Below are positions 1 to 64,000 of a stretch of 64,000 nucleotides of DNA, in pieces. A program made the position numbers and the translations under genes. This stretch comes from an uncultured delta proteobacterium (GTDB taxonomy: Bacteria; Desulfobacterota; Binatia; Binatales; Binataceae): contig CAWFAJ010000002.1 in assembly GCA_963813785.1 (NCBI GenBank), forward strand, positions 137,815 through 201,814, written 5' to 3'. The notes beneath the pieces were generated by a model that saw nothing but the letters and a program-made list of their open reading frames with translations, had not been told where the DNA came from and searched no databases. How positions within the stretch are numbered: position 1 is the stretch's first letter; the number at the start of each line of letters is the position of its first letter.

Positions 1-93
1 ACCTTCATGCTTTGCAACGCACTGATCGGACTGGTGTTCCTGCCGCGCGCCAGCCGCGAACTGACCGCGCTCCGCGCCGAGCCCGCCGGCACT

Positions 94-468
94 TCAGCAA
101 CCGCGTGAGACCTTCTTCGCGGAATATGAAGGACCAGTGCCGAGGCGTCCCAGAATCTCACCAGCCGCTCTCGCGCTCTTCCAACAATGCCTGCAAGACG
201 CCCGCACCTCCGGGGATTTCGATGGGCTTATGAGTCTTGAGCCACGCGCCAAATCGCCGGTGCCGCGCCTGATCGCTCCCTTGCGTTCGAGTCGCGCGAG
301 GCGTTCCTCGTCGCGGTCCTTTTTGCTCCGGGTCTTGCTCCGCGTGAGAGGAACAATCTCGGCGATTGGCGTGTCGCGGTCGTATACAAGCACGGAACCG
401 CCCGCGCGGACGTGTTCGAGATAGCGCGAAAGACCGTTGCGTAGTTCCGCGATTTTGGCCTTTTTCAT
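94..468 (-). CDS. Putative type II antitoxin, Phd/YefM-like (N-terminus MKKAKIAELRNGLSRYLEHVRAGGSVLVYDRDTPIAEIVPL). ORF is longer than a typical antitoxin. The toxin partner is presumably beyond the window start.
   Basis: N-terminal motif resembles Phd/YefM-family antitoxins. ORF track entry 94..468. Position at the window edge prevents seeing the partner gene. Confidence 0.4.
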   Translation of the reverse strand: MKKAKIAELRNGLSRYLEHVRAGGSVLVYDRDTPIAEIVPLTRSKTRSKKDRDEERLARLERKGAIRRGTGDLARGSRLISPSKSPEVRASCRHCWKSARAAGEILGRLGTGPSYSAKKVSRGC

Positions 469-511
469 GGCATTTCAATCATAGCCAAGTTGGCGCTGTC
501 GGGCTACGGCG

Positions 512-2128
512 CTAATCCGGGTGCGGGGAGAGCCAGACGTGCTCGAAGCGCGTCGGGCGCATCGGATTGATCACGTAATCGTGCACCCACGGCTGGCGGA
601 TGATGTAAGTCACGGGGTAGTAGAGAAAGACCCACGGCGCGTCGGCGACGACGATCTTTTCGGCCTGGTCGTAAAGTGCGTAGCGCTTTTTCATGTCGGC
701 TACGGGCTCGGCTTCGCGGAGCAGTTGCTCGACCTCGGGGTTGGAATAAAAACTGTCGTTGTTGGAACCCCACTGGGCGCGCGATAGCAGCGCGCCGAGA
801 AAATTCTCGGGATCGGGAAAGTCAGCCTCCCATCCCTGCATGAACGATTGCGCCGTGCGGGGCTGGCGAATCGCTTCGAGAAACGGCCCCCACGCGACCG
901 GCTTCAGCCTGGCGCGGATACCGAGCGGCGCGAGATCCTGCTGTATCGATTGCGCGAGCATCAGCATGGTCTGGTCGGCGCGCATCCAGATTTCAAAATC
1001 GAAGCCGCGTGCGAGATGCGCTTGTTCGAGCAGCGCGCGCGCCTTCGCCGGGTCGTAGTCGTAGCCCTCGAGATCGGGGTCGTAGCCGGGCAGGTTCGGG
1101 GGCATGACGCCGCGCGCGACGACGCCGCGGCCGTTCAATATGGCGATCAGCTTGCGGCGGTCGATCGCATAACTCAGCGCGCGGCGCACGCGGACGTCGG
1201 TAAACGGCCACATCTGGCAGTTCATGCCGAGGTAGCGGGTCGTGACCGTAGTTTTCGCCAGGGTTAACTTTCGCAGCGCCGGAGTTTTCATGACGTAGGG
1301 AAACTCGGCCGGCGGAATATCGACCACCGCGTCGATTTGGCCCGCATCGAAGCGCAGCCATTGCAGCTCCTGGTTTACGCCGACCGACTCGACGATCGCG
1401 TCGAGATGCGGCAAGGGTTTGGCGAAGTAGTGGGGATTGCGCACCAGCACCAGGCGCTGCCCGCCAATCCAATCGCGCAGCATGAAGGCGCCGCTGCCGA
1501 CGACGTGGCGGGAAAAATCGTCGCCCCATTTCTCCGCGACGTCGCGCGGGATAGCCGACGCAAACGGCATCGCGAGCTTGTGCGCGAAAATCGGGTCGGG
1601 TGCGCTCAAATGGAAAACGATTGTCGAATTGTCGGGCGTTTCGATTCCGCTCACGTGCGCGCTGCGATGCGCGGCGAAATCGGCCGCGCCCGCGATACCT
1701 CGGTAGTACTCCATCCCTTTCGAGCGCGTGGCGGGATTGAGCACGCGTTCGATTCCATAGCGGAAGTCCTCGCTGGTTACGCTTCGTCCGTCGGAAAAAC
1801 GGGCGTCGGCGCGCAGATGAAACGTGAAAGTCGTCGCGTCGGGCGAGCTTTCCCAGGCGGTTGCGATATCGGGTTCGAGTTCGATATTGCCGTCGCCGTA
1901 GCGCACCAGGGTGTCGAAAATTGCCTGCTCGAAGGTCCAGGAAACGGTGTCATAGCCGGCTGCCGGGTCCAGTGTCGGAACATCGTCGGCGTCGGCAAGG
2001 CGCAGCACCATCGCGTGCGGCGGCAGGTTGAGCGGCGGTGGTCCGCCGCCGCATCCTACGGCCAGTGCGATCGCGAGCGCGCAGACCAACAGCGCGATTC
2101 GCGCCGGCTTGAGTCTTCGACGCATCAT
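512..2128 (-). CDS. ABC transporter substrate-binding protein, family 5 (peptide/nickel type), with an N-terminal signal/lipobox (MMRRRLKPARIALLVCALAIALAVGCGG).
   Basis: ORF 512..2653 trimmed to the internal ATG at 2128 (MMRRR). Has the typical SBP_bac_5 length and motifs. The start ATG overlaps the upstream permease stop (ATGA). Confidence 0.85.
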   Translation of the reverse strand: MMRRRLKPARIALLVCALAIALAVGCGGGPPPLNLPPHAMVLRLADADDVPTLDPAAGYDTVSWTFEQAIFDTLVRYGDGNIELEPDIATAWESSPDATTFTFHLRADARFSDGRSVTSEDFRYGIERVLNPATRSKGMEYYRGIAGAADFAAHRSAHVSGIETPDNSTIVFHLSAPDPIFAHKLAMPFASAIPRDVAEKWGDDFSRHVVGSGAFMLRDWIGGQRLVLVRNPHYFAKPLPHLDAIVESVGVNQELQWLRFDAGQIDAVVDIPPAEFPYVMKTPALRKLTLAKTTVTTRYLGMNCQMWPFTDVRVRRALSYAIDRRKLIAILNGRGVVARGVMPPNLPGYDPDLEGYDYDPAKARALLEQAHLARGFDFEIWMRADQTMLMLAQSIQQDLAPLGIRARLKPVAWGPFLEAIRQPRTAQSFMQGWEADFPDPENFLGALLSRAQWGSNNDSFYSNPEVEQLLREAEPVADMKKRYALYDQAEKIVVADAPWVFLYYPVTYIIRQPWVHDYVINPMRPTRFEHVWLSPHPD

Positions 2129-2937
2129 TGCGAGCGCCTGCGCAAAAATCCGTAGCCGAGCAAATTGAAGCTGAGCACCGCGTAAAAGATCGCCAGACCG
2201 GGAAAGGTCGCCAGCCACGGCGCGGTGCGGAAGTAAATCGTCGCCTCTTCGATCATTCGGCCCCAACTCGGCGTTGGCGGCGGCACGCCCAGCCCGAGAA
2301 AGCTGAGCGCCGCGTCGAGCAGCAGGGTGTCGGAGGTTCTCAGCGCCGCCATCACGACGATTATCGGCAGGACGTTGGGAAGGATATGGAGCGCGATCAA
2401 TCGGCGTGACGGCGCGCCCAGAGCCGCGGCGCCGACCACGAAATCGCGCCGGGACATCGCCAGCGTTTCCGCCCGCACCACGCGCGCGATCGATGTCCAT
2501 GAAACGAGCCCGATGACGATGAAGATCGTGCGCAAACTCGGCCCCAGCACCGCAACCAGCGCCATCGCGAGCAGCAGCGGCGGCAAGGACAGCATCAGGT
2601 CGGTGAAGCGCATCAGAATAAAATCGACTGCGCCACCGAAGAATCCCGAGCACAGGCCGATCGCGATGCCGATGGTCATCGTGACCGCCATCGCGGCGAC
2701 GCCGACGGTGAGCGAGATGCGGGCGCCGAAGATGATACGCGAGAGCACGTCGCGGCCGAGTTCGTCGGTGCCCATCGGGAATGCGAGCGAGGGCGCGCCG
2801 GGATCGCCGAAGGTCGGCGCGACGACGATCGTCGGATCGTGCGGCGCGAGCAACGGCGCAAAGATCGCGACGATCACCAGCACGGTGACCATCGCAGCGC
2901 CAACGGTTTCGAGCGTGACGAGGCGGCGGATATTCAT
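2125..2937 (-). CDS. ABC transporter permease (DppC/OppC-like).
   Basis: ORF 2125..3276 trimmed to MNIRRL at 2937. Multi-TM BPD_transp_1-like sequence. ATGA overlaps with both neighbours. Confidence 0.85.
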   Translation of the reverse strand: MNIRRLVTLETVGAAMVTVLVIVAIFAPLLAPHDPTIVVAPTFGDPGAPSLAFPMGTDELGRDVLSRIIFGARISLTVGVAAMAVTMTIGIAIGLCSGFFGGAVDFILMRFTDLMLSLPPLLLAMALVAVLGPSLRTIFIVIGLVSWTSIARVVRAETLAMSRRDFVVGAAALGAPSRRLIALHILPNVLPIIVVMAALRTSDTLLLDAALSFLGLGVPPPTPSWGRMIEEATIYFRTAPWLATFPGLAIFYAVLSFNLLGYGFLRRRSQ

Positions 2938-3863
2938 CCGCTCTCCGCCAGCCGAATGCGCGGATCGAGCCACGCGTAAAGCAGGTCCACCAGCAGATTG
3001 ACGACGACGATCAGGAACGCGGAGAAGAGCACCGTGCCCATGATCACCGGGATGTCGAGATTGAAGATCGCCTCGGCCGCCAGCCGCCCTATCCCCGGCC
3101 AGTTGAAGACCGTCTCGGTCAAAACGACGCCCGAAAGCAACCCCGCCAGATCGAGCCCGGCCAGCGTGACGAGCGGCAGCAGCGCGTTTGCCATCGCGTG
3201 CTTGAGCATCACGCGGACGCGCGAGAGACCCTTGCCGCGCGCGGTGCGCACGTAATCCTGATCGAACGCATCGCACAGGCTGGTGTGAAGAACGCGCGAA
3301 TAGTAGCCGGCCGAGCCAAGCGCGAGCGTCAGAGTCGGCAGGATCAGGCTGGTGGCGCCGCTGTAGCCGCCAAGCGGAAATGAGCGAATGGTGGCGGCCA
3401 CCGCGATCAGCAGCATCGTGCCCAGCCAGAACACCGGGATCGACACCAGCGCCAGCGATATGACCAGCAGGATGTTGTCGGCCGCGCGCCCGCGGTACGC
3501 GGCAGCCAGCGCGCCCATCGCAATTCCAAGCATCAACGACAACGCCATTGCGGCGCCCGCCAGCACGGCGGTTGCGGGAAAGCGATCGACTATCAGCCGC
3601 GTCACGCTCTCGCGCCGGATATACGAACGGCCGAGATCGCCGTGAATCGCGCGATCGAAGTAGCGCGCGTACTGGACGTAGAGCGGCTGGTCGAGACCCA
3701 TCTCGATCCGGATCGAGGCAAGAGTTTGCGGATCGGCCTTCGCCCCGGCCATCGCGACCGCGGGGTCGGCGGGAACGACGAACGCGATCGCGAACGTGAT
3801 GACCGACGTTCCGACCAGGACCGCCGCGCCAAATACGATTCGCCGTACGAGGTAAGCGAGCAT
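2934..3863 (-). CDS. ABC transporter permease (DppB/OppB-like).
   Basis: 309-aa multi-TM protein MLAYLVRRIVFGAAVLV... with the typical OppB N-terminus. Translationally coupled to the downstream permease. Confidence 0.85.
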   Translation of the reverse strand: MLAYLVRRIVFGAAVLVGTSVITFAIAFVVPADPAVAMAGAKADPQTLASIRIEMGLDQPLYVQYARYFDRAIHGDLGRSYIRRESVTRLIVDRFPATAVLAGAAMALSLMLGIAMGALAAAYRGRAADNILLVISLALVSIPVFWLGTMLLIAVAATIRSFPLGGYSGATSLILPTLTLALGSAGYYSRVLHTSLCDAFDQDYVRTARGKGLSRVRVMLKHAMANALLPLVTLAGLDLAGLLSGVVLTETVFNWPGIGRLAAEAIFNLDIPVIMGTVLFSAFLIVVVNLLVDLLYAWLDPRIRLAESG

Positions 3864-3866
3864 CGC

Positions 3867-4145
3867 TCAGCCCGCAACGATTCCGCGTGCGGCAAGCTCG
3901 CGGCGGAGTTGGAGCACGGCGCGCTCGCGATGGCGTTTTGCACGGGCGCTGTCCTCGACGGAATCGAGTGCGGCGCGCGCCTCAGGCGCAAGCGTCGCGA
4001 TCGCCGCCGACATCGCGGCGAATAGCTGCTCGTCGTCCGAGCCGCGCGACGGGTCTGATTTGAGCGCGTGATAGTGCGCCAGAAATGCGGTCACCGATGA
4101 GTACGCAGGAATTTTCACGCGAACAAGGTTAGCCTGCGGTCGCAC
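3867..4145 (-). CDS. Small hypothetical protein (92 aa), tightly packed between the VIT gene and the permease.
   Basis: ORF in operon context only. It overlaps the VIT stop by 17 bp. No recognisable family. Confidence 0.35.
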   Translation of the reverse strand: MRPQANLVRVKIPAYSSVTAFLAHYHALKSDPSRGSDDEQLFAAMSAAIATLAPEARAALDSVEDSARAKRHRERAVLQLRRELAARGIVAG

Positions 4146-4854
4146 CGAGTGGCGAGATCGCGAGTCCGATCAGATAGCCGGCGGCCGCCGCGCTCATCGC
4201 GATCGCAAGAAAGCGCATGCCCGACCGCCAGCGATCGTCGCGATGCGCGAGCCATCCCTCGAAGTATCCAACCCCGAACAAGGTGAGCGCGGTGGCAACC
4301 AGCGCGCTGCCAAGGTCGTAGCGAGGACCTGGAATCAGCATGTACGGCAGCAACGGCACCACCGCGCCGGCCAGGAATGCGATTCCCATCACGATTCCAT
4401 CCAACGCCGGCCTGCCGAACGCCGCGCCGCTGAGCCCGAACATCTTTGCCTCGGCGGTCGACGCGAGCGCCTTGGGAGAGCTGCTGAGCAGCCGGACGAT
4501 GCGATAGCCGGCCTCGCGAGTGAGGCCTTCCTTGCACAGCTCGTCGAGCAATCCTTCCTGGACGGTGTACGGCTGGGCGGCCGCTTCGACGCGCACGACC
4601 TCGAGCTCGGCGCGCATCACCTCGGTTTCCGCGCGCGTTCCCAGGTAGGCTCCTGCACCCATCGAGAGTGCGCCGGCGGCCGTGGAAGCCAGCGCGGCGA
4701 GCACGACCTGCGAATGCTGTGAGACGGCGCCGCTGAGCCCGCACAGCACGCCGGCGGTCGTCAGCACGCCGTCCTGCACGCCGAACACAATTTCGCGGAC
4801 GCTCGAGAGCCGCTCGAAGAGCCGCCTTTTTCCCGCGGGATCGACCGAAGTCAA
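4129..4854 (-). CDS. VIT1/CCC1-family Fe/Mn transporter.
   Basis: 241 aa with the VIT-family N-terminal cytosolic region (EIVFGVQDGVLTTAGV) and C-terminal TM helices. Confidence 0.8.
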   Translation of the reverse strand: MTSVDPAGKRRLFERLSSVREIVFGVQDGVLTTAGVLCGLSGAVSQHSQVVLAALASTAAGALSMGAGAYLGTRAETEVMRAELEVVRVEAAAQPYTVQEGLLDELCKEGLTREAGYRIVRLLSSSPKALASTAEAKMFGLSGAAFGRPALDGIVMGIAFLAGAVVPLLPYMLIPGPRYDLGSALVATALTLFGVGYFEGWLAHRDDRWRSGMRFLAIAMSAAAAGYLIGLAISPLGATAG

Positions 4855-4861
4855 GCTCGTC

Positions 4862-5389
4862 CTAGAACTCGCGGCCGGCCGGACCGAACTCGACGCCCGG
4901 CTTCCAGTCGGCGGGGCAGAGTTGGCCGGTTCGGAGCGCGCGCACGATTCGAAGCGTCTCGGTCACGCTGCGTCCAACGTTCAGCGGGCATGATGCGGCG
5001 AACACAATCTTGCGTTTCCGATCGAGGATGAACGTCGCACGCAACGCGACTTTTTGCTGGTCGTCGAAAACGCCGTAGGCGCGCGCCAGATTGCCGTCCG
5101 GGTCGGCGAGCAGCGGGTAGCCGATTCCGCCGAGTTCGCGGGCCCATCGCAGATGGCTGTCCACGTCGTCGATACTGACGCCCACGATCGCCGTCTGCTC
5201 GGCGGTAAACTCCTTCAGCGCCTTGTTGAAGCCCGTGACTTCGGTGGGACAGATGAAAGAAAAGTCGCGCGGATAGAAAAAGAGCAGAACCAAATCGGAA
5301 GAAATTTTCGCGAGACTTGTGCGTGCGATACGCCCATCAAGGGCGCAGTCAAGATCGAACGACGGTGCGGGATCACCAGGCTTCAGCAT
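4862..5389 (-). CDS. 2-Cys peroxiredoxin (AhpC/TSA family).
   Basis: Peroxidatic Cys motif FFYPRDFSFICPTE and resolving Cys motif LCPADWKPG. Start chosen at MLKPGDPAPSF with a GAGG RBS; the ORF extends to 5431. Confidence 0.85.
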   Translation of the reverse strand: MLKPGDPAPSFDLDCALDGRIARTSLAKISSDLVLLFFYPRDFSFICPTEVTGFNKALKEFTAEQTAIVGVSIDDVDSHLRWARELGGIGYPLLADPDGNLARAYGVFDDQQKVALRATFILDRKRKIVFAASCPLNVGRSVTETLRIVRALRTGQLCPADWKPGVEFGPAGREF

Positions 5390-5433
5390 CGCGGCCTCAA
5401 GTGCACGCTTGGTCGATAGCGCAAAAGCCAAAC

Positions 5434-6168
5434 CTACTCAATCTCGAAGGTGAGAGAAACCGTCGCCGACACGGTGACCTCGCCGGGTTCGACCGGTGTG
5501 GACACGCTGGCCGACATCGCCATTGCCCTCCCCATCAGTACCGGAATCGGCCGCGCTTGCGATACTGTCGTCGCCTTGAGGACCTTGCCGAGCTTCACCC
5601 CCAGCGCAGAGGCGAGCGCTTCGGCTTGTGCGCGGGCGTCGCGAGTTGCGATCGCGATCGCTTCGGTACGCGCCTTGGTGTCGTCCTTGACGCTGAAGTT
5701 AAGCGAGTTGACGCGATTTGCGCCGGCCGCAATCGCGGAATCGATGAGTGGGCCAACGAGGTCGAGCGCGCCGGTATTTACGGTAACGGTATTTTGAGCG
5801 TTGTAGCCGATAATCCTGGGCTTCTCGCTCGCACGCTGGTCGTACTCGGGATTGAGCGAATAGCCGCCGGTTGTAATCTTGCCCTTGCCGCCGAGCTTCG
5901 ACTTGAGCGCGTCGATCACCTTCGCGGCCAGCGCGGCGTTGCGGTTCGCCGCTTCCTCGGCCGTCTTCGCTTCAGTCTCGATTGCGATATCCAAATCCGC
6001 GGTGTCGGGAGATGTGCGCGTCTGGCCGCTGCCGTCAACTTCAATGGTCCGCGCGGCGGGAGTATTCGCACCGCTGTCCGCCCACGCCGCGGGAGCGAAC
6101 ACCGTGGTTACGATCGCAAGTGCAAGGCCGACGGCGATTGCTCGGGGTCTCAGCTTCATGGCTTTCAT
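5434..6168 (-). CDS. SIMPL-domain (DUF541) periplasmic protein with a signal peptide.
   Basis: MKAMKLRPRAIAVGLALAIVTTVFAPAAWA signal, then SIMPL-like repeats. Start ATG at 6168 from codon walking. Confidence 0.75.
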   Translation of the reverse strand: MKAMKLRPRAIAVGLALAIVTTVFAPAAWADSGANTPAARTIEVDGSGQTRTSPDTADLDIAIETEAKTAEEAANRNAALAAKVIDALKSKLGGKGKITTGGYSLNPEYDQRASEKPRIIGYNAQNTVTVNTGALDLVGPLIDSAIAAGANRVNSLNFSVKDDTKARTEAIAIATRDARAQAEALASALGVKLGKVLKATTVSQARPIPVLMGRAMAMSASVSTPVEPGEVTVSATVSLTFEIE

Positions 6169-6258
6169 CTCGGGCGCGCTCCGGAATAAGTTGATTCGCG
6201 CTGATTTTATCCGGAGACTGTACCAGTTGACGATAATCACAATCGTCACGCAAGACGA

Positions 6259-7732
6259 ATGGCGGAAAAACAAGCAAAACAAAATGACAAGAAGGTAACC
6301 CCTCGCACCGAGGACTTTGCCGCGTGGTACAACGACATCTGCATCCGCGCGGAGCTGGCGGACTACTCGCCGGTGCGCGGATGCATCGTGTTTCGTCCCG
6401 ACGGCTTTGCCATTTGGGAGGTGCTGCGCGACGAGCTCGACAAGCGCATCAAGAAGACCGGCGCTCGCAACGCGTACTTTCCGCTGTTCATCCCGCAGAG
6501 CTTTCTGCAGAAAGAGGCGCAACACGTCGAGGGATTCGCGCCCGAGCTTGCGGTCGTTACCCACGGCGGGGGCAAGGAGCTCGAAGAGCCGCTAATCGTG
6601 CGTCCCACCTCCGAGACGATCATCAACCATATGTTCGCGCAGTGGATCAGGTCGCATCGCGATTTGCCGATGATGCTCAATCAATGGTGCAACGTTGTGC
6701 GCTGGGAGATGCGCACGCGTTTGTTCCTGCGCACCACCGAGTTCCTCTGGCAGGAGGGGCATACGGCGCACGCCACGCGCGAAGAAGCCGAACGCGAAAC
6801 GCTCACGATGCTCGAAGTGTATCGGCAGTTCGTCGAGGAATTCCTGGCGATTCCGCTGATAGTAGGACGCAAGAGCGCGGCCGAGCGATTCCCGGGCGCC
6901 GTCGAGACCTATTCGATCGAAGGCATGATGGGCGACGGGCGCGCGCTGCAATGCGGCACGTCGCATTTTCTCGGCCAGAACTTCGCGAAGCCGTTCGAGA
7001 TCCGCTTCCTCGACGATCAAAATCAGATGCAGTTCGTGTGGCAGACGAGCTGGGGTGTATCGACGCGGCTGCTCGGCGCGATCGTGATGGCGCACGGCGA
7101 CGACCAGGGACTGCGGCTGCCGCCAACGGTCGCATCGACGCAAGCAGTCGTCGTGCCCATATTTCGCAAACCCGAGGAGGGCGAAAAAGTGCTCGCCGCA
7201 GCCCGCGGCGCGCTGGAATCGCTGACGCAGGCGGGAATCCGCGCGCGCATCGACGATCGCGAAGGACTGACGCCGGGTTTCAAGTTCAACGACTGGGAGA
7301 TGCGCGGTGTGCCGGTGAGAATCGAAATCGGACCGCGCGACGTTGCCTCGGGCGAAGCAGTACTCGCGCGGCGCGACAAGTCGGGGCAGGAGTCGAAGAG
7401 CAAGGCATCGCTCGCGACGATCGGCGATGCGGTCGGCGCGCTGCTGGGCGAGATTCAGAAAAATCTTTACGCGCAGGCAAAGGCCGCGATGATCGCGAAT
7501 ACGCGAAAGTTCGACGACTACGCCGAGTTTCGCAAGCACATGGAGGGCGAAGGCGGCGGTGGATTCGCCGACGTCTATTGGTGCGGGAATCCAGTGTGCG
7601 AGACGCGGATTCGCGAGGAGACCAAGGCGACTTGCCGCGCAATTCCACTCACGCAATGACGGCGTCGCGGGCAAGTGCATCGTATGCGGCGAGTCGGCGG
7701 CCGAGCGCGCATATTTCGCCAAGGCGTACTGA
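6259..7732 (+). CDS. proS: Prolyl-tRNA synthetase, archaeal/eukaryotic type. It carries an apparent +1 frameshift near 7657. The frame as given stops at TGA 7657-7659. Removing one base restores the conserved Zn-ribbon tail DGVAGKCIVCGESAAERAYFAKAY, ending at TGA 7730-7732.
   Basis: Strong class II ProRS similarity through 7656. CGNPVC and CIVC cysteine pairs lie on opposite sides of the frameshift. The restored C-terminus ends in the conserved Tyr. Confidence 0.85.
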
Positions 7733-7782
7733 GTATCTGTCCCCTCGCCCGGCGAAGTCCCGCATCTTAATTTCTTATAATT

Positions 7783-7907
7783 GGGTGCAGGGGGTCACCC
7801 CTGGCCGTTGGCACGGCTGGCCAGTATTAAGCCGTTGGCAGGGGCCGCGCGCGACAACGGAGCGCGGCCTTAACGGTGGGTGCAGGGTCAGCCTGCTCAC
7901 CCCTGCA
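7783..7907. repeat. REP/MITE-like palindromic element, copy 1 (GGGTGCAGGGGGTCACCCCTG ... CACCCCTGCA), between the convergent proS and trpS.
   Basis: The internal segment GCCGTTGGCACGGCTGGCCAGTATTAAG matches the reverse complement of 23086-23113. Hairpin-forming ends are shared with the elements at 23.0, 33.1-33.26 and 34.02 kb. Confidence 0.6.
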
Positions 7908-8901
7908 ATTTGTAGCTGATCTTCATCGCGGTGCGCACTTCGGCCATCGTTGCCTGCGCGACGGCGCGTCCCATCCGCGTGCCTTCGACGATTATCTCGC
8001 GGACGCGGTCGGGCTTCGACGCGAAATGCGCGCGGCGTTCGCGAATCGGCTCCAGAAAAGCGTTCAGCGCCTTGAACAGTTTCTCCTTGACCTCGACGTC
8101 CCCGACCGTGCCCTTGCGGTAGCGCTCTTTCAGGTCTTCGATTTCCGCCTTATCCGGATTGAACACGTCGTGATACGTGAAAACGGGATTGCCTTCGACG
8201 TGACCGGGATCGGTTGGATGGATCCGCGTGGGATCGGTGTACATCGACATCACGCGTTTGCGCACGACCTCGGCGGGATCGCCAAGGTAGATGCAGTTGC
8301 CTAGCGACTTCGACATCTTCGCGCCGCCGTCCGTCCCCGGCAGCCGCGCCACCTTTCCGACCAGCGCCTTGGGTTCGATGAGGACTTTGTCGTACATACG
8401 ATTGAAGCGCCGCACTATTTCGCGCGCCTGCTCGATCATCGGGAGCTGGTCCTCGCCGACGGGGACGAGATGCGCCTTGAAGATCGTGATGTCGGAAGCC
8501 TGCGAAATTGGATACGTGTAAAATCCCACCGGCAGGCCTTTGGTGAAATTCCTTTGTTTGATTTCGTCCTTGAGCGTCGGATTGCGCTCGAGCGTCGCGG
8601 TGGTGACAAGGTTCATGAAGTAAATCGTCAGCTCGGTCAGCTCCGGGACCATCGATTGAACGACGATCTTCACCTTGTCCGGATCGAGGCCGACCGCCAG
8701 GTAGTCGAGCGCGACCTCGAAGATATTCGCTTCGAGCTTCTCGGGATGCTCGAAATTGTCGGTCAGCGCCTGGACGTCGGCGATTAGTAAGTAGGTATCG
8801 TATTCATCCTGCAGGCGTATGCGGTTTTGCAGCGATCCTACGTAATGGCCGAGATGCAATGGCCCGGTGGGACGGTCTCCAGTGAGTATTCGTTTAATCA
8901 T
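7897..8901 (-). CDS. trpS: Tryptophanyl-tRNA synthetase.
   Basis: 334 aa, HIGH-like motif GHYVG and KMSKS motif present. Confidence 0.9.
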
Positions 8902-8911
8902 CGGTCAATAG

Positions 8912-9787
8912 TCAGTTCCTGAAGAGACTGCGCAATGTCGCCAGGTTCTCGATATCCTCTTTCATGTCGGGACCCTTGGGCGTCTCCAGGCACATCGGCA
9001 AGCCGAAAAACCGCCGATCGTTGAGGATGCGGCGAAACGCGTCGAGGCCGATAAATCCCTTCCCGATATGCTGATGGCGATCGACGCGCGAATGGAAGTC
9101 CTTGATCGAGTCGTTGAGATGAAACGCGGCAAGTCTTTTGATTCCGATAAACTTGTCGAGTTCGCTGAACGTATTTTCATATCCTTCCGGCGTGCGCAGT
9201 TCGTAGCCGGCGGCGAACGCATGCTCGGTGTCGAAGCATAGCCGGAGGCGCTCGTTTTCAACGACGGCGTCGAAGATTTGCGCCATCTGCTGAAAAGTGT
9301 GGCCGAGCGTACTGCCCTGCCCGGCCGTGATTTCCAGCGCGATCTTCACGTTGAAGCCTTTGCATGCGGCGTGCGCCTCGTCGATCGACCTGGCAATCGT
9401 CTTGATTCCATTCTCAACCCCCGAGCCGACATGCGCGCCCGGATGCGCGACCAGCGTGAGCACGCCGAGCGTCTCGCACCGATTCAGCTCGTCGATAAAT
9501 GCCTTGACCGACTTGACGCGCAGAGCTTCATCTGGCGCGCCGAGATTCACCAGGTAGGAGTCGTGCGCGATCACAATCGCGATGCCGGTTTCGATTTGAT
9601 TGCGTTTGAAATTCTCGATTTCCTCTTTGCTGTAGGGCTTCGACGCCCACTGTCGCGACGATTTGGTAAAAATCTGAATGCATTCGCAGCCGGCCTGCTT
9701 GCCCCGGATCAGAGCCTCGCCGACTCCTCCGGCGATCGACATATGCGCCCCAAGGACTGGACGGCTGGATTTGCCGGTATTTGCCAT
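8912..9787 (-). CDS. nfo: Endonuclease IV (AP endonuclease family 2).
   Basis: MANTGKSSRPVLGAHMSIAGG... is typical Nfo. Start ATG at 9787; the ORF extends to 9949. Immediately upstream of trpS on the same strand. Confidence 0.85.
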   Translation of the reverse strand: MANTGKSSRPVLGAHMSIAGGVGEALIRGKQAGCECIQIFTKSSRQWASKPYSKEEIENFKRNQIETGIAIVIAHDSYLVNLGAPDEALRVKSVKAFIDELNRCETLGVLTLVAHPGAHVGSGVENGIKTIARSIDEAHAACKGFNVKIALEITAGQGSTLGHTFQQMAQIFDAVVENERLRLCFDTEHAFAAGYELRTPEGYENTFSELDKFIGIKRLAAFHLNDSIKDFHSRVDRHQHIGKGFIGLDAFRRILNDRRFFGLPMCLETPKGPDMKEDIENLATLRSLFRN

Positions 9788-9911
9788 CGTGACATGCCGC
9801 CTTTTGCGCGCCGGGTTGTACGGGCGCGAGCGTATCGCGATTTTATACGAATGAACGCCCAAAGCGAGCAGCAGCAATCCGCGCAACCGCTCTTGCCCGC
9901 GGCGTCCATCG

Positions 9912-10328
9912 GTGGATACTTCATTACTCGTGCGAACTGCGATCATCATAGGACTGACGATTGCCGCCGCGGGATGCGCTCACATCATTTCGCTGCCTCC
10001 GCAGGTGACGCTTTCGGAAGTGGAGCCGTCGGGCCGCGCCGCCAAGCCGCCCGATTGCAACATGCCGGTTTTGCGCCATGAGCCGCTGACGGATTTTCGC
10101 AAGGTCGCAATCGTGGAGGGACTGGGAAACGTTTTTGCGAGCGAAGCCGACGTGCTGCCCGCGGTGCAGCGCAAGGCCTGTGAAACAGGCGCGGATGCGA
10201 TCGTCATACTCACCAGCAGAGCGCAGACCAGCGAAGCCACCACCGGCTACTACATCAATTCGGTCGCGATCGTGTACGGCAAAGAAAATCCCGCCGCGGC
10301 CGGCACCGCGTATAAGATTCCTCGGTGA
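9912..10328 (+). CDS. Small lipoprotein (lipobox LTIAAAGC), function unknown.
   Basis: Signal peptide plus Cys lipobox. 138 aa. Confidence 0.5.
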   Translation: MDTSLLVRTAIIIGLTIAAAGCAHIISLPPQVTLSEVEPSGRAAKPPDCNMPVLRHEPLTDFRKVAIVEGLGNVFASEADVLPAVQRKACETGADAIVILTSRAQTSEATTGYYINSVAIVYGKENPAAAGTAYKIPR

Positions 10329-10358
10329 GAGTACCGATGGGCATCTATTGCCTTCGCG

Positions 10359-11258
10359 TTGCCGCCGATTTCAGCGCATGATAAGTGCCTGATTGCGGTG
10401 GTGAAGCGAACCATAAAGACGGTCGGCCTGGTCGTCAAGCACGAGCGGCCCGACGCGATCACCATCGCGCGAACCCTCACCCGCCTTTTACGCAGCAAGC
10501 ACAAGACTCCGCTGACGGAAACTGAGATGGCGGAAAAGATCGGCGCCGAGCCCGTTGAAAGACATCAACTCGCCGATCGTGCCGATCTGATCGTCGTGCT
10601 TGGCGGCGACGGCACGCTGCTGGGCGTCGCGCGCCTGGTCGCATCGAAGGGGATTCCGATCCTGGGCGTAAATCTTGGCGGACTTGGCTTCCTGACCGAA
10701 GTGGCTATCAAGGAGGCGCCAGCCACCCTGGGACGGATACTCGACGGCGACTACGAAATCGATCGACGGATCATGCTCGAGGCAATCATCGAACGCGCAT
10801 CCGAGCAGTTCACCCAGCCGTTTCTGGCACTTAACGACGTGGTCGTCGGCAAAGGCCCGCTCGGCGGGATGCTTCGGCTCGACGTATTCGCCAATCACCG
10901 AGCCTTCTGCACGTATCGCGCCGACGGATTGATCATCGCAACTCCCACGGGCTCGACCGCATACGCGCTCTCTGCCGGCGGGCCGATCGTTTTCCCCACG
11001 CTGGACGCGATCGTGATCGCGCCAATCTGCCCGCATACTCTGAGCAACCGTCCGGTGGTGCTGCCGGATTCGTACGAGATCGAGATTCACGTGAAGGCGC
11101 CGGATCACGACGCGGCTTTCACCGTTGACGGCCAGGAGTCGGCGCAACTGGGGCCCACCGACGTAATCAGGATCCATCGCGCACGCCACGTCGTTTCACT
11201 AGTCCGCTCCGCTCATCCGAATTTTGAAATCTGGCGTGACAAGCTCCACTGGGGATAG
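10359..11258 (+). CDS. nadK: NAD+ kinase.
   Basis: GGDGTLLG and NDVVV motifs. The true start may be GTG near 10398-10401. Confidence 0.85.
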   Translation: MPPISAHDKCLIAVVKRTIKTVGLVVKHERPDAITIARTLTRLLRSKHKTPLTETEMAEKIGAEPVERHQLADRADLIVVLGGDGTLLGVARLVASKGIPILGVNLGGLGFLTEVAIKEAPATLGRILDGDYEIDRRIMLEAIIERASEQFTQPFLALNDVVVGKGPLGGMLRLDVFANHRAFCTYRADGLIIATPTGSTAYALSAGGPIVFPTLDAIVIAPICPHTLSNRPVVLPDSYEIEIHVKAPDHDAAFTVDGQESAQLGPTDVIRIHRARHVVSLVRSAHPNFEIWRDKLHWG

Positions 11259-11273
11259 GCGCGCGCGTCCCAG

Positions 11274-12971
11274 ATGCTGCTCGAACTGCACATCCGCAAT
11301 TTCGCGATAATCGAGGAAGCTAATCTCGAGTTCGGCGCAGGCCTCAACGTGCTTTCCGGCGAGACGGGCGCCGGCAAAACCATCATCCTGAGCGCGCTCG
11401 GATTGCTGCTCGGCTCACGCGCGTCGCCCGATATGATTCGCACCGGCGAGAAAGAGGCAGTCGTCGAGGGACGTTTCGAGCTCGAGGGCGAGGCCGCGAT
11501 GCCTGAACCGGCCGGGCGCAAGCACGACGGCGAGCGCCGCGAGCTGATCGTGCGCAGAGTGATCGCTGACGGCGGTGGGCGCTCGCGCGTGACGATCGAC
11601 GGCGAACTCGCCACCGTGCAAAGCCTCGGCAAAATAGGCGCGTCGCTGGTTCAGGTTTATGGACAGCACGAGCAGCATTCGTTGCTCCGTGCCGAGAGCC
11701 ATCGCGAGACTCTCGATCGTTACGCGAACCTCGATGACGAACTCGCGTCCTATCGCGATCGCTACGCGCGCGCGCAAGACATCCAGTCCCGCCTTCACGA
11801 ACTAAACCGCCGCGAACATGAACGCGCGGATTTGCTGGAGCTCGCAAGGTTCCGCGTGAGCGAACTCGAGCGCGCCGGGCTGGCTGCCGGCGAAGATGAC
11901 GCGCTATCGCGCGAGCGAATCGTGCTCTCCAACGCAAGCAAGCTCGCCACCGCCGCGCTCGAGGCCGAGCAGGCGCTCTATGGCGCCGACGGCGCGGCGA
12001 CGGATACGGTTGCGCGAGCCGAGGCGCGATTGGTCGATGCGGCTGCGCTCGATCCGAAGCTTGGCGATGCGCTCGAGATGATCAAGTCGGCCCGCGCGAA
12101 CCTCGAAGAAGCGGCGCGCACGCTCGGAGCGTATGCGTCCAGGATCGAGGCGGATCCCGCGCGTCTGGAGGAAATCGACAACCGCCTTCAGGAACTGACG
12201 CGGCTCAAGCGCAAATACGGCGGGTCAATCGATAGCGCCATCGAGACGTTGGAGCGATCGCGGGCCGAGATTGGCGAGCTCGAAGGAATCGGCGAGTCGA
12301 AAGCTCAAGTCGAAGCCGCGATGGCGGCGGCGCTCGACGAACTCACCGAGCATGCAAATCGACTGTCCTCGATTCGCCAGCGCGCTGCCGCCGAGCTCGG
12401 CCGCAAGATGGAAGCCGAATTGAGGACGCTCGGGATGCGCTCGCCGGGTTTCGAGGCGCGGCTCGGCGCGCTCGTCCCGGACGAAGCCGGCTTCGTGCAT
12501 GCCGGCGTTGCACTCGGTCCGTTCGGCGTCGATACGATCGAGTTTCATCTGTCGCCGAATGTCGGCCAGCCTGCGATGCCGCTGCTAAGAATCGCCTCGG
12601 GCGGCGAGCTTTCGCGCGTGATGCTCGCGCTCAAGCGCCTCGAGGCGCAGCGCCGCGGAGTTGCCACGATGATTTTCGACGAAGTGGACGCGGGAATCGG
12701 CGGCGCAGTTGCCCAGGTGGTTGGCCGCAAACTGAAACAACTCTCGCACTTTCATCAGATTTTGTGTGTCACGCACCTGGCGCAGATCGCGGCCTTCGCG
12801 GACCGTCATCTCACCGTCGAGAAAGAAGAGCGGCGCGGCTCGACTCGCAGCCGTGTGGCGGTTCTGGAACCCGGCGATCGCACCGAGGAGATCGCTCGCA
12901 TGCTCGGCGGCGAAGTATCCGACAAATTCCGCCGCGCTGCCCGCGAACTGCTCGATCGCGCCCGGGAATGA
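11274..12971 (+). CDS. recN: DNA repair protein RecN (SMC-like ATPase).
   Basis: 565 aa with an N-terminal Walker A (GETGAGKT), coiled-coil middle and C-terminal signature. Conserved nadK-recN pair. Confidence 0.9.
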   Translation: MLLELHIRNFAIIEEANLEFGAGLNVLSGETGAGKTIILSALGLLLGSRASPDMIRTGEKEAVVEGRFELEGEAAMPEPAGRKHDGERRELIVRRVIADGGGRSRVTIDGELATVQSLGKIGASLVQVYGQHEQHSLLRAESHRETLDRYANLDDELASYRDRYARAQDIQSRLHELNRREHERADLLELARFRVSELERAGLAAGEDDALSRERIVLSNASKLATAALEAEQALYGADGAATDTVARAEARLVDAAALDPKLGDALEMIKSARANLEEAARTLGAYASRIEADPARLEEIDNRLQELTRLKRKYGGSIDSAIETLERSRAEIGELEGIGESKAQVEAAMAAALDELTEHANRLSSIRQRAAAELGRKMEAELRTLGMRSPGFEARLGALVPDEAGFVHAGVALGPFGVDTIEFHLSPNVGQPAMPLLRIASGGELSRVMLALKRLEAQRRGVATMIFDEVDAGIGGAVAQVVGRKLKQLSHFHQILCVTHLAQIAAFADRHLTVEKEERRGSTRSRVAVLEPGDRTEEIARMLGGEVSDKFRRAARELLDRARE

Positions 12972-13057
12972 CGCGCGCTTGACGCCAATGACAAGCGCGG
13001 ACCCGGTCAGTTGACTCTTCGGACGGTATCCGGTTAGCTGGAAAATCTCGCCCGCGG

Positions 13058-13135
13058 TGGGGCTGTAGCTCAGTTTGGGAGAGCGCCTGAATGGCATTCA
13101 GGAGGTCGCGCGTTCGATCCGCGTCAGCTCCACCA
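13058..13135 (+). tRNA. tRNA-Ala (anticodon GGC) with encoded CCA.
   Basis: Cloverleaf read by hand: acceptor GGGGCTG/CAGCTCC with the G3:U70 Ala identity pair, anticodon loop ATGGCAT and T-loop TTCGATC. Ends are +/-1 nt. Confidence 0.85.
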
Positions 13136-13259
13136 GTCAAATCAAGCATTTTTCGATTCCCAGACATCGGCGAATGTCCGTGCGGCGGCGGTCAGGGCGG
13201 ACTCCACCACCTTTCAAGAAAAATCAGCGCAGACAAATCGCGCCGGAGAGATCCCAGCC

Positions 13260-14582
<1,323 letters not shown>

Positions 14583-14596
14583 TTACGACGCGGTTC

Positions 14597-14625
14597 TTGA
14601 CTCACCGGTCTCGTCGATACATTGA
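14597..14625 (+). promoter_or_regulatory. Candidate sigma70-type promoter (-35 TTGACT at 14597-14602, -10 TACATT at 14618-14623) that would put the TSS at the riboswitch 5' end.
   Basis: Hexamer match by eye. Spacer about 15 nt, so weak. Confidence 0.3.
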
Positions 14626-14630
14626 TGTTA

Positions 14631-14696
14631 GGCGCAATCGGTGATGGGGTTCCACCGCCAACCGCTCCCGCTTGAGTGAGCTGATGACCCCTACTG
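14631..14696 (+). ncRNA. Fluoride riboswitch (crcB RNA motif).
   Basis: GGUGAUGGGGUUCCACCGCCAACCGC ... GCUGAUGACCCCUAC matches the crcB-motif consensus: GGNGAUGGNGUUCNCC, a linker with AACCGC, and UGAUGRNNCCUAC with pseudoknot CCCC/GGGG. It sits in the 5' leader of a crcB operon. Confidence 0.75.
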
Positions 14697-14722
14697 GTGT
14701 TGAACACGGTAGGGGTTTTTTT
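14688..14722 (+). terminator. Intrinsic terminator and expression platform of the riboswitch (stem CCCCTAC...GTAGGGG followed by T7).
   Basis: GC-rich hairpin then TTTTTTT at 14716-14722. Its 5' arm is the same CCCCUAC that forms the aptamer pseudoknot. Confidence 0.65.
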
Positions 14723-14849
14723 AAAGGGCTCTACCGAAAGGTACAGGGTCCTTTTTTGATCGCCAGCAACTTGCAATCTGATACGCTTTCGGAAGAACGG
14801 TTTGCAAGGGCGCGCCTGCGCTTTCACGACGCCAGGAGGGCAGCGATCG

Positions 14850-16154
14850 ATGTTCACCGGAAGGGCTAAGCAGGTCACCATCTTTTTCGGCGAAACGGAT
14901 CAATACCATCACCAGGCGCTGTACATGGCGATCGTCGAGATGCTTCGGCGCGAGGGGTGCAGCGGCGCCACGGCGATGCGCGGAGTGGCGGGGTTTGGGG
15001 CCTCATCGCTGATTCACACGGCGACGATCCTTCGGCTGTCCTTCGATCAGCCAATCGTGATCACCGTTGTAGATCGCGCCGAGCGGATCGATCGCGTTCT
15101 TGGCCGGCTGCGGGAAATGGCTCCGAACGCCCTCATCACGGTTCAAGAGGTGGAAGTCGTTCAATCGGGAGTTCCCTTCAAGGAAGGTTTGCCCGACGTG
15201 AAGGTCGGAGAGGTGATGCGCCGCGAAGTCGCCACAGTGCATCCCGACAGCCCCATCACCCAAGTCGTAGAGCTGCTCCTGGACAAGGATTTTACCGCCG
15301 TCCCGGTGGTCGACAATGACGGAAAAGTGGTGGGCATGGTCAGCGACAACGACCTCCTGACGCGCGGCGGGATGAACGTCACGATCAGTCTGAAAAAGGC
15401 CACCGATCTGGATTACGTGCGCGAGCTTCACGAATCTCTGGAGAACGCGAACCGCAAAGTGTCGGAAGTGATGACGCGAGAGGTGGTGACGACTGCTCCC
15501 GACGCCCTTCTCGGACGAGCTGCCAAGCTCATGGTCGAAAAACATCTCAAGCGCCTACCGGTCGTGGATAGCGATGGAAAGTTGGTGGGCATCCTGGGCC
15601 GGCTGGATGTTTTGAACACGATCGCGGCGGTCCATCTGTCCGAGTGGCACCCCGAGGCCCGCAGCGCCGGCCCGGATGCGACGGTCGGCGACGTGATGAC
15701 ACGCGACGCTCCGAGCGTGCACGAATCGGCAACCATCGAGGAAGTTTTCGAGCGGCTGGTCTCGTCAGCCCACAAGCGGGTTGTGGTTATAGATGACCAG
15801 CGGCACGTCGTAGGGATTATCGCTGACTCCGATCTGATTTCGAAAGTAAGCCGCGAGAGTTGGCCGGGCGTGATGGAACTGCTGGTCTCCAAGGTCCCAA
15901 TTGCGAGAATCAGCGGACCCGCCCGCAAACTCATTCAAAGGCTCCATGCGCGGTTTGCCAGCGAACTGATGACGCGGGACGTGATCACTGTCCGCGAGAA
16001 AATGCCGGTTGTCAGCGCGCTTGCACTATCCGCGGAAAAGCGCGTCAAGCGCCTGCCCGTGGTGAACGCTGATGGCGAGCTGGTTGGAATCGTGGGGCGA
16101 ACCGAAATGATGCGGGCGCTGCTCGCTCGAAGCGAACAGGGAAAGGGCCTGTAG
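14850..16154 (+). CDS. Fusion protein: N-terminal DUF190 (PII-like, CrcB-associated) domain plus four CBS domains.
   Basis: MFTGRAKQVTIFFGETDQYHHQALYMAIVEMLRREGCSGATAMRGVAGFG... matches DUF190. CBS-pair repeats follow (VMTRDVITV, LPVVDSDGKLVGI etc.). AGGAGGG RBS 10 nt upstream of ATG 14850. Confidence 0.8.
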   Translation: MFTGRAKQVTIFFGETDQYHHQALYMAIVEMLRREGCSGATAMRGVAGFGASSLIHTATILRLSFDQPIVITVVDRAERIDRVLGRLREMAPNALITVQEVEVVQSGVPFKEGLPDVKVGEVMRREVATVHPDSPITQVVELLLDKDFTAVPVVDNDGKVVGMVSDNDLLTRGGMNVTISLKKATDLDYVRELHESLENANRKVSEVMTREVVTTAPDALLGRAAKLMVEKHLKRLPVVDSDGKLVGILGRLDVLNTIAAVHLSEWHPEARSAGPDATVGDVMTRDAPSVHESATIEEVFERLVSSAHKRVVVIDDQRHVVGIIADSDLISKVSRESWPGVMELLVSKVPIARISGPARKLIQRLHARFASELMTRDVITVREKMPVVSALALSAEKRVKRLPVVNADGELVGIVGRTEMMRALLARSEQGKGL

Positions 16155-16155
16155 G

Positions 16156-16530
16156 GTGTTGGCGCTGCTTCTGGTTGCGGTGGGCGGCGGCATCGGATCG
16201 GTGGCGCGGTATTTGGTCGGTGGCTGGTTTGCCGACCGCTTTGGTCCCGCGTTTCCGTACGGGACATTCGTGATCAATGTCACGGGAAGCTTCATCATAG
16301 GGTTTTTCCTGGCGTTCGCTCAGGAGCGGATATCACTCAGCCCCTACTGGCGCCTGTTTTTCGCCGTGGGCTTTGTCGGTGGCTACACCACATTTTCGAC
16401 TTTTGAGTACGAATCGGTTCGCTTGCTTCAAGACGGAGAGATGCTGCTGGGCGCGCTATATCTTCTCGGCAGTGTGCTCACCGGAGGTCTCGCTGCAATC
16501 GGGGGAATCGTATTGGGAAGCTGGGTATGA
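16156..16530 (+). CDS. crcB: Fluoride ion channel CrcB/Fluc.
   Basis: 124-aa four-TM protein with the GTFVINVTGSF and GGYTTFSTF motifs. GTG start 2 nt after the upstream stop. Confidence 0.9.
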   Translation: MLALLLVAVGGGIGSVARYLVGGWFADRFGPAFPYGTFVINVTGSFIIGFFLAFAQERISLSPYWRLFFAVGFVGGYTTFSTFEYESVRLLQDGEMLLGALYLLGSVLTGGLAAIGGIVLGSWV

Positions 16531-16692
16531 CCCAGCCCCGTCGCGGTTGACTGTAAAGGACAGCCCGTCGGAGTCAGCTAAGACTGGTGATAGGGTTTAC
16601 CGCCGTCCTTTCCTAAGCATGGCTGACGACCCCTACCGAGGCCGCAAGGCCGGTTGGGAGTTTTCGTTCAGTCGAACAATTTGCGCATCCCG

Positions 16693-18222
16693 TCATCCGC
16701 CGCTGGGAATGGGAGATGCGCGGACCGCGCGCTCGAACGCCCAGCTACGAATGTGATTGATCTGTTCCTTCATGGTGCGCGCCAGCGGAACCACCTCACC
16801 GGCGGCCATGAAGAGGTCCTGCTCGGTAACCTCATGCTCCTTCAGCCGCGCCTTGGTCAGCGCCGATACGACCGACTGCTCGACCTCGGCGCCGGTCCAG
16901 CCCTTCATAAAAGCCCCCAATCGTTCCAGATCAAACTTGGTGGTATCAATTCCCCGGCGGCCGAGATGAATCTTCAAGATTTCGATCCGTTCGGCAACCA
17001 GCGGCAGGTCAACGAAGAAGACCTCGTCGAAACGTCCTTTGCGAATCATCTCGGCGGGGAGCAGGTCGATTCGGTTTGCGGTGGCGGCGACAAAGAGCCC
17101 GCGCGCCTTCTCCTGCATCCAGGTCAGAAAGAAGGCGAAGATCCTGCCCTGCTCGCCCCCGGGTTCCCCCGAGGTAATTCCCATCTCAATCTCGTCGAAC
17201 CAAACCACCGCGGGCGCCATATCCTCGAGCGTCTTGCAGGCCTGGACGAATGCTCCCTCGGGCTCCCCATGCCTGCCGGAGAAAACCTCGATCATGTCGA
17301 TTCGATAGAGCGGAAGCTCGAAGTGCGAGGCGATGGCTTTGACGCAGAGGCTCTTGCCGCAGCCCGGGATGCCCATGACGAGAACGCCCTTGGGTACTAT
17401 GTCAGTGCTCAGGCTCTCGCGGAGTTGAAACAGTTTGCGACGCTCCAGCAGCCACTGCTTGAGCTTCTCCAGGCCGCCGACCTCGCCGATGCTCGTGCTG
17501 TCGGCAACAAACTCGATGACGCCGCCGCGGTTGACCAGCAGCCGCTTTTCCTCGAGCAGCGCCGGTAACGACTCGGGGCCGAGGGTTCGACTCGCCGCCA
17601 GAGCACGGCGCACCGCGTGGCGCGCCTCCTGAAGCGTGACTCCCTGCAGGGCGCGTGCGAGCTGGTGCAGGGTTTCCTCGCTCACCTCGGTGCTCACGCC
17701 GGGCGCCGAGAGTTGCTGAGCCTCGCTGCGCATAAGCTCGACCAGTTCGATCAGATCGGGCGGCCGCAACTCGATATATACAAGGTCCCGCTCGATTTCC
17801 TCAGGAACGAATCGCACCGGCGAACTGATGACTACGAACTTCCGTTGATCGAGACAGTCTTCGTACAGGTCTCGAAGACGGCGCCTGACCTCGGGAGATT
17901 CGCGCAGCGGCTCGTGAAAGTCCTTGAGATGGAAGATGGCGGCGTCCTTGTGGGCGGCGATGAAGTCCAGAGCTTCGCGAGGATCGAGAGTGCCGGCCTG
18001 GGCCACTCCGTCGTCGCGAAGCATTCCTTGCGTGAGGCTCCAGGTCCAAACCGGCACCGGTGTGGACGCGTGCAGCGCCCGGCCGACCTCGCGCAGCACC
18101 CTTCCGATTCGCTGCTCTTCGGCGGAGCGGATATAGGTCAGCGGCCGTCCCGACTGGAAGATCTCACGCAGCATCTTTGCCGCGCGGCTCTCGACAGACT
18201 GAGGTTTTGTAGAATCGTCCAT
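16693..18222 (-). CDS. AAA+ ATPase, Ycf46/SpoVK-like (N-terminal domain plus a single C-terminal AAA module).
   Basis: Walker A GIPGCGKS, Walker B VVWFDEIE, and an arginine finger region. The N-terminus (GRPLTYIRSAEEQR) resembles Ycf46-type proteins. Confidence 0.7.
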   Translation of the reverse strand: MDDSTKPQSVESRAAKMLREIFQSGRPLTYIRSAEEQRIGRVLREVGRALHASTPVPVWTWSLTQGMLRDDGVAQAGTLDPREALDFIAAHKDAAIFHLKDFHEPLRESPEVRRRLRDLYEDCLDQRKFVVISSPVRFVPEEIERDLVYIELRPPDLIELVELMRSEAQQLSAPGVSTEVSEETLHQLARALQGVTLQEARHAVRRALAASRTLGPESLPALLEEKRLLVNRGGVIEFVADSTSIGEVGGLEKLKQWLLERRKLFQLRESLSTDIVPKGVLVMGIPGCGKSLCVKAIASHFELPLYRIDMIEVFSGRHGEPEGAFVQACKTLEDMAPAVVWFDEIEMGITSGEPGGEQGRIFAFFLTWMQEKARGLFVAATANRIDLLPAEMIRKGRFDEVFFVDLPLVAERIEILKIHLGRRGIDTTKFDLERLGAFMKGWTGAEVEQSVVSALTKARLKEHEVTEQDLFMAAGEVVPLARTMKEQINHIRSWAFERAVRASPIPSGG

Positions 18223-18390
18223 AGAAAAATCGCGGGAGTTGCGAGCCTGCGCTCGACTCCTTCGGCAACCCTCGGATGCGTCGGTTCAAATCATAGCGGT
18301 CGCGAGTCTGGCGGTCACGCGCCGGTATCGAGAAGAACAGGCGCGCGTTAACTTGGCCGGCAGCCCCGCGATTTGTGAGTTATCGAAGCC

Positions 18391-19191
18391 TCAATCCGCC
18401 GGCGGGACCCGCAGCGTTAGCACGTGAGGTCCGCGGAAATAGCGGTCAAACTCCCCGCCGACGTAGTTCCAATTATCATTGGGATTGAACCACGCGTCCA
18501 TCGTTGGCATGAACGGCGCGAGCAACAGATTCAAGGCTCCGAGGTCGGGCCGCATATCGAGACGGACGAGATCGCCGGGGTATAGGGGCCAATGCTCCGA
18601 TCGATGCGGAAGCGACGCCTCGACGCTGAAGATCTCAGGTCCTGGGACGCATGCGAACGCATGGAATTTGACTTCACGGATCCCATGCCTGAGGCTCGCG
18701 ACCACCATCATCAGTTCGGACGCGCCGGCGAAAGAATCGGCTGGGACCTCGAGCTGCGACTTGCGCACTTTTATCTTGTCCGCAGTATAGCTCGCGCACG
18801 AGGCAAGGCCGGTTTTGGCGTTAAGCGTGTCGACCATATGAAGCGTGCCGTCGGCGTTGAAAAACGAGTGCTCGTAAGTGTCGAGCCTGGGTGTGGAGTC
18901 CGGACTTGCGGCGTATAGCCGTTCGCTTTCATTATCGCGTTCGCCGTCCAGGTACCTGGTCTCGCCCCTAACCTCTTCGGTTGAGTTGTCATGCAAGACC
19001 ATGAAACGCGTAGATCCGATCGTTTGCTTCCCGTCGGGACTCAAGACCTTCAACTCGAGCGCGCCGAAATCGAAGGCGCCGCTGGAATTCGGTCCGGATG
19101 CGACCGCGTTCACCCAGACCGCCGCGATGGCCGCTAGCGAGAACACCACCAGCAACGTCGTTCTCAAAATCCGGCTCCAGGGCAATAGCAC
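18391..19191 (-). CDS. Hypothetical secreted protein (signal peptide).
   Basis: N-terminal hydrophobic signal. No confident family. Confidence 0.45.
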   Translation of the reverse strand: MLLPWSRILRTTLLVVFSLAAIAAVWVNAVASGPNSSGAFDFGALELKVLSPDGKQTIGSTRFMVLHDNSTEEVRGETRYLDGERDNESERLYAASPDSTPRLDTYEHSFFNADGTLHMVDTLNAKTGLASCASYTADKIKVRKSQLEVPADSFAGASELMMVVASLRHGIREVKFHAFACVPGPEIFSVEASLPHRSEHWPLYPGDLVRLDMRPDLGALNLLLAPFMPTMDAWFNPNDNWNYVGGEFDRYFRGPHVLTLRVPPAD

Positions 19192-19200
19192 GGCTGCTGG

Positions 19201-20460
19201 TCAAGCGCTCCGGTGGACTTCCGGTGAGAATTGGGCCGCAGTCCAAGTGCGGCCGAATCCCGAGTTTGCGGCGCGACGGTGAGAAATCAGGGCCGCCAGA
19301 ATTTCGGGGACTTCAAACACCGCACGGTTGTCGAGGGCCTCTACGCTGGCGCGGAGGCGGAGGAACTGCTCGCGATCCAGCATCGTCGAAACCGCAAGCG
19401 CGATCTGCCGGAAGGAGGGCAGCACTATTCCGAGCCGATTTTGCGCGATCCAATCGGTGTTGAAGCGCTCCTGCACCATCGTCCACGCGTTGCGCTCCAC
19501 TATCACCGGGAGATCCATAACAAGTGCTTCGCTGATGCAACCCGGACCTGGCTTGCCGATGAAAAAATCAGCCAGCTGCATGAAGTACGGAATTTTTGGC
19601 GTGAAGCCTACACAATGAAAAGGATAAGACAGCTTCATGCTTTCGATACGCTCGCGCAGCTTGTCATTGTGACCGCATACGAAAATAAGCTGGGTCTTCA
19701 GTCGGGCGGCTTCGATTCTTCGCGCGATAGCTGCCATCTGGCTCGAGCCGTAGCTGCCAAATATCACGATGCCGGTCGGCAACTCGGGGTCGAGCCCCAG
19801 CCGGATTCGCTCGGCTTCGCGGCTTAGCTCCATCGGGCAATAGAACTCAGGACGCACGATCATTCCCGAGGTGCGAAACACGCGCGCGCGATCATGTCCC
19901 ATAGCTATCGCTTGCCTGGCTGCGGTAGCAGTGCCGCAAATCAGGTACTGCTTTTGTCGTTCGATCCAGAAATGCGGCGGACAGTCGGCCAGGTCGGTAA
20001 GAATCGTGACCATAGGAGTTTCCGATCGCGCCTGCATCGCATCGGCTTGTCGCAGGCCTTCCAAAATCGCGTGATTGAAATTGGGGATCATCGATACGAC
20101 AAGGTCGGGCTGCGAGCGCTGCCAATGGCGCGCCAGCAGCTTGATAATCGTCGGCTCGATTTGCCGAATCACCATCTGCATTATCCGCAGCAGCGGACCG
20201 GTGCCGATGGTGAGACCGTATTTGAGCTGCGAATTGTAGAAGTCTTCCACGCGAACTCCGGTGAGGCGTCGGATCACGTCGGCCGGTTCGAGCAGATCGC
20301 GTAGGTTGATTAGGTTGATTTGCCACGAACGATGCTGTTGCTCAACCGCCGATATCAGCGCTCTTGCCGAAGCGCGGTGTCCACCACCCGCGTCGAAGTA
20401 GATCAGGTCGAGTTGTGCATCCGGGTAATTCGTCGATTCGAGACAATAAGTTGTCACCAC
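19201..20460 (-). CDS. Glycosyltransferase family 28, MGDG-synthase-like (diacylglycerol glycosyltransferase).
   Basis: N-terminal FDAGGGHRASARAL motif (MGDG_synth) and a C-terminal GT-B domain. Confidence 0.75.
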   Translation of the reverse strand: MVTTYCLESTNYPDAQLDLIYFDAGGGHRASARALISAVEQQHRSWQINLINLRDLLEPADVIRRLTGVRVEDFYNSQLKYGLTIGTGPLLRIMQMVIRQIEPTIIKLLARHWQRSQPDLVVSMIPNFNHAILEGLRQADAMQARSETPMVTILTDLADCPPHFWIERQKQYLICGTATAARQAIAMGHDRARVFRTSGMIVRPEFYCPMELSREAERIRLGLDPELPTGIVIFGSYGSSQMAAIARRIEAARLKTQLIFVCGHNDKLRERIESMKLSYPFHCVGFTPKIPYFMQLADFFIGKPGPGCISEALVMDLPVIVERNAWTMVQERFNTDWIAQNRLGIVLPSFRQIALAVSTMLDREQFLRLRASVEALDNRAVFEVPEILAALISHRRAANSGFGRTWTAAQFSPEVHRSA

Positions 20461-21248
20461 GCCACCCGATCCGACATCGGTTCGGAAACCGAAATCTTCT
20501 GGTGTAAATCAATCCAATGGATGACCTGCAGCGTTCCGTCTTGCTCCTCCACCACCGCCGTCCGGTGCTGCACCCAATCACCGTCGTTCACATACAAAAT
20601 GGTTCCGATCAGCCGATGATCCGAGCGATGAATATGTCCGCAGATCACGCCGTCGGCATTGTGGTCGCGCGCGGCTGCAAGGACCGCTCGATCCCGGAAG
20701 TCAGTGAGGAACTCAACGGCCTTGCGGGCGGGGTAACGGAAATAGTCGGAAAGCGATCGGCCTTCATTCCCTTCCTGTCCGGACTGACGATGGTACCAGT
20801 CATGGATCCGCTGGGCTCGCGCGTACGCGTAGGATCCGATAATCGGCAGCAGACGATTTGGGTTGAGTGAGCCGTCGAATTGATGCCCATGGGTCACGAG
20901 CATCCTGGCTCCGTCGGCAGTGGTGTGGATTAAAGAACTTATGGAAGGGATGGACCCGAAGAGTTCTTCAACGAGGCTGACCCTGGACTCGTCATGATTT
21001 CCCGGGAGGAATACTACGTTGGCGCCACGCCGGCGCCAGTGCACGATTTCATTCACCAGCTCCTGTTGAACCGCACTCCAGTGCCACGAAGGTCCCCAGT
21101 TCCATCCGTCTACTATGTCGCCAACGAGGTAGAGGGTCTCAGCGATGTGATGGCGCAGGAAATCGAGTAAGCAGCCGGCCTTGCATGCGCGGGTTCCGAG
21201 ATGAACATCGGATATCCAGATCGCTCGGTAATATTTGGGTTGAATCAT
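20454..21248 (-). CDS. LpxH-family metallophosphoesterase (UDP-2,3-diacylglucosamine diphosphatase-like).
   Basis: WISDVHLG ... LYLVGDIVDGW ... GNHD metallophosphatase motifs arranged as in LpxH. Confidence 0.7.
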   Translation of the reverse strand: MIQPKYYRAIWISDVHLGTRACKAGCLLDFLRHHIAETLYLVGDIVDGWNWGPSWHWSAVQQELVNEIVHWRRRGANVVFLPGNHDESRVSLVEELFGSIPSISSLIHTTADGARMLVTHGHQFDGSLNPNRLLPIIGSYAYARAQRIHDWYHRQSGQEGNEGRSLSDYFRYPARKAVEFLTDFRDRAVLAAARDHNADGVICGHIHRSDHRLIGTILYVNDGDWVQHRTAVVEEQDGTLQVIHWIDLHQKISVSEPMSDRVAW

Positions 21249-21730
21249 CGCCTACCTTTTCTTCCATTTTGGCTCGCGTTGATGGCAACACGAGCGTCCC
21301 TTCCGCCTGCAACCTGCGACCCGCCGATCAACCTTCACCGATCGTTCCGACATTTCGTGCCGGGACTTTATCTGCCGATATGCAATCAGATCGGAACTTC
21401 GATAACTACACAATTGGTGAACTGCGGCTGAAGAGTGAGATAGGAAAGAATGATAAATGTATTAGCAAGTTGCTACTCGCATATTAACGCAAGGCTACAT
21501 TGACGATTAGCTATTCGATGCCGAGTGGCCCGGTTTCCGGGAAAACTGAGCATCGAGCGCGCGATAGTAAGGCGATGGATTTCGCCGGCACTCCCGCAGG
21601 TGCCGAAGCGCCGCCGCCAGCTACGCAAGTCAGCATTACTGCGATATAATCGCGCACAGCCTCGGATTACGCGCGCCAACTTCCGCGGCGCTGATGACTG
21701 CCGACACCGAGATTCGGGCGGCGGTACAAA

Positions 21731-23005
21731 ATGGGAGATGACCGATTGATGCCGAAGAAACCGCAAATGCTGGAAGGCTACCGGGTTCTGGATTTCACGC
21801 AATTCGTCGCAGGGCCGACCTGCACGCGAATCCTCGCTGAGATGGGCGCTGAAGTAATCAAGGTGGAACTCGCGCCTTACGGCGACCGCATCCGCTCCGA
21901 AGGGCTCAAGTCGCTCGCGCCTGAATTCAAGAAGTCGAGCCACAGCACCTACTATCTGCAGCACAACCACTCAAAGCTGAGCTTTGCGATCGATCTCAAA
22001 AAGCCCGGAGCGCGCGAGATCGTGATGTCGATGATTCCGCAGGTCGACGTGGTAGTTGAAAATTTCGCGCCGCGGGTGATCGACCGGCTCGGATTTGCCT
22101 ACAAGGACATCAAGGCAGTCAATCCGAAAATCATCATGTGCTCGATTTCGATGGCGGGGCAGACCGGACCGCTGTCGGTCAAGGCCGGCTACGATTTTAT
22201 CGGCCAGGCCTATGCGGGGATTACCGACGGCATCGGGCAGGCCGATGGGCCGCCCGCGCTGACGACAATGGCAATCGGTGACGTTTCAACCGGGGTCGCC
22301 GCCGCGATGGCTGTCGGCTTCGCGCTGTTGCATCGCGAGCGCACGGGAGAAGGCCAGTATCTCGACGCGTCGCTGCTGGATACCTACTTCCACATGCACG
22401 AGAAGACCGTGCCGATCGTGTCGTTGCGCGGCGACAAATTTCGACCGACGCGAACCGGTTCGATCCATCCCGACGGCGGCACCACCGGCATTTTTCATTT
22501 CCGTGGCGATCAATACATTCTGATTACATCGACGCCGCATCAATGGCCGCAGCTGGTGCGGGCGCTCGGGATGCCTGAATTGGCGGCCGACCCGCGCTTC
22601 AAGGATCCTCGCGGGCGGCGCGACAACAAGGAACAACTGAGAGACGTGATCGAGAAATGGCTCACACGCTTTCCGACCCGCGACGACGCGATCGCCGCGC
22701 TGGATGCTGAACGCGTGCCGTGTGCTCCGGTGCTGACGGTCAACGAAGCCATCAAGCATCCGCATCTCAACGAGCGCAAGACGGTTCGCTGGGTGGAGGA
22801 TCCGATTTTGGGCAAGGTGGCGATTCCGGGTGTGCCGGTGAAGTTTTCGGCATGGCCGGACCGGACAGAGGTGCGTTCGTCGAGACTGGGCGAGGACAAC
22901 GAGCGCATACTGCGCGAACTGCTAAAGATGCCGGCGGAGCGGATTGCCAAGCTCTACGCCGAAGGAATCCTGGTCCGCGATTCGACGCTCGAAAGGCAGG
23001 GGTGA
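21731..23005 (+). CDS. CaiB/BaiF family III CoA-transferase.
   Basis: 424 aa with family-III CoA-transferase hallmarks (YRVLDFTQFVAGPTCTRILAEMGAEVIKVE). Confidence 0.85.
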   Translation: MGDDRLMPKKPQMLEGYRVLDFTQFVAGPTCTRILAEMGAEVIKVELAPYGDRIRSEGLKSLAPEFKKSSHSTYYLQHNHSKLSFAIDLKKPGAREIVMSMIPQVDVVVENFAPRVIDRLGFAYKDIKAVNPKIIMCSISMAGQTGPLSVKAGYDFIGQAYAGITDGIGQADGPPALTTMAIGDVSTGVAAAMAVGFALLHRERTGEGQYLDASLLDTYFHMHEKTVPIVSLRGDKFRPTRTGSIHPDGGTTGIFHFRGDQYILITSTPHQWPQLVRALGMPELAADPRFKDPRGRRDNKEQLRDVIEKWLTRFPTRDDAIAALDAERVPCAPVLTVNEAIKHPHLNERKTVRWVEDPILGKVAIPGVPVKFSAWPDRTEVRSSRLGEDNERILRELLKMPAERIAKLYAEGILVRDSTLERQG

Positions 23006-23140
23006 CCGCAGGGGTGACCCCTGCACCCGGTATTAAGGCCGCGCTCCGGTGGCGGCGCGCGGCCCGTGCCGCGGGTGCACGGTGTCTTAATACTGGCCAG
23101 CCGTGCCAACGGTCAGGAGTGACCCGTGCACCTTAGCGTG
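23003..23140. repeat. REP/MITE-like palindromic element, copy 2, inverted relative to copy 1.
   Basis: GGGGTGACCGCAGGGGTGACCCCTGCACCC ... CTTAATACTGGCCAGCCGTGCCAACGG ... GAGTGACCCGTGCACC. The internal 28-mer is the reverse complement of 7809-7836. Confidence 0.6.
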
Positions 23141-23206
23141 CAGGCATGTCGGTCAGCAGCCCGCATTCGAGCGGCGGCGTAAGGATAGTTGCGGCGCGCT
23201 GGAAAG

Positions 23207-23683
23207 CCCTTTGGACTTAAAATTTTCAGTAGGGCAACCACCGTGCGGGTTCGAGTCCCGCCCCCGGCATTTGAGGGAGTTCGTCGCCGCCCTTTGTCAT
23301 TTCGCGGCTTTGCCCTTTCCCTTCATTTGAACCGTCTGCATCTCACTCGGTTCGAGGTTGTCGGAGATCGTCAGAGTTCCTGTGTACGACACCGCTTGGG
23401 TCGGCGCGAACTGTACCGCGACCTCGCAGAAGGTCTCGGTCTTCGGCACTCCTTTTCCGCCCGGCTGCAACTCAACGTCGGAGCACTGCGTCGAGACCGA
23501 AAACGGCGACGGCGCCGGCGTTCCACTCGCGCTTTCTATCTCGATCAGTATCGGCAGCGGATGATTGGTCTTCTTGATTTTGCCGGCGTTAGTCACTTTC
23601 ACCATCTTGATCTTCGATTGATTCACGGTGACGGTGCCGAAGTTCAGTTTTTTCGGAGAAACCTTGAGCTTGCCCGCGACCGC
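23207..23683. repeat. Direct repeat block A (about 475 bp, near-identical to 28207-28678). It contains a tRNA-like 3' fragment (23227-23269, GGGTTCGAGTCCCGCCCCCGGCA) and the 3' end of a surface-protein gene.
   Basis: The ORF-track proteins 23189..23791 and 28239..28841 are identical over more than 150 aa. A single SNP is visible (ctcggtcttc vs ctcgctcttc). Confidence 0.85.
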
Positions 23684-25300
23684 CGTTGGTGTCGCGGTTG
23701 GGGTTGCGGTGACAGTTGGTGTTGCCGTCGCAGTCGGTGTCGCGGTCTTGGTCGCCGTTGCGGTCGCGGATGCGGTCGGGGTCGCCGTTGATGATGCTGT
23801 CGCGGTCGGTGTTGCGCTGGCCGTTGACGTAGCGGTCTTGGTCGCCGTTGCAGTCGCGGATGGGGTCGGCGTCACCGATGCGGTCGCGGTGGCAGTCTTG
23901 GTTGCTGTGGCAGTGGCGGTCGCAGTTGGAGGTCGGGGTCGGTGTTGCGCTTTGAGTGCGTCGGCGTTGCATTGCTGAGGCTGTCGGAGTCGCCGTCGCG
24001 GTTGCAGTTACGGTCGCGGTGGGGGTGGCTGTTGCAGTTGCTTTGGGGACATTATAGCAACAGGCCTCTCTCACAGTCTGGCTTTCGGGCCCGCAATCTC
24101 GACTACTGGCGACGCATCTCCTTTGCTGCCCGAAGCGAATTCCATGATGCTGTCGTCGGGCTAGTTCGAGGCGATGTTTGTCACATATATGTTCTCTGCC
24201 GAATCAACCGCTATTCCAGAGGGCCAGTAGAGGCCTGTGTGTGGCCCACCTATGACGGCGCTCGGCGAGATATTGCCGGTCTGTAAGGCCGGAAACTCCA
24301 GTATTTCTTGGTTACTCAAAACGTACACAGTTCCGCTGCTACGAGCTGCCACCGCCATCGGACCGTTCAACTGGGTATTCGACCCTGCGATTGTCCTATC
24401 AGGGCTCCTCCGTCTAGCGTCGATATTCAGTGATCGCGTTGGCGTCACGGTTCGCGACGTACACGACCCCCGTCGCATCGATCGCGGCTCCAAAGCCTGA
24501 GAATCCAGTGCTCACCGTCGCGACAGGCGATGTGTTACGGCCTGTCCCGCGGCAAACTTCAAAAGATCGCAGGGGGATCGGGAATAGACAGTCCAGACGT
24601 TGTCGGAACTGTCCAAGACAATTCCGCGCGGGACGGCCAGTGACGTGTTCGGACCGAGATCGTTAGTGATGGCCCAATGTCGCCTGCCGAGTCTTTCGGA
24701 AACTCCAAGATAGACCTGGCGCCCCGGGTATGTCGGTTACGAAAATATTGCCATGGCTGTCCAAGGCAATTCCTCCGAGATTAATACAGAGGTTAGTGTA
24801 CAGCACAGCGATATACGCACTAGGTGACGCATCTACAGCACTACCCGGCAAACTTTGCTATACAGAGAGCCGAACGATCAGAGGACTGACAGGCAACGTA
24901 AACGTCGGATGACGCTGTGAGTGAGGGAAGTACACCGGTACCGTACAGGTGAAAGATATGCGGGCTGTACGGGGCGTCATCCGTAAACGTGAGGTAAGCG
25001 TTATAAAGCTGACCGCTGGAGGCTGAAAAGACACAGACATGGAGCAGCTTGCCACGGGGACGAGAGCTGCGACGGTGCAACGTCGTTGATAGAAAAGGCG
25101 GAGGGGTCCGCGCACACAGAGAGCAACTACGGCCACGTGAACATCAGCGTAGACACTGCTGTACACCACGACGGACACGGGAGCTGTAGGACTGCAGACA
25201 TCTTGCGAGCAGAAATAGAGGCTCGGAGGCAAGAATGAGAGCTGCGGGCAGGCTACCGTGGTGAAGCTCTGATAGCTGTCGCACGACAGCATCCCGCCGG
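23297..25300 (-). pseudogene. Degenerate remnant of an NHL-repeat surface-protein paralog. It has an intact C-terminal Ig-like domain plus a Thr/Pro/Ala linker, then fragmented NHL repeats (YVTNIASN, GNIFVTDIPG) in several frames.
   Basis: ORFs 23297..23875, 23589..24074, 24161..24493 and 24663..24851 are all fragments with homology to the 28293-31585 gene. GC declines progressively. Confidence 0.5.
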
Positions 25301-25502
25301 CATTCGCACATATCTAGAAATGGTACTCGGAATTGCAGGCAAGCCCGGTCAACGAATATGACACGGATACGGTGTTGTTGAACGGAGAGAGCGTGGCTAC
25401 AGTTCCTGTGGTAGTGCCGTAATACATAGAGAGTACGTAATAGAAGTTAACCGTCGACTGCGAGCCATTTGGATTAACGGTGCTGTTTAGTTGTACTAAG
25501 TT

Positions 25503-26080
25503 CTAGGTGATAGAGCTGGCAGGATATGTTACGACGGTTGCGGTGCAGGGCGGGGTAGTGAAGCTTTCATCGTCGTCGCAAAGCGTTCCGCCCCCATTAG
25601 TTGCACAAACTTCGAAATGGTACACTGTGTTGCACGAAGACCGCTGACAGATGTAGAGACGGTAATAGTCGTCGTGCAGACTGCAAAAGGACCTATGGTG
25701 CTCGTCGTGGTCCCATAAGCGGTGGTCTGGCCGTAATTGAAGTACACGGTAGTTTGCGAACCGTTCGGATTTACATCGCCACTTAGTCGCGCGCTGTTTT
25801 GCGTGACCAAATCTGTAGGTTTGGTGTAGACAACGGCTGAGGGCTGAGAGCAGGAAAGGGTAGAAAAACTCTGGTCGCCGTCGCAGGCTGTCCCACTTGC
25901 ATTCGTTGCACAAACGTCGAAGTGATACGTCGTGAAGCAGGTAAGAAGCGATAGAGGTGGCGGGGTAGATCGTTGTAGTGCCTACAGCGAAGGGTACGAT
26001 GGTGCGAGTAGAGCTGCCATAGGTCGTTGTCTGGCAGTAATAGAAGTAGACGGTGGTCTGTGACCCAAAGGGAAAACAGA
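25503..26080 (-). pseudogene. Degenerate tandem Ig/Fn3-like surface-protein repeats (motif VNPNGSQTTVYFNYGQTTAYGTTTST), lower GC and not in a continuous frame.
   Basis: Two tandem units of about 250 bp are visible in the DNA. ORF fragments 25529..25810 and 25503..25913. Confidence 0.4.
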
Positions 26081-26759
26081 GGAGAAAAATAGGGAGGCAT
26101 ATAGGATAAAAAAATAAGCTGAATATGAGGAGACAACTGGAAGAGGTAGGAAAGATAATAAGGTAAAAGACAGTACAACGCTAAGAGGGCTAAAAGTAGA
26201 GTTGTAGCTGAAGAGCAAGGTAGAGACAATGCTGAAGAGAGTAGAAGGCTGAAACGTTAGAGAAGTAGAAACTAAGGCTAAGAGAAAGAGTTGCTAAGGT
26301 ACAGATATAGGTATAGATAAAATCTACAGCACTAAAGAAGGATATGCTAAAAGAGGTTATAGACAGATAGGAGGAGAATGGATAGCTAAAGATCACTGTA
26401 TGAGGTGAGACAGAGACTAAGACCGGCTAGGGTGAGAAGATCACAGTTAGAGGGTAGAACGATAAGATGGGTAAGGAGAGTATAAAGTAAAGGTAAAGCT
26501 GTAAGAGGTCTGTAGGTAGGGATAGCTAAAAGACAAGCTACAGGGCAAAGCAACGCTGAGATCGTTGAATACATACTGAAGCTCAGTATCGGAGACGAAA
26601 GACAGTTTGCTCTGTTTGCTTGGGAAGGGGGTGCCTTCCGGATCGATGAAGGTGAGAGACGCAACATTCTGGAAGTTATACACATAGACGGTAAATAGCT
26701 GATCACTATTGGAGGCGGGTAAGATGAAGGTGAGATACTGGTGATAGAAGGGGTGGAGA

Positions 26760-28200
26760 TGATAGGGCTAGGTATCTATGACAAGAAGATTAAGATAAAA
26801 GAGAAAAGAGGAAAGATAGGATAATATAAATTGAGAGTAAAAAGAGATAGAAGAAGAATAAGAGAGATGGAAGAGAAAGAGATGGTGCTGGAAAAGAAGG
26901 CGATAGATACAGGCAATATGAGAGATGACAAAGAAGAGAGAGAGATAATGAGAAATAAAAAGATAGAGAAAAAAAAAGAAAAATGAAAGAAAAAGAGATA
27001 AGAAGGAAAGAAAGAAAGAGATAAAAAAAGTAAAATAAAATAAAGAAAAAAAAATAGAAAAAAATAAAAAAGAAAAATGAGAAAAATAAAAAAAAAAGAA
27101 AAAATAAAAGAGATAAAAAAAAATATATAGAAAAATAATAAGATAAGAAAAAAAAAAAAAAAATAAAAAAGAAAAAAAATGAATATAAATAAGAAAAAAA
27201 TAAGAAAATAAAATGAGATATAAATGAGAGAAAAAAAATATAAAGAAATATGAATGAGAAAAAAAATAAAATAGAGAAAAATAAATAAAAAAAATAAGAG
27301 ATAAAAAATAAATATAAAAAAAAAGATAAAAAGAAAAAAAAATGAGAAAGATAAAATAAGATAAGAAAGAAAAAATGAAAGAAAAATAATAAAAAAGAAT
27401 AAATGAAAAAAAAAAAAAAGAATTCACGCTAACGACAAATAAAAATAAGAAATAAAAAAAAAAAAAAAAAAAATAAAAGAAATAAAAAAAAAAAATAAAA
27501 AAAAAAAAAAAAAGAATAAATAAAAAAAAAAAGAAAAAAAAAAAAAAAATAAGATAAAAAAAAAAAAGAAAGAAAAAAAGAAAGAATAAGAACGATAAAA
27601 GAGAAAAATAAAAAAAAGAAAGAAAAAAAAAAAAAAAAGAAACAGAAGAAAAAAAGAAGAAAAAGAAGAAAAAAGAAAGAAAAAAAAAGAAAGACAGAAA
27701 AGAGAATGCAAAGAAGAAAGAAAGAAGAAAAAGAAAAAGAAGAAAAGAGAGAACACGAAAAAAAACGAAAGAAAAAAAAAAAAGAGAGAAAAAAAAAGAA
27801 AGAAAAGAAAAAAAAAAAAAAAAAAAAGAGAGACAGAAAAAAAAAAAGAAAGAAAGAAGAAAGAAAAACAGGAGAAGGAAAAAAGAAAAAGAAAGAAAAG
27901 AAAGAAGAAAAAAGAAAAAAGAAAAAAAAAAAGAAAAAAAAAGAAAAAGAAAAAAAAAAGAAAAAAGAGAGGAAAGAAAGAGAAAAAAGAGAGAAAGAGA
28001 GGGAGAAAGAAGAAAGAGAAGAGAAAGAAAAAAAGAAAAAAAAAAAAAAAAAAAGGAAAAAAAGAAAGAGAAGAAAAGAAAAAAGAAAGACAGAGAGGAA
28101 GAAGAAAGAAAAAGAAAAGCTAAAAACAAAAAGAGAAAAGAAACAAACAAAATAAAAGAAAAGAAGAAAAAAAAGCGGAAGAAAACGAGGAGTTATACGC
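26760..28200. repeat. About 1.44-kb A-rich homopurine (A/G) low-complexity tract on the + strand. The 27560-28190 segment is essentially pyrimidine-free. Preceded (about 25950-26760) by an A/G/T-rich zone of decaying complexity.
   Basis: Direct reading: long runs of a and g only, with rare c and sporadic t in the first half. The F/L/S-only ORF 26768..28150 (-) and the K/E/R-only ORF (+) are a trivial consequence of this composition. Confidence 0.9.
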
Positions 28201-28206
28201 AAAAAA

Positions 28207-28678
28207 AAGGACTTAAAATATTCAGTAGGGCAACCACCGTGCGGGTTCGAGTCCCGCCCCCGGCATTTGAGGGAGTTCGTCGCCGCCCTTTGTCATTTCG
28301 CGGCTTTGCCCTTTCCCTTCATTTGAACCGTCTGCATCTCACTCGGTTCGAGGTTGTCGGAGATCGTCAGAGTTCCTGTGTACGACACCGCTTGGGTCGG
28401 CGCGAACTGTACCGCGACCTCGCAGAAGGTCTCGCTCTTCGGCACTCCTTTTCCGCCCGGCTGCAACTCAACGTCGGAGCACTGCGTCGAGACCGAAAAC
28501 GGCGACGGCGCCGGCGTTCCACTCGCGCTTTCTATCTCGATCAGTATCGGCAGCGGATGATTGGTCTTCTTGATTTTGCCGGCGTTAGTCACTTTCACCA
28601 TCTTGATCTTCGATTGATTCACGGTGACGGTGCCGAAGTTCAGTTTTTTCGGAGAAACCTTGAGCTTGCCCGCGACCG
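28207..28678. repeat. Direct repeat block B (partner of 23207-23683), with the tRNA-like 3' fragment at 28223-28265.
   Basis: See block A. Confidence 0.85.
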
Positions 28679-31585
28679 GCGTTGGAGTCGCGGTCGGAGT
28701 AGCGGTGGCAGTTGGAGTTGCAGTCGCGGTTGCTGTGGCTGTCGCGGTTGCTGTGGCTGTCGCGCGTTGCCGACGCGGTTGGCGTCGCGGTCGCCGTTGA
28801 TCGATGCGGTCGCGGTCGGTGTTGCGCTGGCCGTTGAGTAGCGGTCTTGATCGCCTTGGGTCGCAGTCGGTGTCGCGGTCTGGTCGCCGTTGCGGTCGCG
28901 GATGCGGTCGGGGTCGCCGATGCGGTCGCGGTCGGTGTTGCGCTCGCCGTTGATGATGCCGTCGCAGTCGGTGTCGCGGTCTTGGTCGCCGTTGCAGTCG
29001 CGGATGCGGTCGCTGTCACCGTTGCCGATGCGGTCGCGGTCGGTGTTGCGCTCGCCGTTGACGTAGCGGTCTTGGTCGCCGTCGGCGTCGGAGTTGCCGT
29101 CTTGGTCGCAGTTGCCGACGCGGTTGGCGTCGGCGTGAGAGTGGCCGTGCTGGTGGCCGTCGGCGTCGCAGTGACGGTCGGGGTCGGGGTCGCTAGTGGC
29201 CTATCGTATTCGAGCACTCGGCTGTTGTTCTCATCGGCGACGTAGAGGTTGCCGCTGGTATCCACTGCAACCCCGGCGGTTGGGATAGGCTGTCGCCGCT
29301 CAGACCACCGTGGTTGGCGGTGCCCGTGGAGAAGCTGCCACCCTGCCCGAACACGCGTATCGGCGGTGGTGTCGGTCGATGAGCGGGACTGTTGTATTCG
29401 AGCACGCGGTTGTTGCCGTCGTCGGCGACGTAAAGGTTGCCGCTGGCGTCCACTGCTATCCCGCCGGGTGAGGATAGGCTGTCGGCGCTCAGCCCGCCGT
29501 TGTTGGCGGTGCCCGAGGCGAAGTTGCCGCCCTGCCCGAACACCGTATCAGCGGTCGTGTCGGTGGTGAGCGGGGTGTTGTATTCGAGCACGCGGTTGTT
29601 GACGTTGTCTGCCACGTAGAGGTTGCTGCTGGCGTCCACCGCAACCCCGGTGGGTGGAGAGGCTGTCGGCGCTCAGCCCGCCGTTGTTGCGGTCCCGAGA
29701 TGAAGCTGCCGCCCTGCCCGAATACGGTGTCGGCAGTGGTGCCGCTGGTGAGCGGGGTGTTGTATTCGAGCACGCGATTGTTGCCGTTGTCGGCTACGTA
29801 GAGGTTGCTGCTGGCGTCCACCGCAACCCCGGTTGGGAGAATTCAGACTATCTGCGCTCAGCCCGCCCTTGTTGGCAGTATTCGAGGTGAAGCTGCCGCC
29901 CTGCCCGAACACCCGATTGGCGCCCGCACCGACGCATGGGAGTGAACCGCAGCCGGCAAATGGGGTGTTGTATTCGAGCACGCGGCTGTTGTACTGGTCA
30001 GCTACGTAGAGGTTGCCGCTGGCTGTCCACTGCAACCCCTACTGGGAAGCATAGGTTGTTTGCGCTTGCGCTCGAGCCGTTGAATCGCAGTCGCCTGAGT
30101 GAAAGTCGGGCTGACCAATTACCAGGTCGGCCGCACCGCCGTTGGCGAAGGTGGTCACATCTTTGATAGCCGAGCACTCGGCTGTTATTGGTGTCCTCGA
30201 CGTAAAGGCGGTTCGGCGTCGTGCTCGCGTCAATCGCCACGGATTGGGGAGCGAAAAGGCCGCTGGCGTCGATAAAGTTTGCGCCATTGTGGGAAAAGTC
30301 GAGCTGCCCCAGCACTACATCGGCGGTGGTGTCGGTCGAAAGCGGGGTGTTGTATTCCAGCACTCGGACGTTGGGTCCGTCGGCCACGTAAAGGTTGCCG
30401 CTGGCGTCCACCGCAACCCCCACCGGATGGGACAGACTATTCGCACTCAGCCCGCCGTTGTTGGAGGTGTTCGAAGCGAAGCTGCCGCCCTGCCCGAATA
30501 CGGCATCGGCAGTGGTGCCGTTGATGAGCGGGGTGTTGTATTCGAGCACGCGGTTGTTGCCGTTGTCGGCGACATAGAGATTGCCGCTGGCGTCCACCGC
30601 AACCCCAGAGGGATAGCGATAGGCTGTTCGCGCTCAGCCCGCCCTGGTTGGGGGTACTCAAAGTGAAGTCGCCACCCTGCCCGAATACGGTATCGGCGGT
30701 GGTGCCTTTTGTGAGCGGGGTGTCGTATTCGAGCACGCGGTTGTTGGTTTCGTCGGCGACGTAGAGATTTCCGCTGGAGTCGAGTGCAACCTGTTCGGGA
30801 GAGCACAAGCTGTCGGCGCTCGTCCCGCCCTCGTCGCAGGTGCCCGTGGTGAAGTTGCCGCCCTGCCCGAACACCATATCGGCGGTGGTGTCGGTTGAAA
30901 GCGGGGTGTTGTATTCGAGGATGCGGTTGTTGCCGTTGTCGGCTATGTAGAGGTTGCCGCTGGCGTCCACCGCAAGCCCTGCGGGATGGGACAGGCTATC
31001 CGCACTCAGCCCGCCGTTGTTGGAGATGAGCGAAGTGAAACTCCCGGCTTGCCCGAACACCACATTGGCGGAGCCGCCGACACACGGAAATGAACCGCAT
31101 CCGGCGAATGGAGTATTGTATTCGAGCACGCGGTTGTTGCTCTGGTCAGCTACGTAGAGGTTGCCGCTGACGTCCACCGCAAGCCCGGCGGGTTGGGAGA
31201 GGCTTTCCGCACTCACGCCGCCGTTGTCCGAGGCGCCTGAGATGAAGTCGGGCTGTCCAATTACCAGGTCGGCGCCGCCGCCGTTGGTGAAGGTAGTTAC
31301 GTCCTTGTAGCCCAAGACCCGGTTGTTGGCGCCGTCGGCTACGTATAGGCGGTTCGGGGTCGTGCTCGTGTCAATCGCCAGGAATGCGAGACCGTTGAAA
31401 CCTTTGGCGTCGACCAGGTTTGCGATCTTGTGGGAAAAGTCGAACTGACCCAGCACCCGGTCGGCCGTGGTATCGCCCACAGCTCCCACGACCATCGCCG
31501 CGTACAGCGCGACGGTCAGCGTCCCGACTGCAAGACCCAGCACCCTGCGATTCGATGCCTTGGCGCGTACAACTCGGAAATTCAT
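28293..31585 (-). CDS. Very large secreted NHL-repeat (beta-propeller) protein. It has a Thr/Pro/Ala-rich linker and a C-terminal Ig-like (choice-of-anchor-D/ASH-like) domain. The frame is interrupted at least 5 times (near 29230, 29560, 29750, 30020 and 30520), so it is either a pseudogene or has repeat-induced assembly errors.
   Basis: Signal peptide MNFRVVRAKASNRRVLGLAVGTLTVALYA with a GGGAGG RBS. Repeats of about 61 aa (NNRVLEYNTPL.TDTTAD.VFGQGG.F....N.GGLSADSLS.P.G.AVDASGNLYVAD) with a 183-bp DNA period. Consecutive ORF-track fragments 30437..31585, 29998..30597, 29673..30035, 29489..29821, 29193..29639, 28585..29265 and 28293..28622. Confidence 0.7.
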
Positions 31586-32103
31586 CGGTCCTGCCTCCCG
31601 AACCGGGAATGGCCGCTAAATCAGCGCAAGCACGGTAAGCCGACACTAATCGCATGAAACCAGTCACAAGGCAAACCGGCGCCGCAGCGTGAGCCGCTTG
31701 GTTCAGCCAGAAAAAAGAGGGGGCCGGCCTTGTATACGCGTCGTCGGCCAACGCAGGCCGTTGCGCCTGCAAACCGACCTGTTAGGCCCTTTGACCAATC
31801 GGATGCCCTTCAAAACTTACACATAAACTTGCACATTTCCAGATGACTAAAGAATTAAAACCAATAATTTCATATGAGTTAAAGATAAACTTAAGGGACT
31901 TAAGACCGGGCGCGCACTTCGCATTTGCCCAATGCCCGGCGCCGGTGCTAATCCGATTCAGGATTGAAAATGGAAATTCCGGATGAATCAAGTTCAGAGA
32001 CTTATCCGGGTGAACTGCGCGTAGCTCTTAGTGCGCGATAGAGCGCCGCTGGACCGATGCGGCGCTGAGCAGGATCGATAATCGTGAAAGGACCGGACGC
32101 GCC

Positions 32104-33027
32104 GTGACATCGCTCGCGAGCGCATACACGCCATCGCCAGAGTGGAGCGCGTTTCGCGACTACCCCGGCAATCCGCTGATCGAACCGCACTGGCCCGAGT
32201 GGATCATCGCGGACCCGACGGTGCTTTCTCCGGAGGTGACGCCGGACGGGCGCTGGCACTTGTTCGCGAACGGGCTTAGGGGGATCTACCACTTCACGAG
32301 CGCGGACGGCTTGACCTGGACGCGCGGGAGCCACGCTCTGTTCGGCGGGATGCGGCCGTGCGTACGGCGCGTCGGCGACCGCTTTCTGCTCTTCTACGAG
32401 CACTACCTGAGCTTGCGCCGCTCGGTCGTGGAGCTGCGCACGTCAAGCGACCTGGTCTCGTGGAGCGCGCCCCGCATCGTTCTCGAGCCCTCGCTGGCGT
32501 GGGAGGGCCGAATGCCGGCGGCGACCGGCAACCCGTGCCTCGTCGAGGGGCGATCGGCCTTCATTCTGTACTACAGCGCCGCCGCGGTCTTCCTCAGGGA
32601 TTGCATGTTCATCGAGCCGCGTTACGTGGGCGTGGCCGAGGGCGACTCGCCGGAGGGGCCGTTTCGCAAGCGCGCGCAGCCGATCCTGTCGCCCTCGCGC
32701 GACGATCCGTATCGCAACCTCGGTGCGGGCGCGATCAAGGTCTTCCGCGACGGCGACGGCTTCGTGGGCCTCCAGAACGGGATCTACCGGGACGCCACGG
32801 GCGCGACCGGCTCGGCGATCCTGCTGCTGGCGTCGGCGGACGGCTTCGCATGGACGCAAGTGGATCCTGAGCCGATCATCAGGCCGGAAGGGAGCGGGTG
32901 GAAGCGCGCGTTCGTCTATCAGCTCGACGTCGCGCGCAGCGGCCGAGAGCTACGCCTTTACTACAACGCCCGGAGCGGCTGGTTCCTCGGCGCCGAGAGG
33001 ATCGGCGTGGCGATCGCGTCGACATAG
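32104..33027 (+). CDS. Five-bladed beta-propeller glycoside-hydrolase-like protein (GH43/GH130/DUF377-like).
   Basis: Motifs DPTVL, GRWHLFANG and YHFTSADGLTW suggest the GH43-like propeller superfamily. Assignment by memory only. Confidence 0.5.
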   Translation: MTSLASAYTPSPEWSAFRDYPGNPLIEPHWPEWIIADPTVLSPEVTPDGRWHLFANGLRGIYHFTSADGLTWTRGSHALFGGMRPCVRRVGDRFLLFYEHYLSLRRSVVELRTSSDLVSWSAPRIVLEPSLAWEGRMPAATGNPCLVEGRSAFILYYSAAAVFLRDCMFIEPRYVGVAEGDSPEGPFRKRAQPILSPSRDDPYRNLGAGAIKVFRDGDGFVGLQNGIYRDATGATGSAILLLASADGFAWTQVDPEPIIRPEGSGWKRAFVYQLDVARSGRELRLYYNARSGWFLGAERIGVAIAST

Positions 33028-33129
33028 TCGCGCTGCCCGGTCGCGGTCCGTAGCTGCGTCATCGGCCCATTTCGCGCCGGTAAGAGCTATGCGCAAGGAG
33101 TCCTAGTCCGCGATCCGACACTCGAAAGG

Positions 33130-33256
33130 CAGGGGTGACCCCTGCACCCAATGTTAAGACCGCCCGCCGTTGGCGGGCGCGGCATGAAGGAAGAATCACC
33201 TGCGCGGTGGGCGGCAGGGGCTGCAGCCCCTGCACCCGCAGTGAGAAGACGCGATG
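33130..33256. repeat. REP/MITE-like element, copy 3. Left hairpin GCAGGGGTGACCCCTGCACCC, right hairpin GGCAGGGGCTGCAGCCCCTGCACCCGCAGTGAGAAGACGCG.
   Basis: Perfect palindromes CAGGGGTGACCCCTG and CAGGGGCTGCAGCCCCTG. The right 40-mer recurs at 34018-34058. Confidence 0.6.
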
Positions 33257-33299
33257 GAAGAGTCGCGGGCGGGAAAGGGGCGCTAGAGGCGTTGAACTC

Positions 33300-33950
33300 C
33301 TAGAGGCGGACTTCGGTGAGGCCGCGGACGGAATTGCCGAGAAAAATGCGATCGGCCGACGCAAGGTCCGCCACCGTCAGCACGCATTCACGCGTGGGAA
33401 TCGCCTGACTATCGAGCATCCATTTTCGCAGCGTGCCGTCCAGCAGCCCGCATTCGAGCGGCGGCGTAAGGATAGCCGCACCGCGCTGAATAAACACGTT
33501 GGTGCGCGCGCCTTCGGTAACTTCGGCGCGTTCGTTGACGAAGATTACGTCGAAGCATCCGGTGCGCGCCGACCAGGTCCTAAGCTCGGAGTCGTACAAG
33601 GCGCGCCGGGTCGTCTTATGGCGCAAGATAGGATCCGCGCTCGAAACCGCAATGGCGGAAATCACCGCGCGTGGGATAGGTTCCTTGTGACCGGGTGGTT
33701 CGATTGGGGCAGCGGATACCGATAGCATACCGTCCGGCGCCAGTCTCAGTCGAATTTTCCAGAACGGCTCGGCGGACAGGTTACCAGCGGATCCTAGCAG
33801 GGTGCGGGTGACCTCGCCCAAGTCACACGGGAAACCCAAGCATCCCGCCGACGACGCGAGGCGCCGCAAATGGTATTGCAGGAGCATATAGCCGGACGAC
33901 CTCGTCCAGAGCATGCTTTCAATCAGGCTGAATTCCACGTCTGTGGCCAT
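33300..33950 (-). CDS. pabC: Aminodeoxychorismate lyase (class IV aminotransferase fold).
   Basis: 216-aa class-IV aminotransferase-like protein immediately downstream of the fused pabAB. Confidence 0.7.
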   Translation of the reverse strand: MATDVEFSLIESMLWTRSSGYMLLQYHLRRLASSAGCLGFPCDLGEVTRTLLGSAGNLSAEPFWKIRLRLAPDGMLSVSAAPIEPPGHKEPIPRAVISAIAVSSADPILRHKTTRRALYDSELRTWSARTGCFDVIFVNERAEVTEGARTNVFIQRGAAILTPPLECGLLDGTLRKWMLDSQAIPTRECVLTVADLASADRIFLGNSVRGLTEVRL

Positions 33951-34017
33951 CGCCTTTCACCCGAGAGCTGGAGAACTTAATTGTATGCGAAACCCACCGT
34001 GGGTTTCACACTTCCCT

Positions 34018-34060
34018 GGGCAGGGGCTGCAGCCCCTGCACCCGCAGTGAGAAGACGCGA
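34018..34060. repeat. REP-like hairpin unit, copy 4 (GGCAGGGGCTGCAGCCCCTGCACCCGCAGTGAGAAGACGCG), a direct repeat of 33215-33256.
   Basis: 40/40 identity with the right arm of copy 3. Together they bracket pabC. Confidence 0.6.
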
Positions 34061-34305
34061 AAATCTGCGCAACGCATCTTTTCGCGACTACGCGAGGGAA
34101 CAGCGCTGCACCCGGTGAAAGGTGAAAAGTGAAGATGCGGGACTTCGTCCCTGTTAGAGGGGTTTATCAGAAAAGAAGATCGCGCGTCCGTTGTTTGTGT
34201 CCTCACGAGCGCAGGGAAAAAGATCCGGGGTCCCTCGACTTCGCAGACTTCGCTCGGGATGAGGGATCAAGAACGTGAAGACAGAATGACATGCGCACGG
34301 CTCTT

Positions 34306-36396
34306 TCACTCGCGGGTCAGTGCGATTGCGCGCAGCGGCGCCTGAGCCTTCAGCATCGCCTCCTCGAGTTCGCGCGCGGGTTGCGAGCCGACCACGATGG
34401 CGCCGCCGACGCCGATCGAAATCGCGCCGTCGGCGACTACGATGGTGCGTATAACGATTGAAAAATCCGCGGCGCCGGAAATCGAAAGGAAGCCCAGAGC
34501 GCCGGAGTAAATTCCCCGCGCATTGTTCTCAAGGCGATCGATGATCTCCATGGTGCGAAGTTTCGGCGCGCCGGTCATCGAACCGCCCGGAAACGCGGCC
34601 CTCAAGCAGTCGATCGCGGTCACTCCCGGCCGCAGGCATCCGCGCACCGTGCTCACCAACTGATGGACGGTGGCGTAGCTCTCGACTTCCATCAGGCGGG
34701 GCACCTCGACCGTGCCGATCTTGCAGACGCGGCCCAGATCGTTGCGGATCAAGTCCACGATCATGAGGTTCTCGGCGCGCTCCTTTTCGCTGGATTGCAG
34801 GGCGCGGCGCAGGCGCTCGTCGTCGGCAGGGGTGCGGCCGCGCGGGGCGGTGCCCTTTATCGGCCGCGATTCGACATTGCCGGCGCAATCGATTTTGACA
34901 AAGCGCTCGGGCGACGCGCTCAGGATCGACAGGCCCGGAAAACGGAGAAAGGCGGCGTAGGGCGCGGGGTTGATCGCGCGCAGGAGGTTGTAAGTGGCGA
35001 TCGGGTCGATTCGCGCCTGCGGAAATATTTTGTTGGTCAGGCAGATTTCGTAGGATTCGCCGCGGCGCAGCTCGCGCAGGCATCGTTCGATCAGTTCCAG
35101 GTACTCCGGCGGCGAATGCTGATAGCGCATCGGGATCGCGATCTCCGGGTGGGCGAACGCGGGCGCGGCAGGACTGGCCGGGAGGCGGCGCAGATGCGCC
35201 TCGATCGTATCGAACCATCGCTCGCTTTCCTCGGGACTATCTCCGATGGGCGCCAGGCAGACCAAATAGGTGACGGCGGCCAGATGATCGATCGCGATCA
35301 GCCGGTCGGCGAATAGGAAGTACGCATCGGGAGTGGCCGACTTGCAGGCGAAGCCGGCGCCGCATTCCCGTTTCAGTTCATAGCCAAGGTAGCCAACAAA
35401 GCCGCAGGTAAAATCAAAGGGCAGATCGGCGGGAGCAATGCGCACCTGCTCGATAAATTCCCGCAGGTACTCAAACACACTCTGCTCGATCCGGCGGATA
35501 CCTGATGAATCGGCGATGGTAAGTGTACCATCGTGAGTATCGTATAGGACTCTGAAACTGTAAGGACCAGAATCATCGCCCAGGAAGGAGAAGCGCGACA
35601 GGCCGGGAGCTATAAGACTGCTATCGAGCCAGAATGCGCTTGGCGAACGGCTATAAGACCCGGCAAACACAGCTTGCGCGTCGGGACAGATATCGAGACG
35701 TCGCGAGCGAAGCTGAAACTTCGGATGGCGATGCGCGGCCGGCTCGGCGGGCGGCCGGAGGGCGGACTTTGCGGGCGGAGAAGACGGCTGGGGATGGCGT
35801 TTGTGGGTCTGTTTGAAGGAATGGGACAGGTCGCGAAAATTCGCCAATATCCGATGGCCATAGTCGCTGCAGATCGATTCGGGATGAAATTGAATGCCCC
35901 AGATCGGCCGATCCTCGTGGCGTAGGCCCATGACTACGCCGTCGGCGGTCCAGGCAATTGCCGTCAAGGGAGCATCGATGGGAGGCATGACGCATAGCGA
36001 ATGATAGCGGACGGCAGAAAAGGGGGAAGGCACGCCCGCGAACAGAGGATCGCCACGGTGATAGACCTGGGCGACCCGGCCGTGCATCGGCTCCGGCGCC
36101 AGCGCGACGGCGGCGCCAAAGACATCGCCGATTCCCTGATGACCGATGCAGACACCGAGGATCGGCGCCGTGGCGAACAGGATCGCGTCGCGGGAGACGC
36201 CAAAGTCGCGATGGTTTTGAGGGCGTCCGGGCCCGGGCGAAATAACGATGTTGTCGAAGCGGTAATTTTTCAGATCATCCCAGGCAAGCTGATCGTTCTT
36301 TATGACGATGGGTTCTTTCCCGTTAACCTGCGCGATGAGCTGGAACAGGTTGAAGGTGAAAGAGTCGTAGTTATCGATCAGAAGAGTTTGAATCAT
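34306..36396 (-). CDS. pabAB: Fused para-aminobenzoate synthase (N-terminal glutamine amidotransferase PabA plus C-terminal aminodeoxychorismate synthase PabB).
   Basis: GATase motifs GVCIGHQ and GIQFHPES, then a chorismate-binding domain (PIKGTAPRG...GGSMTGAPK). Start MIQTLLIDNYDSF at 36396; the ORF extends to 36468. Confidence 0.85.
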   Translation of the reverse strand: MIQTLLIDNYDSFTFNLFQLIAQVNGKEPIVIKNDQLAWDDLKNYRFDNIVISPGPGRPQNHRDFGVSRDAILFATAPILGVCIGHQGIGDVFGAAVALAPEPMHGRVAQVYHRGDPLFAGVPSPFSAVRYHSLCVMPPIDAPLTAIAWTADGVVMGLRHEDRPIWGIQFHPESICSDYGHRILANFRDLSHSFKQTHKRHPQPSSPPAKSALRPPAEPAAHRHPKFQLRSRRLDICPDAQAVFAGSYSRSPSAFWLDSSLIAPGLSRFSFLGDDSGPYSFRVLYDTHDGTLTIADSSGIRRIEQSVFEYLREFIEQVRIAPADLPFDFTCGFVGYLGYELKRECGAGFACKSATPDAYFLFADRLIAIDHLAAVTYLVCLAPIGDSPEESERWFDTIEAHLRRLPASPAAPAFAHPEIAIPMRYQHSPPEYLELIERCLRELRRGESYEICLTNKIFPQARIDPIATYNLLRAINPAPYAAFLRFPGLSILSASPERFVKIDCAGNVESRPIKGTAPRGRTPADDERLRRALQSSEKERAENLMIVDLIRNDLGRVCKIGTVEVPRLMEVESYATVHQLVSTVRGCLRPGVTAIDCLRAAFPGGSMTGAPKLRTMEIIDRLENNARGIYSGALGFLSISGAADFSIVIRTIVVADGAISIGVGGAIVVGSQPARELEEAMLKAQAPLRAIALTRE

Positions 36397-36651
36397 TTCG
36401 CGCGCCACTGATATTGCATCCGCTCCCACCGAAAATGAAAGCATCGATCGCAAAGCATCGGGAGGCAAGGCATCGATCGGCGTGGTGGACTGCCGGGGCC
36501 GGTCTGGGCGGACCGAAGCCGGGTTGCGGCTTGCGGAAGGTGGCTGTTCGGTCTACAAGGATCAAAGAGGCAAAGAGGGAATCGCAGGTTGTTGTTTTTT
36601 AGCTAAGGTCGATCAGGGAACAATTTAGCGCTTGGCCTTCAGGAGGAAGAC

Positions 36652-37158
36652 ATGAAACCAGGACTCCGCATCGCGGTTGCTGCTGCCAGTATGCTTGTAT
36701 TGAGTTGTTGGTCATTGACGGCGCACGCCGAGGATAGCAAGTACACCGTCAAGACGGGCTATCTGACTTGTCACGAAGCGTCGGGATGGGGATTCGTGTT
36801 CGGATCTTCGCGCGACCTCAGATGCTCATACTCGTCCAATGGCGGAAGAACCGAATACTACAGCGGAAGCGTCTCGAAGTTCGGCGCAGATATCGGCTAT
36901 CTCAAGTCGTCGGTGATCTTGTGGGCGGTCGCCGCGACGACCAAGGATATCAAGCCCGGAGCACTGGCCGGGCACTACGGCGGTGTGACCGCGAGCGTTA
37001 CGCTTGGTGCAGGTGGGGGCGCAAACGTCCTGGTCGGAGGCTTCGATCAGTCGATTGCGCTTCAGCCGGTATCAGTCGAAGGGCAGAACGGACTGAACGT
37101 CGCGGCCGGAGTCGCGGAGCTCACGCTCAAGTACCGGGGCGAGAAAGAACCGCGCTGA
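36652..37158 (+). CDS. DUF992-like secreted protein.
   Basis: Signal peptide plus GYLTCHEASGWGFVFGSSRDLRC...KFGADIGY...ILWAV, resembling DUF992. Assignment by memory only. Confidence 0.55.
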   Translation: MKPGLRIAVAAASMLVLSCWSLTAHAEDSKYTVKTGYLTCHEASGWGFVFGSSRDLRCSYSSNGGRTEYYSGSVSKFGADIGYLKSSVILWAVAATTKDIKPGALAGHYGGVTASVTLGAGGGANVLVGGFDQSIALQPVSVEGQNGLNVAAGVAELTLKYRGEKEPR

Positions 37159-37191
37159 ACAATCCTGCCAACGCACGCGAGATCAAGCTGT

Positions 37192-37225
37192 AACGGGCGC
37201 GCGCCGCATTGGACGCGCGCCCGTT
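37192..37225. terminator. GC-rich perfect 12-bp inverted repeat (AACGGGCGCGCG-N10-CGCGCGCCCGTT) between convergent genes; possible bidirectional terminator without a U-tract.
   Basis: Read directly. No T-run on either side, hence low confidence. Confidence 0.35.
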
Positions 37226-37235
37226 GCTTGCCGAT

Positions 37236-38924
37236 CTAGCGGTGATGAACCGGCTCCCCGGTGCTCGGATCGAGTAACAGCACGTCGTTGCCATTGTTCG
37301 GATGGTGGCTGAAGTCGAACATGTTGTCGAGAGAACCCGCGAGCGCGTCAAAGGAACCATTTCCGATCCGACCGAGGCTCCAGTTGTCCTCGATGAAGCG
37401 CACGATCGAGCTCTGATCGCTCAGCCCATGATCGACAAAGTTCTGCTTCGCATACGGGGAGACGACCAAAAGCGGAATCCGGGGACCGTAGCCACAGCGC
37501 CCCTCGATCACGTTGTCGTTGTTGTCCTTCAAGGGTATGCCGTTGCCGCATTTGCCAAAGCCGTTCAAGTTGTCGCTGTATTGCGTTTCGGCAGTAGAAC
37601 TGGAGGAATTGCTCTCCGCCGATGGGTTCACGATCGGGTTCATCTGATGGTCGTACCAGCCGTCGGAATCGTCCCATGTGACAAAGATCGCCGTATCTTT
37701 CCAGAACCCTGACTGTTCGATCGCGTTGACTACGTTGACCACGAATTGCTGCTCCAGCAGTGGATCGGAATAGCCGGCGTGACCATCCATGTTTGCGGGA
37801 GCTTTCAGGTAGCTCACTGCCGGCAGGTTGCCCACATTCAGGGCATCGAAAAAATCATGGATGTCATACTCGTGGTTCGCCTTGTCCGCTCCAGTGAAGT
37901 ACTTGCTCGGCGGCACGCCCGGACGGGTATGGGTGGGGTTGGCAGTCGAAGCCCAATACTGGAACCACGCATGATGCGGAATATAGTCCTTCGTGAAATT
38001 ATTCGCGGGTGGAGGAACCGTCGTACTGTTGGCCGGCGTGGCGGGGCTGGAACGGTCGCATCCGGTTGTCAAATTGGGATTCTTGACCGTCAGGTCGAAA
38101 CCGCCCATGAACGAGCCCCAGCTCAACCCCTGCGCGTTGAGCAAGTCGCCGATGTTCTTGCCGCCCATCTGGATGGTGGTGCCGGTTGTGGTGCTGGCGG
38201 AACAGAGGTCTCCGGTGGGATCGAGATCGCCGACGATTGCGCCACCACCCGGGTTGCTCACGATCTTGGGACTCGATAGGCCGGTCGGGGTCACTGGATA
38301 GGTGTTGCCGGCGACCACATTGAGCGCGCCTGGAGTGGAGGGGCCGAAAGTGGTGCCGAAGAAATCATCCGACATCGCGAAGTTCTGCGCGTAATTCCAC
38401 AACGCGGTGACGGTGTTCCCGTCGAAGTAACCCATCACCACACTGTCATTCTGTCCGTACGTATAGAATGGATTACAAAAGGATTCCGACCCGGTGTATA
38501 GCGGGAAGGCGTCCATCAGACCCTGGTCGAAGGCTAACTGTTCAGCGCCGTAGTTATGATCCTGATCGCAGGTCGAGGCCTCAGCATGGCCCAGGCGAAA
38601 CGGGTTGATCGCGGAACTGTCGGAAGTATTGTTGCTCGGGTTGCTGAAGTTTGGATTGTTCGTGAGCAGACTGGCGCTCAGCCCGTTGACCGTGGGCGTG
38701 CCGTCGGCCGCGTAAAACGGAGAGCCGTCCGTGTTTGCAGCCGCGGGATAGGTCGCGAAGTAGTGATCGAAGGAAACGTTCTCCTGAAAGATCACTACCA
38801 CGTGCTTGATGGGCGTGGCGGTGGGCGGCCCTTCCGGCGGAGGGCCGAAGGCAGCCCCCGAACCCTGCTGGATGAGCAGGCCCACGAGGCCCATTGCAAC
38901 GGACCGCGCGATTTTTTTTCGCAT
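37236..38924 (-). CDS. Phosphoesterase-family protein (non-haemolytic phospholipase C / acid phosphatase AcpA type), secreted.
   Basis: VIFQENVSFDHYFATYP and HAWFQYW-type motifs. Start MRKKIARSVAMGLVGLL with a GAGGAGG RBS; the ORF extends to 38963. Confidence 0.8.
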   Translation of the reverse strand: MRKKIARSVAMGLVGLLIQQGSGAAFGPPPEGPPTATPIKHVVVIFQENVSFDHYFATYPAAANTDGSPFYAADGTPTVNGLSASLLTNNPNFSNPSNNTSDSSAINPFRLGHAEASTCDQDHNYGAEQLAFDQGLMDAFPLYTGSESFCNPFYTYGQNDSVVMGYFDGNTVTALWNYAQNFAMSDDFFGTTFGPSTPGALNVVAGNTYPVTPTGLSSPKIVSNPGGGAIVGDLDPTGDLCSASTTTGTTIQMGGKNIGDLLNAQGLSWGSFMGGFDLTVKNPNLTTGCDRSSPATPANSTTVPPPANNFTKDYIPHHAWFQYWASTANPTHTRPGVPPSKYFTGADKANHEYDIHDFFDALNVGNLPAVSYLKAPANMDGHAGYSDPLLEQQFVVNVVNAIEQSGFWKDTAIFVTWDDSDGWYDHQMNPIVNPSAESNSSSSTAETQYSDNLNGFGKCGNGIPLKDNNDNVIEGRCGYGPRIPLLVVSPYAKQNFVDHGLSDQSSIVRFIEDNWSLGRIGNGSFDALAGSLDNMFDFSHHPNNGNDVLLLDPSTGEPVHHR

Positions 38925-39242
38925 TCTATTGTCCTCCTCGTTTGATTGATGCGGCCGATGCAAAATTTCGGCAGCGTCGGGAGGATAGAGAATGCTGATT
39001 ACCCGGCGATTAGAGTGAGATTAATTCGTGCGAGTTTCACGTGAAGCCGCGATTAAGCTTCCGAGATCGGGAGATCGCGCAGTCATTAACGCTTGGCGAT
39101 CCGAACCTTTCATCCGACGCCGCTTCTTACGCTGGCCGTGGCCAACGGTATCGCTCAAGCGCCGTTTGCGTGCGATACGACCGGCGTTGTAATGAATCAA
39201 TTGCATCTGCCCGCACGGATTGCGCGTACAAGGAGATTCACA

Positions 39243-39560
39243 ATGCCCGGATACACCATGACCATCGACGGCCAGTCGGTGAAGGGATCGAAATCCACCG
39301 GCGTGATCAATCCGGCCAGCGGAAAGGTCTTCGCCGAGGTTCCCGATTGCACCAAGGCCGAACTCGATCAGGCGATGTCCGGCGCGCAGCGTGCGTTTTT
39401 CGGAGACCTCAAGGGCCGTTTGGCTTTACGGAAATCCAGGTGGTTAACTCGGTCAAGCTGTGAGGCGCGCGCACCGAAGACATCCTATAATGTGGTAACA
39501 GCTGTCGCCTCGGGGTACCGTGAAATTCGAGCGATACCCGGGGGGGCGGCGTTTTTCTGA
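39243..39560 (+). pseudogene. Aldehyde dehydrogenase N-terminal stub. About 58 aa are homologous (MPGYTMTIDGQSVKGSKSTGVINPASGKVFAEVPDCTKAELDQAMSGAQRAF), then unrelated sequence to the stop.
   Basis: Intact AGGAG RBS and ATG. ALDH-type N-terminus ends near 39416, and no ALDH continuation is found in any frame. Confidence 0.55.
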
Positions 39561-40293
39561 AATGGGACACTACGACGACTATAAGCGGCGAGTGCTGCGC
39601 ACCAGCCAGCGGCTGTCCGCCGACGGTTACTTCGGATCGAAGTCCGGCAGCGCGGGCAACGTCTCGATGCTCGTTGAGGACGAGGACGCCGTCGTCATCA
39701 CGCCGACACACCTTCAATACAACCTGATGACGATCGAGGACATCTGCGTGGTGGACTTCGACCTCGCGCGAATCGAGGGCGAGCGCAAACCGTCGATCGA
39801 AACTCCGATGCACGTAGCGACGTACAAAATGCGCGCCGACGTGAGCGCCGTCATCCATACCCATCAGCTGTCCGCGAGCGCGCTCAGCGTGCTGAACCAG
39901 CCGATCCCGCCGCTGTTCGACGAAGTCACGCTGGCGATAGGCAAGACCATCGAGGTCGTGCCCTACGCCCTGTCAGGCTCGCGCGAACTGCACGATAACG
40001 TCGCGCGCAAGCTCGCCAATCGATGCCACTGCTACATAATTCAGAACCATGGCGCGCTTTCCATCGGCACCGATCTCGACGAGACTTTCACTTTTGTAGA
40101 GTTGCTCGAGAAGTCCGCCACGATTTATATGCAAGCGCTGGCGACCGGCAAGCCGATAACCATTCTTCCTGACAAGACCGTCGCGAAGCTTCACTCCGCG
40201 GTGATCGCACGCCAGGATCGCGAAATCGCGCGCAAGCAAGCACGCCACATCGCGCAAGTGAAAGTCGCCCCCGAGGCGGAACCGAGTCACTGA
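39520..40293 (+). CDS. Class II aldolase/adducin-family protein (fuculose-phosphate aldolase-like).
   Basis: His-rich metal site pattern (HTHQ...). Likely true start at MGHYDD, about 39562. Confidence 0.75.
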   Translation: MKFERYPGGRRFSEMGHYDDYKRRVLRTSQRLSADGYFGSKSGSAGNVSMLVEDEDAVVITPTHLQYNLMTIEDICVVDFDLARIEGERKPSIETPMHVATYKMRADVSAVIHTHQLSASALSVLNQPIPPLFDEVTLAIGKTIEVVPYALSGSRELHDNVARKLANRCHCYIIQNHGALSIGTDLDETFTFVELLEKSATIYMQALATGKPITILPDKTVAKLHSAVIARQDREIARKQARHIAQVKVAPEAEPSH

Positions 40294-41240
40294 TGAGCGG
40301 CCCGGCGGTGACGCTCGGCGCGCACGTCCTCGACATCCTCGGCCGCTACGTGACTCATATCCCCGAGGGGCAAGGCAGCGTGTTGCTCGACGAGATTCGG
40401 CTCGCACCGGCTGGGTCTGCGGCGGGCACAGCAGTTGGCCTGGCGAAACTGGGACTCTCGGTTGCGACGGTGGGCGCCGTGGGCGACGATGCCCTGGGAG
40501 ACGTACTTATCCGCGCGCTGAACGGCTTCGGCGTCGATACCAGCCACGTTATTCGCAAGCCCGCCGTCCAGACCGCGGCCAGTATCCTGCCGATTAGGCC
40601 CAACGGTGAACGGCCTGCGCTTCATGCGATCGGAGCCAACGCCGTCTATTCGATCGACGACGTACCCTGGCCGTTGATCGAGCGCGCGGCGCATCTGCAT
40701 CTGGGCGGGAGCGATTCGATGCGCGGCCTGGGGCGCGATGGAGCCGCGCAGATACTCCGGCGCGCACGCGACAGCGGCGCGACCACCAGCATGGACATCC
40801 TGAGCGAAGGCTCGCCCAAGCTGCTCGCCATCCTGAAGCCGTGCCTGCCATTCGTTGATTGGTTCATGCCCAACGCCGATCAAGCTTGCAAGCTCACGCA
40901 ATCACAGGCGCCCGAAGAGGCCGCCCAGCACCTGCTCGACCTCGGCGTGCGCGGAGTCGTGCTCACGATGGGCGGCGACGGCAGCCTTCTAGTGACTGCG
41001 CGTGCGAAGGTGCATCTGGCGGCGCACGATATCGCGGTAGTTGACACGTCGGGATGCGGCGACGCGTATTGCGCCGGCTTCATTTGCGCGATCCGGCTGG
41101 GTTGGCCGCCGTCGGAATGCATGAAGCTCGGCAATGCCGCGGCAGCGTTGGTGGCGCAAGGCCTGGGCTCGGACGCCGGCATCCGCGATTTGGCCGAAAC
41201 CGTCCGCTTCATGCGCGAAGCTCCCTTGCGTTCGAGCTGA
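40293..41240 (+). CDS. PfkB-family carbohydrate kinase.
   Basis: Ribokinase-like fold motifs, including the C-terminal DTSGCGDAYCAGF. Start overlaps the aldolase stop (ATGA). Confidence 0.85.
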   Translation: MSGPAVTLGAHVLDILGRYVTHIPEGQGSVLLDEIRLAPAGSAAGTAVGLAKLGLSVATVGAVGDDALGDVLIRALNGFGVDTSHVIRKPAVQTAASILPIRPNGERPALHAIGANAVYSIDDVPWPLIERAAHLHLGGSDSMRGLGRDGAAQILRRARDSGATTSMDILSEGSPKLLAILKPCLPFVDWFMPNADQACKLTQSQAPEEAAQHLLDLGVRGVVLTMGGDGSLLVTARAKVHLAAHDIAVVDTSGCGDAYCAGFICAIRLGWPPSECMKLGNAAAALVAQGLGSDAGIRDLAETVRFMREAPLRSS

Positions 41241-41285
41241 CACAGCTTGAAGTATATATTTGCGAGTGACTATTCGAGTGGCTAA

Positions 41286-43013
41286 TCAGCCCGGATATGG
41301 ATAGCCATTCGCGAGCGCCCTGGCCAGCGACGCATCATAGCCATATATGTCATCGAAAAAGCGGACTTCGCCATCCGGATCAACTACTGCAGTACTATAG
41401 AGAATTAGTACCGGAATAGGCTTGTCGAGGTTTACTTGTACGGTGGTGTCGCCATTCATCGTGGCGCGAATTTTGTCCACCGTCCACTCGGGCTTGTCGC
41501 GCAGCACCCATGCCGCCAGGGCGACCGGATCTTCGACCCGGATGCATCCGTGACTGAAGTCGCGGCGGGAACGCGCGAACAGTTCCTGCTCCGGCGTGCC
41601 GTGCATGTACACGTTGTATTGATTGGGGAATATGAACTTGACCAGGCCGAGCGCATTCTTGGGTCCAGGCAGCTGTCGAGCGCTCAGTGCGCCGGAACGA
41701 AGTCCGCTGATGACGTCGTCCGACGCCGGCGATGACGGAACAACGTCGCCGCTTCCGTCCACTACTTCGAATCCATGATCTGCCAGATAATCGGGATCGC
41801 GGCGCGTCTTCGGCACCAGCTCGTTGCGCTGGATCGACAGCGGAACAAGCCAATATGGGCGGAAGATTACATACTTCATGTCATCGGCGAACACGGGCGT
41901 CTGCGTCCGCATCGCCCTGCCGACGACTACTTTCATCGTCAGGTAGGTGGCCGGCTGGCGGCGCATCGTACGCAGCCGAAATTCGGGGATGTTGACGATG
42001 ATTGGCGGCTTGGGGAAATCCGGCGGTATCCAGCGATATCGTTCCAGCGTGAGTTGGAGCTGTTGCACGCGGGTCTTAAGCGGTACGTTCAATTGGGTCA
42101 CGGTGCCCTTACCCAACACACCGTCGATATCGAGGCCATTGCGACGCTGGAAATTTTTGACGGCGTCGACGACGGCGCCGCTGTAAACGGTCGAGTTAGC
42201 GGGCACGTCGACGTTCGATGGGAGATCTGGAAGCTGACGCAATCGCGCGACCAGCTGTGGCATCGAAGCAAATGGATTTCCGGGGCGCACACCCTTTTGC
42301 GGTACAGGTATGAGCGGAGCATCACCCGCGCTCGCCATCTTCAAGTAGGTGAGGAGCGCATCTTCGGCTCGCCGATAACCATCGTAATGCGGTTCGACTT
42401 GCGCGATGACCGCCGGAATGTCCGACGCCGCAAGCACCTGCGTTCTCAGCATGTCGGCCAAGTCCAACCGCTTGGGTCCGACGACCAGGCCGAACTTGAA
42501 GTGTTGCGGGTTCACCCTGCCAACATGCAGGGCGGAAATGTAGCGCATCGCGCAGACCGTCAGCGCCAAATCGAAATGCGCAAGGTCGGTGTCGGATGCT
42601 TTCGGGGCCGCCGGTTGGAGCTTGGCCAGTCGCGCGTCCCATCGCGAGGCGTCGTAGTCGTCGGGGTTGAGGCCCTTCAAAGCCGCCTGCTGAAAGAGCA
42701 GGATCATCGAGAGGGCTTGAGGGCTGGCCTTGTCGTTTTGGATCCAGGCCAGTGAATTTCCACCCTGGTCGTAGAATTTTTTTACATCGTCGCGATAGTC
42801 GGTGAAATTGGGCCAGCGCAAATCCGGCAGTGTGCCTGCGGCGATCAGAGCGCCGAGATCATCAGCGCCTTGAGCTGCGGCGGTGCTGGCAGGCGGTACC
42901 GCGGTGGGCGTCGGAGTCGCCGCGGGAGAGCCGGCGGCGAAGGCCGTGCTGGTCGCGGCGCCGCAGCACAGCGTTGCGATCAATGCCGCCAACATAGATT
43001 TGTGAATTTTCAT
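41286..43013 (-). CDS. L,D-transpeptidase, YcbB/LdtD-like, with a peptidoglycan-binding domain.
   Basis: PG_binding_1 (VKNFQRRNGLDIDGVLGKGT) plus a YkuD catalytic domain (HGTPEQ...SHGCIRV). Start MKIHKSMLAALIATL (signal) at 43013. Confidence 0.85.
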   Translation of the reverse strand: MKIHKSMLAALIATLCCGAATSTAFAAGSPAATPTPTAVPPASTAAAQGADDLGALIAAGTLPDLRWPNFTDYRDDVKKFYDQGGNSLAWIQNDKASPQALSMILLFQQAALKGLNPDDYDASRWDARLAKLQPAAPKASDTDLAHFDLALTVCAMRYISALHVGRVNPQHFKFGLVVGPKRLDLADMLRTQVLAASDIPAVIAQVEPHYDGYRRAEDALLTYLKMASAGDAPLIPVPQKGVRPGNPFASMPQLVARLRQLPDLPSNVDVPANSTVYSGAVVDAVKNFQRRNGLDIDGVLGKGTVTQLNVPLKTRVQQLQLTLERYRWIPPDFPKPPIIVNIPEFRLRTMRRQPATYLTMKVVVGRAMRTQTPVFADDMKYVIFRPYWLVPLSIQRNELVPKTRRDPDYLADHGFEVVDGSGDVVPSSPASDDVISGLRSGALSARQLPGPKNALGLVKFIFPNQYNVYMHGTPEQELFARSRRDFSHGCIRVEDPVALAAWVLRDKPEWTVDKIRATMNGDTTVQVNLDKPIPVLILYSTAVVDPDGEVRFFDDIYGYDASLARALANGYPYPG

Positions 43014-43257
43014 GCTTGTCCGCCCCGCGCGGTGACACTCTACATAGGTTGCGCGCCGATTCGCCGCAAGAGCGAGGCGATGAACCTCTCGACCGGAATT
43101 TCCGCTTTGAAACCCGATGCAACTTGGCACAAGACCAGGCGGCGATCGATGCAGGGAATAAGGACTTAGCGTTAATGCAGGCTATCCGCCGGCACCGCGA
43201 AAGAGCTGACGAATTCCCCCGGCGAACGAAGTTCCGAGATCGACATGGCGCTCCTGC

Positions 43258-44067
43258 CTAGACGTCGTGGCCGAACATTGCGCGCAGCGCCGCCCGGCCC
43301 GGCTCCAGCATCTTGTCGTAAGCGGGCCCGAAATCCCGGAACAGCTCCTGCCTGGTGAGGGGGAACTCATTCGCCTGCGCCGCCAGAATCTCCTTCGTGA
43401 CAGGCCGCACCGCCATCGCGTCGTAGAACTTCCGCAGGCGCTCGTCGCCTTCCAGCAGATTCATGAAGGGTATGTCAAAGAGTGCGGAAAACGTCCTACC
43501 GAGCTCCAGTATGTGAAAGAGATGGAAGTCCGGAAGGCAAGGCTCCTGCCCCAGGACGAAGGGCTGCAGGCGGGCGCTGCCGCTCAGACGCCCGAGCGCG
43601 CTTCTGACCATCAGCATCGACCATGTGCTGAAAATCCGGGACTCATTCTCGGTCTTTGCCCCCCACGCCTTGGGAAAGTAGCCACTGACCACGAACCAGT
43701 TGAAGAACGGGCCGCTGATCGAGAACGTAATGAAGTCGTTCAGCGCGTCGACTTCGGCACAGCGGAGCGGATCGTGGCAAGGGTAGAACTGGGCCGCCGC
43801 CGGATAGCTTCTGGCAAGGTACCGGCAGATCGCCTGGCTTTCGGATATGAACACGCCGTTGGTGTCCTCGAGCGTAGGGATCTTGCCGAGCGGATTCATC
43901 GCCCGGTGCTGGTCCGCGATGGTGCCGCCCACATAAGGCGAGACGCGCTCATAGCGGAAATCGAGGCCTGATTCCTTCAGCATCTGGGCTACCAAGGACA
44001 TGAAGGGCGAGAGCCAGAATCCGTAGAGAACCCGTTGGCCGCCCTGCCCCTCGTGTTTCGTTGCCAT
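43258..44067 (-). CDS. Glutathione S-transferase family protein.
   Basis: Thioredoxin-like N-domain (LYGFWLSPF...IPTLED...SESQAICRYL) plus a helical C-domain. Confidence 0.75.
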   Translation of the reverse strand: MATKHEGQGGQRVLYGFWLSPFMSLVAQMLKESGLDFRYERVSPYVGGTIADQHRAMNPLGKIPTLEDTNGVFISESQAICRYLARSYPAAAQFYPCHDPLRCAEVDALNDFITFSISGPFFNWFVVSGYFPKAWGAKTENESRIFSTWSMLMVRSALGRLSGSARLQPFVLGQEPCLPDFHLFHILELGRTFSALFDIPFMNLLEGDERLRKFYDAMAVRPVTKEILAAQANEFPLTRQELFRDFGPAYDKMLEPGRAALRAMFGHDV

Positions 44068-44370
44068 TGGCTTGCTCCCGTTTTCCGGACCAGATTACGG
44101 TAAGCACCGCCGCAGCGCCACAGCGCAACCGGGGCATCCTTGCGTTCAACCGGAATTTCCGTTTTGACTCTGCGATTCGCACTCACCGTTTAGGCCAAGT
44201 GGCCTCGCACTGCGCGGTTTTATTTTTGATCCACGGGGTTACCAGCGGCGCCGGGAGGGGGCCGACTCGCCGCAAGCGCGCCGGGTGCTTTCGCGCGGCG
44301 GGCTCATCATGCTTTAGATAGAAATTAAGGCGCAGGATCGAGGTGACTCAACAAAAGAGACGAGAGAAAT

Positions 44371-47300
44371 ATGACTCCGAACAGTCTTCTGATCGCCAAC
44401 CGTGGTGAGATCGCAATTCGCATCATCCGTGCGGCCGCCGAGATGGGCATCCGCACCGTGACCGTTTTCCCGGACGACGATTCCGCGTCGCTGCACACGC
44501 GCAAGGCCGACGAGGCGCGGCGTCTAAGCGGCACGGGCGCGGCCGCGTACCTCGACGGAGAGCAGATTATCGCGCTCGCCAAAGAGGCCGGCTGCGATGC
44601 GATCCATCCCGGCTACGGCTTTCTCAGCGAGAACGCCGGCTTTGCGCGGCGATGCGCAGCCGAGGGCATCACCTTCGTGGGACCGCGAGCCGAGATACTC
44701 GAACTTTTCGGCGACAAGGTGCAGGCGCGGCGGCTGGCCGAGCGATGCGGCGTGCCGATCCTGCGCGGCACCTCGGGGCCGACGAGTCTCGATGAAGCGC
44801 GGCGCTTTTTTTCGTCGTTGGGCGAAGGCGCTTCGATGATGATCAAAGCGGTGGCAGGCGGCGGCGGCCGCGGGATGCGCGCCGTCTCGCGCATCGAGGA
44901 AATCGAGAAAGCATACAAACGCTGTCAGTCCGAGGCGCGCGCGTCATTCGGCAACGGCGACGTGTACGTCGAGCAGTTGATGCCGCGCGCGCGTCATATA
45001 GAAGTGCAGATCATCGGGGATGGATCGGGGAACGTCAGCCACCTCTGGGAGCGCGAATGCAGCATCCAGCGCCGCAATCAGAAGATCGTGGAGATAGCGC
45101 CGAGCCCGGGACTGGCGCCGGCGCTTCGCGATCGGCTGACGGCGGCCGCGGTGCGGATGGCCAAGGAGGTGCGCTACGACAACCTCGGCACGTTCGAGTT
45201 TCTGGTCAATGGCGACGCATCCGCGAAGAATGACGAGCCGGGCTTTGCGTTCATCGAGGCCAACCCGCGGCTCCAGGTCGAGCACACCGTCACCGAAGAG
45301 GTGACGGGCATCGACCTCGTCAAGCTGCAAATTCAACTGGCGGCAGGCCGCTCGCTCGCGGAGCTGGGGATGCAACAAGCGGACATTCCCAAACCGCGCG
45401 GGTTCGCGATGCAGGTGCGAATCAACATGGAATCGATGCGCGCCGATGGCACCACGAAGCCGGCGGGCGGGACGATCACCGCGTTCGAGGCGCCGTCGGG
45501 ACCGCGCGTGCGGACCGATTCGTTCGCCTATGCGGGATATGCGACGAGCGCGAACTTCGATTCGATGCTCGCCAAACTCATTACGCACTCGCACTCGGCG
45601 GACTTCGCCGACGTGGTGACGAAAACATATCGCGCGCTATGCGAATTCAGAATCGAGGGCGTGCCGACCAACATTGGATTCCTGCAAAGCCTGCTGCGGC
45701 ATCCCGAGTTCATCGCGAATCGTGTGTACACGCGCTTCGTCGAGGACAATATCGCGGAGCTGGTTGGCGGCGCACAATCCGGGCATCAGCGGCTGTTCTT
45801 CGGGCATTCGGCGCCGGCTCCCAGAGCCGGCGCTGAGCATGCAGGCGCACGGCGCGCAGGAGCAAAGATCGACGCGAGCGATCCGCTGGCAGTGCTCCAT
45901 CATGGCAAATCCGGGATTCAACCGCCGTCGCAATTGGCGGCTCCCACCACGGTTGCGACGCCACCGCCGCAAGACATCACGGGGCCTGAGAACACGGTGG
46001 CGATCGAGGCTCCGATGCAGGGCACGATCGTATCCGTCGATGTCAGCGAAGGCGACCGGGTACATCGCGGCCAGCAACTGTTCATCATGGAAGCGATGAA
46101 AATGGAGCACGTCATCGCGGCCGACAAGAGCGGGATCGTGCGGCGCATCACGGTGGCCAAGGGCGACGCAATCTTCGAAGGACATCCGCTTGCTTTTATC
46201 GAGGAGGCCGACGTCGAAACGACCCATCGCGACGCCGCGAAGGACGTGGACCTGGATCGCGTGCGTCCCGATCTCGCGGAAGTGATCGAGCGTCATGCGC
46301 TTGGACTCGACGCCGCGCGGCCCGACGCGGTCGCGCGCCGCCGCAAGACCGGGCAGCGCACCACTCGCGAAAATATCGACGACCTGTGCGACCCGGGCAC
46401 CTTCGTCGAGTACGGTCCACTGGTGATCGCGGCGCAGCGGCGGCGGCGCACGATCGAGGACCTGATCAAGAACACGCCGGCCGATGGAATGGTCGCCGGA
46501 ATCGGACGCGTCAACGGTGACCTGTTCGAGGAATCCAAAGCGCAATGCATCCTCATGTCGTACGATTACACCGTGCTGGCCGGCACGCAGGGGGCACAGA
46601 ACCATCGCAAGAAAGACAGGATGTTCGAAATCGCGCAGAAGTCGCGCCTGCCGGTGGTGTTCTTCACCGAGGGCGGCGGCGGACGTCCGGGCGATACCGA
46701 CGGGCTTGGCGTGGCGGGACTCGACTGCCTGGCGTTCAACTACTGGGGGAAGCTGAGCGGTCTGGTGCCGCTGGTGGGTATCAACTCGGGCAGGTGCTTC
46801 GCCGGCAATGCAGCATTGCTCGGATGCTGCGATGTAGTAATCGCCACCAGGGGATCCAACATCGGGATGGGCGGTCCCGCAATGATCGAAGGCGGCGGAC
46901 TGGGTATCTTTCGACCGGAAGAAGTAGGACCGATGGACGTGCAAGTGGCTAATGGCGTGGTAGATATTCCAGTCGCCGACGAAGCCGAAGCAGTACTAGT
47001 GGCCAAGAAGTACCTATCCTACTTCCAGGGAGAGACTCGCGATTGGGAATGCGCCGACCAGCGTTTGTTGCGCACGATCATTCCCGAGAATCGACTTCGT
47101 ATCTACGATGTCCGATCGGTCATCGAGACTCTGGCCGATACCGGATCGGTGCTCGAGATACGGCGGCAGTTCGGCCCCGGGATGGTGACGGCGTTGATCA
47201 GGATCGAAGGACGCCCGGTCGGACTGATCGCCAACAACCCGGTTTATCTCGCGGGCGCAATTGACAGCAACGGCGCCGACAAGGCCGCGCGCTTCATGCA

Positions 47301-47817
47301 GCTTTGCGACGCGTTCGACATTCCGCTGGTGTTTCTGTGCGATACTCCCGGCATCATGGTTGGCCCGGAGGTGGAGAAGACGGCGCTGGTGCGGCACGCG
47401 GCGCGGATGTTCGTGACCGGCGCCAACATCAGCGTGCCGTTTTTTACGATCGTGCTGCGCAAGGGCTACGGACTGGGCGCGCAGGCGATGGCGGGCGGCA
47501 GCTTCAAGGCGCCATTTTTCACGGTGGCGTGGCCGACAGGAGAGTTCGGCGGCATGGGACTGGAGGGCGCGGTGAAGCTCGGCTATCGCAACGAACTCGC
47601 CGCGGTTACGGAACCCGGGAAGCGCAAAGCACTGTTCGACGAAATGGTGGAGCGGATGTATCGCCACGGGAAAGCGGTGAACACCGCGACGCACTTCGAG
47701 ATCGACGACGTCATCGATCCGCTCGACTCGCGCAAATGGATCGCCGCGGGTCTGCGCGCGACCCCGCCGAACGCGCCGCGCACCGGCAAGAAGCGGCCCA
47801 ACGTCGATAGCTGGTGA
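44371..47817 (+). CDS. Single-chain biotin-dependent acyl-CoA carboxylase (BC-BCCP-CT in one 1148-aa polypeptide; LCC-like).
   Basis: N-terminal biotin carboxylase ATP-grasp domain, a biotinyl domain with EAMKME, and a C-terminal carboxyltransferase domain (two crotonase-like halves). Confidence 0.85.
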   Translation: MTPNSLLIANRGEIAIRIIRAAAEMGIRTVTVFPDDDSASLHTRKADEARRLSGTGAAAYLDGEQIIALAKEAGCDAIHPGYGFLSENAGFARRCAAEGITFVGPRAEILELFGDKVQARRLAERCGVPILRGTSGPTSLDEARRFFSSLGEGASMMIKAVAGGGGRGMRAVSRIEEIEKAYKRCQSEARASFGNGDVYVEQLMPRARHIEVQIIGDGSGNVSHLWERECSIQRRNQKIVEIAPSPGLAPALRDRLTAAAVRMAKEVRYDNLGTFEFLVNGDASAKNDEPGFAFIEANPRLQVEHTVTEEVTGIDLVKLQIQLAAGRSLAELGMQQADIPKPRGFAMQVRINMESMRADGTTKPAGGTITAFEAPSGPRVRTDSFAYAGYATSANFDSMLAKLITHSHSADFADVVTKTYRALCEFRIEGVPTNIGFLQSLLRHPEFIANRVYTRFVEDNIAELVGGAQSGHQRLFFGHSAPAPRAGAEHAGARRAGAKIDASDPLAVLHHGKSGIQPPSQLAAPTTVATPPPQDITGPENTVAIEAPMQGTIVSVDVSEGDRVHRGQQLFIMEAMKMEHVIAADKSGIVRRITVAKGDAIFEGHPLAFIEEADVETTHRDAAKDVDLDRVRPDLAEVIERHALGLDAARPDAVARRRKTGQRTTRENIDDLCDPGTFVEYGPLVIAAQRRRRTIEDLIKNTPADGMVAGIGRVNGDLFEESKAQCILMSYDYTVLAGTQGAQNHRKKDRMFEIAQKSRLPVVFFTEGGGGRPGDTDGLGVAGLDCLAFNYWGKLSGLVPLVGINSGRCFAGNAALLGCCDVVIATRGSNIGMGGPAMIEGGGLGIFRPEEVGPMDVQVANGVVDIPVADEAEAVLVAKKYLSYFQGETRDWECADQRLLRTIIPENRLRIYDVRSVIETLADTGSVLEIRRQFGPGMVTALIRIEGRPVGLIANNPVYLAGAIDSNGADKAARFMQLCDAFDIPLVFLCDTPGIMVGPEVEKTALVRHAARMFVTGANISVPFFTIVLRKGYGLGAQAMAGGSFKAPFFTVAWPTGEFGGMGLEGAVKLGYRNELAAVTEPGKRKALFDEMVERMYRHGKAVNTATHFEIDDVIDPLDSRKWIAAGLRATPPNAPRTGKKRPNVDSW

Positions 47818-47913
47818 CCGGCGCCGCGCTGCATACCGGCAGGCTGCTTGCGCGATCGCGATCGATGTTAAATCATCGGGACGTGAGTGTGACCGAAGCG
47901 GAATCAAAGACTG

Positions 47914-50121
47914 TTGCGCAGAGCCCGAATCCGCTGCGCCGCCGCACGACTGAACTCGCGCGTGCCGGAGGATAAGCGCATCCCCGCGACCGCCGCCGGC
48001 GAGGTCCCCAGGTCGCGCTCGCTCGCAGGTGCATTCGGCGCGTTCGTCGGCTTTCAGGCATTGTCAATTCTGTTCTATGGCCGGGGGATGATTTCCCGAC
48101 TGGCCGAGGTTCATGCGGGCAATCGGCGCGACCCGCAAATCTTCATCTGGTGTTTTCAATGGTGGCCGCACGCGATTGCGCAGCGCCTTGACGCGTTCCA
48201 TCCGCGGATCATCTGGGCGCCCGAGGGCGTTGACCTTGCGTGGGTCACCAGCGTGCCGCTGCCGAGCCTGATTGCCGCTCCGTTGACGGCGCGCTACGGC
48301 GCGGTGGTCTCCTACAACCTCGCGATTCTGTTGATGCCGGCGCTGGCGGCGCTCACTGCGTTCCTGCTCGTTCGGCGGATCGCGGGCTCGACGTGGCCGG
48401 CGATGCTCGGCGGGTATCTGTTCGGCTTCTCGCCCTACATGATCGGCCATCAAGCTGGCGGCCACCTGGTGTTGACCGCGGTATTTCTGGCGCCGGTGGC
48501 AGTTTATCTCGCGCTTCTAAGGTTGGAAGAAAAAATCACGCGGCCGTGGTTCGTGATCGCGCTTGCGACGGCGCTCATCTGCCAGTTCCTGATCAGTCTG
48601 GAAATTTTTGCGACGATCGTGATGTTCGGCGCAGTCGCGCTAATCGTCGCATGGCTCACGATTCCCGCGATATCCGCGCGCATCCGCGACCTCGCGATAC
48701 TTTCCGCGATGGCGCTCGGCGCGTCGGTCGTGGCGCTGACGCCTTACTTGTATCGGGTCGTCGTCGCGAGCGGCCTTTCATCGCATCCGCTCTGGAACAC
48801 GACTCCGTTCGGCACCGATTTGCTCGAGATAGTCATCCCGACAAGCACTCTGATGCTGGGGCATCTGCCGCCGATCCAGGCGATCTCAAGCCGCTACTCG
48901 CACAACCTGATCGAGAACGGCGCGTACCTGGGCCTGCCGCTGGTCATCATTGTGGTGTTGTTCCTCAAATCGCGATGGAAGCGGCCTGAGGCGCGCTTTG
49001 TGGCGATCATGCTCGCGACGCTTTATGTCGCATCGTTGGGCGCGCGGCTTCACCTCGCGGGCTACATGTTGTTCGGGATGCCGTGGAAGCTGCTGACGCG
49101 CGTGCCGCTCATCAACAGCGCCTTTCCGGCTCGCTTCTCGATGTATATCTTTCTGATCGTTGCCGTGGTCGCGCCGCTCTGGATCGCGGAACTGCGCGCG
49201 AGCGCCGCCGTAAAAACCGCGATCGTCGCCGCGGTGGTGTTGTTCATGCTTCCCAATCTGAACGCCGGGCGATTTGTGTATGAGCTCGACACCCCCGACT
49301 TCTTCAGGTCCGGCTCCTACCGCAAATATCTCACCCCGGGCGAGACAATCCTGGCGCTGCCGTTCGGCGAGATGGGCAGCTCGATGTACTGGCAGGCGGC
49401 GGCGAAGATGTATTTCGGGATCGCTGAAGGACACTTCGGGCCGACGCCGACGTCGTTTCTTGCGTGGCCGATCGTCGGCGCATTTCTTGACGGCGGCGAA
49501 ATTCCCGATGCGCCCGCGCAGCTCAACGCCTTCATGGCGACGCACGGCGTGACCGCGGTCGTCTTTCGGCAGCAGGATCCGTCGGCGGCGGCGTGGCGCG
49601 CGATGCTCGAGTCGAGCGGAGCCAAACTTCAGGAGATCGACGACGTGGTGCTCGCGCGTCCCGACCCCGCCGCGCTCGAGCGACTGCGCGGCGCGAGCGC
49701 CATCGAAATGGAATGCCGGCTCGATGACGCTCGCTTCGCGGCGCTGCTGGAAGCGGCGGATCGATATCTCGGCGGCGGCCAGCCCGCCGCTGCCCTTTCT
49801 CCTTTTCGGGCGCAACAAGAGGGCCTGCTGCCGCCCGGATGGGTGCGCAATGACGACGGCGCGTATTCGTCGGAAGGTCTGTGGCTGGCGCCGTGGAACA
49901 AAGGCCGCGTCAGCGTCGGCGTGCGAGCCTCGTACGCATGCGTTCAGCGACTGGTCGCGGATTATGGCGCGGGAGCCGCACAGACGTACTTTCCATATCC
50001 GCGCCCGCTCGAGTCTCACCCGAAAGGCGACCTCTTCCAGCGTAAACTCGTGATGGTCTTTACGCGCGAGGCGCTCGCGCATGCCGCCGCCAGCACCCGC
50101 GTTCGCTCGGGATCGCCGTAG
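47914..50121 (+). CDS. Large polytopic membrane protein with a C-terminal soluble domain (GT-C-like / uncharacterised). Probable true start at 48088 (MISRLAEV, GGGGG RBS).
   Basis: Many TM helices in the first ~400 aa. No confident family. Confidence 0.5.
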   Translation: MRRARIRCAAARLNSRVPEDKRIPATAAGEVPRSRSLAGAFGAFVGFQALSILFYGRGMISRLAEVHAGNRRDPQIFIWCFQWWPHAIAQRLDAFHPRIIWAPEGVDLAWVTSVPLPSLIAAPLTARYGAVVSYNLAILLMPALAALTAFLLVRRIAGSTWPAMLGGYLFGFSPYMIGHQAGGHLVLTAVFLAPVAVYLALLRLEEKITRPWFVIALATALICQFLISLEIFATIVMFGAVALIVAWLTIPAISARIRDLAILSAMALGASVVALTPYLYRVVVASGLSSHPLWNTTPFGTDLLEIVIPTSTLMLGHLPPIQAISSRYSHNLIENGAYLGLPLVIIVVLFLKSRWKRPEARFVAIMLATLYVASLGARLHLAGYMLFGMPWKLLTRVPLINSAFPARFSMYIFLIVAVVAPLWIAELRASAAVKTAIVAAVVLFMLPNLNAGRFVYELDTPDFFRSGSYRKYLTPGETILALPFGEMGSSMYWQAAAKMYFGIAEGHFGPTPTSFLAWPIVGAFLDGGEIPDAPAQLNAFMATHGVTAVVFRQQDPSAAAWRAMLESSGAKLQEIDDVVLARPDPAALERLRGASAIEMECRLDDARFAALLEAADRYLGGGQPAAALSPFRAQQEGLLPPGWVRNDDGAYSSEGLWLAPWNKGRVSVGVRASYACVQRLVADYGAGAAQTYFPYPRPLESHPKGDLFQRKLVMVFTREALAHAAASTRVRSGSP

Positions 50122-50226
50122 ACCACGCACTGGAGGCAATACTCGCTGATGCCGATCGCGTGTTTATGTTCCTGACGGCACGCTCGCAATTTTTGCATTT
50201 CAAGCGAAGTGCACTAAGCTGAAAAT

Positions 50227-50589
50227 ATGAACCGAATATCGACTCTGTTGATCGCAGTTGCGCTTCCCGTCGCTTTCGCTGCTCCAGCGATCGGGCAGGA
50301 AGGAAAAACGCTGGGCACCGTCGTCAACGGTAATACCACGACCACGTTCAAGGCCGCCGACACTCGCGATATCGACACGCAAAAGCTCAAGACCTGGAAC
50401 GCTTTCGCGGAGAAGCATCCGAAGGTCGCAAGCGAGTTCGCCCGCAATTCCGCGCTGATCAATGACGACGCCTATGCGAAGAAGCATCCGCAACTCGGCG
50501 CGTTCTTCTCGGCGCATCCGGATATTCGCGAGGCGATGACGAAGAATCCCGGCAACTACGTTGCGATTCCGCCGCGTCCCGGCGAATAG
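50227..50589 (+). CDS. Small secreted hypothetical protein (120 aa).
   Basis: Signal peptide MNRISTLLIAVALPVAFAAPA. Confidence 0.45.
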   Translation: MNRISTLLIAVALPVAFAAPAIGQEGKTLGTVVNGNTTTTFKAADTRDIDTQKLKTWNAFAEKHPKVASEFARNSALINDDAYAKKHPQLGAFFSAHPDIREAMTKNPGNYVAIPPRPGE

Positions 50590-50866
50590 CCGCGCTCGCT
50601 CCGCAGTCTGATTCGATCGGCCAGCCGCAGGCTGTCAGCCGCAGGCCAGCCGTCATGCGGCGGCACATCGGCGTATCCCGTGCGCCGAAATTCCGCCATC
50701 ACGCGGATGGCGGGGAATTCATAGCCTCCGATGAACGCCCCCCGTTTCTCCGCCAGACGATTTCCCGCCTTCTCAGCCCTGAACTCCCCCAGTCCGCATC
50801 AAACTGGATCAAATGGCATAATCCCGAACCGCGGGCAGTTCACAATCTGACGAAGGCTACGGAAAC
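50577..50866. repeat. Direct repeat of about 285 bp, copy 1 (partner 52951-53229). Contains a strong hairpin CCGCCATCACGCGGATGGCGG.
   Basis: Near-identical text with a few SNPs/indels. The two copies flank the sulfatase gene. Confidence 0.85.
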
Positions 50867-50903
50867 TGGTACATGCTTCGGCAGCAGATTACATCTACAT
50901 ACG

Positions 50904-52811
50904 TTATTCGATTTTATGTTCAACTGACGTGCGAACATGTTGCGCTCGTCGAAAGCTGGCCAAATACTTGTCCTGGAACGAGAGCCAGGCTTCTACCCGC
51001 AAATGATCGCGAGCAAGCATACTGCTGTTTTCAGGCTCTGAACTAAGATCTCGGATTTCTCGAGGATCGTGGGCTGAGTCGTACAATTCATCACCATTAT
51101 TATCGAAGTCGTGGATGTATTTGAAGTTTCCCTCTACAAATCCCAAAGAAAAATCCCCCGACGACGAGAAGAGATACGCGCGTTCGGGCGGGTAGCCGCC
51201 AAGCAGGTTCGTTCCTTGCCAGGATTCCGGCTCGTCGTAGCCCAACAATCCGAGCAGCGTTGGGGCAATGTCGATCTGGCGGCCGATCGACGTAATCCGT
51301 GATTCGTACGGAAATAGATTTGGATTTGCTAAAACTAGAGGTATATGAAGCTCTTCGTCATAGGTCGTAAAGCCATGAACGAGCTGGCCATGTTCGCCAA
51401 ATGCTTCTCCGTGATCGCCGGTGATCACTACGAGAGTACTATCCGCAATGTGCATCTCATTCAGACTGCGCACGAGTTGCGCTATGAACGCGTCAGTGGA
51501 GTGCACCGCGTTTAGGTACCTATTCAGCTGGTGATCGCCGGTATGGTAGTCGTAATCGGAAGTGGAGAGATACGGATGATGGGTGTCCTGTGTCCAAATG
51601 ACCAGAAAAAATGGTTTCTTACCGTCCGCTTTGATCCACTTTTCCACGATTGGCAACAGCGCCGAATCTCTGGAGATCAGCGGATCGTGGTCCCGCAAGA
51701 ACACTTGGCGGAATCCATGGCTTCCGACGAACTCTGACTGGTTGTCAAAGCTTAGCTGCCCCTCGTGCATAAAAGCGGTCCGGTAGCCATGATCGCCTAG
51801 TATATCCGCCAAGCCCGGCACTCCGATATCGGGTGACATTTGCAGAACGTTTAACCGGCCGTGTTCAGGATAAAGCGAGCAGAAAAGACCAGGCATTGCC
51901 GCCGAAGTGTAGGCTTGCGCCGCATAGATATGGTCAAAAACCAAGCCATGACCCGCGAGCTGGACCATCTCCGGGCTGTCCTTGTACGACGCTCCATAGA
52001 GTTGCAAGCGCCCAGCGCCCACCGACTCCATAACGATCATCAGAACGTTCATCGGGCGTTGCGACGACGAAAGTCCCAACTGAGTAACGGCCTGGAAATG
52101 TGACGGAGAAACTCCGGCGACCTTTCTCTGACCTTCCGGAAGAAAATCACTCATATATCCCGCCGGAATGACGTCGTCCACTCTTGGTATCGGCCGATGA
52201 AATAGTGAGGACGCGAACGCCCACTCGGGATTCGCGGAAACGGCCAAACGGTGTACATAGGTAACCCTCCAGAAGTGTGCACCTAGAACGTACAAGCAGA
52301 TAATGAGAGCGACAGCTGGCGAATAAAATCGTTTTCGCATGCGCCGAACGATGTTGGGCGCGAGCCGCCAGAATGATTCCGCGACGATAATCATTATTAT
52401 GACACATGCCGGCACGAGGACTTTTGCTAGAAAAACCGCCCGCGAAACTGACACTTCGATGCCGCGTCCCTGGTCGGCCGCCAGCCAGAGCCCATATGTC
52501 AGAGGGCTGCGGGTCTCGCTATAGATGATTAAATCGACTGCCGTATAGACAGTCGTCAAAATGCAAACGCCCCATCCGGCAATCAGCACGGCAGGCTTCT
52601 CGGGTGAAAGCTTCAAAAGCCCGTAAAAGCACCACGCAAGAACAGACCAAAACGCGACATCTTGATAGATTAAAATAGGCAAGTAGGATCGCAGTGGCGG
52701 CCAATTCAAATCTACGAAACGGGAAATAACTATGACGACAAATAGGCCTATGAAACCGGCGAATAAATGATCCGCCTTGGGCCCCGCCGCCTCCGTTCCT
52801 GCGTGCTCCAT
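50904..52811 (-). CDS. LtaS/MdoB-family sulfatase-like membrane protein (alkaline-phosphatase superfamily; N-terminal 5 TM plus a periplasmic catalytic domain).
   Basis: N-terminal TM helices, then sulfatase-core motifs (MIVMESVGA..., VVITGDHGEAFGEHG). Confidence 0.8.
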   Translation of the reverse strand: MEHAGTEAAGPKADHLFAGFIGLFVVIVISRFVDLNWPPLRSYLPILIYQDVAFWSVLAWCFYGLLKLSPEKPAVLIAGWGVCILTTVYTAVDLIIYSETRSPLTYGLWLAADQGRGIEVSVSRAVFLAKVLVPACVIIMIIVAESFWRLAPNIVRRMRKRFYSPAVALIICLYVLGAHFWRVTYVHRLAVSANPEWAFASSLFHRPIPRVDDVIPAGYMSDFLPEGQRKVAGVSPSHFQAVTQLGLSSSQRPMNVLMIVMESVGAGRLQLYGASYKDSPEMVQLAGHGLVFDHIYAAQAYTSAAMPGLFCSLYPEHGRLNVLQMSPDIGVPGLADILGDHGYRTAFMHEGQLSFDNQSEFVGSHGFRQVFLRDHDPLISRDSALLPIVEKWIKADGKKPFFLVIWTQDTHHPYLSTSDYDYHTGDHQLNRYLNAVHSTDAFIAQLVRSLNEMHIADSTLVVITGDHGEAFGEHGQLVHGFTTYDEELHIPLVLANPNLFPYESRITSIGRQIDIAPTLLGLLGYDEPESWQGTNLLGGYPPERAYLFSSSGDFSLGFVEGNFKYIHDFDNNGDELYDSAHDPREIRDLSSEPENSSMLARDHLRVEAWLSFQDKYLASFRRAQHVRTSVEHKIE

Positions 52812-52950
52812 TGACTGATTTCCCCTCGCGCCAATCTAACGGATTCGTGATGCGGTGGCGAGAATGTCAAGTAGGTATTCGGGGTTGGCCAGCCGGCAGC
52901 GGACAGGGCGGAGGTGGATCAGAAACGCGAACTCGCCGGACGCAGGCGTT

Positions 52951-53229
52951 CCCGCGAATAGCCGCGCTCGCTCCGCAGTCTGATTCGATCGGCCAGCCGC
53001 AGGCTGTCAGCCGCAGGCCATCCGTCGTGCGGCGGCACATTGGCGCATCCCGTGCGCCGAAATTCCGCCATCACGCGGATGGCGGGGAATCCATCGCCTC
53101 CGGTGAACGCCCCCCGTTTCTCCGCCAGACGATTTCCCGCCTTCTCAGCTCTGAACTCCCCCAGTCCGCATCAAACTGGATCAAATGGCATAATCCCGAA
53201 CCGCGGGCAGTTCACAATCTGACGAAGGC
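52951..53229. repeat. Direct repeat of about 285 bp, copy 2.
   Basis: See copy 1. Confidence 0.85.
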
Positions 53230-53286
53230 AGGATTGTTTTCTTACGACGCACCGCGAAATATGGAGATCATTCGGGCAGCGAGCCA

Positions 53287-54480
53287 ATGACCAGTCCTAC
53301 GATTGACCCCAACCGCGACTCCCAGGAGATCGAACTCAGTGTGGTCATTCCTTGTCTGAACGAAGCTGATACCCTGGCCGACTGCGTCAGGACGGCGCAA
53401 TCTGCCATCCGGGAGAATCGTATCGCAGGCGAAGTCATCGTTGCGGACAACGGCAGCGACGACGGATCCGTTGAAATCGCCGTCAAGCTGGGAGCGCGTC
53501 TGGTCCACGTTCCCGCGAAAGGATACGGCAATGCTTTGATGGGAGGTATCGCTGCCGCTCGCGGCAAATTCGTCATCATGGGTGACGCCGACGGCAGCTA
53601 TGATTTTCTGGAAATTCCGCGATTCCTGGGAAAATTGCGCGAAGGATACGACCTGGTGCAGGGATGCCGTCTGCCATCGGGGGGTGGCAAGGTCATGCCC
53701 GGAGCGATGCCGGTTCTGCACCGCTGGATCGGCAATCCGATTTTCTCGCTGATGGCGCAGCGCTGGTTCCATTCTCCGATACAAGACATCTACTGCGGGA
53801 TGCGAGGCTTCACCAAGTCGCATTACGAGCGGCTGGATCAGCGATGCACCGGGATGGAATTCGCAACCGAGATGATCATTAAATCATCCCTGCTCGGCTG
53901 CAAAGCCGCTCAGGTGCCGATCACGCTTCATCCGGACGGTCGGAAGCTGCGCCCGCCGCATCTCAATACTTTCCGCGACGGCTGGCGAACTCTGCGCTTT
54001 TTCCTGCTCTGTACTCCGCGGCGATTGTTCCTCGTGCCTGGGGTAATACTGATCCTGCTCGGCATCCTTGCCTACGGCCTGGCGCTGCCTGGAATGACTC
54101 TGCACGGAGTAAAATTCGATGCTCACACTCTGTTGTTCGGAAGTCTCGCGATGCTGTGTGGCTATCAGTCGGTATTTTTCGCGGTTTTCGCTAAAACTCT
54201 CGCGATCAAAGAAGGCCTGTTACCGTCGGACATGCGGCTCGAGCGCTTTTTCAATACCGTCAACCTTGAAGTAGGTCTCGCAATCGCCGCCGCCGCGATG
54301 ATCTTTGGTCTGGTGCTGCTCGGACTTGCGGTCGAGCAATGGCGAATCGTGAACTATGGTTTGCTTTCCTACGCCCATACGATGCGGCTGGTGGTTCCAG
54401 GCGCTACCCTGGTTGCGCTGGGATTCCAGACTATTCTGTCGGCGTTCATGATCAGCTTTCTCGGCCTCGAGTATCGATGA
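53287..54480 (+). CDS. GT2 polyprenyl-phosphate glycosyltransferase (DPM1/ArnC-like) with C-terminal TM helices.
   Basis: LSVVIPCLNEADTL...VADNGSDDGS...GDADGSYD motifs. Confidence 0.85.
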   Translation: MTSPTIDPNRDSQEIELSVVIPCLNEADTLADCVRTAQSAIRENRIAGEVIVADNGSDDGSVEIAVKLGARLVHVPAKGYGNALMGGIAAARGKFVIMGDADGSYDFLEIPRFLGKLREGYDLVQGCRLPSGGGKVMPGAMPVLHRWIGNPIFSLMAQRWFHSPIQDIYCGMRGFTKSHYERLDQRCTGMEFATEMIIKSSLLGCKAAQVPITLHPDGRKLRPPHLNTFRDGWRTLRFFLLCTPRRLFLVPGVILILLGILAYGLALPGMTLHGVKFDAHTLLFGSLAMLCGYQSVFFAVFAKTLAIKEGLLPSDMRLERFFNTVNLEVGLAIAAAAMIFGLVLLGLAVEQWRIVNYGLLSYAHTMRLVVPGATLVALGFQTILSAFMISFLGLEYR

Positions 54481-54489
54481 ACGGGCTAT

Positions 54490-55203
54490 TCATTCTAACG
54501 GTTTACGGCATAGAAGCTCGTATTGCCCGCCGATCGGCAGCGATGACAAGAGCGGTTCCACAGCGCGCAGCCATCGAAGGAAGTGCGTGAAGATGAAAAG
54601 ACAATCCGTTCTCAGGACTTCGAATCCTGCCGCTCTCACCAGGCGCCGCGATTGGGGTGGGCTCAGGGTAATCGCGTCACGATCGAATGGTATACGGCTC
54701 ATGACGTAGCGAGTCCCCGGGTTCCACGGATTGTTCTCCCATAGCGCGAACAATCCGCCCGGCCGTAGGCAGCGGAATAGGTACTCGACTGCGCCTGCGC
54801 GATCGGGCGGCGGTATGTGATGGAACACGCCGTTACAGAAGACCAGATCGGCCCTGCCCTGAGCTTCATATTCGCCCGCACCATAGAACTGCGCCTTCAG
54901 CGACCCGAATGTGTTCCGGGCGACTTCAAGTGATTTGCCCGAGGTGTCGATTCCCACCACCGAGGCTGCGCCGGCCAGTTCGATCAGGAATGGAACGTTT
55001 GAGCCCGTTCCGCATCCGAACTCGATCGTGCGTCCGGCGGCGAATTGCATGCGATCGAGACATCTTCTAAGCCATTCAACCCGCCGTCGCGCGAAGTAGT
55101 TCCGGTCTTCTCCGGTCGCGGCAAGCCCCTGCGCCAGAGCGCGATCATAGGAAGTTGCGTACTCGTCGAAACCCGAAGCGTCATTGGTGCGGTGATCCGT
55201 CAT
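54490..55203 (-). CDS. Class I SAM-dependent methyltransferase.
   Basis: Motif I IEFGCGTGSN, Rossmann-fold arrangement. Confidence 0.8.
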   Translation of the reverse strand: MTDHRTNDASGFDEYATSYDRALAQGLAATGEDRNYFARRRVEWLRRCLDRMQFAAGRTIEFGCGTGSNVPFLIELAGAASVVGIDTSGKSLEVARNTFGSLKAQFYGAGEYEAQGRADLVFCNGVFHHIPPPDRAGAVEYLFRCLRPGGLFALWENNPWNPGTRYVMSRIPFDRDAITLSPPQSRRLVRAAGFEVLRTDCLFIFTHFLRWLRAVEPLLSSLPIGGQYELLCRKPLE

Positions 55204-55221
55204 TTATCAGCTCGCGACCAT

Positions 55222-57009
55222 TCACCGAGACCGATCGCCATGGCCAGATTCCTCTTTTTCGTAGAGCAAAGCAGCCAGGGTGCTGCCGCTCTCATCGCGC
55301 CGAAAGCGGCCAAACTCACCCGCAACGCGATAGTTCGATTCGATCCAGTCATAGATCTTTTGGTTGTAATCGATTCCGAAATAGTCTGCGCCGAATTCAT
55401 GGCTTTTTCGGGAAGTCAATAATATGTATTCGGGCGCTGCCCGGCTCAGGTCGGAGATATAAATGCCTTCTTGCGAGGGTGATACAAATCCCGGCAGAAG
55501 GTTGTACCACCTGCTCGGCGCTTCGGTACCGGTAAGGGCATACAAGATTGGCGCTTCGGGCAGCACGGCGACCTGCCGGCCGTCGCGCTTCTGCTCGGAC
55601 ATGAAAGCAAGGATCTGCCGCGCGACGTTTGCTTCTTCCGGTTCGAGGCGGATGGCGCCCCAACTCGTCTCGAGCGCGGCCAGGTGCTCGCTTGTCTGCG
55701 GGATGCAGATGAGCGCGAGTATCACGACTTCCGCGGCGAGCAGGTAGTTCACCAGTCCCTGCTGCCGATCAACGGAAAGCGCCGGGGTAGCCGCTTTGAT
55801 GCATCGGGATATCGCAATGACAAAAACCAAAAACAGCGGCATCGCATAGTAGATGCTGTAACCGTACGGGGTGATCGCCTCGAAAACACGAAGCGCAGGG
55901 ACCATGGCAAAGATGCCAAACGCAGTATCGCCCAGACGCCGACGGTCGCTCTTGCTGAGCAGTTCGTAAGTTGAGTACGCGACAAAGGCGCACCCAACGA
56001 AGAACATTCCCTCCGGAAAAACCAGAAGTTCGGCTACTGCTCTCGCCGCCCAAACCAGGAAGCCGAACCGACACGCCACCGCGATCGCAACGATGATCGC
56101 AAGCGCAACGTTACGCGGTCTCCGGCTCGCTTTCGCCAGAAGAAACCACAGCCTGAGACTGACTGCCGCAGACAAAATCAGTAGCAGCATCTGGCGCGGG
56201 ACGAGTTGCCAGTCCAGGTAGTACAAGTGATCGGTGTACGCTTTCCCGGAAGTCCCGGGCAGCCCGACCCAGTTGAAGTCTGTCATGAAAGCGGGCGTCA
56301 GCGTCCAGAAAAACCATCCGTAGATTGCAACCCAGAGCGCCACGCCCGGAGCGCAGGCGGCGATTCCGTGCATCAGCGGGCGGATGGAGCGCCCGCGGAC
56401 GGCCTCCATCACCAGCACGAACGCGAGCATCAGGTAACAGGCCGCGCCGAACTCCGGCTTGCATAGCAGGGCCAGGCTGGCAGCGAGCCCTGCCAGCAAC
56501 AAGTTGTATCCCCATCGACCGAAGAGGTGCCCGAGGGTGAACAACGCGCAGATCAGGCTAAGCGCCAAGCCGATCGTGGCGGCATAAGAATAGGGAAATA
56601 CGTAATTCGCAAACCCGGGCGCAAAACCCGCGGACAAAAGCGCCAGTGCTGCCGTCAGGCCGACAGCGCTCCCCTCGAGCATCGCGCCGAGCTCGAACAA
56701 CAGCATCGCACAGCCGATCGCTACGGTGATTCCGAACAGATAAAAGACCACGAGATGCGGTCCGAAGATCGCTATCAGCAATGCGCCTACGTAAGGAGCC
56801 AGCGGACCATAGGGGTACCAAATATCGCGATACAGCAACTTCCCGCGGATGATTTCGCTGGGTACGTAGAGTTCGCGACCGCAGTCAACCTGGAAGTCTC
56901 CCCAACGACCCCAGGTGTACCAGGCGAGTACGATCGCTACGACGAGGATAAGTCCACGCGACGCCGCGTCCTCCCAGCCGCCAAACTGAGAACGCAGGCG
57001 CGCAGTCAA
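55222..57009 (-). CDS. GT-C membrane glycosyltransferase (ArnT/PMT family 39-like).
   Basis: 595-aa polytopic protein with an ArnT-like N-terminal region. Confidence 0.7.
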   Translation of the reverse strand: MTARLRSQFGGWEDAASRGLILVVAIVLAWYTWGRWGDFQVDCGRELYVPSEIIRGKLLYRDIWYPYGPLAPYVGALLIAIFGPHLVVFYLFGITVAIGCAMLLFELGAMLEGSAVGLTAALALLSAGFAPGFANYVFPYSYAATIGLALSLICALFTLGHLFGRWGYNLLLAGLAASLALLCKPEFGAACYLMLAFVLVMEAVRGRSIRPLMHGIAACAPGVALWVAIYGWFFWTLTPAFMTDFNWVGLPGTSGKAYTDHLYYLDWQLVPRQMLLLILSAAVSLRLWFLLAKASRRPRNVALAIIVAIAVACRFGFLVWAARAVAELLVFPEGMFFVGCAFVAYSTYELLSKSDRRRLGDTAFGIFAMVPALRVFEAITPYGYSIYYAMPLFLVFVIAISRCIKAATPALSVDRQQGLVNYLLAAEVVILALICIPQTSEHLAALETSWGAIRLEPEEANVARQILAFMSEQKRDGRQVAVLPEAPILYALTGTEAPSRWYNLLPGFVSPSQEGIYISDLSRAAPEYILLTSRKSHEFGADYFGIDYNQKIYDWIESNYRVAGEFGRFRRDESGSTLAALLYEKEESGHGDRSR

Positions 57010-59309
57010 TCGGGGTTTCGCTCTCGTACCGTGCGGCGGGCGAAGCCTTTGGAGCGGCGCTTCTTGACCTTGACCGCTTCGGTCTGTCGCGTCTCCGCGA
57101 AATCTATCATCGCCTGCTGGCAGGCGGGGGCTGCGTCCGCGGCCGCGGTCCTGACGTAGGTGCCGTCAGCCTGCATTTCCCACTGGCATCGATTGGGCCG
57201 CAACTGGAGATCGAGCACGATGCGCAACTCCTTGCGCAGTTGAGGATCCTCGACCGGCGCGACGACTTCGACGCGGCTTTCAAGATTGCGCTTCATGCAA
57301 TCGGCGGAGCCGATGAAAAACTCCTCCGCTCCGCCATTGCGAAAATAAAAGATGCGGCCGTGTTCGAGGAACCGGCCAACAATGCTCACCACGCGCACGT
57401 TTTCCGACAGCCCCTGGATTCCCGGGCGCAGCCTGCAGGTGTCGCGGACTATCAGGTCAACCTTCACGCCCGCTTGCGAGGCGCGATAAAGCGCCCGCGT
57501 GATGTCCACGTCCTCGAGCGCGTTCATCTTGAACTGAATCAACCCGGGTGACGCCGCCGAACTGAGCTTGATTTCGCGGTCGATTCGCGCCAACAGCGCG
57601 CGCTTGAGCACGGTCGGAGCCGGCAGGATTTTGCGATAGGGACGATCCGGCATGTAGCCGGTCGTCAGGTAGTTGAACAACTCGGTCAGGTCTTCGCCGA
57701 TAGTACCGTCGCAAGTCAGAAGTCCGTAGTCGGCATAAAATCTCGCCGTCCCGGGATGATAGTTGCCGGTGCCGATGTGTGCGTAACGGCGCAGACCGTT
57801 GTAGTCCTGGCGAACGACCAGGATCACCTTGCTGTGAGTCTTCAGACCCACGACCCCATAGGTTACGTGAATTCCGAACTCCTCGAGCCTGGTCGCAAAC
57901 TGGATGTTCGCAGCTTCGTCGAAGCGCGCCTTCAACTCGACCACCACCGCCACCTGCTTGCCGTTGCGCGCCGCGTCGCACAGGTAGCTGATGATTTTCG
58001 AGTCGGGCGAGGTCCGATACAGCGTCATCTTGATCGCGCGGACCTTCGGGTCGTCCGCGGCTTCGCGCAAAAACCGCTCCACCGAAGTCGAGAACGACTC
58101 ATACGGATGCAGCAGCAGGAACGAACCGGCGTCGCGAATGACGTGGAAGATGCTGCGGCCGACGGTGAGCCGCGGATGATCCACCGGATGATGCGGCGGA
58201 TCGTGCAGCGCGGGCGCGTCGAGCGCCGCAAGCTCTCCCAGGTCGCGCATCGCAAGCATCCCGTCCACTTCGAACACGTCGGCGCGTTCGTCCAGTCCAA
58301 GTTCCGCGGCCAGCATTCCGCGATGAACCGGATTCATTCCGCTCAGCACTTCGAGCCGCACGATTGGGGCGAAGCGCCGGTCGCGCAGCTCGGATTCGAT
58401 CAGCGCCAGCAGGTCGTCGGCCTCGTCCTCGTCGCGCTCCGTGTTGGCGTTGCGCGTAACCCGAAAAAGCTCGTACGAGTCGATCAGCATCGAGGGAAAC
58501 AGCAGATCGAGATTGTTCGCGACGACGTCCTCGAGCCGGACAAAATCACTTTGATTGCCGACCCGCAGAAAGCGCGGGATTCCGAACCCGATTGGCACCT
58601 TCACCCGCGCCATCAGAGGGTCCGAGTCGTTCTGGTAACGCGCCGTGACCAGCAGGTTGAGCGACAGATTCGAAACGAACGGGAACGGATGCGCAGGATC
58701 CATCGCCTGCGGCGTCACCAGCGGGAAAATGTTCTTGTAGTAATACTCGCGGATCGACTTGCGCTGGTCGGCCGAGAGGCTCGTGTACGGACGCACGCGA
58801 ATGCCGTAGTTCTCGAGCTGGCTGAGAATTCGCGGACCAAGCTCGCGCTGCCGCTGCTCGAGCTCGCGCACCACCAGGTAACACTCCGCGATCTGTTGTT
58901 GCGGCGTGCGCCCGTCAACGGTCAGCTCATGCATCCCCGCGACGACCTGCTGCTTCAGGCCGCCGATGCGCTTCATGAAAAACTCGTCGAGGTTGGACGC
59001 GGTAATCGCGAGAAACTTGAGCCGCTCGAGCAGCGGATTTCGTTCGTCTTCCGCTTCATGCAGAACGCGTCGATTGAACGCGAGCCAGGTGAGCTCGCGA
59101 TTGAGGAACAGGTCGGACGAGGCAAGCTCCTTGTCGATTCGCACCGCCGGCGTCTTCTCGGGCGCCGCAACCGGCCCGTCAACGATAGCCGCCACTGGCG
59201 ACGAATCGACCAGTACTCCATTTTGAGGCGCCGGCGCATCCGCAACGGTCGGCGCGGCAACTATCGCGGGAGTATCCGCCTGGTTCCCCATATGCTCATC
59301 CGGTCCCAT
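57006..59309 (-). CDS. ppk: Polyphosphate kinase 1.
   Basis: Canonical PPK1 N-terminus (LFLNRELTWLAFNRRVL) and PLD-like C-terminal domains. Confidence 0.9.
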   Translation of the reverse strand: MGPDEHMGNQADTPAIVAAPTVADAPAPQNGVLVDSSPVAAIVDGPVAAPEKTPAVRIDKELASSDLFLNRELTWLAFNRRVLHEAEDERNPLLERLKFLAITASNLDEFFMKRIGGLKQQVVAGMHELTVDGRTPQQQIAECYLVVRELEQRQRELGPRILSQLENYGIRVRPYTSLSADQRKSIREYYYKNIFPLVTPQAMDPAHPFPFVSNLSLNLLVTARYQNDSDPLMARVKVPIGFGIPRFLRVGNQSDFVRLEDVVANNLDLLFPSMLIDSYELFRVTRNANTERDEDEADDLLALIESELRDRRFAPIVRLEVLSGMNPVHRGMLAAELGLDERADVFEVDGMLAMRDLGELAALDAPALHDPPHHPVDHPRLTVGRSIFHVIRDAGSFLLLHPYESFSTSVERFLREAADDPKVRAIKMTLYRTSPDSKIISYLCDAARNGKQVAVVVELKARFDEAANIQFATRLEEFGIHVTYGVVGLKTHSKVILVVRQDYNGLRRYAHIGTGNYHPGTARFYADYGLLTCDGTIGEDLTELFNYLTTGYMPDRPYRKILPAPTVLKRALLARIDREIKLSSAASPGLIQFKMNALEDVDITRALYRASQAGVKVDLIVRDTCRLRPGIQGLSENVRVVSIVGRFLEHGRIFYFRNGGAEEFFIGSADCMKRNLESRVEVVAPVEDPQLRKELRIVLDLQLRPNRCQWEMQADGTYVRTAAADAAPACQQAMIDFAETRQTEAVKVKKRRSKGFARRTVRERNPD

Positions 59310-59466
59310 CCTGCCCCAAGCATTCTAGCCGCCCGCGCGGTCTATTGCCTATCCCGGCCGCCGCCGAGAAATATGTGAGTATTTCCGCGGTGTTATAGGA
59401 TGTCGATTTGTTATCGACGCATCGATTGTGCGATTCTTCTGACTGGTTTTTCACCCCGGTGCCAGC

Positions 59467-60654
59467 ATGAATGATTATTTGTATGAAGTCGCACGCCGGC
59501 TGGTCGCGTTCGACACGGTCAGCGCAAAAAGCGATCTCGACGCGATGGAATACATCGCAACCGAGCTCGGACCGCGGGGATTCAAAACCGCGCTTCAACC
59601 GGTCGAGTTGTTCGGGGTCTCGCAGGCCAACCTGGTCGCATGGGTTGGACCGCCGCGCGCCGACGGCCTGATAATTTCAGGTCACGTGGACACCGTTCCC
59701 TACGACGGGCAGCCAGGATGGGAGCGGGAGCCGCTCAAACTCGAACCCGCGGGAGAGAGAATTTACGGCCGCGGCACCACCGACATGAAAGGATTCATCG
59801 CGCAATGCCTCGACGCGGCGCGCACCCTCGATTCAGCCAGGCTCAAACGCCCCTTGGTATTCGTGTTCACCGCGAGCGAGGAAGTCGGTTGTCTCGGAGC
59901 TCGCAGCGTCGCGCCGGCCCTCAAACAAATTCTGGGCGACACGCCGGTCCCGCGGCTGGCGTGGATCGGCGAGCCGACCTCGTACGCAGTGTGTCACGCG
60001 CACAAGAGCATCGTTGCATTCGAGGTGAGCGTCCGCGGCATCGGAGGCCATAGCGGCGCACCGGCCAGGGGCGTCAACGCGATTGCCGTGATGGCGCGCG
60101 TGATCGACACGATCGGCCGTTTTCAGCAGGAGTTGGCGGCGCGCCGGCCTGCTCAATATGCGGCAATTTTTCCCGACGCGCCGTGCGACGTGCTGAATTT
60201 TGGAACGGTGCAGGGCGGAATCGCACTCAACATGATCGCCGAGGAATGCAAGCTGCGCGTCAGCTATCGCACGCTGCCCAACGCCGATCCGCTCGACGTT
60301 TACCGTGAGATCGGGCGCCGGCTCGACGCGCTCGACGGCCTCGACTATGCGGGCCGCGAGCATCGCGCGAAAATTGAAGTCGGGCTTTTGAACGTCGTGC
60401 CTCCACTGGACTCACCGCGCGGGACGGCTCTGGAAGCCGCGCTGTTCGACGCAAGCGGCGCGAACACGTCGGGCGGCGCGGTCTACGCCACCGACGGCGG
60501 ATGGTTCACCGGCTCGGGGATCACGTCGCTCATCTGTGGGCCCGGCGATCTCGAACAGGCGCATCAGCCCAACGAGCACATTCGCCGCGACGCCTTCGAC
60601 CGCGGCCCGGCGATGATTCACAAAGTCGTCGAACGCCTGTGCTGCGCCGCGTGA
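59467..60654 (+). CDS. M20-family metallopeptidase (ArgE/DapE-like deacylase).
   Basis: Metal-binding motifs HVDTV, GRGTTDMKG and SEEVG. Confidence 0.85.
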   Translation: MNDYLYEVARRLVAFDTVSAKSDLDAMEYIATELGPRGFKTALQPVELFGVSQANLVAWVGPPRADGLIISGHVDTVPYDGQPGWEREPLKLEPAGERIYGRGTTDMKGFIAQCLDAARTLDSARLKRPLVFVFTASEEVGCLGARSVAPALKQILGDTPVPRLAWIGEPTSYAVCHAHKSIVAFEVSVRGIGGHSGAPARGVNAIAVMARVIDTIGRFQQELAARRPAQYAAIFPDAPCDVLNFGTVQGGIALNMIAEECKLRVSYRTLPNADPLDVYREIGRRLDALDGLDYAGREHRAKIEVGLLNVVPPLDSPRGTALEAALFDASGANTSGGAVYATDGGWFTGSGITSLICGPGDLEQAHQPNEHIRRDAFDRGPAMIHKVVERLCCAA

Positions 60655-60713
60655 TTTACTGAACTGAAATAGGTATTCGAAGTTCGAACGACGATTCGAT
60701 CGCGACCCCGTTG

Positions 60714-61457
60714 TTATTGCACCGCGATGGGAATCCGGAGGTCGAATTCGGACGCCACCGGAATGCCATCGCGGGTGGCGGGGAAGAATTTCCAGGTTCG
60801 CAGGCTGGCGAGGATGACCTGGTTCAGGCGCGGATTTGAAGTCGGTTGCACCAGCGTGACCTGAACCTGACCTTCACGGTCGACGACGAAGTGGGCGATC
60901 GCAAGCGCCGAAAAAATGTTCTCGCGAAGATCGTCGGGGATCTGCGGAGTCGGGGCATACAGGGCGCGCGCGCCGATGCTCTCGGAGGCGCTACCTTCGG
61001 GCGAGCCGCCGCCTGCGCCGCTTGGTTCGCTCTCACTGGGAACAGTGGCTCGCCCGAGGGAGATTCCTCCCACGGTGGAAGCGGGAAGCGCGTCTGGTTG
61101 GGGATTCAGCGCCGCCGCCGGCGCAGGCGCCGGCGCGGTTATCATGCGCGGCTTGATAGCCGCGAGAGTCTTGCGGTGCGCAGGGTGGAGTATCGGCGCG
61201 ATGGGTATCGGCTTGGCCGGCTCCGCCGGCGGCGGCTCGACGAGGATAGCTTCGACCGCCGTCGTGCGCGGCGGCGCGATGGGGCGCTGCGAGATAAGTA
61301 TCTCGCCAAATCCCGCGAGCATCAGGGCGCACGACGACACGGATGCGACAATGGAGACAGCAAATTGGCGCCAGTGGTTCTGGAAGACCAGACGATCGTC
61401 GTCATCCCAAACCACGAGATCATTTTGGTTAATGTCGAACTGTTGCGCGAGTTTCAT
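60714..61457 (-). CDS. tonB: TonB-family energy transducer (Pro-rich linker plus C-terminal TonB domain).
   Basis: N-terminal TM, Pro/Ala-rich spacer, and a C-terminal TonB_C-like region. Confidence 0.75.
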   Translation of the reverse strand: MKLAQQFDINQNDLVVWDDDDRLVFQNHWRQFAVSIVASVSSCALMLAGFGEILISQRPIAPPRTTAVEAILVEPPPAEPAKPIPIAPILHPAHRKTLAAIKPRMITAPAPAPAAALNPQPDALPASTVGGISLGRATVPSESEPSGAGGGSPEGSASESIGARALYAPTPQIPDDLRENIFSALAIAHFVVDREGQVQVTLVQPTSNPRLNQVILASLRTWKFFPATRDGIPVASEFDLRIPIAVQ

Positions 61458-61732
61458 CGGCTAGATGCCTGACCGGCAAGCAGATCCGATCGCAGGCCGC
61501 GATAAAGGGCTCGGCGCGGCCCGAGTTCGTTCAACCGCTTCTCGAGTTCGACCCACGAAAATCCGAACGTCTCGACCAGCTCCGCGAGTGCCGCCGGCAG
61601 CCGCAGGCATCGTGCATAGAGCACGGCCCGGTCGATGATGATCGCGATTGCGAGAACGCCCAGCGCCAGCAGCGGATATACCATCGCGCCGCCGAACTTG
61701 ATCGCGTTCCACGCTACTAATAGTTCCTGCAT
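61454..61732 (-). CDS. ExbB/TolQ-like N-terminal fragment (92 aa; only the first TM region) overlapping the tonB start; possibly a truncated exbB.
   Basis: MVYPLLALGVLAIAIIIDR resembles the ExbB N-terminus. Much too short for a full MotA/TolQ/ExbB, and no exbD is present. Confidence 0.4.
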   Translation of the reverse strand: MQELLVAWNAIKFGGAMVYPLLALGVLAIAIIIDRAVLYARCLRLPAALAELVETFGFSWVELEKRLNELGPRRALYRGLRSDLLAGQASSR

Positions 61733-61778
61733 TAATCAGTTCTCCTTGCGATCTGACGCCCGGCACCCGAGTTGCGTT

Positions 61779-63990
61779 TCATGGCGCCTGCACACTGGCG
61801 GGTTTTGTGAATGGAAGCTCCCATTTTATCCCGCCGTATAACGCCCGGCGCGGTCCGTACTGCGCCGCGAATATTCCGATGCCCGTGCCGTTGCGAATCT
61901 GGTAAGTACGATCGTTCATATTCACGATCGCGGTGCGAAATTCGAGCACGCCTCGATTGTTGGGTAGCGGTACGCGCCGCGTGATACCCGCATCGACCTG
62001 GATGTAGTACGGCAGGTTGCCGGTATTCGCGAATCCGGATCTGAGTCCGCTTCCGTAGATCCCATCGATGCTGAACGCGAATCCGCGCCAGTTGTAAACG
62101 GCGCCGGCGGAATTGGTGAACGTCTGGTCGTGATCCAGAAAGATATAGTGACTGCTGATGTACTTCAGTTCGTCGGGCGCGAAGTTGAATTGCCCCGACT
62201 CCACCTGCGTGCCCTGCGCGACGCTATAGGCGAAGTTATTGTAGGCGTAAAAGTTTTCGCGAGTGTATGAACCCGTGAACTCGACGCCCCAAACGCGCCC
62301 CTTGGCGTAGTTGAATGTTTCGTAGATAAGCGCCGGCCCGAACTGCCCCTCGTCGATAAGATCGGTGGCCTTCTTGTAATAGGAATCGATGCCGACGTTC
62401 AGCCCGGGAATAATGTCCTGGGTCACTCCCACGTCAAACAAATGGTCGCGCTCCACCGTCGGAGTGCCGTTGCCCTTCGAAGCAGGGGCCCCTGTAGTGC
62501 CTCCAAGCTGCTTGATATCGCTGACCGACACCAGTTCGGTCTCGGGAGGCGTCATCTGACGGGCATAGCCGGCGTGCAGCGTCGTTCCCTTGAACGGAGT
62601 GTACACCAGCGCAACGCGGGGACTGGCCTGGTCCGCTCGCACCAGCCCGTCGTACAGGTCGAAGCGGACTCCATAATTAAACGTCAGTTGTTTTGTCAGC
62701 TTCCATTCGTCCTGGAGGTAAGCGCTGTAAATCCAGGTCTGCAGCGCGAGGTCGTCAACGAACGAAATGGGGATAGGCGACGATTGCACGCCGCCAACTG
62801 CCGGAAAGGTCGACTCATGATTGTCGATCTCGGCGCGCTCGGCGTCGAAATACCCGCCCAGCCGAAAAGTATGATCGGTAACGCCATGATAAGCCGTGTC
62901 GATCTGAAAACCGTTGCCCCAGTCGCTGCGAAAAACTCTCGCCGACGGCGCCGTTATAAATCAGGTCGCCCGTGTGGTCCGGATTGAACGTAACCGCCGA
63001 GTAACGGCTGAACGGCGCAATCTGGTAATCGAAATACTCGCCAACGGTGCCCTGTAGCGCCAGCACGTTGAAGTAGTTTTGCTCGAACTGGTTCTCGCGG
63101 ACTTTAGCCGACGGATAGACCGGCACGCCTGCCAGCGCGAAGACCTGCGGTTGGTTCGGATTCGCGGGAATCTGAAAGTGATTGATCGCAGTTCCCGTGA
63201 TCAAGCTCAGCCGCGTCGTCGAACTCAGCAAATACGAAAAGTACCCGAACCCGGATCCCTGGTTGCTGGTATCGTGAATCGCCGTGGGCCCGGACGTCGG
63301 CGGCTCAACTCCTCGATCGGTGCCGAGGTATTGTCCCGTCACGAAGTAGCTGAAGTTGCCCTTCGAGCCGCCGTACTCGAAGCTCGGCTGCGTGGTGCCG
63401 CGCTGCCCGCCGTAGAAATCGACATCGGCCAGGTTGTCGAGCAGCCCGTCCTTGGTCTTGATGTCGATGATTCCTGCGGTTCGCAGGCCGAACTGCGCCG
63501 GCAGCACACCCGTCAGCAGGCTGATCGATTGCGCAAAGCGTGGACTCAGCACTTGCCCGAAGCCCGTAATACCCTCAGGAAGCTGTACGCCATTTATCCG
63601 GTATTGAAGATTGGCATGATCTCCGCGCACGTGGAGCTGTCCGTACGAATCCTGCGCGACGCCCGGCGCCTGCAGTATCACCTGGTTCAGAGGAGTATTC
63701 GCGCCCTGCGGCAGTTGCTGGATCGCCTTGCTGCTGAAGGTGTATTTGCTGCCGCCGGTGTCCGGCGACAAGGAGTTGCGCGCCTTGTCCAGTCGCGTCG
63801 CCGCGACCGCGAGGCTGACCGATTTCTCCGCTTCCATCGCGAGCACAACCGGCGCGGCGCCCTTCGTCGAGACTGTCACGATCGCAGTCGCCGTCTTGAA
63901 TCCTTCCTTGGTCGCCACGACCGCATAGGTGCCGCGCGCCACCGCGATGAACGAGAATTCACCGCCATCGTTGCTCGAGGAATGAGCCAC
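61779..63990 (-). CDS. TonB-dependent outer-membrane receptor with an N-terminal carboxypeptidase-regulatory-like domain. The frame is broken near 62930-62950 (two ORFs, 62815..63990 and 61779..62789). The 5' end probably runs off the window.
   Basis: CarbopepD_reg-like start, plug and barrel motifs (DEWKLTKQLTFNYGVRFD). The upstream ORF begins on GTG 10 nt from the window edge. Confidence 0.75.
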
Positions 63991-64000
63991 GACGCGCCCG

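Follow-up and report, generated by a model that had tools for sequence, protein, structure and literature searches.

A fluoride riboswitch with two successive terminator-like hairpins precedes a DUF190-CBS fusion gene and crcB in Candidatus Binataceae

A fluoride riboswitch of the crcB class, overlapped by an intrinsic terminator, stands before a gene that fuses a PII-like DUF190 domain to four CBS domains, and this gene is followed at once by crcB, which encodes the Fluc fluoride channel. The window (the whole 64 kb stretch of DNA that was analysed) thus holds what is likely to be a fluoride-inducible operon, in which the fusion would sense nucleotides in partnership with the channel or with the fluoride stress response, and which would be governed by a leader containing two hairpins, T1 and T2 (Table 1). 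An earlier note on this DNA had proposed the riboswitch, the overlapping terminator and the order of the two genes, and matches to RF01734, RNA folding, Pfam and NCBIfam all agree with it. The combination of a fluoride riboswitch with crcB is ordinary and of an already known kind; the parts of main interest are the partner protein and the apparent two-terminator design of the switch.

Table 1. Features of the operon and its surroundings, in window coordinates
Feature	Position	Strand	Basis or detail
Enolase gene	13260-14570	-	TIGR01060 eno, 641 bits
-35 promoter box TTGACT	14597-14602	+	Conserved across leaders
Fluoride riboswitch aptamer (crcB motif)	14631-14700	+	RF01734 match
Terminator T1	14686-14722	+	Hairpin, then U7 at 14716-14722
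Predicted alternative hairpin (antiterminator for T2)	14707-14736	+	Folding; putative
Terminator-like hairpin T2	14723-14757	+	Folding; U6 at 14752-14757
DUF190 (PII-like) + 4xCBS fusion gene, 434 aa	14850-16154	+	Pfam
crcB (Fluc fluoride channel, 124 aa)	16156-16530	+	PF02537, TIGR00494
Decayed second fluoride riboswitch and terminator relic	16577-16664	+	Alignment with intact copies

When the whole 64 kb window was searched with the RF01734 covariance model, the leader matched at 53.2 bits (E = 6e-12) against an Rfam gathering score of 34 bits, and the match covers model positions 1-64 of 64, in keeping with the crcB RNA motif that the earlier note had placed at 14631-14696. The aptamer contains GGUGAUGGGGUUCCACC, AACCGC and CUGAUGACCCCUAC, and in the Rfam alignment P1 (14640-14643/14653-14656), P2 (14664-14667/14679-14682), the conserved GAUGG.GUU loop, the AACCGC linker and the CUGAUGA..CCUAC tail are all found. 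The pseudoknot is formed by GGGG at 14646-14649, complementary to CCCC at 14688-14691. Orthologous aptamers upstream of the orthologous gene score 39.7-57.5 bits in 20 related loci, and a pseudoknot pair that is G-C in the window is A-U in L024 and G-U in L004, L017, L018 and L034. Judged by its sequence and conserved pairing, the leader is confirmed as a genuine fluoride riboswitch, and it would be expected to respond to fluoride, which this riboswitch class binds as a Mg-F complex.

In 18 of 19 leaders of this first riboswitch the TTGACT box precedes the aptamer by a constant distance, within surrounding sequence that has diverged, and it is absent from L005, where the aptamer has decayed. 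Neither of the two -10 candidates, TACATT at 14618-14623 (15-nt spacer) and ATTGAT at 14621-14626 (18-nt spacer), is clean. A consensus promoter scan reported no promoter on the + strand, TTGACT included, because its rules miss a 15-nt spacer. A promoter with the conserved -35 box would start transcription a few bases upstream of 14631. The enolase gene is transcribed divergently from this promoter, an arrangement that recurs in 9 related loci; control of enolase by the riboswitch is ruled out by its position upstream and on the opposite strand.

The T1 region (14684-14724) folds at -20.0 kcal/mol (z = -4.6), a stability equalled by 0 of 200 shuffles, and the pseudoknot strand CCCCUAC (14688-14694) lies within the 5' arm of its stem, so that folding bears out the dual role suggested earlier for this strand, as part of the aptamer and as 5' arm of a hairpin ending in seven Ts. 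Both T1 and T2 fit the form of an intrinsic (Rho-independent) terminator, a stable GC-rich hairpin followed by a run of U, and a simple terminator scan reported neither, probably because both stems are bulged. The T1 hairpin is conserved in relatives; its U-tract is often interrupted there, and the T2 U-tract is retained. In the absence of fluoride the aptamer's 3' tail, CCCCUAC, would pair with GGUAGGGG to form T1, and RNA polymerase would stop at U7; with fluoride present the tail would be held in the pseudoknot, T1 would not form and transcription would proceed. This resembles the transcriptional RF01734 leader of Bacillus cereus crcB in its full-length aptamer and in the pseudoknot strand that doubles as terminator 5' arm, and that leader too is an ON switch before a fluoride exporter gene (PMC8752731). 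It differs in that the first gene regulated in the window is the DUF190-CBS fusion and not the exporter, and in that the leader adds to the Bacillus cereus type a conserved T2, with a 5' arm complementary to the 3' arm of T1. Of the "classic" antitermination platform described in the earlier note, the overlapping terminator therefore stands, but the leader as a whole is more complex.

T2 folds at -15.3 kcal/mol (z = -3.45). Across 15 leaders 84.9% of the cells of its named structure are paired and 3 pairs are altered on both sides, but covariation is weak, the observed score being reached by 30 of 500 shuffles. RNAalifold run on MAFFT alignments did not recover T2, because indels misalign its arms in those alignments, and conservation was judged instead by the named-structure count and by per-sequence folds. 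The 3' arm and U-tract of T1 (CGGUAGGGGUUUU) can also pair with the 5' arm of T2 (AAAGGGCUCUACCG); the resulting alternative hairpin has a predicted energy of -13.4 kcal/mol in the window (z = -5.0, equally stable shuffles 0/200) and of -22.7 kcal/mol in L011. Once the pseudoknot strand is blocked, the alternative hairpin replaces T1 and T2 as the minimum-energy fold in the window and in 9 of 17 further leaders, which makes 10 of 18. These folds suggest an attenuator built of four segments, both terminators of which would be disabled when fluoride binds: the freed 3' arm of T1 would pair with the 5' arm of T2. In the absence of fluoride, any polymerase that escapes termination at T1 would be halted at T2. 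Because T2 alone is slightly more stable in the window than the alternative hairpin, such a relay would depend on the order of co-transcriptional folding. The proposed arrangement parallels attenuators of the trp-leader type, with mutually exclusive 1:2, 2:3 and 3:4 pairings of which 3:4 is the terminator, but here segment 1 would be captured by the pseudoknot of the ligand-bound aptamer and not by the ribosome, and the 1:2 pairing is itself a terminator.

The window also holds a decayed second riboswitch, located after crcB. In relatives intact copies scoring 44-51 bits lie right after crcB and precede antiporter/USP or hydrogenase-4-like genes, and further riboswitches at related loci stand before a Na+/H+ antiporter gene and before USP, pyrophosphatase-like, MutS-like and hydrogenase-4-like genes. 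The segment following crcB in the window aligns position by position with these intact copies, but it scores only 16.6 bits against RF01734 (E = 0.25; threshold 34), having lost the AACCGC segment and carrying GAUAG in place of GAUGG. The hairpin region at 16620-16680 folds at -26.1 kcal/mol (z = -3.35), and the segment now probably serves only as an operon-end hairpin. That it still works as a fluoride riboswitch, for example one that governs antisense read-through into the convergent gene for an AAA-ATPase, is very improbable: P1, CUGACGACCCCUAC and a terminator-like hairpin are kept, and the orthologous copy in L004 reaches 35.3 bits, but besides the low score the deleted AACCGC/P2 segment is an essential one, the 3' arm of the terminator is mutated, and no + strand gene follows, the ORF at 16654-17568 (+) lying inside an opposite-strand AAA gene of 509 aa.

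Two other readings of the leader have to be weighed against the proposed relay. It is plausible, at somewhat under an even chance, that T2 lies outside riboswitch control altogether, being a fail-safe terminator that acts constitutively, a hairpin that stabilises the RNA or a relic left by duplication of T1, and that the complementarity of the two hairpins is incidental; the match between the 3' arm of T1 and the 5' arm of T2 could indeed be a remnant of a duplicated terminator. Duplexes of these arms taken from the same locus are no better than cross-locus ones (-8.1 vs -7.6 kcal/mol), so that the test gives no locus-specific signal, and the weak covariation of T2 points the same way, as do the persistence of T2 in the blocked folds of L010, L013, L017 and L024, the T2-like hairpin kept in L019 where the aptamer is gone, and the loss of T2 in L004, the closest relative. 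On the other hand, an always active terminator placed after a conserved ON-switch would cut expression and bring no gain in the induction ratio, the alternative hairpin is both unusually stable against shuffles and favoured in 10 of the 18 blocked folds, and a comparable element recurs 3' of the second riboswitch, where all 10 relatives have an invariant UCCCUAC box complementary to the terminator 3' arm, with which it pairs in 7 of the 10 blocked folds. A riboswitch that acts mainly through translation or RNA stability, and not through transcription termination, is by comparison scarcely credible. The leader does run for some 127 nt from the U-tract of T1 to the start codon, but the pseudoknot strand is shared with a strong hairpin that ends in U7, and folding predicted no conserved pairing with the Shine-Dalgarno sequence, which is some 140 nt away from the aptamer. 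Control at the level of transcription termination is accordingly the reading we retain.

The read-through mRNA would encode a soluble protein joining a PII-like DUF190 domain to an AMPK-gamma-like block of four CBS domains and, probably by translational coupling, the Fluc/CrcB channel that exports F-. The fusion gene has a Shine-Dalgarno sequence, AGGAGG, at 14834-14839, with its DUF190 part at about 14871-15158 and its CBS part at about 15192-16142. Residues 8-103 match PF02641 at 112 bits (cutoff 23.4) over profile positions 2-97 of 97, and four stretches match PF00571 at 197.6 bits, so that the HMM scan upholds the domain content predicted for this gene earlier. A match to P-II itself (PF00543) is borderline at 25.1 bits, with a cutoff of 25, and is overlapped by the stronger DUF190 match. 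The N-terminal 105 residues match the solved DUF190 structures, which comprise two hypothetical-protein entries only (2DCL, PH1503, E = 2e-20; 1O51, TM0021, E = 8e-11). In an AlphaFold2 model (pLDDT 82.9) residues 53-63 form a disordered loop, at the place where, as we take it, PII proteins carry their T-loop. Foldseek placed the CBS block with MJ1225 (E = 1.6e-20), AMPK gamma (about 1e-16) and AMP-bound SSO3205, the matches ranging from 1e-20 to 1e-15, with TM scores normalised to the target of 0.54-0.67; the ribosome-binding CBS factors Dri and SriA-D are also among the nearest solved folds. Among 30 diverse members of the fusion family the G-h-h-S/A-x-x-D motifs are conserved (G162/D168, G247/R251/D253, G322, G413/R417) and Arg251 and Arg417 are nearly invariant, features that we take to be typical of nucleotide sites in CBS domains. 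The fusion shares four tandem CBS domains and the same overall fold with the adenylate sensors AMPK gamma, MJ1225 and SSO3205, a likeness of fold and motifs, but differs from sensors of the AMPK gamma type in that its CBS block is joined to a PII-like domain and stands outside a kinase complex. Its N-terminus belongs to the family of stand-alone DUF190 proteins (COG1993 / UPF0166 / PF02641) and like them is paired with crcB; it differs from them in the four CBS domains attached.

The fusion belongs to a broad existing family and is not rare. Full-length homologues with 77-94% identity all carry both domains, about 100 protein clusters (at 50% identity) align with it end to end, and its occurrence at full length in hundreds of independent contigs rules out an assembly or frameshift artefact. 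An exact look-up of the window's protein gave no identical record, NCBIfam has no family that covers the fusion, and the names found in databases are generic only. The literature searched assigns no function to the fusion or to DUF190, though the gene class may have been mentioned earlier, and the description of the fusion as uncharacterised in the earlier note is thus consistent with what was found.

The crcB product matches PF02537 at 105.6 bits (cutoff 32.9) and TIGR00494 at 103.1 bits (cutoff 80.45), contains GGYTTFSTF and is hydrophobic throughout. The fusion ends in TAG at 16152-16154 and, after the single base 16155, crcB starts with GTG; the spacing of 2 nt given earlier is the same distance, counted from the last base of the stop codon. 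Translational coupling of the two genes is likely because the GTG start lies one base past the fusion stop codon. The association extends well beyond the window: the gene that comes next downstream of the fusion is crcB in 37 of 45 loci, and crcB immediately adjoins stand-alone DUF190 in 30 of 33, which substantiates the earlier view of DUF190 as a crcB companion, although in stand-alone loci DUF190 follows crcB whereas in the window the fusion precedes it. Four of six distant fusion members have crcB adjacent or nearby, and the other two have none nearby; a 122-aa gene beside one distant member, P0148, was considered as a divergent CrcB and rejected, its product being soluble and without similarity. 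About half of the loci of the fusion family carry a riboswitch, and in L036 the fusion stands alone behind a fluoride riboswitch of its own. Members of the family need not be under fluoride control, since at least 16 orthologous fusion loci contain no fluoride riboswitch that reaches the Rfam threshold.

It is in this context that the role of the fusion can be considered. PII-type proteins are encoded beside transporters that they regulate, as in GlnK-AmtB and SbtB-SbtA, and CBS modules regulate ion transporters. By analogy we infer that the fusion may sense nucleotides, adenylate or a ligand akin to it, and act as a regulatory partner either of the channel or of the cell's response to fluoride stress. 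Like GlnK and SbtB it has a small domain of the PII type, with a flexible segment that resembles the T-loop, and an adjoining channel gene, a resemblance drawn from gene adjacency; it departs from those systems in that Fluc is not a trimer. A GlnK-like plug would have no obvious symmetry match, given that PII-like proteins are trimeric and the Fluc dimer has two-fold symmetry. The fusion could alternatively be a general energy or stress sensor, of the USP or AMPK-gamma type, that is co-expressed with crcB and has no action on the channel itself; phosphoryl-transfer enzymes sensitive to fluoride, or translation, are examples of what it might protect or regulate. We think this unlikely, if well short of far-fetched. 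It has in its favour that the most similar 4xCBS modules are joined to USP domains, that the ribosome-binding factors as well as AMPK gamma are among the nearest solved folds, that distant members without a nearby crcB and orthologous loci without a riboswitch do occur, and that the conserved divergent neighbour is enolase, a fluoride-sensitive enzyme (PMC11139923). Against these points stand the very tight adjacency to crcB, in both gene orders and in distant lineages, the single base between the two genes in the window, and the fact that the same type of 4xCBS module is elsewhere fused directly to a SulP-STAS anion transporter. A partnership with the channel or with the response to fluoride remains the preferred interpretation.

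A bolder proposal joins both halves of the argument, namely that the fusion is the first known regulatory subunit of Fluc and that the leader is an undescribed double-terminator riboswitch platform; taken jointly, these we consider doubtful. The PII-like fusion could read adenylate, c-di-AMP or a Mg-F-nucleotide through its CBS domains and so gate or tune fluoride export, and one fluoride aptamer could control two tandem terminators through the relay between the 3' arm of T1 and the 5' arm of T2. Were the latter true, the tightness of the OFF state would be multiplied, a simple ON-riboswitch would gain this without a second aptamer, and the design would be useful for engineered fluoride biosensors.

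Riboswitch and crcB together are textbook matter, and their occurrence here adds Candidatus Binataceae, an uncultured lineage of soil and peat, to the range of the known fluoride regulon. DUF190 is among the most consistent neighbours of crcB, and no functional study of it was found in the literature searched. The fusion offers a concrete protein to examine together with Fluc, whose regulation is not described in a review of fluoride resistance (PMC11139923). A DUF190 protein is also encoded by flJ in fluorinase gene clusters (PMC9173684), and if the fusion does prove to be a regulatory subunit of the channel, a function would follow for the DUF190 family, flJ included. The position of an AMPK-gamma-like CBS fusion as first gene of a putatively fluoride-induced operon points to nucleotide sensing coupled with fluoride export.

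It is clear that a fluoride riboswitch, an overlapping terminator and the Fluc channel gene crcB form a well-known kind of system, and the overall interpretation in the earlier note, that these elements drive crcB together with a gene fusing a PII-like DUF190 domain to four CBS domains, is supported. The covariance-model search and HMM domain scan that it proposed recovered the RF01734 aptamer, with every motif quoted there, and both parts of the fusion (see the table). The aptamer is the single above-threshold fluoride riboswitch found by an Rfam scan over the entire 64-kb window. The CCCCUAC motif (14688-14694) belongs both to the aptamer pseudoknot strand and to the 5' arm of the terminator hairpin T1, as had been claimed; folding of 14684-14724 gave -20.0 kcal/mol (z = -4.6, none of 200 shuffles equally stable), and a rule-based terminator scan did not report T1, probably because its stem is bulged. 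Upstream, 18 of 19 orthologous leaders keep TTGACT (14597-14602 in the window) at a constant spacing from the aptamer; no -10 box is cleanly assignable.

Features of the fluoride locus and of one related element (window positions unless a locus or protein is named)
Feature	Position	Strand	Evidence or remark
tRNA-Ala (GGC)	13059-13135	+	between recN and enolase
Enolase	13260-14570	-	canonical, 641 bits; divergent from riboswitch promoter
Fluoride riboswitch RF01734	14631-14700	+	53.2 bits vs gathering score 34, E = 6e-12; model covered end to end
T1 U-tract (U7)	14716-14722	+	directly 3' of hairpin
T2 plus alternative hairpin region	14706-14757	+	folding, orthologous leaders
T2 hairpin with U6	14723-14757	+	-15.3 kcal/mol, z = -3.45 (folding)
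DUF190	residues 8-103 of 434-aa product of 14850-16154		Pfam 112 bits
Four CBS stretches	434-aa product of 14850-16154		Pfam 197.6 bits
CrcB	16156-16530		Pfam 105.6 bits
RF01734 sub-threshold match	16577-16642	+	16.6 bits, E = 0.25
Putative relic riboswitch plus terminator	16577-16664	+	directly 3' of crcB
UCCCUAC box	L005:5840-5850; equivalent position in L006, L007, L008, L014, L015, L017, L034, L044, L048		

The leader had been called a classic antitermination platform; the aptamer and T1 bear this out, but the arrangement is more complex, in that a second terminator-like hairpin, T2, follows T1. T2 is found in most relatives, and in several of these the T1 U-run is interrupted while that of T2 is intact. 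Its 5' arm, AAAGGGCUCUACC, is complementary to the 3' arm and U-tract of T1, and the alternative hairpin that the two arms can form is predicted at -13.4 kcal/mol in the window (z = -5.0, 0/200 shuffles) and at -22.7 kcal/mol in the related locus L011. When 18 leaders were folded with the first ten tail bases barred from pairing, imitating their sequestration by the fluoride-bound pseudoknot, ten (the window and nine others) went from T1 plus T2 to the alternative hairpin as minimum-energy fold, T2 was retained in four, and four gave no clear outcome. This switch, along with the alternative hairpin itself, suggests a four-segment platform with two terminators, in which segments 1:2 would form T1, 2:3 the antiterminator and 3:4 T2; fluoride would inactivate both terminators, and polymerase leaking through T1 without fluoride would meet two stops.

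The chances that T1 and T2 are indeed coupled through this pairing are roughly even. Counting against the relay, duplexes between arms from the same locus were no more specific than those across loci (-8.1 vs -7.6 kcal/mol), T2 is lost in L004, and in L019 (3850-3910) a T2-like hairpin with a U-run lies upstream of the fusion gene with no aptamer, so that T2 may have a role separate from the riboswitch or may be a tolerated relic. Covariation in T2 is weak (84.9% paired cells in the named-structure count, three pairs altered on both sides). The double-terminator leader is a plausible but unproven variant of the fluoride riboswitch platform.

Directly 3' of crcB the sub-threshold RF01734 match precedes a hairpin that again has CCCCUACC as its 5' arm. 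Relatives L005-L008, L010, L014, L015, L017, L034, L044 and L048 carry an intact riboswitch (44-51 bits) with its own terminator at the equivalent position, followed by genes for NuoH-, NuoK- and NuoL-like membrane subunits of the hydrogenase-4/formate-hydrogenlyase type or, alternatively, for a Na+/H+ exchanger and a USP-domain protein; genes associated with fluoride riboswitches include Na+/H+ antiporters and formate hydrogenlyase (PMC11139923). The window copy can be aligned with them position by position and has lost the AACCGC/P2 segment, and its GAUGG loop and terminator 3' arm are altered; neither gene set is present in the window, where crcB is followed by a convergent AAA ATPase gene. 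The element is best read as a relic now merely closing the operon. In L005 (3780-3913) and L041, identical in sequence, the decay is the other way round: the copy ahead of the fusion has degenerated (GAUGAG, CUGGUGAAC) to below the Rfam threshold and the TTGACT -35 box is lost, whereas the copy that follows crcB remains intact at 47 bits. About 20 nt past the terminator of the second riboswitch, a UCCCUAC box is invariant in 10/10 loci, although the flanks have diverged. Its sequence complements the terminator 3' arm, the two being paired in seven of the ten folds with the aptamer tail blocked, and it is transcribed only once termination has been decided. A long hairpin, predicted at L005:5810-5855 and equivalent positions in L006, L007, L008, L034 and L048 and differing in sequence between loci, lies in the 5' UTR that links the second riboswitch to its first gene and may be a further structured element.

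Enolase, a fluoride-inhibited enzyme (PMC11139923), is encoded divergently from the riboswitch promoter, an arrangement conserved in nine related loci, and is not downstream of any riboswitch in the window. The closest relatives, L001-L003, have an extra ilvD gene between recN and enolase, indicating local rearrangement beside the fluoride locus. Related Binataceae also hold multi-riboswitch fluoride islands (L017:128-7687, also L006, L007, L010, L034 and L042) with up to four RF01734 matches within 9 kb, the extra riboswitches lying on the minus strand beyond enolase. Judged by eye, these precede a putative dynamin-type GTPase gene of about 585 aa (L006, L007, L034), apparent inorganic pyrophosphatase-like and MutS-like genes (L010) and probable hyf-like genes (L042); we know of no dynamin-type GTPase among fluoride-riboswitch-associated genes.

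The association of the fusion with crcB extends well beyond this contig. One base separates the two genes in the window, in line with the earlier note, and CrcB scores above the NCBIfam crcB equivalog cutoff (103.1 vs 80.45 bits). A genome-collection scan gave 78 loci, profiled by tblastn: crcB lies directly downstream in 37 of 45 full-length fusion loci, the other eight ending too early or having no crcB, and immediately beside stand-alone DUF190, in reversed order with crcB first, in 30 of 33, confirming DUF190 as a crcB companion. Six distant fusion members (26-40% identity) divide into three with crcB adjacent, one with crcB 3 kb off behind its own riboswitch, and two near which none was seen. 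A 122-aa gene beside the distant member P0148 was considered as a divergent CrcB and rejected, its product being soluble and without similarity. In Rfam scans, 20 loci had an RF01734 match reaching the threshold immediately before the fusion, two others (L043 and L046) had one farther upstream on the same strand, and at least 16 fusion loci had none; L036 combines a 55-bit riboswitch with a lone fusion gene and no crcB. The fusion is therefore repeatedly, not always, under fluoride control. The single pertinent mention in the literature searches was of flJ in actinomycete fluorinase clusters, which encodes a DUF190 protein (PMC9173684); CBS and PII proteins are unmentioned in a 2024 review of fluoride resistance (PMC11139923).

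DUF190-CBS is a widespread family for which no function has been described. The top protein matches (77-94% identity) are all DUF190 plus CBS, and their source metagenome bins are labelled Candidatus Binataceae or Binatus; the nearest genome locus is L004 from a palsa-mire bin (94%). When 1.84 billion cluster representatives were searched exhaustively, 241 clusters matched at E <= 1e-30; some 100 of the best 150 align over essentially the whole fusion, down to about 26% identity, and a 30-member alignment retains the CBS G-h-h-S/A-x-x-D motifs and two nearly invariant arginines, which argues for an old, broad, unnamed family and not a local accident. The suspicion that the fusion was uncharacterised fits these results: its best matches bear generic names only, no NCBIfam model describes the whole protein, the only solved structures are of unrelated CBS proteins and of stand-alone DUF190 proteins labelled hypothetical (2DCL, 1O51), and literature searches on DUF190, COG1993, UPF0166, PF02641 and PII-like proteins with crcB found no functional study. 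In L053:3842-4749 (Binataceae) the DUF190 part is 75% identical and frameshift-split, the whole CBS block is missing and crcB (84% identical) is directly next; the locus may hold a pseudogene, reflect faulty assembly or represent a naturally CBS-less form.

An AlphaFold2 model from the 30-sequence alignment (mean pLDDT 82.9, pTM 0.68) has an N-terminal beta-alpha-beta-beta-alpha-beta domain, with a disordered loop (residues 53-63) at the PII T-loop position, then four CBS units, which Foldseek matched in the PDB to MJ1225, AMP-bound SSO3205, AMPK gamma subunits and recently solved archaeal ribosome-bound CBS factors. In close relatives of the 4xCBS block (P0204, P0260, P0224, P0237, P0175 and others), the place of DUF190 is taken either by one or two USP domains or by a STAS-containing SulP anion transporter, indicating a portable regulatory module, in one case joined directly to an anion transporter. 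PII-like and CBS folds both serve as c-di-AMP receptors, and the model of the c-di-AMP-binding protein CbpB gives a sub-threshold match (95.8 vs 125 bits), so c-di-AMP is an alternative candidate ligand. That a nucleotide-sensing regulatory subunit of Fluc and a relay-coupled two-terminator platform occur here together seems, as a joint reading, rather unlikely. PII-transporter pairs and CBS-regulated transporters are known precedents, and these, with the model, the structural matches and the domain swaps, lead us to infer that the fusion most likely senses nucleotides as a partner either of Fluc or of the fluoride response.

Follow-up and report, generated by a model that had tools for sequence, protein, structure and literature searches.

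The DNA analyzed here (the window, 64,000 nt in all) is from Candidatus Binatus, an uncultured soil bacterium, and contains two conserved, convergent genes separated by a long interval. The first codes for a family III CoA-transferase (21749–23005, + strand), recognized from its translation and, in the flanking locus of the relative L001, by a match to Pfam CoA_transf_3. The second is a pabC-like class IV aminotransferase gene (33300–33950, − strand; Pfam Aminotran_4, 2.6e-38). Parts of each gene are repeated at the far side of the interval. The CoA-transferase 3' end and the REP-like sequence following it (22949–23063) recur at 33082–33183 with 85–91% identity, and a 35 nt internal segment of pabC is found exactly at both 23154–23188 and 33441–33475, within a 58 nt match of 86% identity. 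A chance origin was examined with 100 dinucleotide-preserving shuffles, and neither pattern occurred in them, even with 3 mismatches allowed. The left copy of this junction (designated H; + strand) is made up of the functional 3' end of the CoA-transferase gene (22949–23007; 59 nt, 85% identity to 33082–33140) and a pabC pseudo-fragment (23144–23203) that derives from about 130–190 nt inside the 3' end of pabC and has an ortholog of 100% identity in L005. The right copy (33082–33491, + strand) carries a pseudo CoA-transferase 3' end (33082–33128), later REP elements (33129–33183 and 33213–33254) and, as far as the boundary of the duplication, the functional pabC 3' end. A preliminary description of the window had reported both repeats, with coordinates that agree to within 1–2 nt, and had read these scars as a direct duplication of the junction, a reading that is supported; the shuffles show the repeats to be non-random.

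Gene maps of eight syntenic relatives showed the interval to be either empty or filled with differing cargo. In L006 (Ca. Binatus soli UBA7539) the CoA-transferase gene lies directly beside pabC, with only 47 bp between the stop codons. The interval holds a GH43-like gene alone in L005, a GH43 remnant in L002, GH43 and patatin genes in L013, a HicB-like gene with a partial GH43 in L003, and NHL and GH43 genes in both L001 and the window; the outgroup, L037, lacks the GH43-like cassette and has DUF2478 and BrkB genes instead. In L202, an independent contig from another sample, the order of islet E1, attachment site (att), islet E2, GH43 and pseudo CoA-transferase is the same as in the window (the islets are described below). 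The scars are common to the window, L001, L002 and L005, where they are orthologous, and these four form one clade. The earlier proposal that the convergent junction was an insertion site, to be checked by looking for an empty site, is upheld, and L006 has such an empty site.

The true insert bracketed by the duplicated H is cassette X (31906–33083, + strand), consisting of a 200 bp leader and the GH43-like gene (32104–33027), the match of which to Pfam Glyco_hydro_43 is weak and under the family cut-off. This cassette of about 1.2 kb, flanked by a direct duplication of about 290 bp of the old junction, is common to four related genomes; it was found in L005, L013, L001 and L202, and with partial deletions in L002 and L003. 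As the oldest layer at the locus, it would have entered the junction along with a duplication of its target, namely the 47 bp spacer with the last ~50 nt of the CoA-transferase gene on one side and ~190 nt from the 3' end of pabC on the other, which would leave both genes intact and a pseudo-fragment of each beyond the insert. This may have occurred by single-crossover (Campbell-type) homologous integration of a circle bearing a copy of the junction, or through a template switch during replication, with re-entry upstream; both are compatible with the sequence. The cassette could later be deleted cleanly by homologous recombination between its flanking repeats.

That last property is also the basis of an alternative which we do not favor but consider quite possible, in which the locus had the GH43-like gene ancestrally, L006 became empty secondarily through a clean deletion between H copies, and the scars mark an old rearrangement rather than an insertion into an empty junction. 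Precise excision would be expected of direct repeats of ~290 bp, and the cassette of L013, the sister to L006, shows 91.6% identity; the flanking genes have diverged to a similar degree, as vertical descent would predict. On the other hand, the outgroup has unrelated cargo and no cassette, and the duplication requires an earlier cassette-free junction in either direction. L006 has neither cassette nor scars, and L013 has the cassette without scars, its CoA-transferase/GH43 joint resembling a microhomology deletion. The tree allows one gain plus a loss of the cassette, or two gains, and is compatible with the empty site being either ancestral or a clean deletion.

Two dispersed REP-like elements (23008–23063 and 23064–23143, together 23008–23143), with further copies in L002, L004, L006 and L037, have taken the place, in the left scar, of the original spacer and of the terminal ~130 nt of its pabC copy, and pabC itself is flanked by identical 42 nt palindromic REP-like elements at 33213–33254 and 34019–34060. 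The last codons and stop codon of the CoA-transferase gene (RQG-stop) come from a REP insertion after ...CTCGAAAG, and the gene ends differently, without REP, in L006, L013 and L037. The preliminary description had included REP in the ancestral junction; this part has to be given up, as the right copy of H in L005 and L002, pseudo-copy included, has a REP-free ancestral spacer like that of the L006 empty site. Judged from these alignments, REP is outside the original duplication, and the elements would have invaded both copies of it as a second layer.

Just inside the left scar begins a 690 bp direct repeat (23213–23889 and 28209–28901), 93% identical overall and about 99.6% identical over the first ~470 nt (two differences), each copy of which opens with a 3' fragment of tRNA-Leu(UAA). 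The first fragment belongs to attL (23213–23269, + strand), where the core GACTTAAAA (23214–23222) is followed by a partly decayed tRNA part that spans the anticodon loop through to the acceptor end. It gives a weak type-II tRNA match in Rfam, and ARAGORN predicted no whole tRNA at attL. Full tRNA-Leu(UAA) genes sharing the same 3' half, along with partial copies that have the same breakpoint, are present in metagenome contigs. Islet E1 (23214–28209, − strand) is colinear with L202, and the window sequence is reliable only over about 23214–24000. Its true content, seen as intact ORFs of 751 and 305 aa in L202, is a large Ig/fn3/NHL surface-protein gene and a PGAP1/DUF676-like lipase gene; the ORF for the C-terminal ASH/HYDIN-type Ig domain (23297–23875) is intact in the window. 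The second 690 bp copy opens with the internal att (28209–28265, + strand), comprising a core (28210–28218) and the tRNA-Leu 3' part of islet E2. This site is better preserved in L202 (a contig independent of L002), with the att arm of E1 upstream, giving the order arm, core, tRNA part. The E2 gene (28293–31585, − strand) encodes an NHL-repeat beta-propeller surface protein (Pfam NHL, 1e-28 to 1e-38) that also has a Thr/Pro linker and, C-terminally, an Ig domain. None of the three assemblies has an unbroken reading frame for it, and the gene diverges from that of L001 by up to 15%, with 1 nt indels. The array ends at attR (31815–31905, + strand), where the E2 att arm, with ACTTACACA and ACTTGCACA repeats, is followed by the core GACTTAAGA (31897–31905). 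L001 has a single islet, a hybrid of both window copies, as might result either from a real deletion or from collapse of the assembly.

The corresponding site is unoccupied in the two sister species L005 and L002, where it reads GCTGGAAAGCCCCTTG-CACTCAAAA-CCGGGCTCGCACTTCG with the flanks of the core contiguous. At the left end of the array in the window, the L005/L002 left flank leads into GACTTAAAA and the tRNA-Leu 3' part, and at the other end the att arm and GACTTAAGA are followed by the L005/L002 right flank; not a single flanking base has been lost or gained relative to these species. Of the 9 positions of the anticodon-loop core (GACTTAAAA), 7 are identical in the empty site (CACTCAAAA). 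Both cores in the window are of the element type and lack the two bases specific to the L005/L002 site, and the crossover point is therefore not visible. In the 2.2 Mb searched, the paired ACTTRCACA motif was confined to these arms and to the partial tRNA-Leu copies of unrelated contigs. Relaxase genes are present in L201 and L137, two contigs that end in the same att, and L201 has a type IV coupling protein as well; in L095, an integrase-free islet lies between a full tRNA-Leu and a partial copy.

The window and the Binatus loci compared yielded no integrase of this att family and no intact tRNA-Leu(UAA), so that mobilization in trans is put forward as a proposal. A Pfam search of the longer ORF pieces in the window interval, and of all called L202 genes of >200 aa across the intact copy, returned surface-protein, lipase and GH43-like matches only, with no integrase or transposase. 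The original remark that these enzymes are missing is accurate for the island genes examined, but attachment-site remnants of an integrase-dependent element family are present. Since the same att arm terminates conjugative elements in other metagenome contigs, the two tandem integrase-free islets, placed exactly inside the left scar, look, from their sequence organization, like accretions of cis-mobilizable elements (CIMEs). As a third layer, E1 and E2 would have been inserted in tandem by site-specific recombination at the pseudo-attachment site CACTCAAAA. Each would correspond to an excised integrative element opened at attP, reading core, tRNA-Leu(UAA) 3' half, cargo (one or two genes for secreted or surface proteins) and an AT-rich att arm with ACTTRCACA repeats, and the integrase for both would need to have come in trans from an element of the same att family, which includes conjugative elements.

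It is unlikely, in our view, that homologous or illegitimate recombination, with no integrase, instead brought the E1/E2 array here from a true tRNA-Leu locus, the likeness of target and core being coincidental. The failure to find an integrase or intact tRNA-Leu nearby would agree with this, as would att cores without target-specific bases and a C-terminal Ig-domain gene family that occurs at many loci without tRNA fragments. Against it, the two ends coincide exactly with the core, the left breakpoint is that of the partial tRNA-Leu copies in unrelated elements, the number of flanking bases is unchanged, and the empty site itself resembles the anticodon-loop core. Much less tenable still is the original model of a single foreign island of about 10 kb inserted once between CoA-transferase and pabC with duplication of the junction, which we regard as highly improbable. 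In its favor, the scars of the window enclose the entire interval and L006 has an empty site, but L005 and L002 share the scars with just the GH43-like cassette or its remnant, the NHL islets have precise boundaries and att ends of their own inside the scars, and 5 kb of the interval is missing from L001. The scars bracket the older cassette, and the NHL/surface-protein genes would have come later, at a different, att-ended site.

Most of E1 (24000–28208, + strand) is corrupted in this assembly, as seen from base counts and from the substitution spectrum relative to L202, which is colinear with 23868–33254 of the window and has long ORFs where the window has fragments and A/G runs. Bases of the + strand are progressively turned to A, first C, then T and then G, with some deletions, and the change ends abruptly at 28208. 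The E1 differences are almost exclusively C>A and T>A, rising from ~4 to ~50 per 200 nt with few indels, whereas the spectrum is balanced in E2 and in the GH43 cassette; these two differ from L202 by ~6%, which indicates that L202 comes from a related strain, not from the same genome. The worst part, at about 26760–28208, is the homopurine tract of the preliminary description, and here G+C reaches a minimum of 0.15 (27–28 kb) with extreme purine skew. Residual colinearity is still detectable: aligned to L202 under a model allowing any base to become A, the tract scores 734, compared with 586 ± 17 for shuffled sequence (z ~8.7). No comparable tract is present in L001 or elsewhere in 1.5 Mb of relatives searched. 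Poly-A junk was also seen in another contig of the same lineage, from a long-read MAG set.

The decayed surface-protein paralog and homopurine tract described earlier as cargo are, by this alignment, islet E1 read through a one-strand corruption and not real features; the fourth layer would thus be a strand-specific error and not biology. No in vivo mutational process is known to give strand-specific, graded, near-total replacement by A. That the tract is real DNA, such as a structural polypurine element or a pseudogene that is hypermutated or in decay, seems scarcely credible: the deposited assembly contains it and it stays in register with the true gene, but it grades smoothly to near-complete replacement of C, T and then G, it stops abruptly at the repeat boundary, and the sequence flanking it has 99.6% identity to L001, its spectrum being balanced. 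Very unlikely, too, is that the 5 kb from 23213 to 28208 is a chimeric or duplicated misassembly with no genomic counterpart. A near-identical contig (L001) lacks this segment, which is bounded by the 690 bp repeat and ends in junk; however, L202 has the same order with E1 genes as long ORFs, and the hybrid copy in L001 is the expected product of deletion or collapse rather than the ancestral state. The aberrant composition first noted for the island exists only in the corrupted tract, and with the true sequence its G+C (0.56–0.67, compared with 0.61 for the window) is unremarkable. This confinement of the anomaly, the 690 bp repeat, the tRNA-Leu(UAA) 3' fragments and the position of REP outside the original duplication are four features absent from the preliminary description.

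The DNA between the two conserved genes was filled in at least three separate steps, of ordinary mobile-DNA kinds. The whole explanation, in which the CoA-transferase/pabC interval is a recombination hot spot filled in layers and the tract a strand-specific corruption, is probably correct.

CIMEs are defined in PMC5704250, and CIME or tandem accretion is described, as summarized there, for ICESt1/ICESt3-related elements of Streptococcus thermophilus (Pavlovic 2004; Bellanger 2011). Like CIMEs, the islets are att-bounded and without integration or transfer genes, are arranged in tandem with an internal att, share that att with conjugative elements and carry part of a tRNA gene within it. Unlike them, the array occupies a secondary, non-tRNA site with no adjoining intact tRNA gene, each islet has only one or two genes, the host is an uncultured member of the Binatota, the mobilization is putative, and no partner ICE or integrase was found in the sequence searched.

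Tyrosine-recombinase islands linked to tRNA genes, whose integration leaves the tRNA 3' end directly repeated, similarly have tRNA 3' repeats starting in the anticodon loop, AT-rich arms, repeated short motifs beside the core and secreted or surface-protein cargo, but the array lacks an integrase gene and a complete tRNA, and shows no compositional deviation once the artefact is removed. The cassette resembles Campbell-type or template-switch duplication-insertions in lying between direct target repeats of several hundred bp, with flanking genes intact and clean loss possible by recombination between the repeats; it differs in that the duplication is just ~290 bp and 14–15% diverged, and no circular form or donor is known. 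The REP-like sequences match REP/REPIN-type elements as short, G+C-rich, hairpin-forming intergenic repeats with several copies in related genomes, but the exact type has only two copies in 64 kb, and one copy supplies the stop codon of a gene. In bacterial pangenomes, conserved core genes can flank chromosomal hot spots where genes are gained and lost, and here also a single core-gene pair encloses unrelated cargo in different species (a toxin-antitoxin component, patatin, glycosidase-like and surface proteins), but the convergent junction is only 47 bp when empty, and the insertions are nested and were made by at least two different mechanisms.

The interval between the convergent CoA-transferase (21749..23005, + strand) and pabC (33300..33950, - strand) genes is a layered hot spot, made by types of event that are already known. 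Its contents were compared across relatives found in two ways: an exact match to the pabC product led to L001, a 596-kb metagenome contig with 99.6–100% identity to the window in both flanks, and the CoA-transferase, used as a query against species-representative genomes, returned 80 loci, all from Candidatus Binatus/Binataceae MAGs. The gene order MGDG-synthase-like, metallophosphatase, CoA-transferase and, across the interval, pabC and pabB is kept in seven of the 80 and also in L001, and neighbour-joining of five flanking genes (6 kb) gave the tree (L037,((L013,L006),((L002,L005),(L001,window)))). In L006 (Ca. Binatus soli UBA7539) the interval is empty, with the stop codons 47 bp apart. 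L037 has hypothetical, DUF2478 and BrkB genes there, and L013 a patatin gene along with a GH43-like gene that is fused to the end of the CoA-transferase gene; none of these three loci carries junction scars, that is, left and right copies of the CoA-transferase/pabC junction. Both scars are present in L005, which holds a GH43-like gene, in L002, where that gene has a 512-bp internal deletion, and in L001 and the window, which hold NHL genes as well as the GH43-like gene. L003 has the right scar only, and a HicB-like antitoxin gene (7451-7741) in place of the 5' part of the GH43-like gene. A further locus, L004, was dropped, as its synteny differs and is uninformative on the hot spot.

The duplicated scars noted in the preliminary description are real. 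The final ~59 nt of the CoA-transferase gene, together with the REP-like element (22949-23063), are repeated at 33082-33183 with 85–91% identity, and a 58-nt piece of pabC (33431-33488) is repeated at 23144-23201 with 86% identity, including 35 nt that match exactly (23154-23188 and 33441-33475). Of 100 shuffled versions of the window, none contained either repeat, even when three mismatches were allowed. When the left and right copies of four genomes were aligned to the empty site, the duplicated junction, H, came out at ~290 bp, running from ~50 nt before the CoA-transferase stop, across the 47-bp spacer, to ~190 nt into pabC. The insert lies between direct repeats of its target, and neither target gene has been lost. 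The order across the junction is full CoA-transferase gene, spacer, pabC fragment, insert, CoA-transferase fragment, spacer and full pabC, which is the order that a target duplication around an insert yields. The observation was confirmed and its interpretation was partly right: the predicted empty site exists (L006) and the junction is an insertion site, but what the scars enclose is the GH43-like cassette (31906..33083) rather than the whole 10 kb.

The duplication of H would fit single-crossover integration of a circle bearing a copy of the junction, and would also fit a switch of replication template that copied the insert and re-entered upstream. A transposon or insertion sequence would be expected to leave a short target duplication, whereas here it is ~290 bp; an inverted-repeat search found no terminal inverted repeats at the insert ends, and Pfam found no transposase domain among the genes scanned in the island and in L202, a contig from a related strain. 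As for the donor of the pseudo-CoA-transferase fragment, the best match among 28 orthologous 3' ends was only 41 of 47 nt. The functional 3' ends of the CoA-transferase gene in L001 (15930-15977) and the window (22949-22995) differ at three of 47 positions, and at all three L001 has the variants of the pseudo-copy, which suggests that gene conversion may have occurred between the two scar copies. L005 carries, at 11700-12230, a ~440-bp insert with a small ORF starting on the start codon of the GH43-like gene and bordered by a ~62–74-bp duplication of that gene's start region. Judged by eye from its translation, the ORF looks like a glyoxalase/VOC-family protein, and the insert is a second duplication-insertion of the same class as H, in the same hot spot.

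The preliminary description had also placed a REP element in the ancestral junction, and this part was not borne out. In L005 and L002 the right copy of H retains the spacer of the empty site, which has no REP, so REP was missing both from the junction as it first stood and from the duplication as it first arose. REP-like elements came later and, in the left copy, took the place of the spacer and of the final ~130 nt of pabC. In the functional CoA-transferase gene, REP lies directly after ...CTCGAAAG (22995-23028) and supplies the last codons and stop (RQG-stop), whereas the REP-free genes of L006, L013 and L037 end in SNGP, SKGS or SKAP before the stop. The pseudo-copies of the window and L003 have the same REP at the same position as the functional gene, and those of L005 and L002 have none; the equal position in both copies points to either targeted insertion or gene conversion between copies. 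The REP-like repeats form hairpins, with further copies elsewhere in the relatives but only two copies of the exact type in the window. Identical 42-nt REP-like elements also lie on both sides of pabC in direct orientation (33213-33254 and 34019-34060), each with a 20-nt palindrome, GCAGGGGCTGCAGCCCCTGC.

Between the left scar and the GH43-like cassette the window holds two islets, E1 (23214..28209) and E2, which has an NHL gene (28293..31585) and, to its right, an att arm and core (31815..31905). In L005 and L002 the left scar continues directly into sequence matching the window from ~31906, and this unoccupied site consists of GCTGGAAAGCCCCTTG on the left, the core CACTCAAAA, and CCGGGCTCGCACTTCG on the right. 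At the left end in the window, the same left flank is followed by the core GACTTAAAA and then by the 3' part of a tRNA; at the right end, an AT-rich arm is followed by the core GACTTAAGA and the same right flank. Not one flanking base is lost or gained between the occupied and unoccupied sites. Cores lie at 23214-23222, 28210-18 and 31897-31905, with a part of tRNA-Leu on one side and a conserved arm on the other. The second tRNA part (28209-28265) opens a 690-bp repeat of 23213-23889, from which the layout of the interval follows: left flank, core, tRNA part, E1, arm, core, tRNA part, E2, arm, core and right flank. Such a layout would be expected if two elements had integrated in tandem, each after opening at an attP that comprises arm, core and tRNA part. 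The E1 arm, read from L202, aligns with the E2 arm, and both contain a paired ACTTRCACA motif ~55 nt from the core. The paired motif occurs only seven times in 2.2 Mb, always at such arms: those of E1/E2 in the window, L001 and L202, and those of partial tRNA-Leu copies in three unrelated metagenome contigs, L095, L123 and L183. With their attachment-site ends, the NHL genes appear to be a separate and later insertion than the GH43-like cassette.

ARAGORN found no tRNA in the interval, and Rfam gave only a weak, sub-threshold type-II match to the tRNA part, resembling tRNA-Sec. That identity was superseded by a comparison with metagenome tRNA genes, which gave tRNA-Leu(UAA): a scan with the last 23 nt of the tRNA part found more than 100 tRNA-Leu(UAA) genes sharing this 3' end, along with several partial tRNA-Leu copies that share its starting point in the anticodon loop and have sequence other than tRNA in front of them. 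The same partial tRNA-Leu att junction (AATAAAGCCAAT... and core) forms the end of two peat metagenome contigs, L201 and L137. A relaxase gene is present on each, and L201 has, in addition, genes for a type IV coupling protein, HipA and Abi; no integrase was seen in the portion of either contig that was covered. The paired ACTTRCACA motif was detected in neither, its occurrence among the unrelated contigs being limited to L095, L123 and L183. Judged from gene content and junction, L201 and L137 look like members of a conjugative element family targeting tRNA-Leu(UAA). Neither an integrase nor an intact tRNA-Leu(UAA) was found in the window or the Binatus loci examined, and the integrase for E1 and E2 would have been supplied in trans by conjugative elements. 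The locus would then be a case in which members of a conjugative family directed at tRNA-Leu had entered a secondary site. In L095 (345-4953), a full tRNA-Leu(UAA) is followed by 4.4 kb of cargo without an integrase (M23 peptidase, alpha/beta hydrolase and DUF4156) and then by an arm like that of the window islets and a partial tRNA. A broader reading, which we consider rather unlikely, is that small, integrase-less, att-bounded islets make up a cassette-like system that is widespread among uncultured soil bacteria, each islet carrying its own tRNA-Leu(UAA) 3' half, arm sites and one or two genes for secreted or surface proteins, shuffled in trans by the integrases of conjugative elements, stacking in tandem and entering look-alike sites far from the tRNA gene; E1, E2 and the L095 islet would be examples.

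L001 has a single NHL element, which corresponds to the left copy of the window up to ~23760 and to the right copy from ~28900. This fits a deletion by unequal recombination between the 690-bp repeats, and also fits assembly collapse, but since L202 has two islets the two-islet state is real whichever explanation holds. The NHL gene of E2 (28500-31500) is frame-broken in the window, L001 and L202, and differs between the window and L001 by up to 15% within its 186-nt repeats, in genomes that are otherwise near-identical; this could be due to pseudogene decay, to shuffling of the repeats or, if the population was mixed, to consensus errors.

The preliminary description listed a decayed surface-protein paralog and a homopurine tract among the cargo, and both were overturned by L202, a 9.8-kb contig from another sample that is colinear with window positions 23868-33254. 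A 110-aa ORF (24161-24493) matches a 97% identical protein on this contig, and where the window has fragments and A/G runs, L202 has a gene for a 305-aa PGAP1/DUF676-like lipase and another for a surface protein that has Ig/fn3 domains (an ORF of 751 aa and continuation ORFs, the window counterparts of which carry NHL repeats). Divergence between the two sequences is 1–10% across E2 and the GH43 cassette, where the substitution spectrum is balanced. E1 is different: on the + strand nearly all changes are C>A or T>A, indels are very few, and the changes rise from ~4 per 200 nt at 24200 to 9–14 at 24800-25900 and 36–50 at 26000-26400. Base counts show that C is lost first and T next, with G down to 6–25% and A up to ~80%; at 27–28 kb G+C falls to 0.15 with extreme purine skew. 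The BLAST alignment to L202 is lost past 26920, but a global alignment allowing any base to become A scores 734, against 586 ± 17 for the shuffled true sequence and 493–553 for other real sequences. The tract stops abruptly at 28208, the start of the repeat. Since C>A on the + strand makes stop codons on the coding strand, the broken E1 ORFs of the window are accounted for.

We read the tract as a read, basecalling or polishing artefact, and not as evolution, because the change is strand-specific, preserves register and grades to near-total loss of information between flanks that are 99.6% identical to the sister contig. A natural polypurine tract or H-DNA would be expected to recur in independent assemblies, but this one fails to do so: L202 has ordinary coding sequence at this position, L001 lacks the segment, and no similar tract was found in 1.5 Mb of relatives. 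Misassembly of the whole 5-kb segment was rejected once L202 had been found. The left 'paralog' was also considered as a possible noisy duplicate of the NHL gene on the right, but outside the 690 bp that the two share, neither nucleotide nor tblastx comparison shows colinearity, and the similarity is of the generic kind found between NHL repeats. Attempts to fit the error spectrum to a particular sequencing chemistry gave nothing convincing; as speculation, the order C>A, T>A, then G>A resembles a polymerase inserting A opposite lost bases. Long poly-A runs also occur at the start of a MAG contig of the same lineage and isolate series (L069, 1-136), and are possibly the same kind of assembly artefact. 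The most striking feature of the locus, a homopurine tract of 2 kb in a genome with 60% G+C, is an artefact that should be discarded on grounds of sequence quality, and A-rich tracts of a like kind in long-read MAG contigs warrant equal suspicion.

The lipase of E1 has no close relative besides that of L202, the next nearest (L206, 8562-11236) having 64% identity over 41% of the length. This relative follows a Kelch beta-propeller gene and adjoins a prophage-like region with ERF, YqaJ and GH19 genes. The C-terminal Ig-domain gene of E1 also occurs at unrelated loci, without tRNA fragments, and the domain belongs to a multi-copy surface-protein family. At several unrelated Binatus loci (L203, L204 and L205), a C-terminal ASH/HYDIN-type Ig domain of ~100 aa is called as a separate small ORF, always following a Thr/Pro-rich repeat region.

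The island had been described as compositionally aberrant, which does not hold once the true sequence is used: G+C is then 0.563 in E1, 0.617 in E2 and 0.665 in the GH43-like cassette, compared with 0.609 for the window (sd 0.024, range 0.552–0.664). The reported absence of integrase and transposase was upheld, with no such domain among the island and L202 genes scanned. No recombinase domain was found either, L202 having a lipase and a surface protein in E1 and NHL-repeat pieces in E2 (called L202 genes above 200 aa were scanned; E2 NHL matches were precomputed for L202 and came from direct Pfam scans for the window and L001 pieces). The locus provides a natural series from an empty site, through a cassette with duplicated target, to tandem att-bounded islets, and shows a 47-bp convergent junction turning into a multi-layer variable region in the Binatota, to our knowledge a phylum without cultured members.

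Among known systems, a classical genomic island is of deviant composition, unlike the present one, which does share absence from close relatives (L006 is empty, L005 and L002 are without islets, and L001 is without E1). The flanking target repeats and retained target genes of H are those of Campbell-type duplication-insertion. REP/REPIN elements are short palindromes with many dispersed intergenic copies and an associated RAYT transposase. CIMEs keep their att sites without integration and transfer genes and pile up in tandem by accretion (PMC5704250). E1 and E2 share with them attL/attR direct repeats that have a core in common with an integrative element family, and, among the genes scanned, the lack of integrase, excisionase and transfer genes. 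The normal target of a CIME is the 3' end of a tRNA gene, which is left intact, whereas E1 and E2 lie at a look-alike sequence (as seen in L005 and L002), with no complete tRNA-Leu at the island site. Save for this target, E1 and E2 would fit CIME accretions, and the locus is useful as an example that leaves current understanding unchallenged.

Follow-up and report, generated by a model that had tools for sequence, protein, structure and literature searches.

Two near-identical direct repeats about 5 kb apart, each opening with what looks like the 3' end of a tRNA, raise the question of whether this locus carries the att sites of integrative elements, a duplicated gene or a product of assembly. 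We examined the window (the whole 64-kb stretch of DNA that was analysed) together with related loci, designated by L numbers. The evidence base is metagenome contigs throughout, several of them noisy. The features concerned are:

23154-23201, + strand: left host flank, remnant of the PabC gene 3' end; copy of 33441-33488; ancestral CoA-transferase/PabC intergenic region
23213-23222, + strand: core copy 1, GGACTTAAAA; site A, attL-like (host flank / core + tRNA fragment)
23213-23269, + strand: tRNA-Leu(UAA) 3' fragment A, 57 nt, anticodon loop to discriminator; nhmmer fragment profile E=2e-21
23213-23682, no strand: repeat block A, 470 nt
23297-23680, - strand: C-terminus of gene A, Ig-like (ASH/HYDIN-type) domain; last 127 codons and stop
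23684-24041, - strand: Thr/Pro/Ala-rich linker of gene A, ~67-85% identical to the gene B linker
24050-28208, - strand: interior of unit E_A, with the gene A body (FN3/Ig/NHL repeats), a PGAP1/DUF676 lipase-like gene and arm module B
27990-28208, + strand: arm module B, ~230-nt AT-rich, abutting the core, with CTTRCACA direct repeats; corrupted in the window
28209-28265, + strand: core copy 2 (28209-28218) and tRNA-Leu 3' fragment B; site B, attP-like junction between units
28209-28678, no strand: repeat block B, 470 nt
28293-31585, - strand: gene B, with signal peptide, NHL repeats, TPT linker and the same C-terminal Ig-like domain as gene A
31780-31895, + strand: arm module C, a diverged copy, with CTTACACA/CTTGCACA at -80 and -68 from the core
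31896-31905, + strand: core copy 3, GGACTTAAGA; site C, attR-like (arm module / core / host flank)
32104-33027, + strand: right host flank, GH43-like gene; adjoins the CoA-transferase region in empty-site relatives

Extent and identity of the repeat blocks

The similarity of the two blocks is far beyond chance. In the window alignment they differed at two positions (23224 T / 28220 A and 23439 G / 28435 C), and the 27-nt T-arm/acceptor core occurred exactly twice in the window versus no expected copies in shuffled sequence. The near-identical direct repeats 5 kb apart described in the earlier note are thus real, although the starts it gave (23207 and 28207) lie 2-6 nt too far left. Its reading of a T-arm (GCGGG TTCGAGT CCCGC), a 7-nt acceptor 3' strand and discriminator A was borne out at 23245-23269 and 28241-28265. 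Both blocks also include the end of a gene, as claimed: the last ~128 codons of a minus-strand gene whose C-terminal domain is Ig-like, judged by sub-threshold matches to the ASH/HYDIN/Cep192_D4 Ig-like families in a Pfam scan; the precomputed families of its homologues are PF22073/PF15780/PF22544. Cargo-gene homology, as opposed to att sequence, makes up approximately 88% of the repeat.

The abrupt divergence outside the blocks, which had also been proposed, does not stand as described. On the gene-internal side ~85% identity continued for ~350 nt more, through the Thr/Pro/Ala-rich linker, bringing the total homology between A and B to ~830 nt. To the left of block B, the sequence up to 28208 is an artefact in which bases are overwritten by A, so the sharp divergence recorded there is no biological signal. 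The mismatch at 28220 is of the same X>A type as this overwriting. We infer that recent gene conversion or recombination has made the first 470 nt of the two units nearly identical; polishing with reads from the predominant short haplotype could account for part of this.

An A-overwritten stretch within the 5-kb interval

Between 24050 and 28208 the bases of the + strand are progressively replaced by A, C first, then T, then G, with almost no indels. In a collinear alignment to L001 (5171-9794), C>A replacement affected 9, 21, 55, 89 and 92% of C positions over successive segments. The overwriting is a technical artefact, not biology. We considered and rejected a natural low-complexity element as the source of the purine- and A-rich sequence at 26050-28208, as this is collinear with normal L001 sequence and differs from it by X>A substitutions only. 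By reasoning alone, the substitution spectrum is also not what simple bit-loss in a 2-bit base encoding would give. The 5-kb segment between the blocks is present in other assemblies, but what this record shows of it is largely artefact, and the gene content of the E_A interior was read from the clean copy in L001. Across ~4 kb of a deposited long-read contig, no gene call or inference from composition is valid, and the stretch might pass wrongly for an exotic polypurine element.

Origin of the tRNA fragments

Neither site holds a functional tRNA gene: ARAGORN reported none there, and no complete cloverleaf was present. Relaxed detection, which the earlier note had proposed for both sites, recovered the T arm and nothing further in the window copies, in Rfam at E<=10 and in a truncated-stretch search alike; the anticodon-stem 3' strand and variable arm of fragment A have decayed. 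The parent tRNA was therefore identified through the site-B orthologue in L001, which scored 29.0 bits (equal to the gathering score; E=6e-5) as a 5'-truncated tRNA covering model positions 23-71. This fragment differs by 1 nt from the intact tRNA-Leu(UAA) genes of two Binatia loci, L079 and L114, so the tRNA derivation that had been suggested is supported, with tRNA-Leu(UAA) as the parent.

As the earlier note had stated, no 5' half lies upstream of the blocks. The only tRNA that ARAGORN reported in the window was a tRNA-Ala at 13059-13135, with no intact tRNA-Leu at either end of the insert, and the sequence upstream of the fragments contains no complement to the acceptor strand. A fragment-profile search found no third tRNA piece in the window, and a scan around fragment A found no terminator or promoter. 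Collinearity of the fragments with the native tRNA-Leu locus beside DUF992 (L079, L108) was considered and rejected, since neither their orientation nor their position in the window agrees with it.

A genome scan for the anticodon loop with the T-arm/acceptor gave 111 matches within intact tRNA-Leu(UAA) genes and 16 orphan fragments in other genomes. Nearly all of the orphans begin in or beside the anticodon stem-loop (the exceptions being L025 and L048). The L001 orthologue and nearly all of the orphan set thus show 3' tRNA homology starting at a known crossover sublocation.

Three core copies and an empty site

The core GGACTTAAAA (10 nt) equals tRNA positions 29-38. It stands at 23213 and 28209, and GGACTTAAGA stands at 31896, making three direct core copies in the window, with the core directly repeated at both ends of the insert. 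Site C, absent from the earlier note, has no tRNA piece attached. The junctions form the series host/core-tRNA piece, arm/core-tRNA piece and arm/core/host.

The insert lies between a CoA-transferase gene and a GH43/PabC/PabB cluster and is absent from the relatives L130, L131 and L140, whose CoA-transferase has 93-96% amino acid identity. In all three, the window's left flank, up to 23222, is followed immediately by the window's right flank, starting at 31896, with the core as the overlap. In L130 and L131 the empty site reads ...GGAAAGCCCTTT GGACTTAAAA CCGGGATCGC..., with a single core. The left flank of the window matches this site up to 23222, and the right flank, beginning at 31896, matches L130 5248-5551 at 91% identity and overlaps the left-flank match by the core. 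The PabC remnant in the left flank is a 35-nt exact repeat (none expected by chance), and L130 and L131 have a PabC fragment at the same position. Exact-protein look-ups of the CoA-transferase, the GH43-like ORFs and P0027 gave no match, probably through start-codon choice.

At site A the core runs on in tRNA register into the fragment, which argues for identity shared by element and target, not for a transposon-type target duplication. The single-core empty site, together with the attL-, attP- and attR-like junctions, indicates that the tRNA pieces are element-borne att sequences at a pseudo-attB. A reading of the fragments as displaced ends of a resident tRNA gene is not supported. Instead, the target was a non-tRNA pseudo-site and the pieces arrived with the inserted DNA; no tRNA was regenerated at either end, the empty site being non-tRNA and the window having no intact tRNA-Leu. 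The att-site reading is upheld in part: the core-bounded insert and the single-core empty site support it, but no integrase is present and most of the repeat is cargo-gene sequence.

Layout and cargo of the units

The insert comprises two units in tandem, E_A (23213-28208) and E_B (28209-31895), with the blocks as their homologous left ends and sizes of 5.0 and 3.7 kb. On the + strand each consists of the 57-nt tRNA fragment, a 27-nt spacer, a convergent opposite-strand operon and the ~230-nt AT-rich arm module. The operons encode secreted NHL/Ig-domain proteins; gene B is split into about 7 ORFs in the window. The interiors of the two units are unrelated. The 5-kb interval was also considered as a noisy copy of gene B, an idea we rejected, as 24040-26100 matches nothing else in the window.

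Clean copies of arm module B were found in L001, L129, L098 and L093. In L001 and L129 the module is 80-87% conserved beside the core at site B, and it is also kept in another species, a Candidatus Binatus MAG (L098 and L093), where arm module, core and fragment recur together at unrelated loci. All arm modules have CTTRCACA repeats 53-83 nt from the core. The module is putatively integrase-binding DNA, and part of it, lying upstream of genes, could be a promoter. An exact arm-module scan of viral contigs gave no match, and none of 80 JGI loci contained the module.

Pfam scans of the element ORFs, including those of the clean copies L001 and L007, found no recombinase family, and thus no tyrosine recombinase gene within the element. 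The large ORFs scanned elsewhere in the 64-kb window likewise yielded no integrase, and none lay beside the orphan fragments in L098, L108, L093, L029, L048, L117, L008 and L094.

Presence and absence of E_A among assemblies

The earlier note predicted that the 5-kb segment could be lost by recombination, and both states occur. L007 (a 596-kb contig), L128 and L003 have the short form, without the segment, and L001 and L129 have the long-form junction. This E_A polymorphism lies within one species, with flanks 99.5-100% identical. The crossover of the L007 deletion allele falls in the linker, which makes homologous and not site-specific recombination the source of at least this deletion. The short forms carry the fragment variant of site A, and none proves a crossover in the core.

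L001 and L129, from other samples, have the adjacency gene B-block-fragment-arm-lipase, which L001 extends via gene A into the linker; site B is thus supported independently of this contig. L007 has a gene-A-type distal linker beside the block, which indicates that linker A-block-left flank is a natural arrangement. For the junction of left flank, block and gene A, the sole source is the window's own contig, itself corrupted close by.

Origin of the units

In our judgement, two related units without an integrase were probably inserted in tandem by site-specific recombination at a pseudo-site and are now decayed CIME-like islets. The units would have entered through a tRNA-Leu-targeting tyrosine integrase supplied in trans, acting on an attP of the form arm-core-tRNA piece and on a secondary site mimicking the anticodon loop. 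The att site of the first unit would have served for accretion of the second. As no integrase was found, the units resemble decayed, cis-mobilizable islets joined by accretion, and such a state would be their present one. Block identity together with the cores would permit the loss of E_A, seen as population presence/absence polymorphism. E_A and E_B could also stem from one unit by tandem duplication.

Plain tandem paralogy is an unlikely alternative, in which a gene carrying a passive old tRNA scar was duplicated, conversion homogenised the 3' ends and only homologous recombination took part. The 470-nt identity is typical of a conversion tract, and, as in gene-converted tandem paralogues, the near-identical tract lies inside longer, more diverged homology spanning ~830 nt. 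The deletion alleles L003 and L007 cross over in the block or linker (in the linker for L007), as unequal crossing-over between such paralogues would give, and the failure to find an integrase is also in keeping with it. However, the interiors of the two units are unrelated, and the core repeats, empty site and recurrent arm module need a further cause. Paralogy leaves unexplained a 3.7/8.7-kb insert missing in relatives at a lone 10-nt core that matches the tRNA anticodon stem-loop exactly, the same core at the unit end (31896), and the recurrence of arm, core and fragment in another species at unrelated loci.

Very improbable is an assembly artefact, in which the genome is single-copy (the short form) and a long-read assembler spliced in block 2 and the 5-kb segment from another strain or locus. 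The segment interior is visibly corrupted, the same-species contig L007 is single-copy, and the window's site-B fragment is the site-A variant, unlike those of L001 and L129. The contig names are Flye-style, and related MFD MAGs were made with metaFlye and one Medaka round (PMC12313526). Against this, the gene B-block-fragment-arm-lipase order recurs in the independent samples L001 and L129, L007 shows linker A-block-left flank naturally arranged, and the difference between the two linkers means that one copy is no trivial duplicate of the other. It is barely credible that the fragments, despite deriving from tRNA-Leu(UAA), are two decayed copies of a chromosomal tRNA-Leu gene formerly at the locus, since the relatives' empty site has no tRNA, just the 10-nt core in unrelated sequence, and the intact tRNA-Leu(UAA) of related Binatia lies elsewhere, beside a DUF992 gene.

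Comparison with known systems

Read as tandem site-specific insertions, the units are a further example of a familiar kind of mobile-DNA scar. Temperate elements such as lambda integrate at secondary att sites that share a short core with the normal attB. The target here likewise has just a short core in common with its normal attB; unlike the lambda case, that attB (tRNA-Leu(UAA)) is deduced from the element-borne fragment alone.

Published work on tDNA islands and displaced tRNA fragments (PMC4383910) and on the definition and tandem accretion of CIMEs (PMC5704250) provided the framework for our reading. In common with tDNA islands of the Islander type, the insert carries a 3' tRNA segment, has direct repeats at its ends and a putative crossover in the anticodon stem-loop, and leaves an empty site in relatives. 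Unlike them, it occupies a 10-nt look-alike where no tRNA is regenerated, and its units are very small, with no integrase gene and a single cargo operon each (PMC4383910). As in ICESt1/CIME of Streptococcus thermophilus, integration and transfer genes are absent and att sites are kept; as in tandem accretion, two related elements share an internal att junction and one is variably present (PMC5704250). Unlike in that system, no parent ICE/IME or cognate integrase was found, the phylum differs (Binatia-like MAGs), 470 nt of cargo gene beside the att sequence is common to both units, and mobilisation is putative.

The locus documents small islands that lack an integrase and have tRNA-derived att ends, in an uncultured, Binatia-like soil lineage. 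The islands occupy a secondary look-alike site, and co-existing strains are polymorphic for one of the two units. Tools for finding islands that expect an intact tRNA and an integrase would miss them.

Orphan tRNA-Leu(UAA) 3' pieces are recurrent in these genomes. A broader idea, which we regard as quite doubtful, is that arm, core and tRNA-Leu piece mark a Binatia family of minimal integrase-less cassettes, captured and shuffled in trans by a tRNA-Leu-targeting integrase into integron-like arrays. Each putative cassette, the two units here among them, would encode a single secreted or surface protein (NHL, Ig, DUF1554, PA14) in one gene or operon, and the whole, if real, would be a tRNA-att-based system varying the cell-surface repertoire. 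In the Candidatus Binatus contig L098, three tRNA pieces lie within 3.5 kb, with single genes between them.

Two tandem units bounded by tRNA pieces

The paired repeats belong to a tandem of decayed islands that lack an integrase and whose att ends derive from a tRNA; one unit is polymorphic. The feature is of a familiar kind, of which this is a new instance. The features are listed here; L-numbers denote loci or contigs from other public assemblies and genomes.

23213-28208, unit E_A, opening with block A (23213-23682)
end at 23297, minus strand, gene A: linker type and C-terminal domain as in gene B
28209-31895, unit E_B, opening with block B (28209-28678)
31585 to 28293, minus strand, gene B: signal peptide, NHL repeats, Thr/Pro/Ala-rich linker, C-terminal Ig-like domain
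23213, 28209 and 31896, sites A, B and C: copies of a 10-nt core

Repeat search and pairwise alignment of the blocks gave 470 nt with 2 mismatches (23224 T/28220 A; 23439 G/28435 C), an identity that suggests a conversion tract. Similarity of ~85% continued rightward for a further ~350 nt (23213-24041 vs 28209-29025) and ended abruptly on the left. Both blocks start with GGACTTAAAAT..., then GCGGG-TTCGAGT-CCCGC-CCCCGGC-A, in which T arm, 7-nt acceptor 3' strand and discriminator A follow one another; a 27-nt core of this tRNA-like piece has two exact copies in the window against 0 expected. Because genes A and B share linker type and C-terminal domain, each block comprises a 57-nt tRNA-like piece, a 27-nt spacer and the final 128 codons of a gene. 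ARAGORN called one tRNA in the window, tRNA-Ala(GGC) at 13059-13135, and none at the blocks, while Rfam matched at best a T arm in the window copies. The earlier note was therefore correct in describing near-identical repeats that each open with a tRNA-like 3' fragment.

The C-terminal domain of gene B has weak ASH/HYDIN/Cep192_D4 matches. In all public assemblies this domain (window 23297-23626 and 28293-28622; proteins P0001-P0027) is annotated as a stand-alone protein of 100-109 aa, since the low-complexity linker that precedes it interrupts the frame or the gene call; database entries of the family are therefore fragments. Gene B is broken into ~7 ORFs in the window vs ~3 in L007, and its NHL-repeat region (28680-31585) is 83-93% identical to L007, with flanks at 99.5-100%. 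Its internal repeat units are 186 nt long and 62-89% alike. Either the repeat gene is hypervariable, or the consensus is poor because the DNA is internally repetitive.

The tRNA parent

Where the window has block B, L001 (ENA ERZ25039467 contig_56864, from a close relative) reads CCAGAGGACTTAAAATCCTCTGGAGTGAAAGCTCCGTGCGGGTTCGAGTCCCGCCCCCGGCA. Searched as a 5'-cut stretch, this scored 29.0 bits (E=6e-5) as a 5'-truncated tRNA, against a gathering score of 29; the match has a long variable arm and spans model positions 23-71. A scan of 185,579 species genomes with the pattern CTTAAAA-N18-26-GCGGGTTCGAGTCCCGCCCCCGGCA returned at least 120 loci. Among the matches listed, 111 lay inside intact tRNA-Leu(UAA) genes and 16 were orphan 3' pieces, which, L025 and L048 excepted, start within or beside the anticodon stem-loop; orphans among these matches were frequent in Binatia MAGs (L029, L048, L093, L108, L117), with three in L098. 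Intact tRNA-Leu(UAA) genes in two Binatia-type MAGs (L079, L114) differ from the L001 piece by 1 base. The fragments are thus of tRNA origin: the relaxed detection that the earlier note proposed recognised no more than a T arm in the window copies, and the parent that the note sought is tRNA-Leu(UAA), reached through the L001 piece and the intact genes. The window fragments are a more decayed variant of this piece; the 19 nt that separate their anticodon loop from their T arm are similar to the variable arm, GGGAGGGCAACCTCC, in the L098 orphans.

In L098 (3360-6857; Candidatus Binatus sp. MAG, JBAWCX010000276.1) three tRNA-Leu(UAA) 3' pieces lie within 3.5 kb in one orientation, separating single genes for an NHL/propeller protein, a methyltransferase and an ArsB-like transporter; the NHL/propeller gene ends 32 nt from piece 1, the only piece with an arm module, the AT-rich segment that abuts the core. 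An intact tRNA-Leu(UAA) is convergent with a DUF992 gene in a related Binatia MAG (L079, 4792-5534), and at the corresponding place L108 (4467-5141) holds an orphan 3' piece only. The window's DUF992 gene (36652-37158), 5 kb from gene B, has no adjoining tRNA. Orphan tRNA-Leu(UAA) 3' pieces in Actinomycetota MAGs (L008 4392-4446, L072 729-782, L094 395-1073) share a conserved left flank, GAAAAACTCAGACCGACCGAGATAGGCCGAGATC..., and probably mark the terminus of another widespread family of integrative elements that uses this tRNA.

Presence and absence of E_A

L007 (ENA ERZ25039537 contig_34516, 596 kb) matches the window on both sides, 13296-23500 and 31500-38634, at 99.5-100% identity, and reads gene B, linker, block and then the CoA-transferase flank, with one block copy.

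Forms of the locus in other assemblies
L007: short form; B-type to A-type switch inside the linker
L128: short form; one copy, site-A flank
L003: short form; B-type linker retained right up to the block
L001: long-form junction; gene B, block, fragment, AT-rich module, lipase-like gene
L129: long-form junction, as L001; contig stops 545 nt beyond the stop codon

Because both short forms and long-form junctions occur, E_A is a presence/absence polymorphism, bearing out the recombinational deletion or duplication predicted from the repeats. At least one deletion allele (L007) arose by homologous recombination.

Three assemblies of one species have near-identical surroundings at site B (window 28180-28240; L001 5140-5210; L129 10380-10450) and differ in the 19 nt between anticodon loop and T arm and in the ~30 nt that precede the core on its left. 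They may carry distinct variants of the element, or the differences may come from conversion by other tRNA-Leu copies or from polishing; polishing with dominant short-haplotype reads could account for the fragment differences.

The empty site and the arm module

JGI metagenome contigs, scanned with the CoA-transferase protein as guide, gave 80 loci. The closest (93-96% aa identity) had no NHL gene, Ig domain or tRNA piece, and GH43 and/or PabC-PabB directly followed the CoA-transferase. In L130, L131 and L140 the left flank of the window (to 23222) runs without a gap into its right flank (from 31896), and the two share 10 bases.

Junction sequences
Empty site (L130/L131): ...GCGCGCTGGAAAGCCCTTT GGACTTAAAA CCGGGATCGCACTTCGCATTTGC...
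Window site A: ...GGAAAGCCCTTT GGACTTAAAA TTTTCAG..., tRNA piece next
Window site C: ...GATAAACTTAAGG GACTTAAGA CCGGGCGCGCACTTCGCATTTGC...

Insert boundaries, empty site and core repeats are established by these junctions. The core equals tRNA-Leu(UAA) positions 29-38, three stem bases plus the anticodon loop, and at site A continues in register into the tRNA piece; the core repeat is therefore identity common to insert and target, the pattern of site-specific integration. The same continuation rules out a transposon-type target duplication.

The left host flank (23008-23201) holds, in copy, parts of 33129-33488: a hairpin-rich intergenic segment and 35-48 nt of the PabC 3' coding region. Among relatives, the CoA-transferase lies directly beside PabC in L134, L143, L144 and L177; their gap holds GH43 in L136 and L137, and GH43 plus a PabC fragment in L130 and L131. 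Insertions thus recur in the CoA-transferase/PabC gap, a hot spot.

Left of the core at site B lies a ~230-nt AT-rich arm module, 80-87% conserved between L001 and L129. It is conserved as well in L098 and L093, contigs of one other species (Candidatus Binatus MAG, Illumina reads), and a diverged copy ends at site C. Each copy has CTTRCACA direct repeats, two or three of them, at 53-83 nt from the core; these may be arm-type binding sites.

Pure paralogy with gene conversion would account for the long identity and for the L007 crossover, but leaves unexplained the empty site, the core at 31896 and the arm module in another species. Misassembly of the long form is unlikely: the window contig is demonstrably faulty nearby and the junction of site A with gene A is seen in the window only, but L001, L129 and L007 speak against it. 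The empty-site sequence contradicts the idea that a resident tRNA gene decayed in place.

Probable tandem integration and known systems

The locus reads host; core, tRNA piece, gene A, lipase, arm; core, tRNA piece, gene B, arm; core; host, with attL-like, attP-like and attR-like junctions, as expected of two related elements integrated in tandem. Each would have had an attP of arm, core and tRNA 3' part, and would have integrated at a secondary site mimicking the anticodon loop. A tyrosine integrase acting in trans presumably made the insertions, and the two units seem to have arrived separately, by accretion, and not by duplication of one.

No recombinase was found in the units, the window's scanned large ORFs, the listed L001 and L007 neighbourhoods or beside orphans in other MAGs, so the units match what has been published on cis-mobilizable elements: their integration and transfer genes are lost, their att sites are kept, and they form tandems by accretion (PMC5704250). 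The units also fit the general tDNA-island model (PMC4383910). They differ in their target, which is not a tRNA gene, and in that no tRNA is regenerated. The att-site interpretation first drawn from the repeats is partly upheld.

An A-overwritten stretch in the deposited contig

Along ~24050-28208 the base composition shifts gradually from normal, which elsewhere in the window means ~61% G+C, to 79% A and 0% C. L001 is collinear here, and nearly all differences from it are substitutions to A on the plus strand, with almost no indels; C is overwritten first, then T, then G.

Substitutions to A in successive segments of the interval (% of positions)
C>A: 9%, 21%, 55%, 89%, 92%
T>A: 2%, 4%, 23%, 43%, 74%
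G>A: confined to the final 1.4 kb

Between 24000 and 26800, 245/265 mismatches are pyrimidine to purine. The overwrite covers the portion of the interval without a homologue in the neighbouring unit and stops exactly at 28208, the edge of block B; the edge mismatch, T>A at 28220, is likewise a change to A. We know of no mutational process that gives such a progressive overwrite, and conclude that it is a technical artefact, a consensus or basecalling failure, probably at a thinly covered minority haplotype. Related contigs have Flye-style names, and the compared ENA contigs appear to share the MFD workflow: MFD MAGs from the genome scan derive from Nanopore metagenomes assembled with metaFlye plus one Medaka round (PMC12313526).

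As a useful side result, ~4 kb of the deposited record is artefact. ORFs in 24050-28208 are meaningless, such as a 460-aa F/L/S-rich one at 26768-28150; in the clean L001 copy this interval codes for two proteins, one PGAP1/DUF676 lipase-like and the other a large FN3/Ig/NHL protein.

What the first reader, a model, noticed from the sequence alone, without database searches (positions are those of the whole stretch)
25950..28200. About 1.4-kb near-pure A/G homopurine tract, with graded loss of sequence complexity, inside a 65-70% GC genome
From about 26760 to 28200 the + strand is almost exclusively A and G. It is A-dominant, and 27560-28190 has only a handful of C/T. Approaching the tract, complexity falls stepwise: normal-GC coding to about 24100, then about 50% GC frameshifted coding to about 26080, then A/G/T-rich, then A/G-only. 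High-GC sequence resumes abruptly at the tRNA-like fragment (28223). Such a long homopurine-homopyrimidine mirror tract (H-DNA/triplex-prone, a polymerase-slippage hotspot) is extraordinary for a bacterial chromosome. It could be a genuine structural or contingency element downstream of the NHL-protein gene, or a library/assembly artefact. Either way it needs resolving, because it dictates whether the two 475-bp direct repeats are real.
Basis: seen in the sequence. Interest (0 to 1): 0.75.

Follow-up and report, generated by a model that had tools for sequence, protein, structure and literature searches.

The report
Sequencing artefact: genes overwritten with A
The 1.4-kb A/G tract is not a real homopurine element: it is ordinary protein-coding DNA of a soil bacterium (Candidatus Binatus) whose C, T and finally G letters were progressively replaced by "A" in this one assembly, almost certainly a sequencing or base-calling artefact.

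Summary
The tract is in the window as described: 26760-28200 is 90% purine and 73% A, and it ends abruptly near 28208. It is not a biological feature.

- **Uncorrupted counterpart.** An independent contig from another sample (L086, ENA ERZ25039467 contig_56864) carries the same locus intact. It has a large fn3/ASH/beta-propeller surface-protein gene, a PGAP1-like lipase gene, a short intergenic stretch, then the repeat R and the NHL gene.
- **Position-by-position match.** The window aligns colinearly with this contig through the whole "graded" zone and the tract.
- **Unnatural differences.** Almost all differences are X>A. C>A starts near 24000 and rises sharply from about 24800, T>A starts near 26000, and G>A near 26800. 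There are also deletions of C or T. Reference A is kept 94-100% of the time, insertions are almost absent, and transitions are rare.
- **Context dependence.** The loss depends on the neighbouring bases, as base-caller errors do.
- **Clean surroundings.** Flanks and the downstream NHL gene differ from sister contigs with a normal, transition-rich spectrum.
- **Strain variation.** A 99.5%-identical contig (contig_34516) lacks the whole 5-kb unit, so the unit is probably strain-variable and thinly covered.

The two ~487-bp direct repeats are probably real: they are the shared C-terminal domain and 3' flank of two paralogous genes.

Verdict: not a real feature; low interest except as a quality flag on a public record.

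The parts
23213..23700 (.). Direct repeat R, copy 1. It contains the 10-nt junction motif GGACTTAAAA, a degenerate tRNA-like remnant (about 23222-23269), and on the - strand the C-terminal ASH/HYDIN-type Ig-like domain of gene 1 (ORF end 23297).
   Evidence: about 487 bp with 2 mismatches to 28209-28697. Cep192_D4/ASH/HYDIN Ig-like hits, below the Pfam cut-offs; tRNA model scores 18 bits against a gathering score of 47.
23701..24050 (-). Thr/Pro/Ala-rich linker of gene 1. It is still essentially uncorrupted.
   Evidence: The alignment to L086rc starts at 23868.
24008..25040 (-). SBBP/NHL beta-propeller part of gene 1, lightly corrupted. Roughly 3-20% of C is lost over most of this stretch, rising to about 25-35% from about 24700. 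Single C/T deletions break the frame.
   Evidence: SBBP/NHL hits; mapping to L086 genes and the list of deletions; loss per 100 nt.
25001..27162 (-). Counterpart of the intact 751-aa ORF P0001 of L086 (ASH-like Ig domain and three fn3-like 'VNPNG...YG' repeats). Corruption rises along the + strand: C>A about 20%, then about 65%, then 100%. T>A starts near 26000 and G>A near 26800.
   Evidence: P0001 is 80% identical to the stitched translation; the same frame, with G>V, N>Y and D>Y type changes..
26800..28208 (+). The A-rich 'homopurine' tract proper: real sequence almost fully overwritten by A. T is partly kept up to about 27550, and G is partly kept after about 27800.
   Evidence: with A treated as a wildcard, the alignment to the true counterpart scores 40, against -110 +/- 15 for shuffles and -118 and -70 for unrelated DNA.
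27185..27929 (-). Counterpart of the 305-aa PGAP1-like lipase/esterase gene of L086 (P0121). It is unreadable in the window.
   Evidence: gene table and Pfam hits for L086; coordinate mapping. P0121.
27930..28208. Counterpart of the intergenic region upstream of the lipase gene. The correspondence is position-preserving with at most one indel. Nearly all C and T read as A, and G is kept 85-100% of the time.
   Evidence: side-by-side view and offset test..
28209..28697 (.). Direct repeat R, copy 2. Clean sequence resumes here.
   Evidence: Contig_34516 carries exactly this variant of the 109-aa C-terminal ORF.
28293..31585 (-). Gene 2, an NHL-repeat surface protein ending in the same C-terminal domain. 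It is broken into about 7 ORFs, but its differences from sister contigs have a normal mutational spectrum.
31888..31897 (.). GGACTTAAGA, the third copy of the junction motif, at the right end of the 8.7-kb segment that is absent from relatives L001 and L004.

Best explanation
**What it is.** The tract is a data artefact. The organism (a Candidatus Binatus strain from a soil or peat metagenome) really carries a strain-variable unit of about 5 kb at this position. The unit holds a large secreted fn3/ASH/beta-propeller protein gene and a PGAP1-like lipase gene. It sits between two copies of a ~487-bp repeat R. R is the shared C-terminal domain and 3' flank of this gene and of the neighbouring NHL gene.

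**What happened to it.** In this assembly the unit was written from very poor evidence. The result is a strand-specific mis-read that depends on the neighbouring bases.
- C reads as A or is dropped.
- Then T reads as A or is dropped.
- Then G does the same.
- True A is never altered.
- By 26800-28208 almost every letter is A.

**Shown.** The tract is colinear with normal genes in an independent contig. The substitution spectrum is unnatural. The loss depends on sequence context. The unit is absent from a near-identical strain.

**Inferred.**
- The source was probably one low-quality long read, most likely nanopore.
- The unit could not be polished because the other reads in the sample come from the variant that lacks it.
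- Clean sequence returns at 28209 because R copy 2 and everything after it are shared with that dominant variant, so they are well covered.
For: 1. **An intact counterpart exists.**: L086rc (ERZ25039467 contig_56864) aligns 1-3084 to window 23868-26920 and 4452-6328 to window 28035-29830. It therefore holds gene 1, the lipase gene, R and the NHL gene in the same order as the window.
2. **Nearly all differences are to-A changes.**
   - C>A, T>A and G>A appear in that order along the + strand.
   - Reference A is kept 94-100% of the time, and insertions are almost absent.
   - between 24000 and 26800 there are 171 C>A and 57 T>A. No other class exceeds 16.
3. **Deletions hit the same bases.**: of 21 deletions before 26800, 18 remove only C or T.
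4. **Amino-acid changes fit.**: in the same reading frame as P0001, the changes are the ones expected from purine-to-pyrimidine changes on the coding strand (G>V, N>Y, D>Y).
5. **The tract keeps positional information.**: G in the tract sits on G of the real sequence; the alignment scores 40, against -110 +/- 15 for shuffles.
6. **The loss depends on context.**:
   - C before T is lost 1 time in 49.
   - C before C is lost 35 times in 93.
   - T after T is lost 56% of the time, against 4% after C.

   This is typical of signal or k-mer-based calling.
7. **Surroundings are normal.**: the flanks differ from contig_34516 by about 0.2%, and the NHL gene region differs from contig_34516 and L086, both with transition-rich spectra and no excess of changes to A.
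8. **The unit is variable and rare.**
   - contig_34516 is 99.5% identical in the flanks and has only one unit.
   - gene 1 and the lipase have a single close relative in 5.8 billion proteins.
9. **Likely technology.**: the relatives are Microflora Danica contigs, made with nanopore reads, Flye --meta and one round of Medaka (PMC12313526).
Against: - No reads, quality values or coverage were available. The single-read, unpolished-segment mechanism and the choice of platform are therefore inferences.
- The window's own record could not be fetched. It appears to be a 336,575-bp contig held by NCBI and ENA.
- Only one uncorrupted counterpart (L086) exists, and it comes from a slightly different strain.
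- Recovery starts about 35 nt before R copy 2, at about 28175. Coverage from the one-unit variant does not explain that.
- I found no published description of exactly this collapse to A.
Confidence: 0.92

Rival explanations
1. It is a genuine homopurine-homopyrimidine (H-DNA/triplex-prone) or slippage-prone contingency tract upstream of, or between, surface-protein genes.
For: The composition is extreme: 90-96% purine, with a 221-nt pure purine run. The tract lies next to variable surface-protein genes.
Against: - The tract is colinear, letter by letter, with a lipase gene and the N-terminus of gene 1 in L086.
- There is no repeat unit; TRF matches are only 66-70%.
- There is no mirror symmetry beyond composition.
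- It is absent from near-identical strains.
Confidence: 0.01
2. It is real in vivo hypermutation or decay of a pseudogenised, strain-specific locus by a strand-specific mutational process. One example would be oxidative damage giving C>A.
For: C>A is a known 8-oxoG signature on the opposite strand (my own knowledge). The changes are strand-specific and context-dependent. Both genes are frameshifted.
Against: - No known process turns C, T and G all into A while leaving A untouched and making almost no transitions.
- Up to 100% of C is replaced within 3 kb, while flanks only a few hundred bases away differ from sister strains by just 0.2%.
- The corruption ends abruptly at a repeat boundary.
Confidence: 0.02
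3. It is a non-instrument artefact: software defaulting to 'A' (index 0) where a consensus column has no usable evidence, file corruption, or a deliberately or generatively altered sequence.
For: 'A' is the null symbol in many encodings (my own knowledge). A is never changed, and every failure gives A or a gap. The loss rises in steps near 24800, 26000, 26800 and 27800, which could be coverage or chunk boundaries.
Against: - Strong dependence on the neighbouring bases is not expected from empty columns or uniform corruption.
- Independent bit loss would give T>G or T>C, and these are nearly absent.
- A language model could not reproduce about 99% of a rare gene that is known from only one other contig.
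Confidence: 0.05
4. It is a retro-copy or mobile element with an A-rich tail abutting a target-site duplication (GGACTTAAAA), or junk sequence between two molecules in a chimeric read.
For: The A-rich end abuts a 10-nt motif that also flanks the unit on its other side, and a tRNA-like sequence sits at the opposite end.
Against: - The 'tail' is overwritten coding and intergenic DNA, colinear with L086. L086 has the same GGACTTAAAA at the start of R without any A tail.
- Gene 1 is on the opposite strand.
- No reverse transcriptase or integrase is present in the unit.
- Random junk would carry no positional signal, yet the tract does.
Confidence: 0.005

Closest known systems
Long-read artefacts: low-quality or 'noise' nanopore reads, and unpolished low-coverage segments in Flye/Medaka metagenome assemblies
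   Same: - The errors are strand-specific and k-mer dependent, with deletions rather than insertions.
- They are confined to a strain-variable segment bounded by repeats.
- The relatives come from a nanopore/Flye/Medaka project.
- Spurious nanopore reads are documented (PMC5872496).
   Different: A graded, position-preserving collapse of all bases to A over about 3.4 kb is not described in the papers I could read. The platform of this record is inferred, not shown.
H-DNA-forming polypurine-polypyrimidine mirror repeats
   Same: The strand composition is very purine-rich, with a 221-nt pure R-Y run.
   Different: There is no mirror symmetry beyond chance. The tract is a corrupted copy of genes. 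It is absent from sister strains.
Simple-sequence contingency loci (phase-variable repeats)
   Same: Low-complexity DNA lies next to surface-protein genes.
   Different: There is no defined repeat unit. The tract is 1.4 kb long, whereas contingency repeats span tens of bases. It is not conserved in relatives.
Adenine-directed mutagenesis by diversity-generating retroelements
   Same: A localised, base-specific pattern of changes in a surface-protein gene.
   Different: The pattern is the opposite. In DGRs adenines are the mutated positions (my own knowledge). Here adenine is the only base that is never changed. No reverse transcriptase or template repeat was seen in the ORFs and domains I examined in the unit.

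Membership tests
Sequencing/assembly artefact | The feature is absent from independent assemblies of the same or near-identical organisms. | tested here: met
   Contig_34516 is 99.5% identical in the flanks and lacks the unit. Contig_56864 (L086) has the unit with normal sequence in place of the tract.
Sequencing/assembly artefact | The pattern of differences cannot be produced by evolution, and it is confined to the suspect segment. | tested here: met
   The differences are almost entirely X>A substitutions and C/T deletions, with A never changed and transitions rare. The flanks and gene 2 show a normal spectrum.
Sequencing/assembly artefact | Coverage collapse, single-read support or low base quality over the segment. 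| not testable with these tools
   No reads or quality values were available. Indirect hint: gene 1 and the lipase have only one close relative in the protein collection.
H-DNA mirror-repeat homopurine tract | A long uninterrupted homopurine-homopyrimidine run. | tested here: met
   A 221-nt pure purine run lies at 27870-28090. This holds as letters in the file only.
H-DNA mirror-repeat homopurine tract | Mirror symmetry of the tract. | tested here: not met
   The longest mirror repeat is 25 nt, against a mean of 30 and a maximum of 49 in composition-matched shuffles.
Simple-sequence contingency locus | A tandem array of a defined short unit at high identity. | tested here: not met
   TRF reports overlapping periods of 4, 7, 16, 17, 22 nt and more, at 66-70% matches with 9-16% indels.
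Non-LTR retroelement / retro-copy with poly(A) tail and target-site duplication | An A tail at the 3' end of a transcribed unit, flanked by target-site duplications, with no template for the tail in the source locus. | tested here: not met
   The 'tail' is colinear with coding DNA of L086. The gene lies on the other strand.
tRNA gene / tRNA-derived att site (for the fragment at 23222 and 28218) | A match to tRNA covariance models at or above threshold. | tested here: not met
   ARAGORN finds no tRNA there. The best Rfam hit is tRNA-Sec at 18.3 bits, against a gathering score of 47 (E = 0.41).

The most novel reading that the evidence does not exclude
The letters are correct. On this reading, one Binatus strain carries a 3-4-kb stretch in which a strand-specific process in vivo has converted C, T and G to A across a strain-specific surface-protein/lipase unit. 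The result would be a real poly(dA)-rich homopurine tract.
Probability: 0.01. Interest if true: 0.9.

Novelty: not a real feature. Interest (0 to 1): 0.07.

Why it matters
- **No biology.** There is no new biology here. Nothing about triplex DNA, contingency loci or retroelements should be built on this tract.
- **Record quality.** About 4 kb (roughly 24.0-28.2 kb of the window) of a contig that appears to be public is corrupted. The contig appears to be 336,575 bp and held by NCBI and ENA. The corruption hides two genes and yields bogus ORFs: a 460-aa Phe/Leu/Ser-rich ORF on the - strand and a 149-aa Lys/Glu-rich ORF on the + strand.
- **Quality screen.** A one-letter-directed substitution spectrum next to a repeat-bounded, strain-variable segment could serve as a cheap signature for screening long-read metagenome assemblies.
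- **What is real.** Near-identical Binatus strains carry zero, one or two surface-protein units at this site.

Tried and rejected
- **Degraded copy of the downstream NHL gene.** I tested whether unit 1 is a degraded read of the NHL gene that follows R copy 2. It is not: identity drops abruptly right after R, and the domain content differs.
- **Retroelement or SINE-like reading** (tRNA-like head, A tail, 10-nt flanking repeat). Rejected after L086 showed the tail is overwritten genes.
- **tRNA reading of the fragment at 23222/28218.** Neither ARAGORN nor Rfam supports it.
- **Finding the window's own record or an independent assembly of the same strain over the tract.**
  - Exact-protein look-ups for the 424-aa and 418-aa CoA-transferase, the copy-1 C-terminal ORF and the first NHL ORF returned nothing.
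  - Eight ORFs from the unit and its surroundings, junk ORFs included, are not in the protein collection under the start codons I tried. The 424-aa CoA-transferase variant is also absent.
  - Only the 418-aa CoA-transferase is in the collection, on one 336,575-bp contig held by NCBI and ENA.
  - A Logan contig of run ERR11594403 matches the window 100%, but only at 50.8-52.9 kb.
- **JGI metagenome scan with P0001.** It gave only distant domain-level relatives, at most 51% identity.
- **Literature.** Searches found general nanopore error and noise-read papers, but no description of this exact pattern. The Microflora Danica paper has no supplementary tables held as text, so the accessions could not be tied to samples.
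- **Two-bit corruption.** Rejected, because T>G and T>C are nearly absent.

Full report
**1. The observation**

The window averages about 61% GC and 51% purine outside the region.

- Between 26760 and 28200 the + strand is 73% A, 17% G, 7% T and 2% C.
- 27560-28190 is 96.5% purine with 22 pyrimidines.
- The longest pure purine run is 221 nt (27870-28090), against at most 15 nt elsewhere.
- Complexity falls in stages from about 24100, and normal sequence resumes at about 28209.

So the tract is real as letters in the file and far beyond chance. Four details need correcting:

- The genome is not 65-70% GC.
- The first half of the tract (26760-27559) still has 12% T.
- There is no mirror symmetry beyond composition.
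- There is no repeat unit: TRF gives only 66-70% matches at many overlapping periods.

**2. The surroundings**

The organism is a Candidatus Binatus (Binatia) from soil or peat metagenomes. The adjacent CoA-transferase gene finds 80 Binatus/Binataceae loci, many of them Microflora Danica contigs.

In the closest species representatives (L001, L004) synteny runs straight from window 23222 to 31898. The 8.7 kb in between is therefore an insertion, bounded by the motif GGACTTAA(A/G)A. The motif occurs a third time at 28209.

The segment consists of two units:

- Each unit begins on the + strand with a ~487-bp repeat R (23213-23700 and 28209-28697, 2 mismatches).
- R holds a degenerate tRNA-like remnant that is not a tRNA by ARAGORN or Rfam.
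- On the - strand, R also holds the C-terminal ASH/HYDIN-type Ig-like domain of a surface protein.
- Unit 2 encodes an NHL-repeat protein (28293-31585, - strand).
- Unit 1 encodes a different protein with a TP-rich linker, an SBBP/NHL propeller and fn3-like repeats. Its reading frame is increasingly broken toward the tract.

**3. Independent assemblies**

ENA contig_34516 (L083/L085) is 99.5% identical to the window's flanks. It has only one unit: R plus the NHL gene. It has no gene 1 and no tract.

A homology search with a stitched translation of gene 1 found a single close relative, P0001 (751 aa). P0001 lies on ENA contig_56864 from a third assembly (L086). Read in reverse complement, this 9.8-kb contig carries:

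- gene 1;
- a 305-aa PGAP1-like lipase gene;
- 280 bp of intergenic DNA;
- then R, the NHL gene and the right flank.

The order and spacing match the window. L086 therefore shows what lies where the window has the tract:

| Window coordinates | Counterpart in L086 |
|---|---|
| about 25001-27162 | N-terminal part of gene 1 |
| about 27185-27929 | lipase gene |
| 27930-28208 | intergenic region |

**4. The nature of the differences**

A global alignment of window 23868-28300 to L086 shows the following:

- The window differs almost only by substitutions to A and by deletions.
- C>A is present at a low level from about 24000 and rises sharply at about 24800. T>A starts at about 26000 and G>A at about 26800.
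- Reference A is retained 94-100% of the time throughout.
- Insertions are almost absent, and transitions are rare.
- Between 24000 and 26800 the counts are 171 C>A and 57 T>A. No other class exceeds 16.
- Of the 21 deletions before 26800, 18 remove only C or T.
- In protein terms the window keeps the frame of P0001, with changes such as G>V, N>Y and D>Y. These are the changes expected when purines of the coding (-) strand are replaced.

Inside the tract the surviving G's sit on G's of the real sequence. With A treated as a wildcard, the tract aligns to its counterpart with score 40. Shuffled tracts score -110 +/- 15, and unrelated DNA scores -118 and -70.

The loss fluctuates locally, with islands of good sequence at 26600-26700 and 27420-27440. 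It also depends strongly on neighbouring bases:

- C followed by T is lost 1 time in 49.
- C followed by C is lost 35 times in 93.
- T after T is lost 56% of the time, against 4% after C.

By contrast, the flanks differ from contig_34516, and the NHL gene region differs from contig_34516 and L086, with ordinary transition-rich spectra and no excess of changes to A. No similar tract exists in 2 Mb of related loci.

**5. Interpretation**

No mutational process is known that turns three bases into A on one strand, leaves A untouched and avoids transitions. Nor could such a process reach 100% replacement within 3 kb of flanks that are 99.8% identical to sister strains. These statements rest on my own knowledge of mutational spectra.

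The pattern fits a read-out error:

- It is strand-specific.
- It depends on the k-mer context.
- It produces deletions but no insertions.
- It fluctuates along the molecule.

The unit is strain-variable: relatives carry zero, one or two units. It is also rare in public data.

The most economical account is that this contig took the unit from one very poor long read, or a few. Polishing could not repair the unit because the remaining reads belong to the variant without it. Clean sequence returns at R copy 2 because that sequence is shared with the dominant variant.

The related contigs come from a nanopore R10.4.1 / Flye --meta / one-round Medaka workflow (PMC12313526). Spurious nanopore reads are documented (PMC5872496). 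That the window's record was produced the same way is an inference. The record appears to be a 336,575-bp contig in NCBI and ENA.

Alternative artefact mechanisms fit the context dependence less well, but only the raw data can exclude them. Examples are a consensus that defaults to 'A' and file corruption.

**6.

- The tract is not a genuine H-DNA or contingency element. The artefact alternative is the right one.
- The '50% GC frameshifted coding' zone is the early stage of the same corruption.
- The two direct repeats do not depend on the tract. L086 independently shows R directly after the gene 1/lipase unit and before the NHL gene. The left junction (flank, then R copy 1, then gene 1) is so far seen only in the window.

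**7. Verdict**

Not a real feature. Interest is low, apart from flagging a corrupted stretch in a public record and suggesting a simple quality signature. The residual novel reading, true in vivo adenine-directed hypermutation, has about 1% probability.

Noticed in passing
window 23223-31897; L001 10206-10213; L004 about 11511-11518: The whole 8.7-kb segment holding both surface-protein units is absent from the closest species representatives. It is bounded by GGACTTAAAA on the left, the same motif again at 28209, and GGACTTAAGA on the right. The empty site in the relatives reads GCACTCAAAA. Near-identical strains carry zero, one or two units, which suggests insertion at a short repeat followed by gain or loss through recombination between the R copies.
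   Followed up: partly
window 23222-23269 and 28218-28265: A degenerate tRNA-like sequence (T-arm and acceptor-like 3' end) lies just downstream of the stop codon of both surface-protein genes and is part of repeat R. It is far below the tRNA thresholds (18 bits against 47). It also gives a weak YrlA-like hit (17 bits against 69).
   Followed up: partly
window 28293-31585 (- strand): The NHL-repeat gene is split into about 7 overlapping ORFs. It differs by 5-17% per 500 nt from contig_34516, mostly by substitutions with a normal spectrum inside ~185-nt tandem NHL units. This could be repeat-unit shuffling between strains, a pseudogene, or imperfect consensus in repeats. Contig_34516 also has the gene in two pieces.
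   Followed up: partly
window 22954-23201; also 7784-7906, 33087-33183 and 33441-33488: Short GC-rich, partly palindromic intergenic elements recur at several places in the window at 75-92% identity. They look like REP or MITE-type repeats.
   Followed up: no
window 33000-33500, against L083: A cluster of about 50 indel columns relative to contig_34516 lies in the intergenic region between the GH43-like ORF and the aminotransferase gene. It overlaps the REP-like repeats.
   Followed up: no
window 26768-28150 (-), 27429-28202 (-) and 27706-28155 (+): The tract creates long spurious ORFs: 460 aa and 257 aa rich in Phe/Leu/Ser, and 149 aa rich in Lys/Glu. They exist only because the letters needed for stop codons are missing. 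Automatic annotation of the record may report them as proteins.
   Followed up: yes
L086 5450-8646: In the uncorrupted contig the 305-aa PGAP1-like ORF and the 751-aa ORF P0001 are only 24 nt apart. The N-terminus of P0001 also looks, by eye, like the remainder of a lipase/esterase domain. Gene 1 may therefore be one protein of about 1,600 aa (lipase, Ig, fn3, propeller) split by a frameshift in that low-coverage contig.
   Followed up: no
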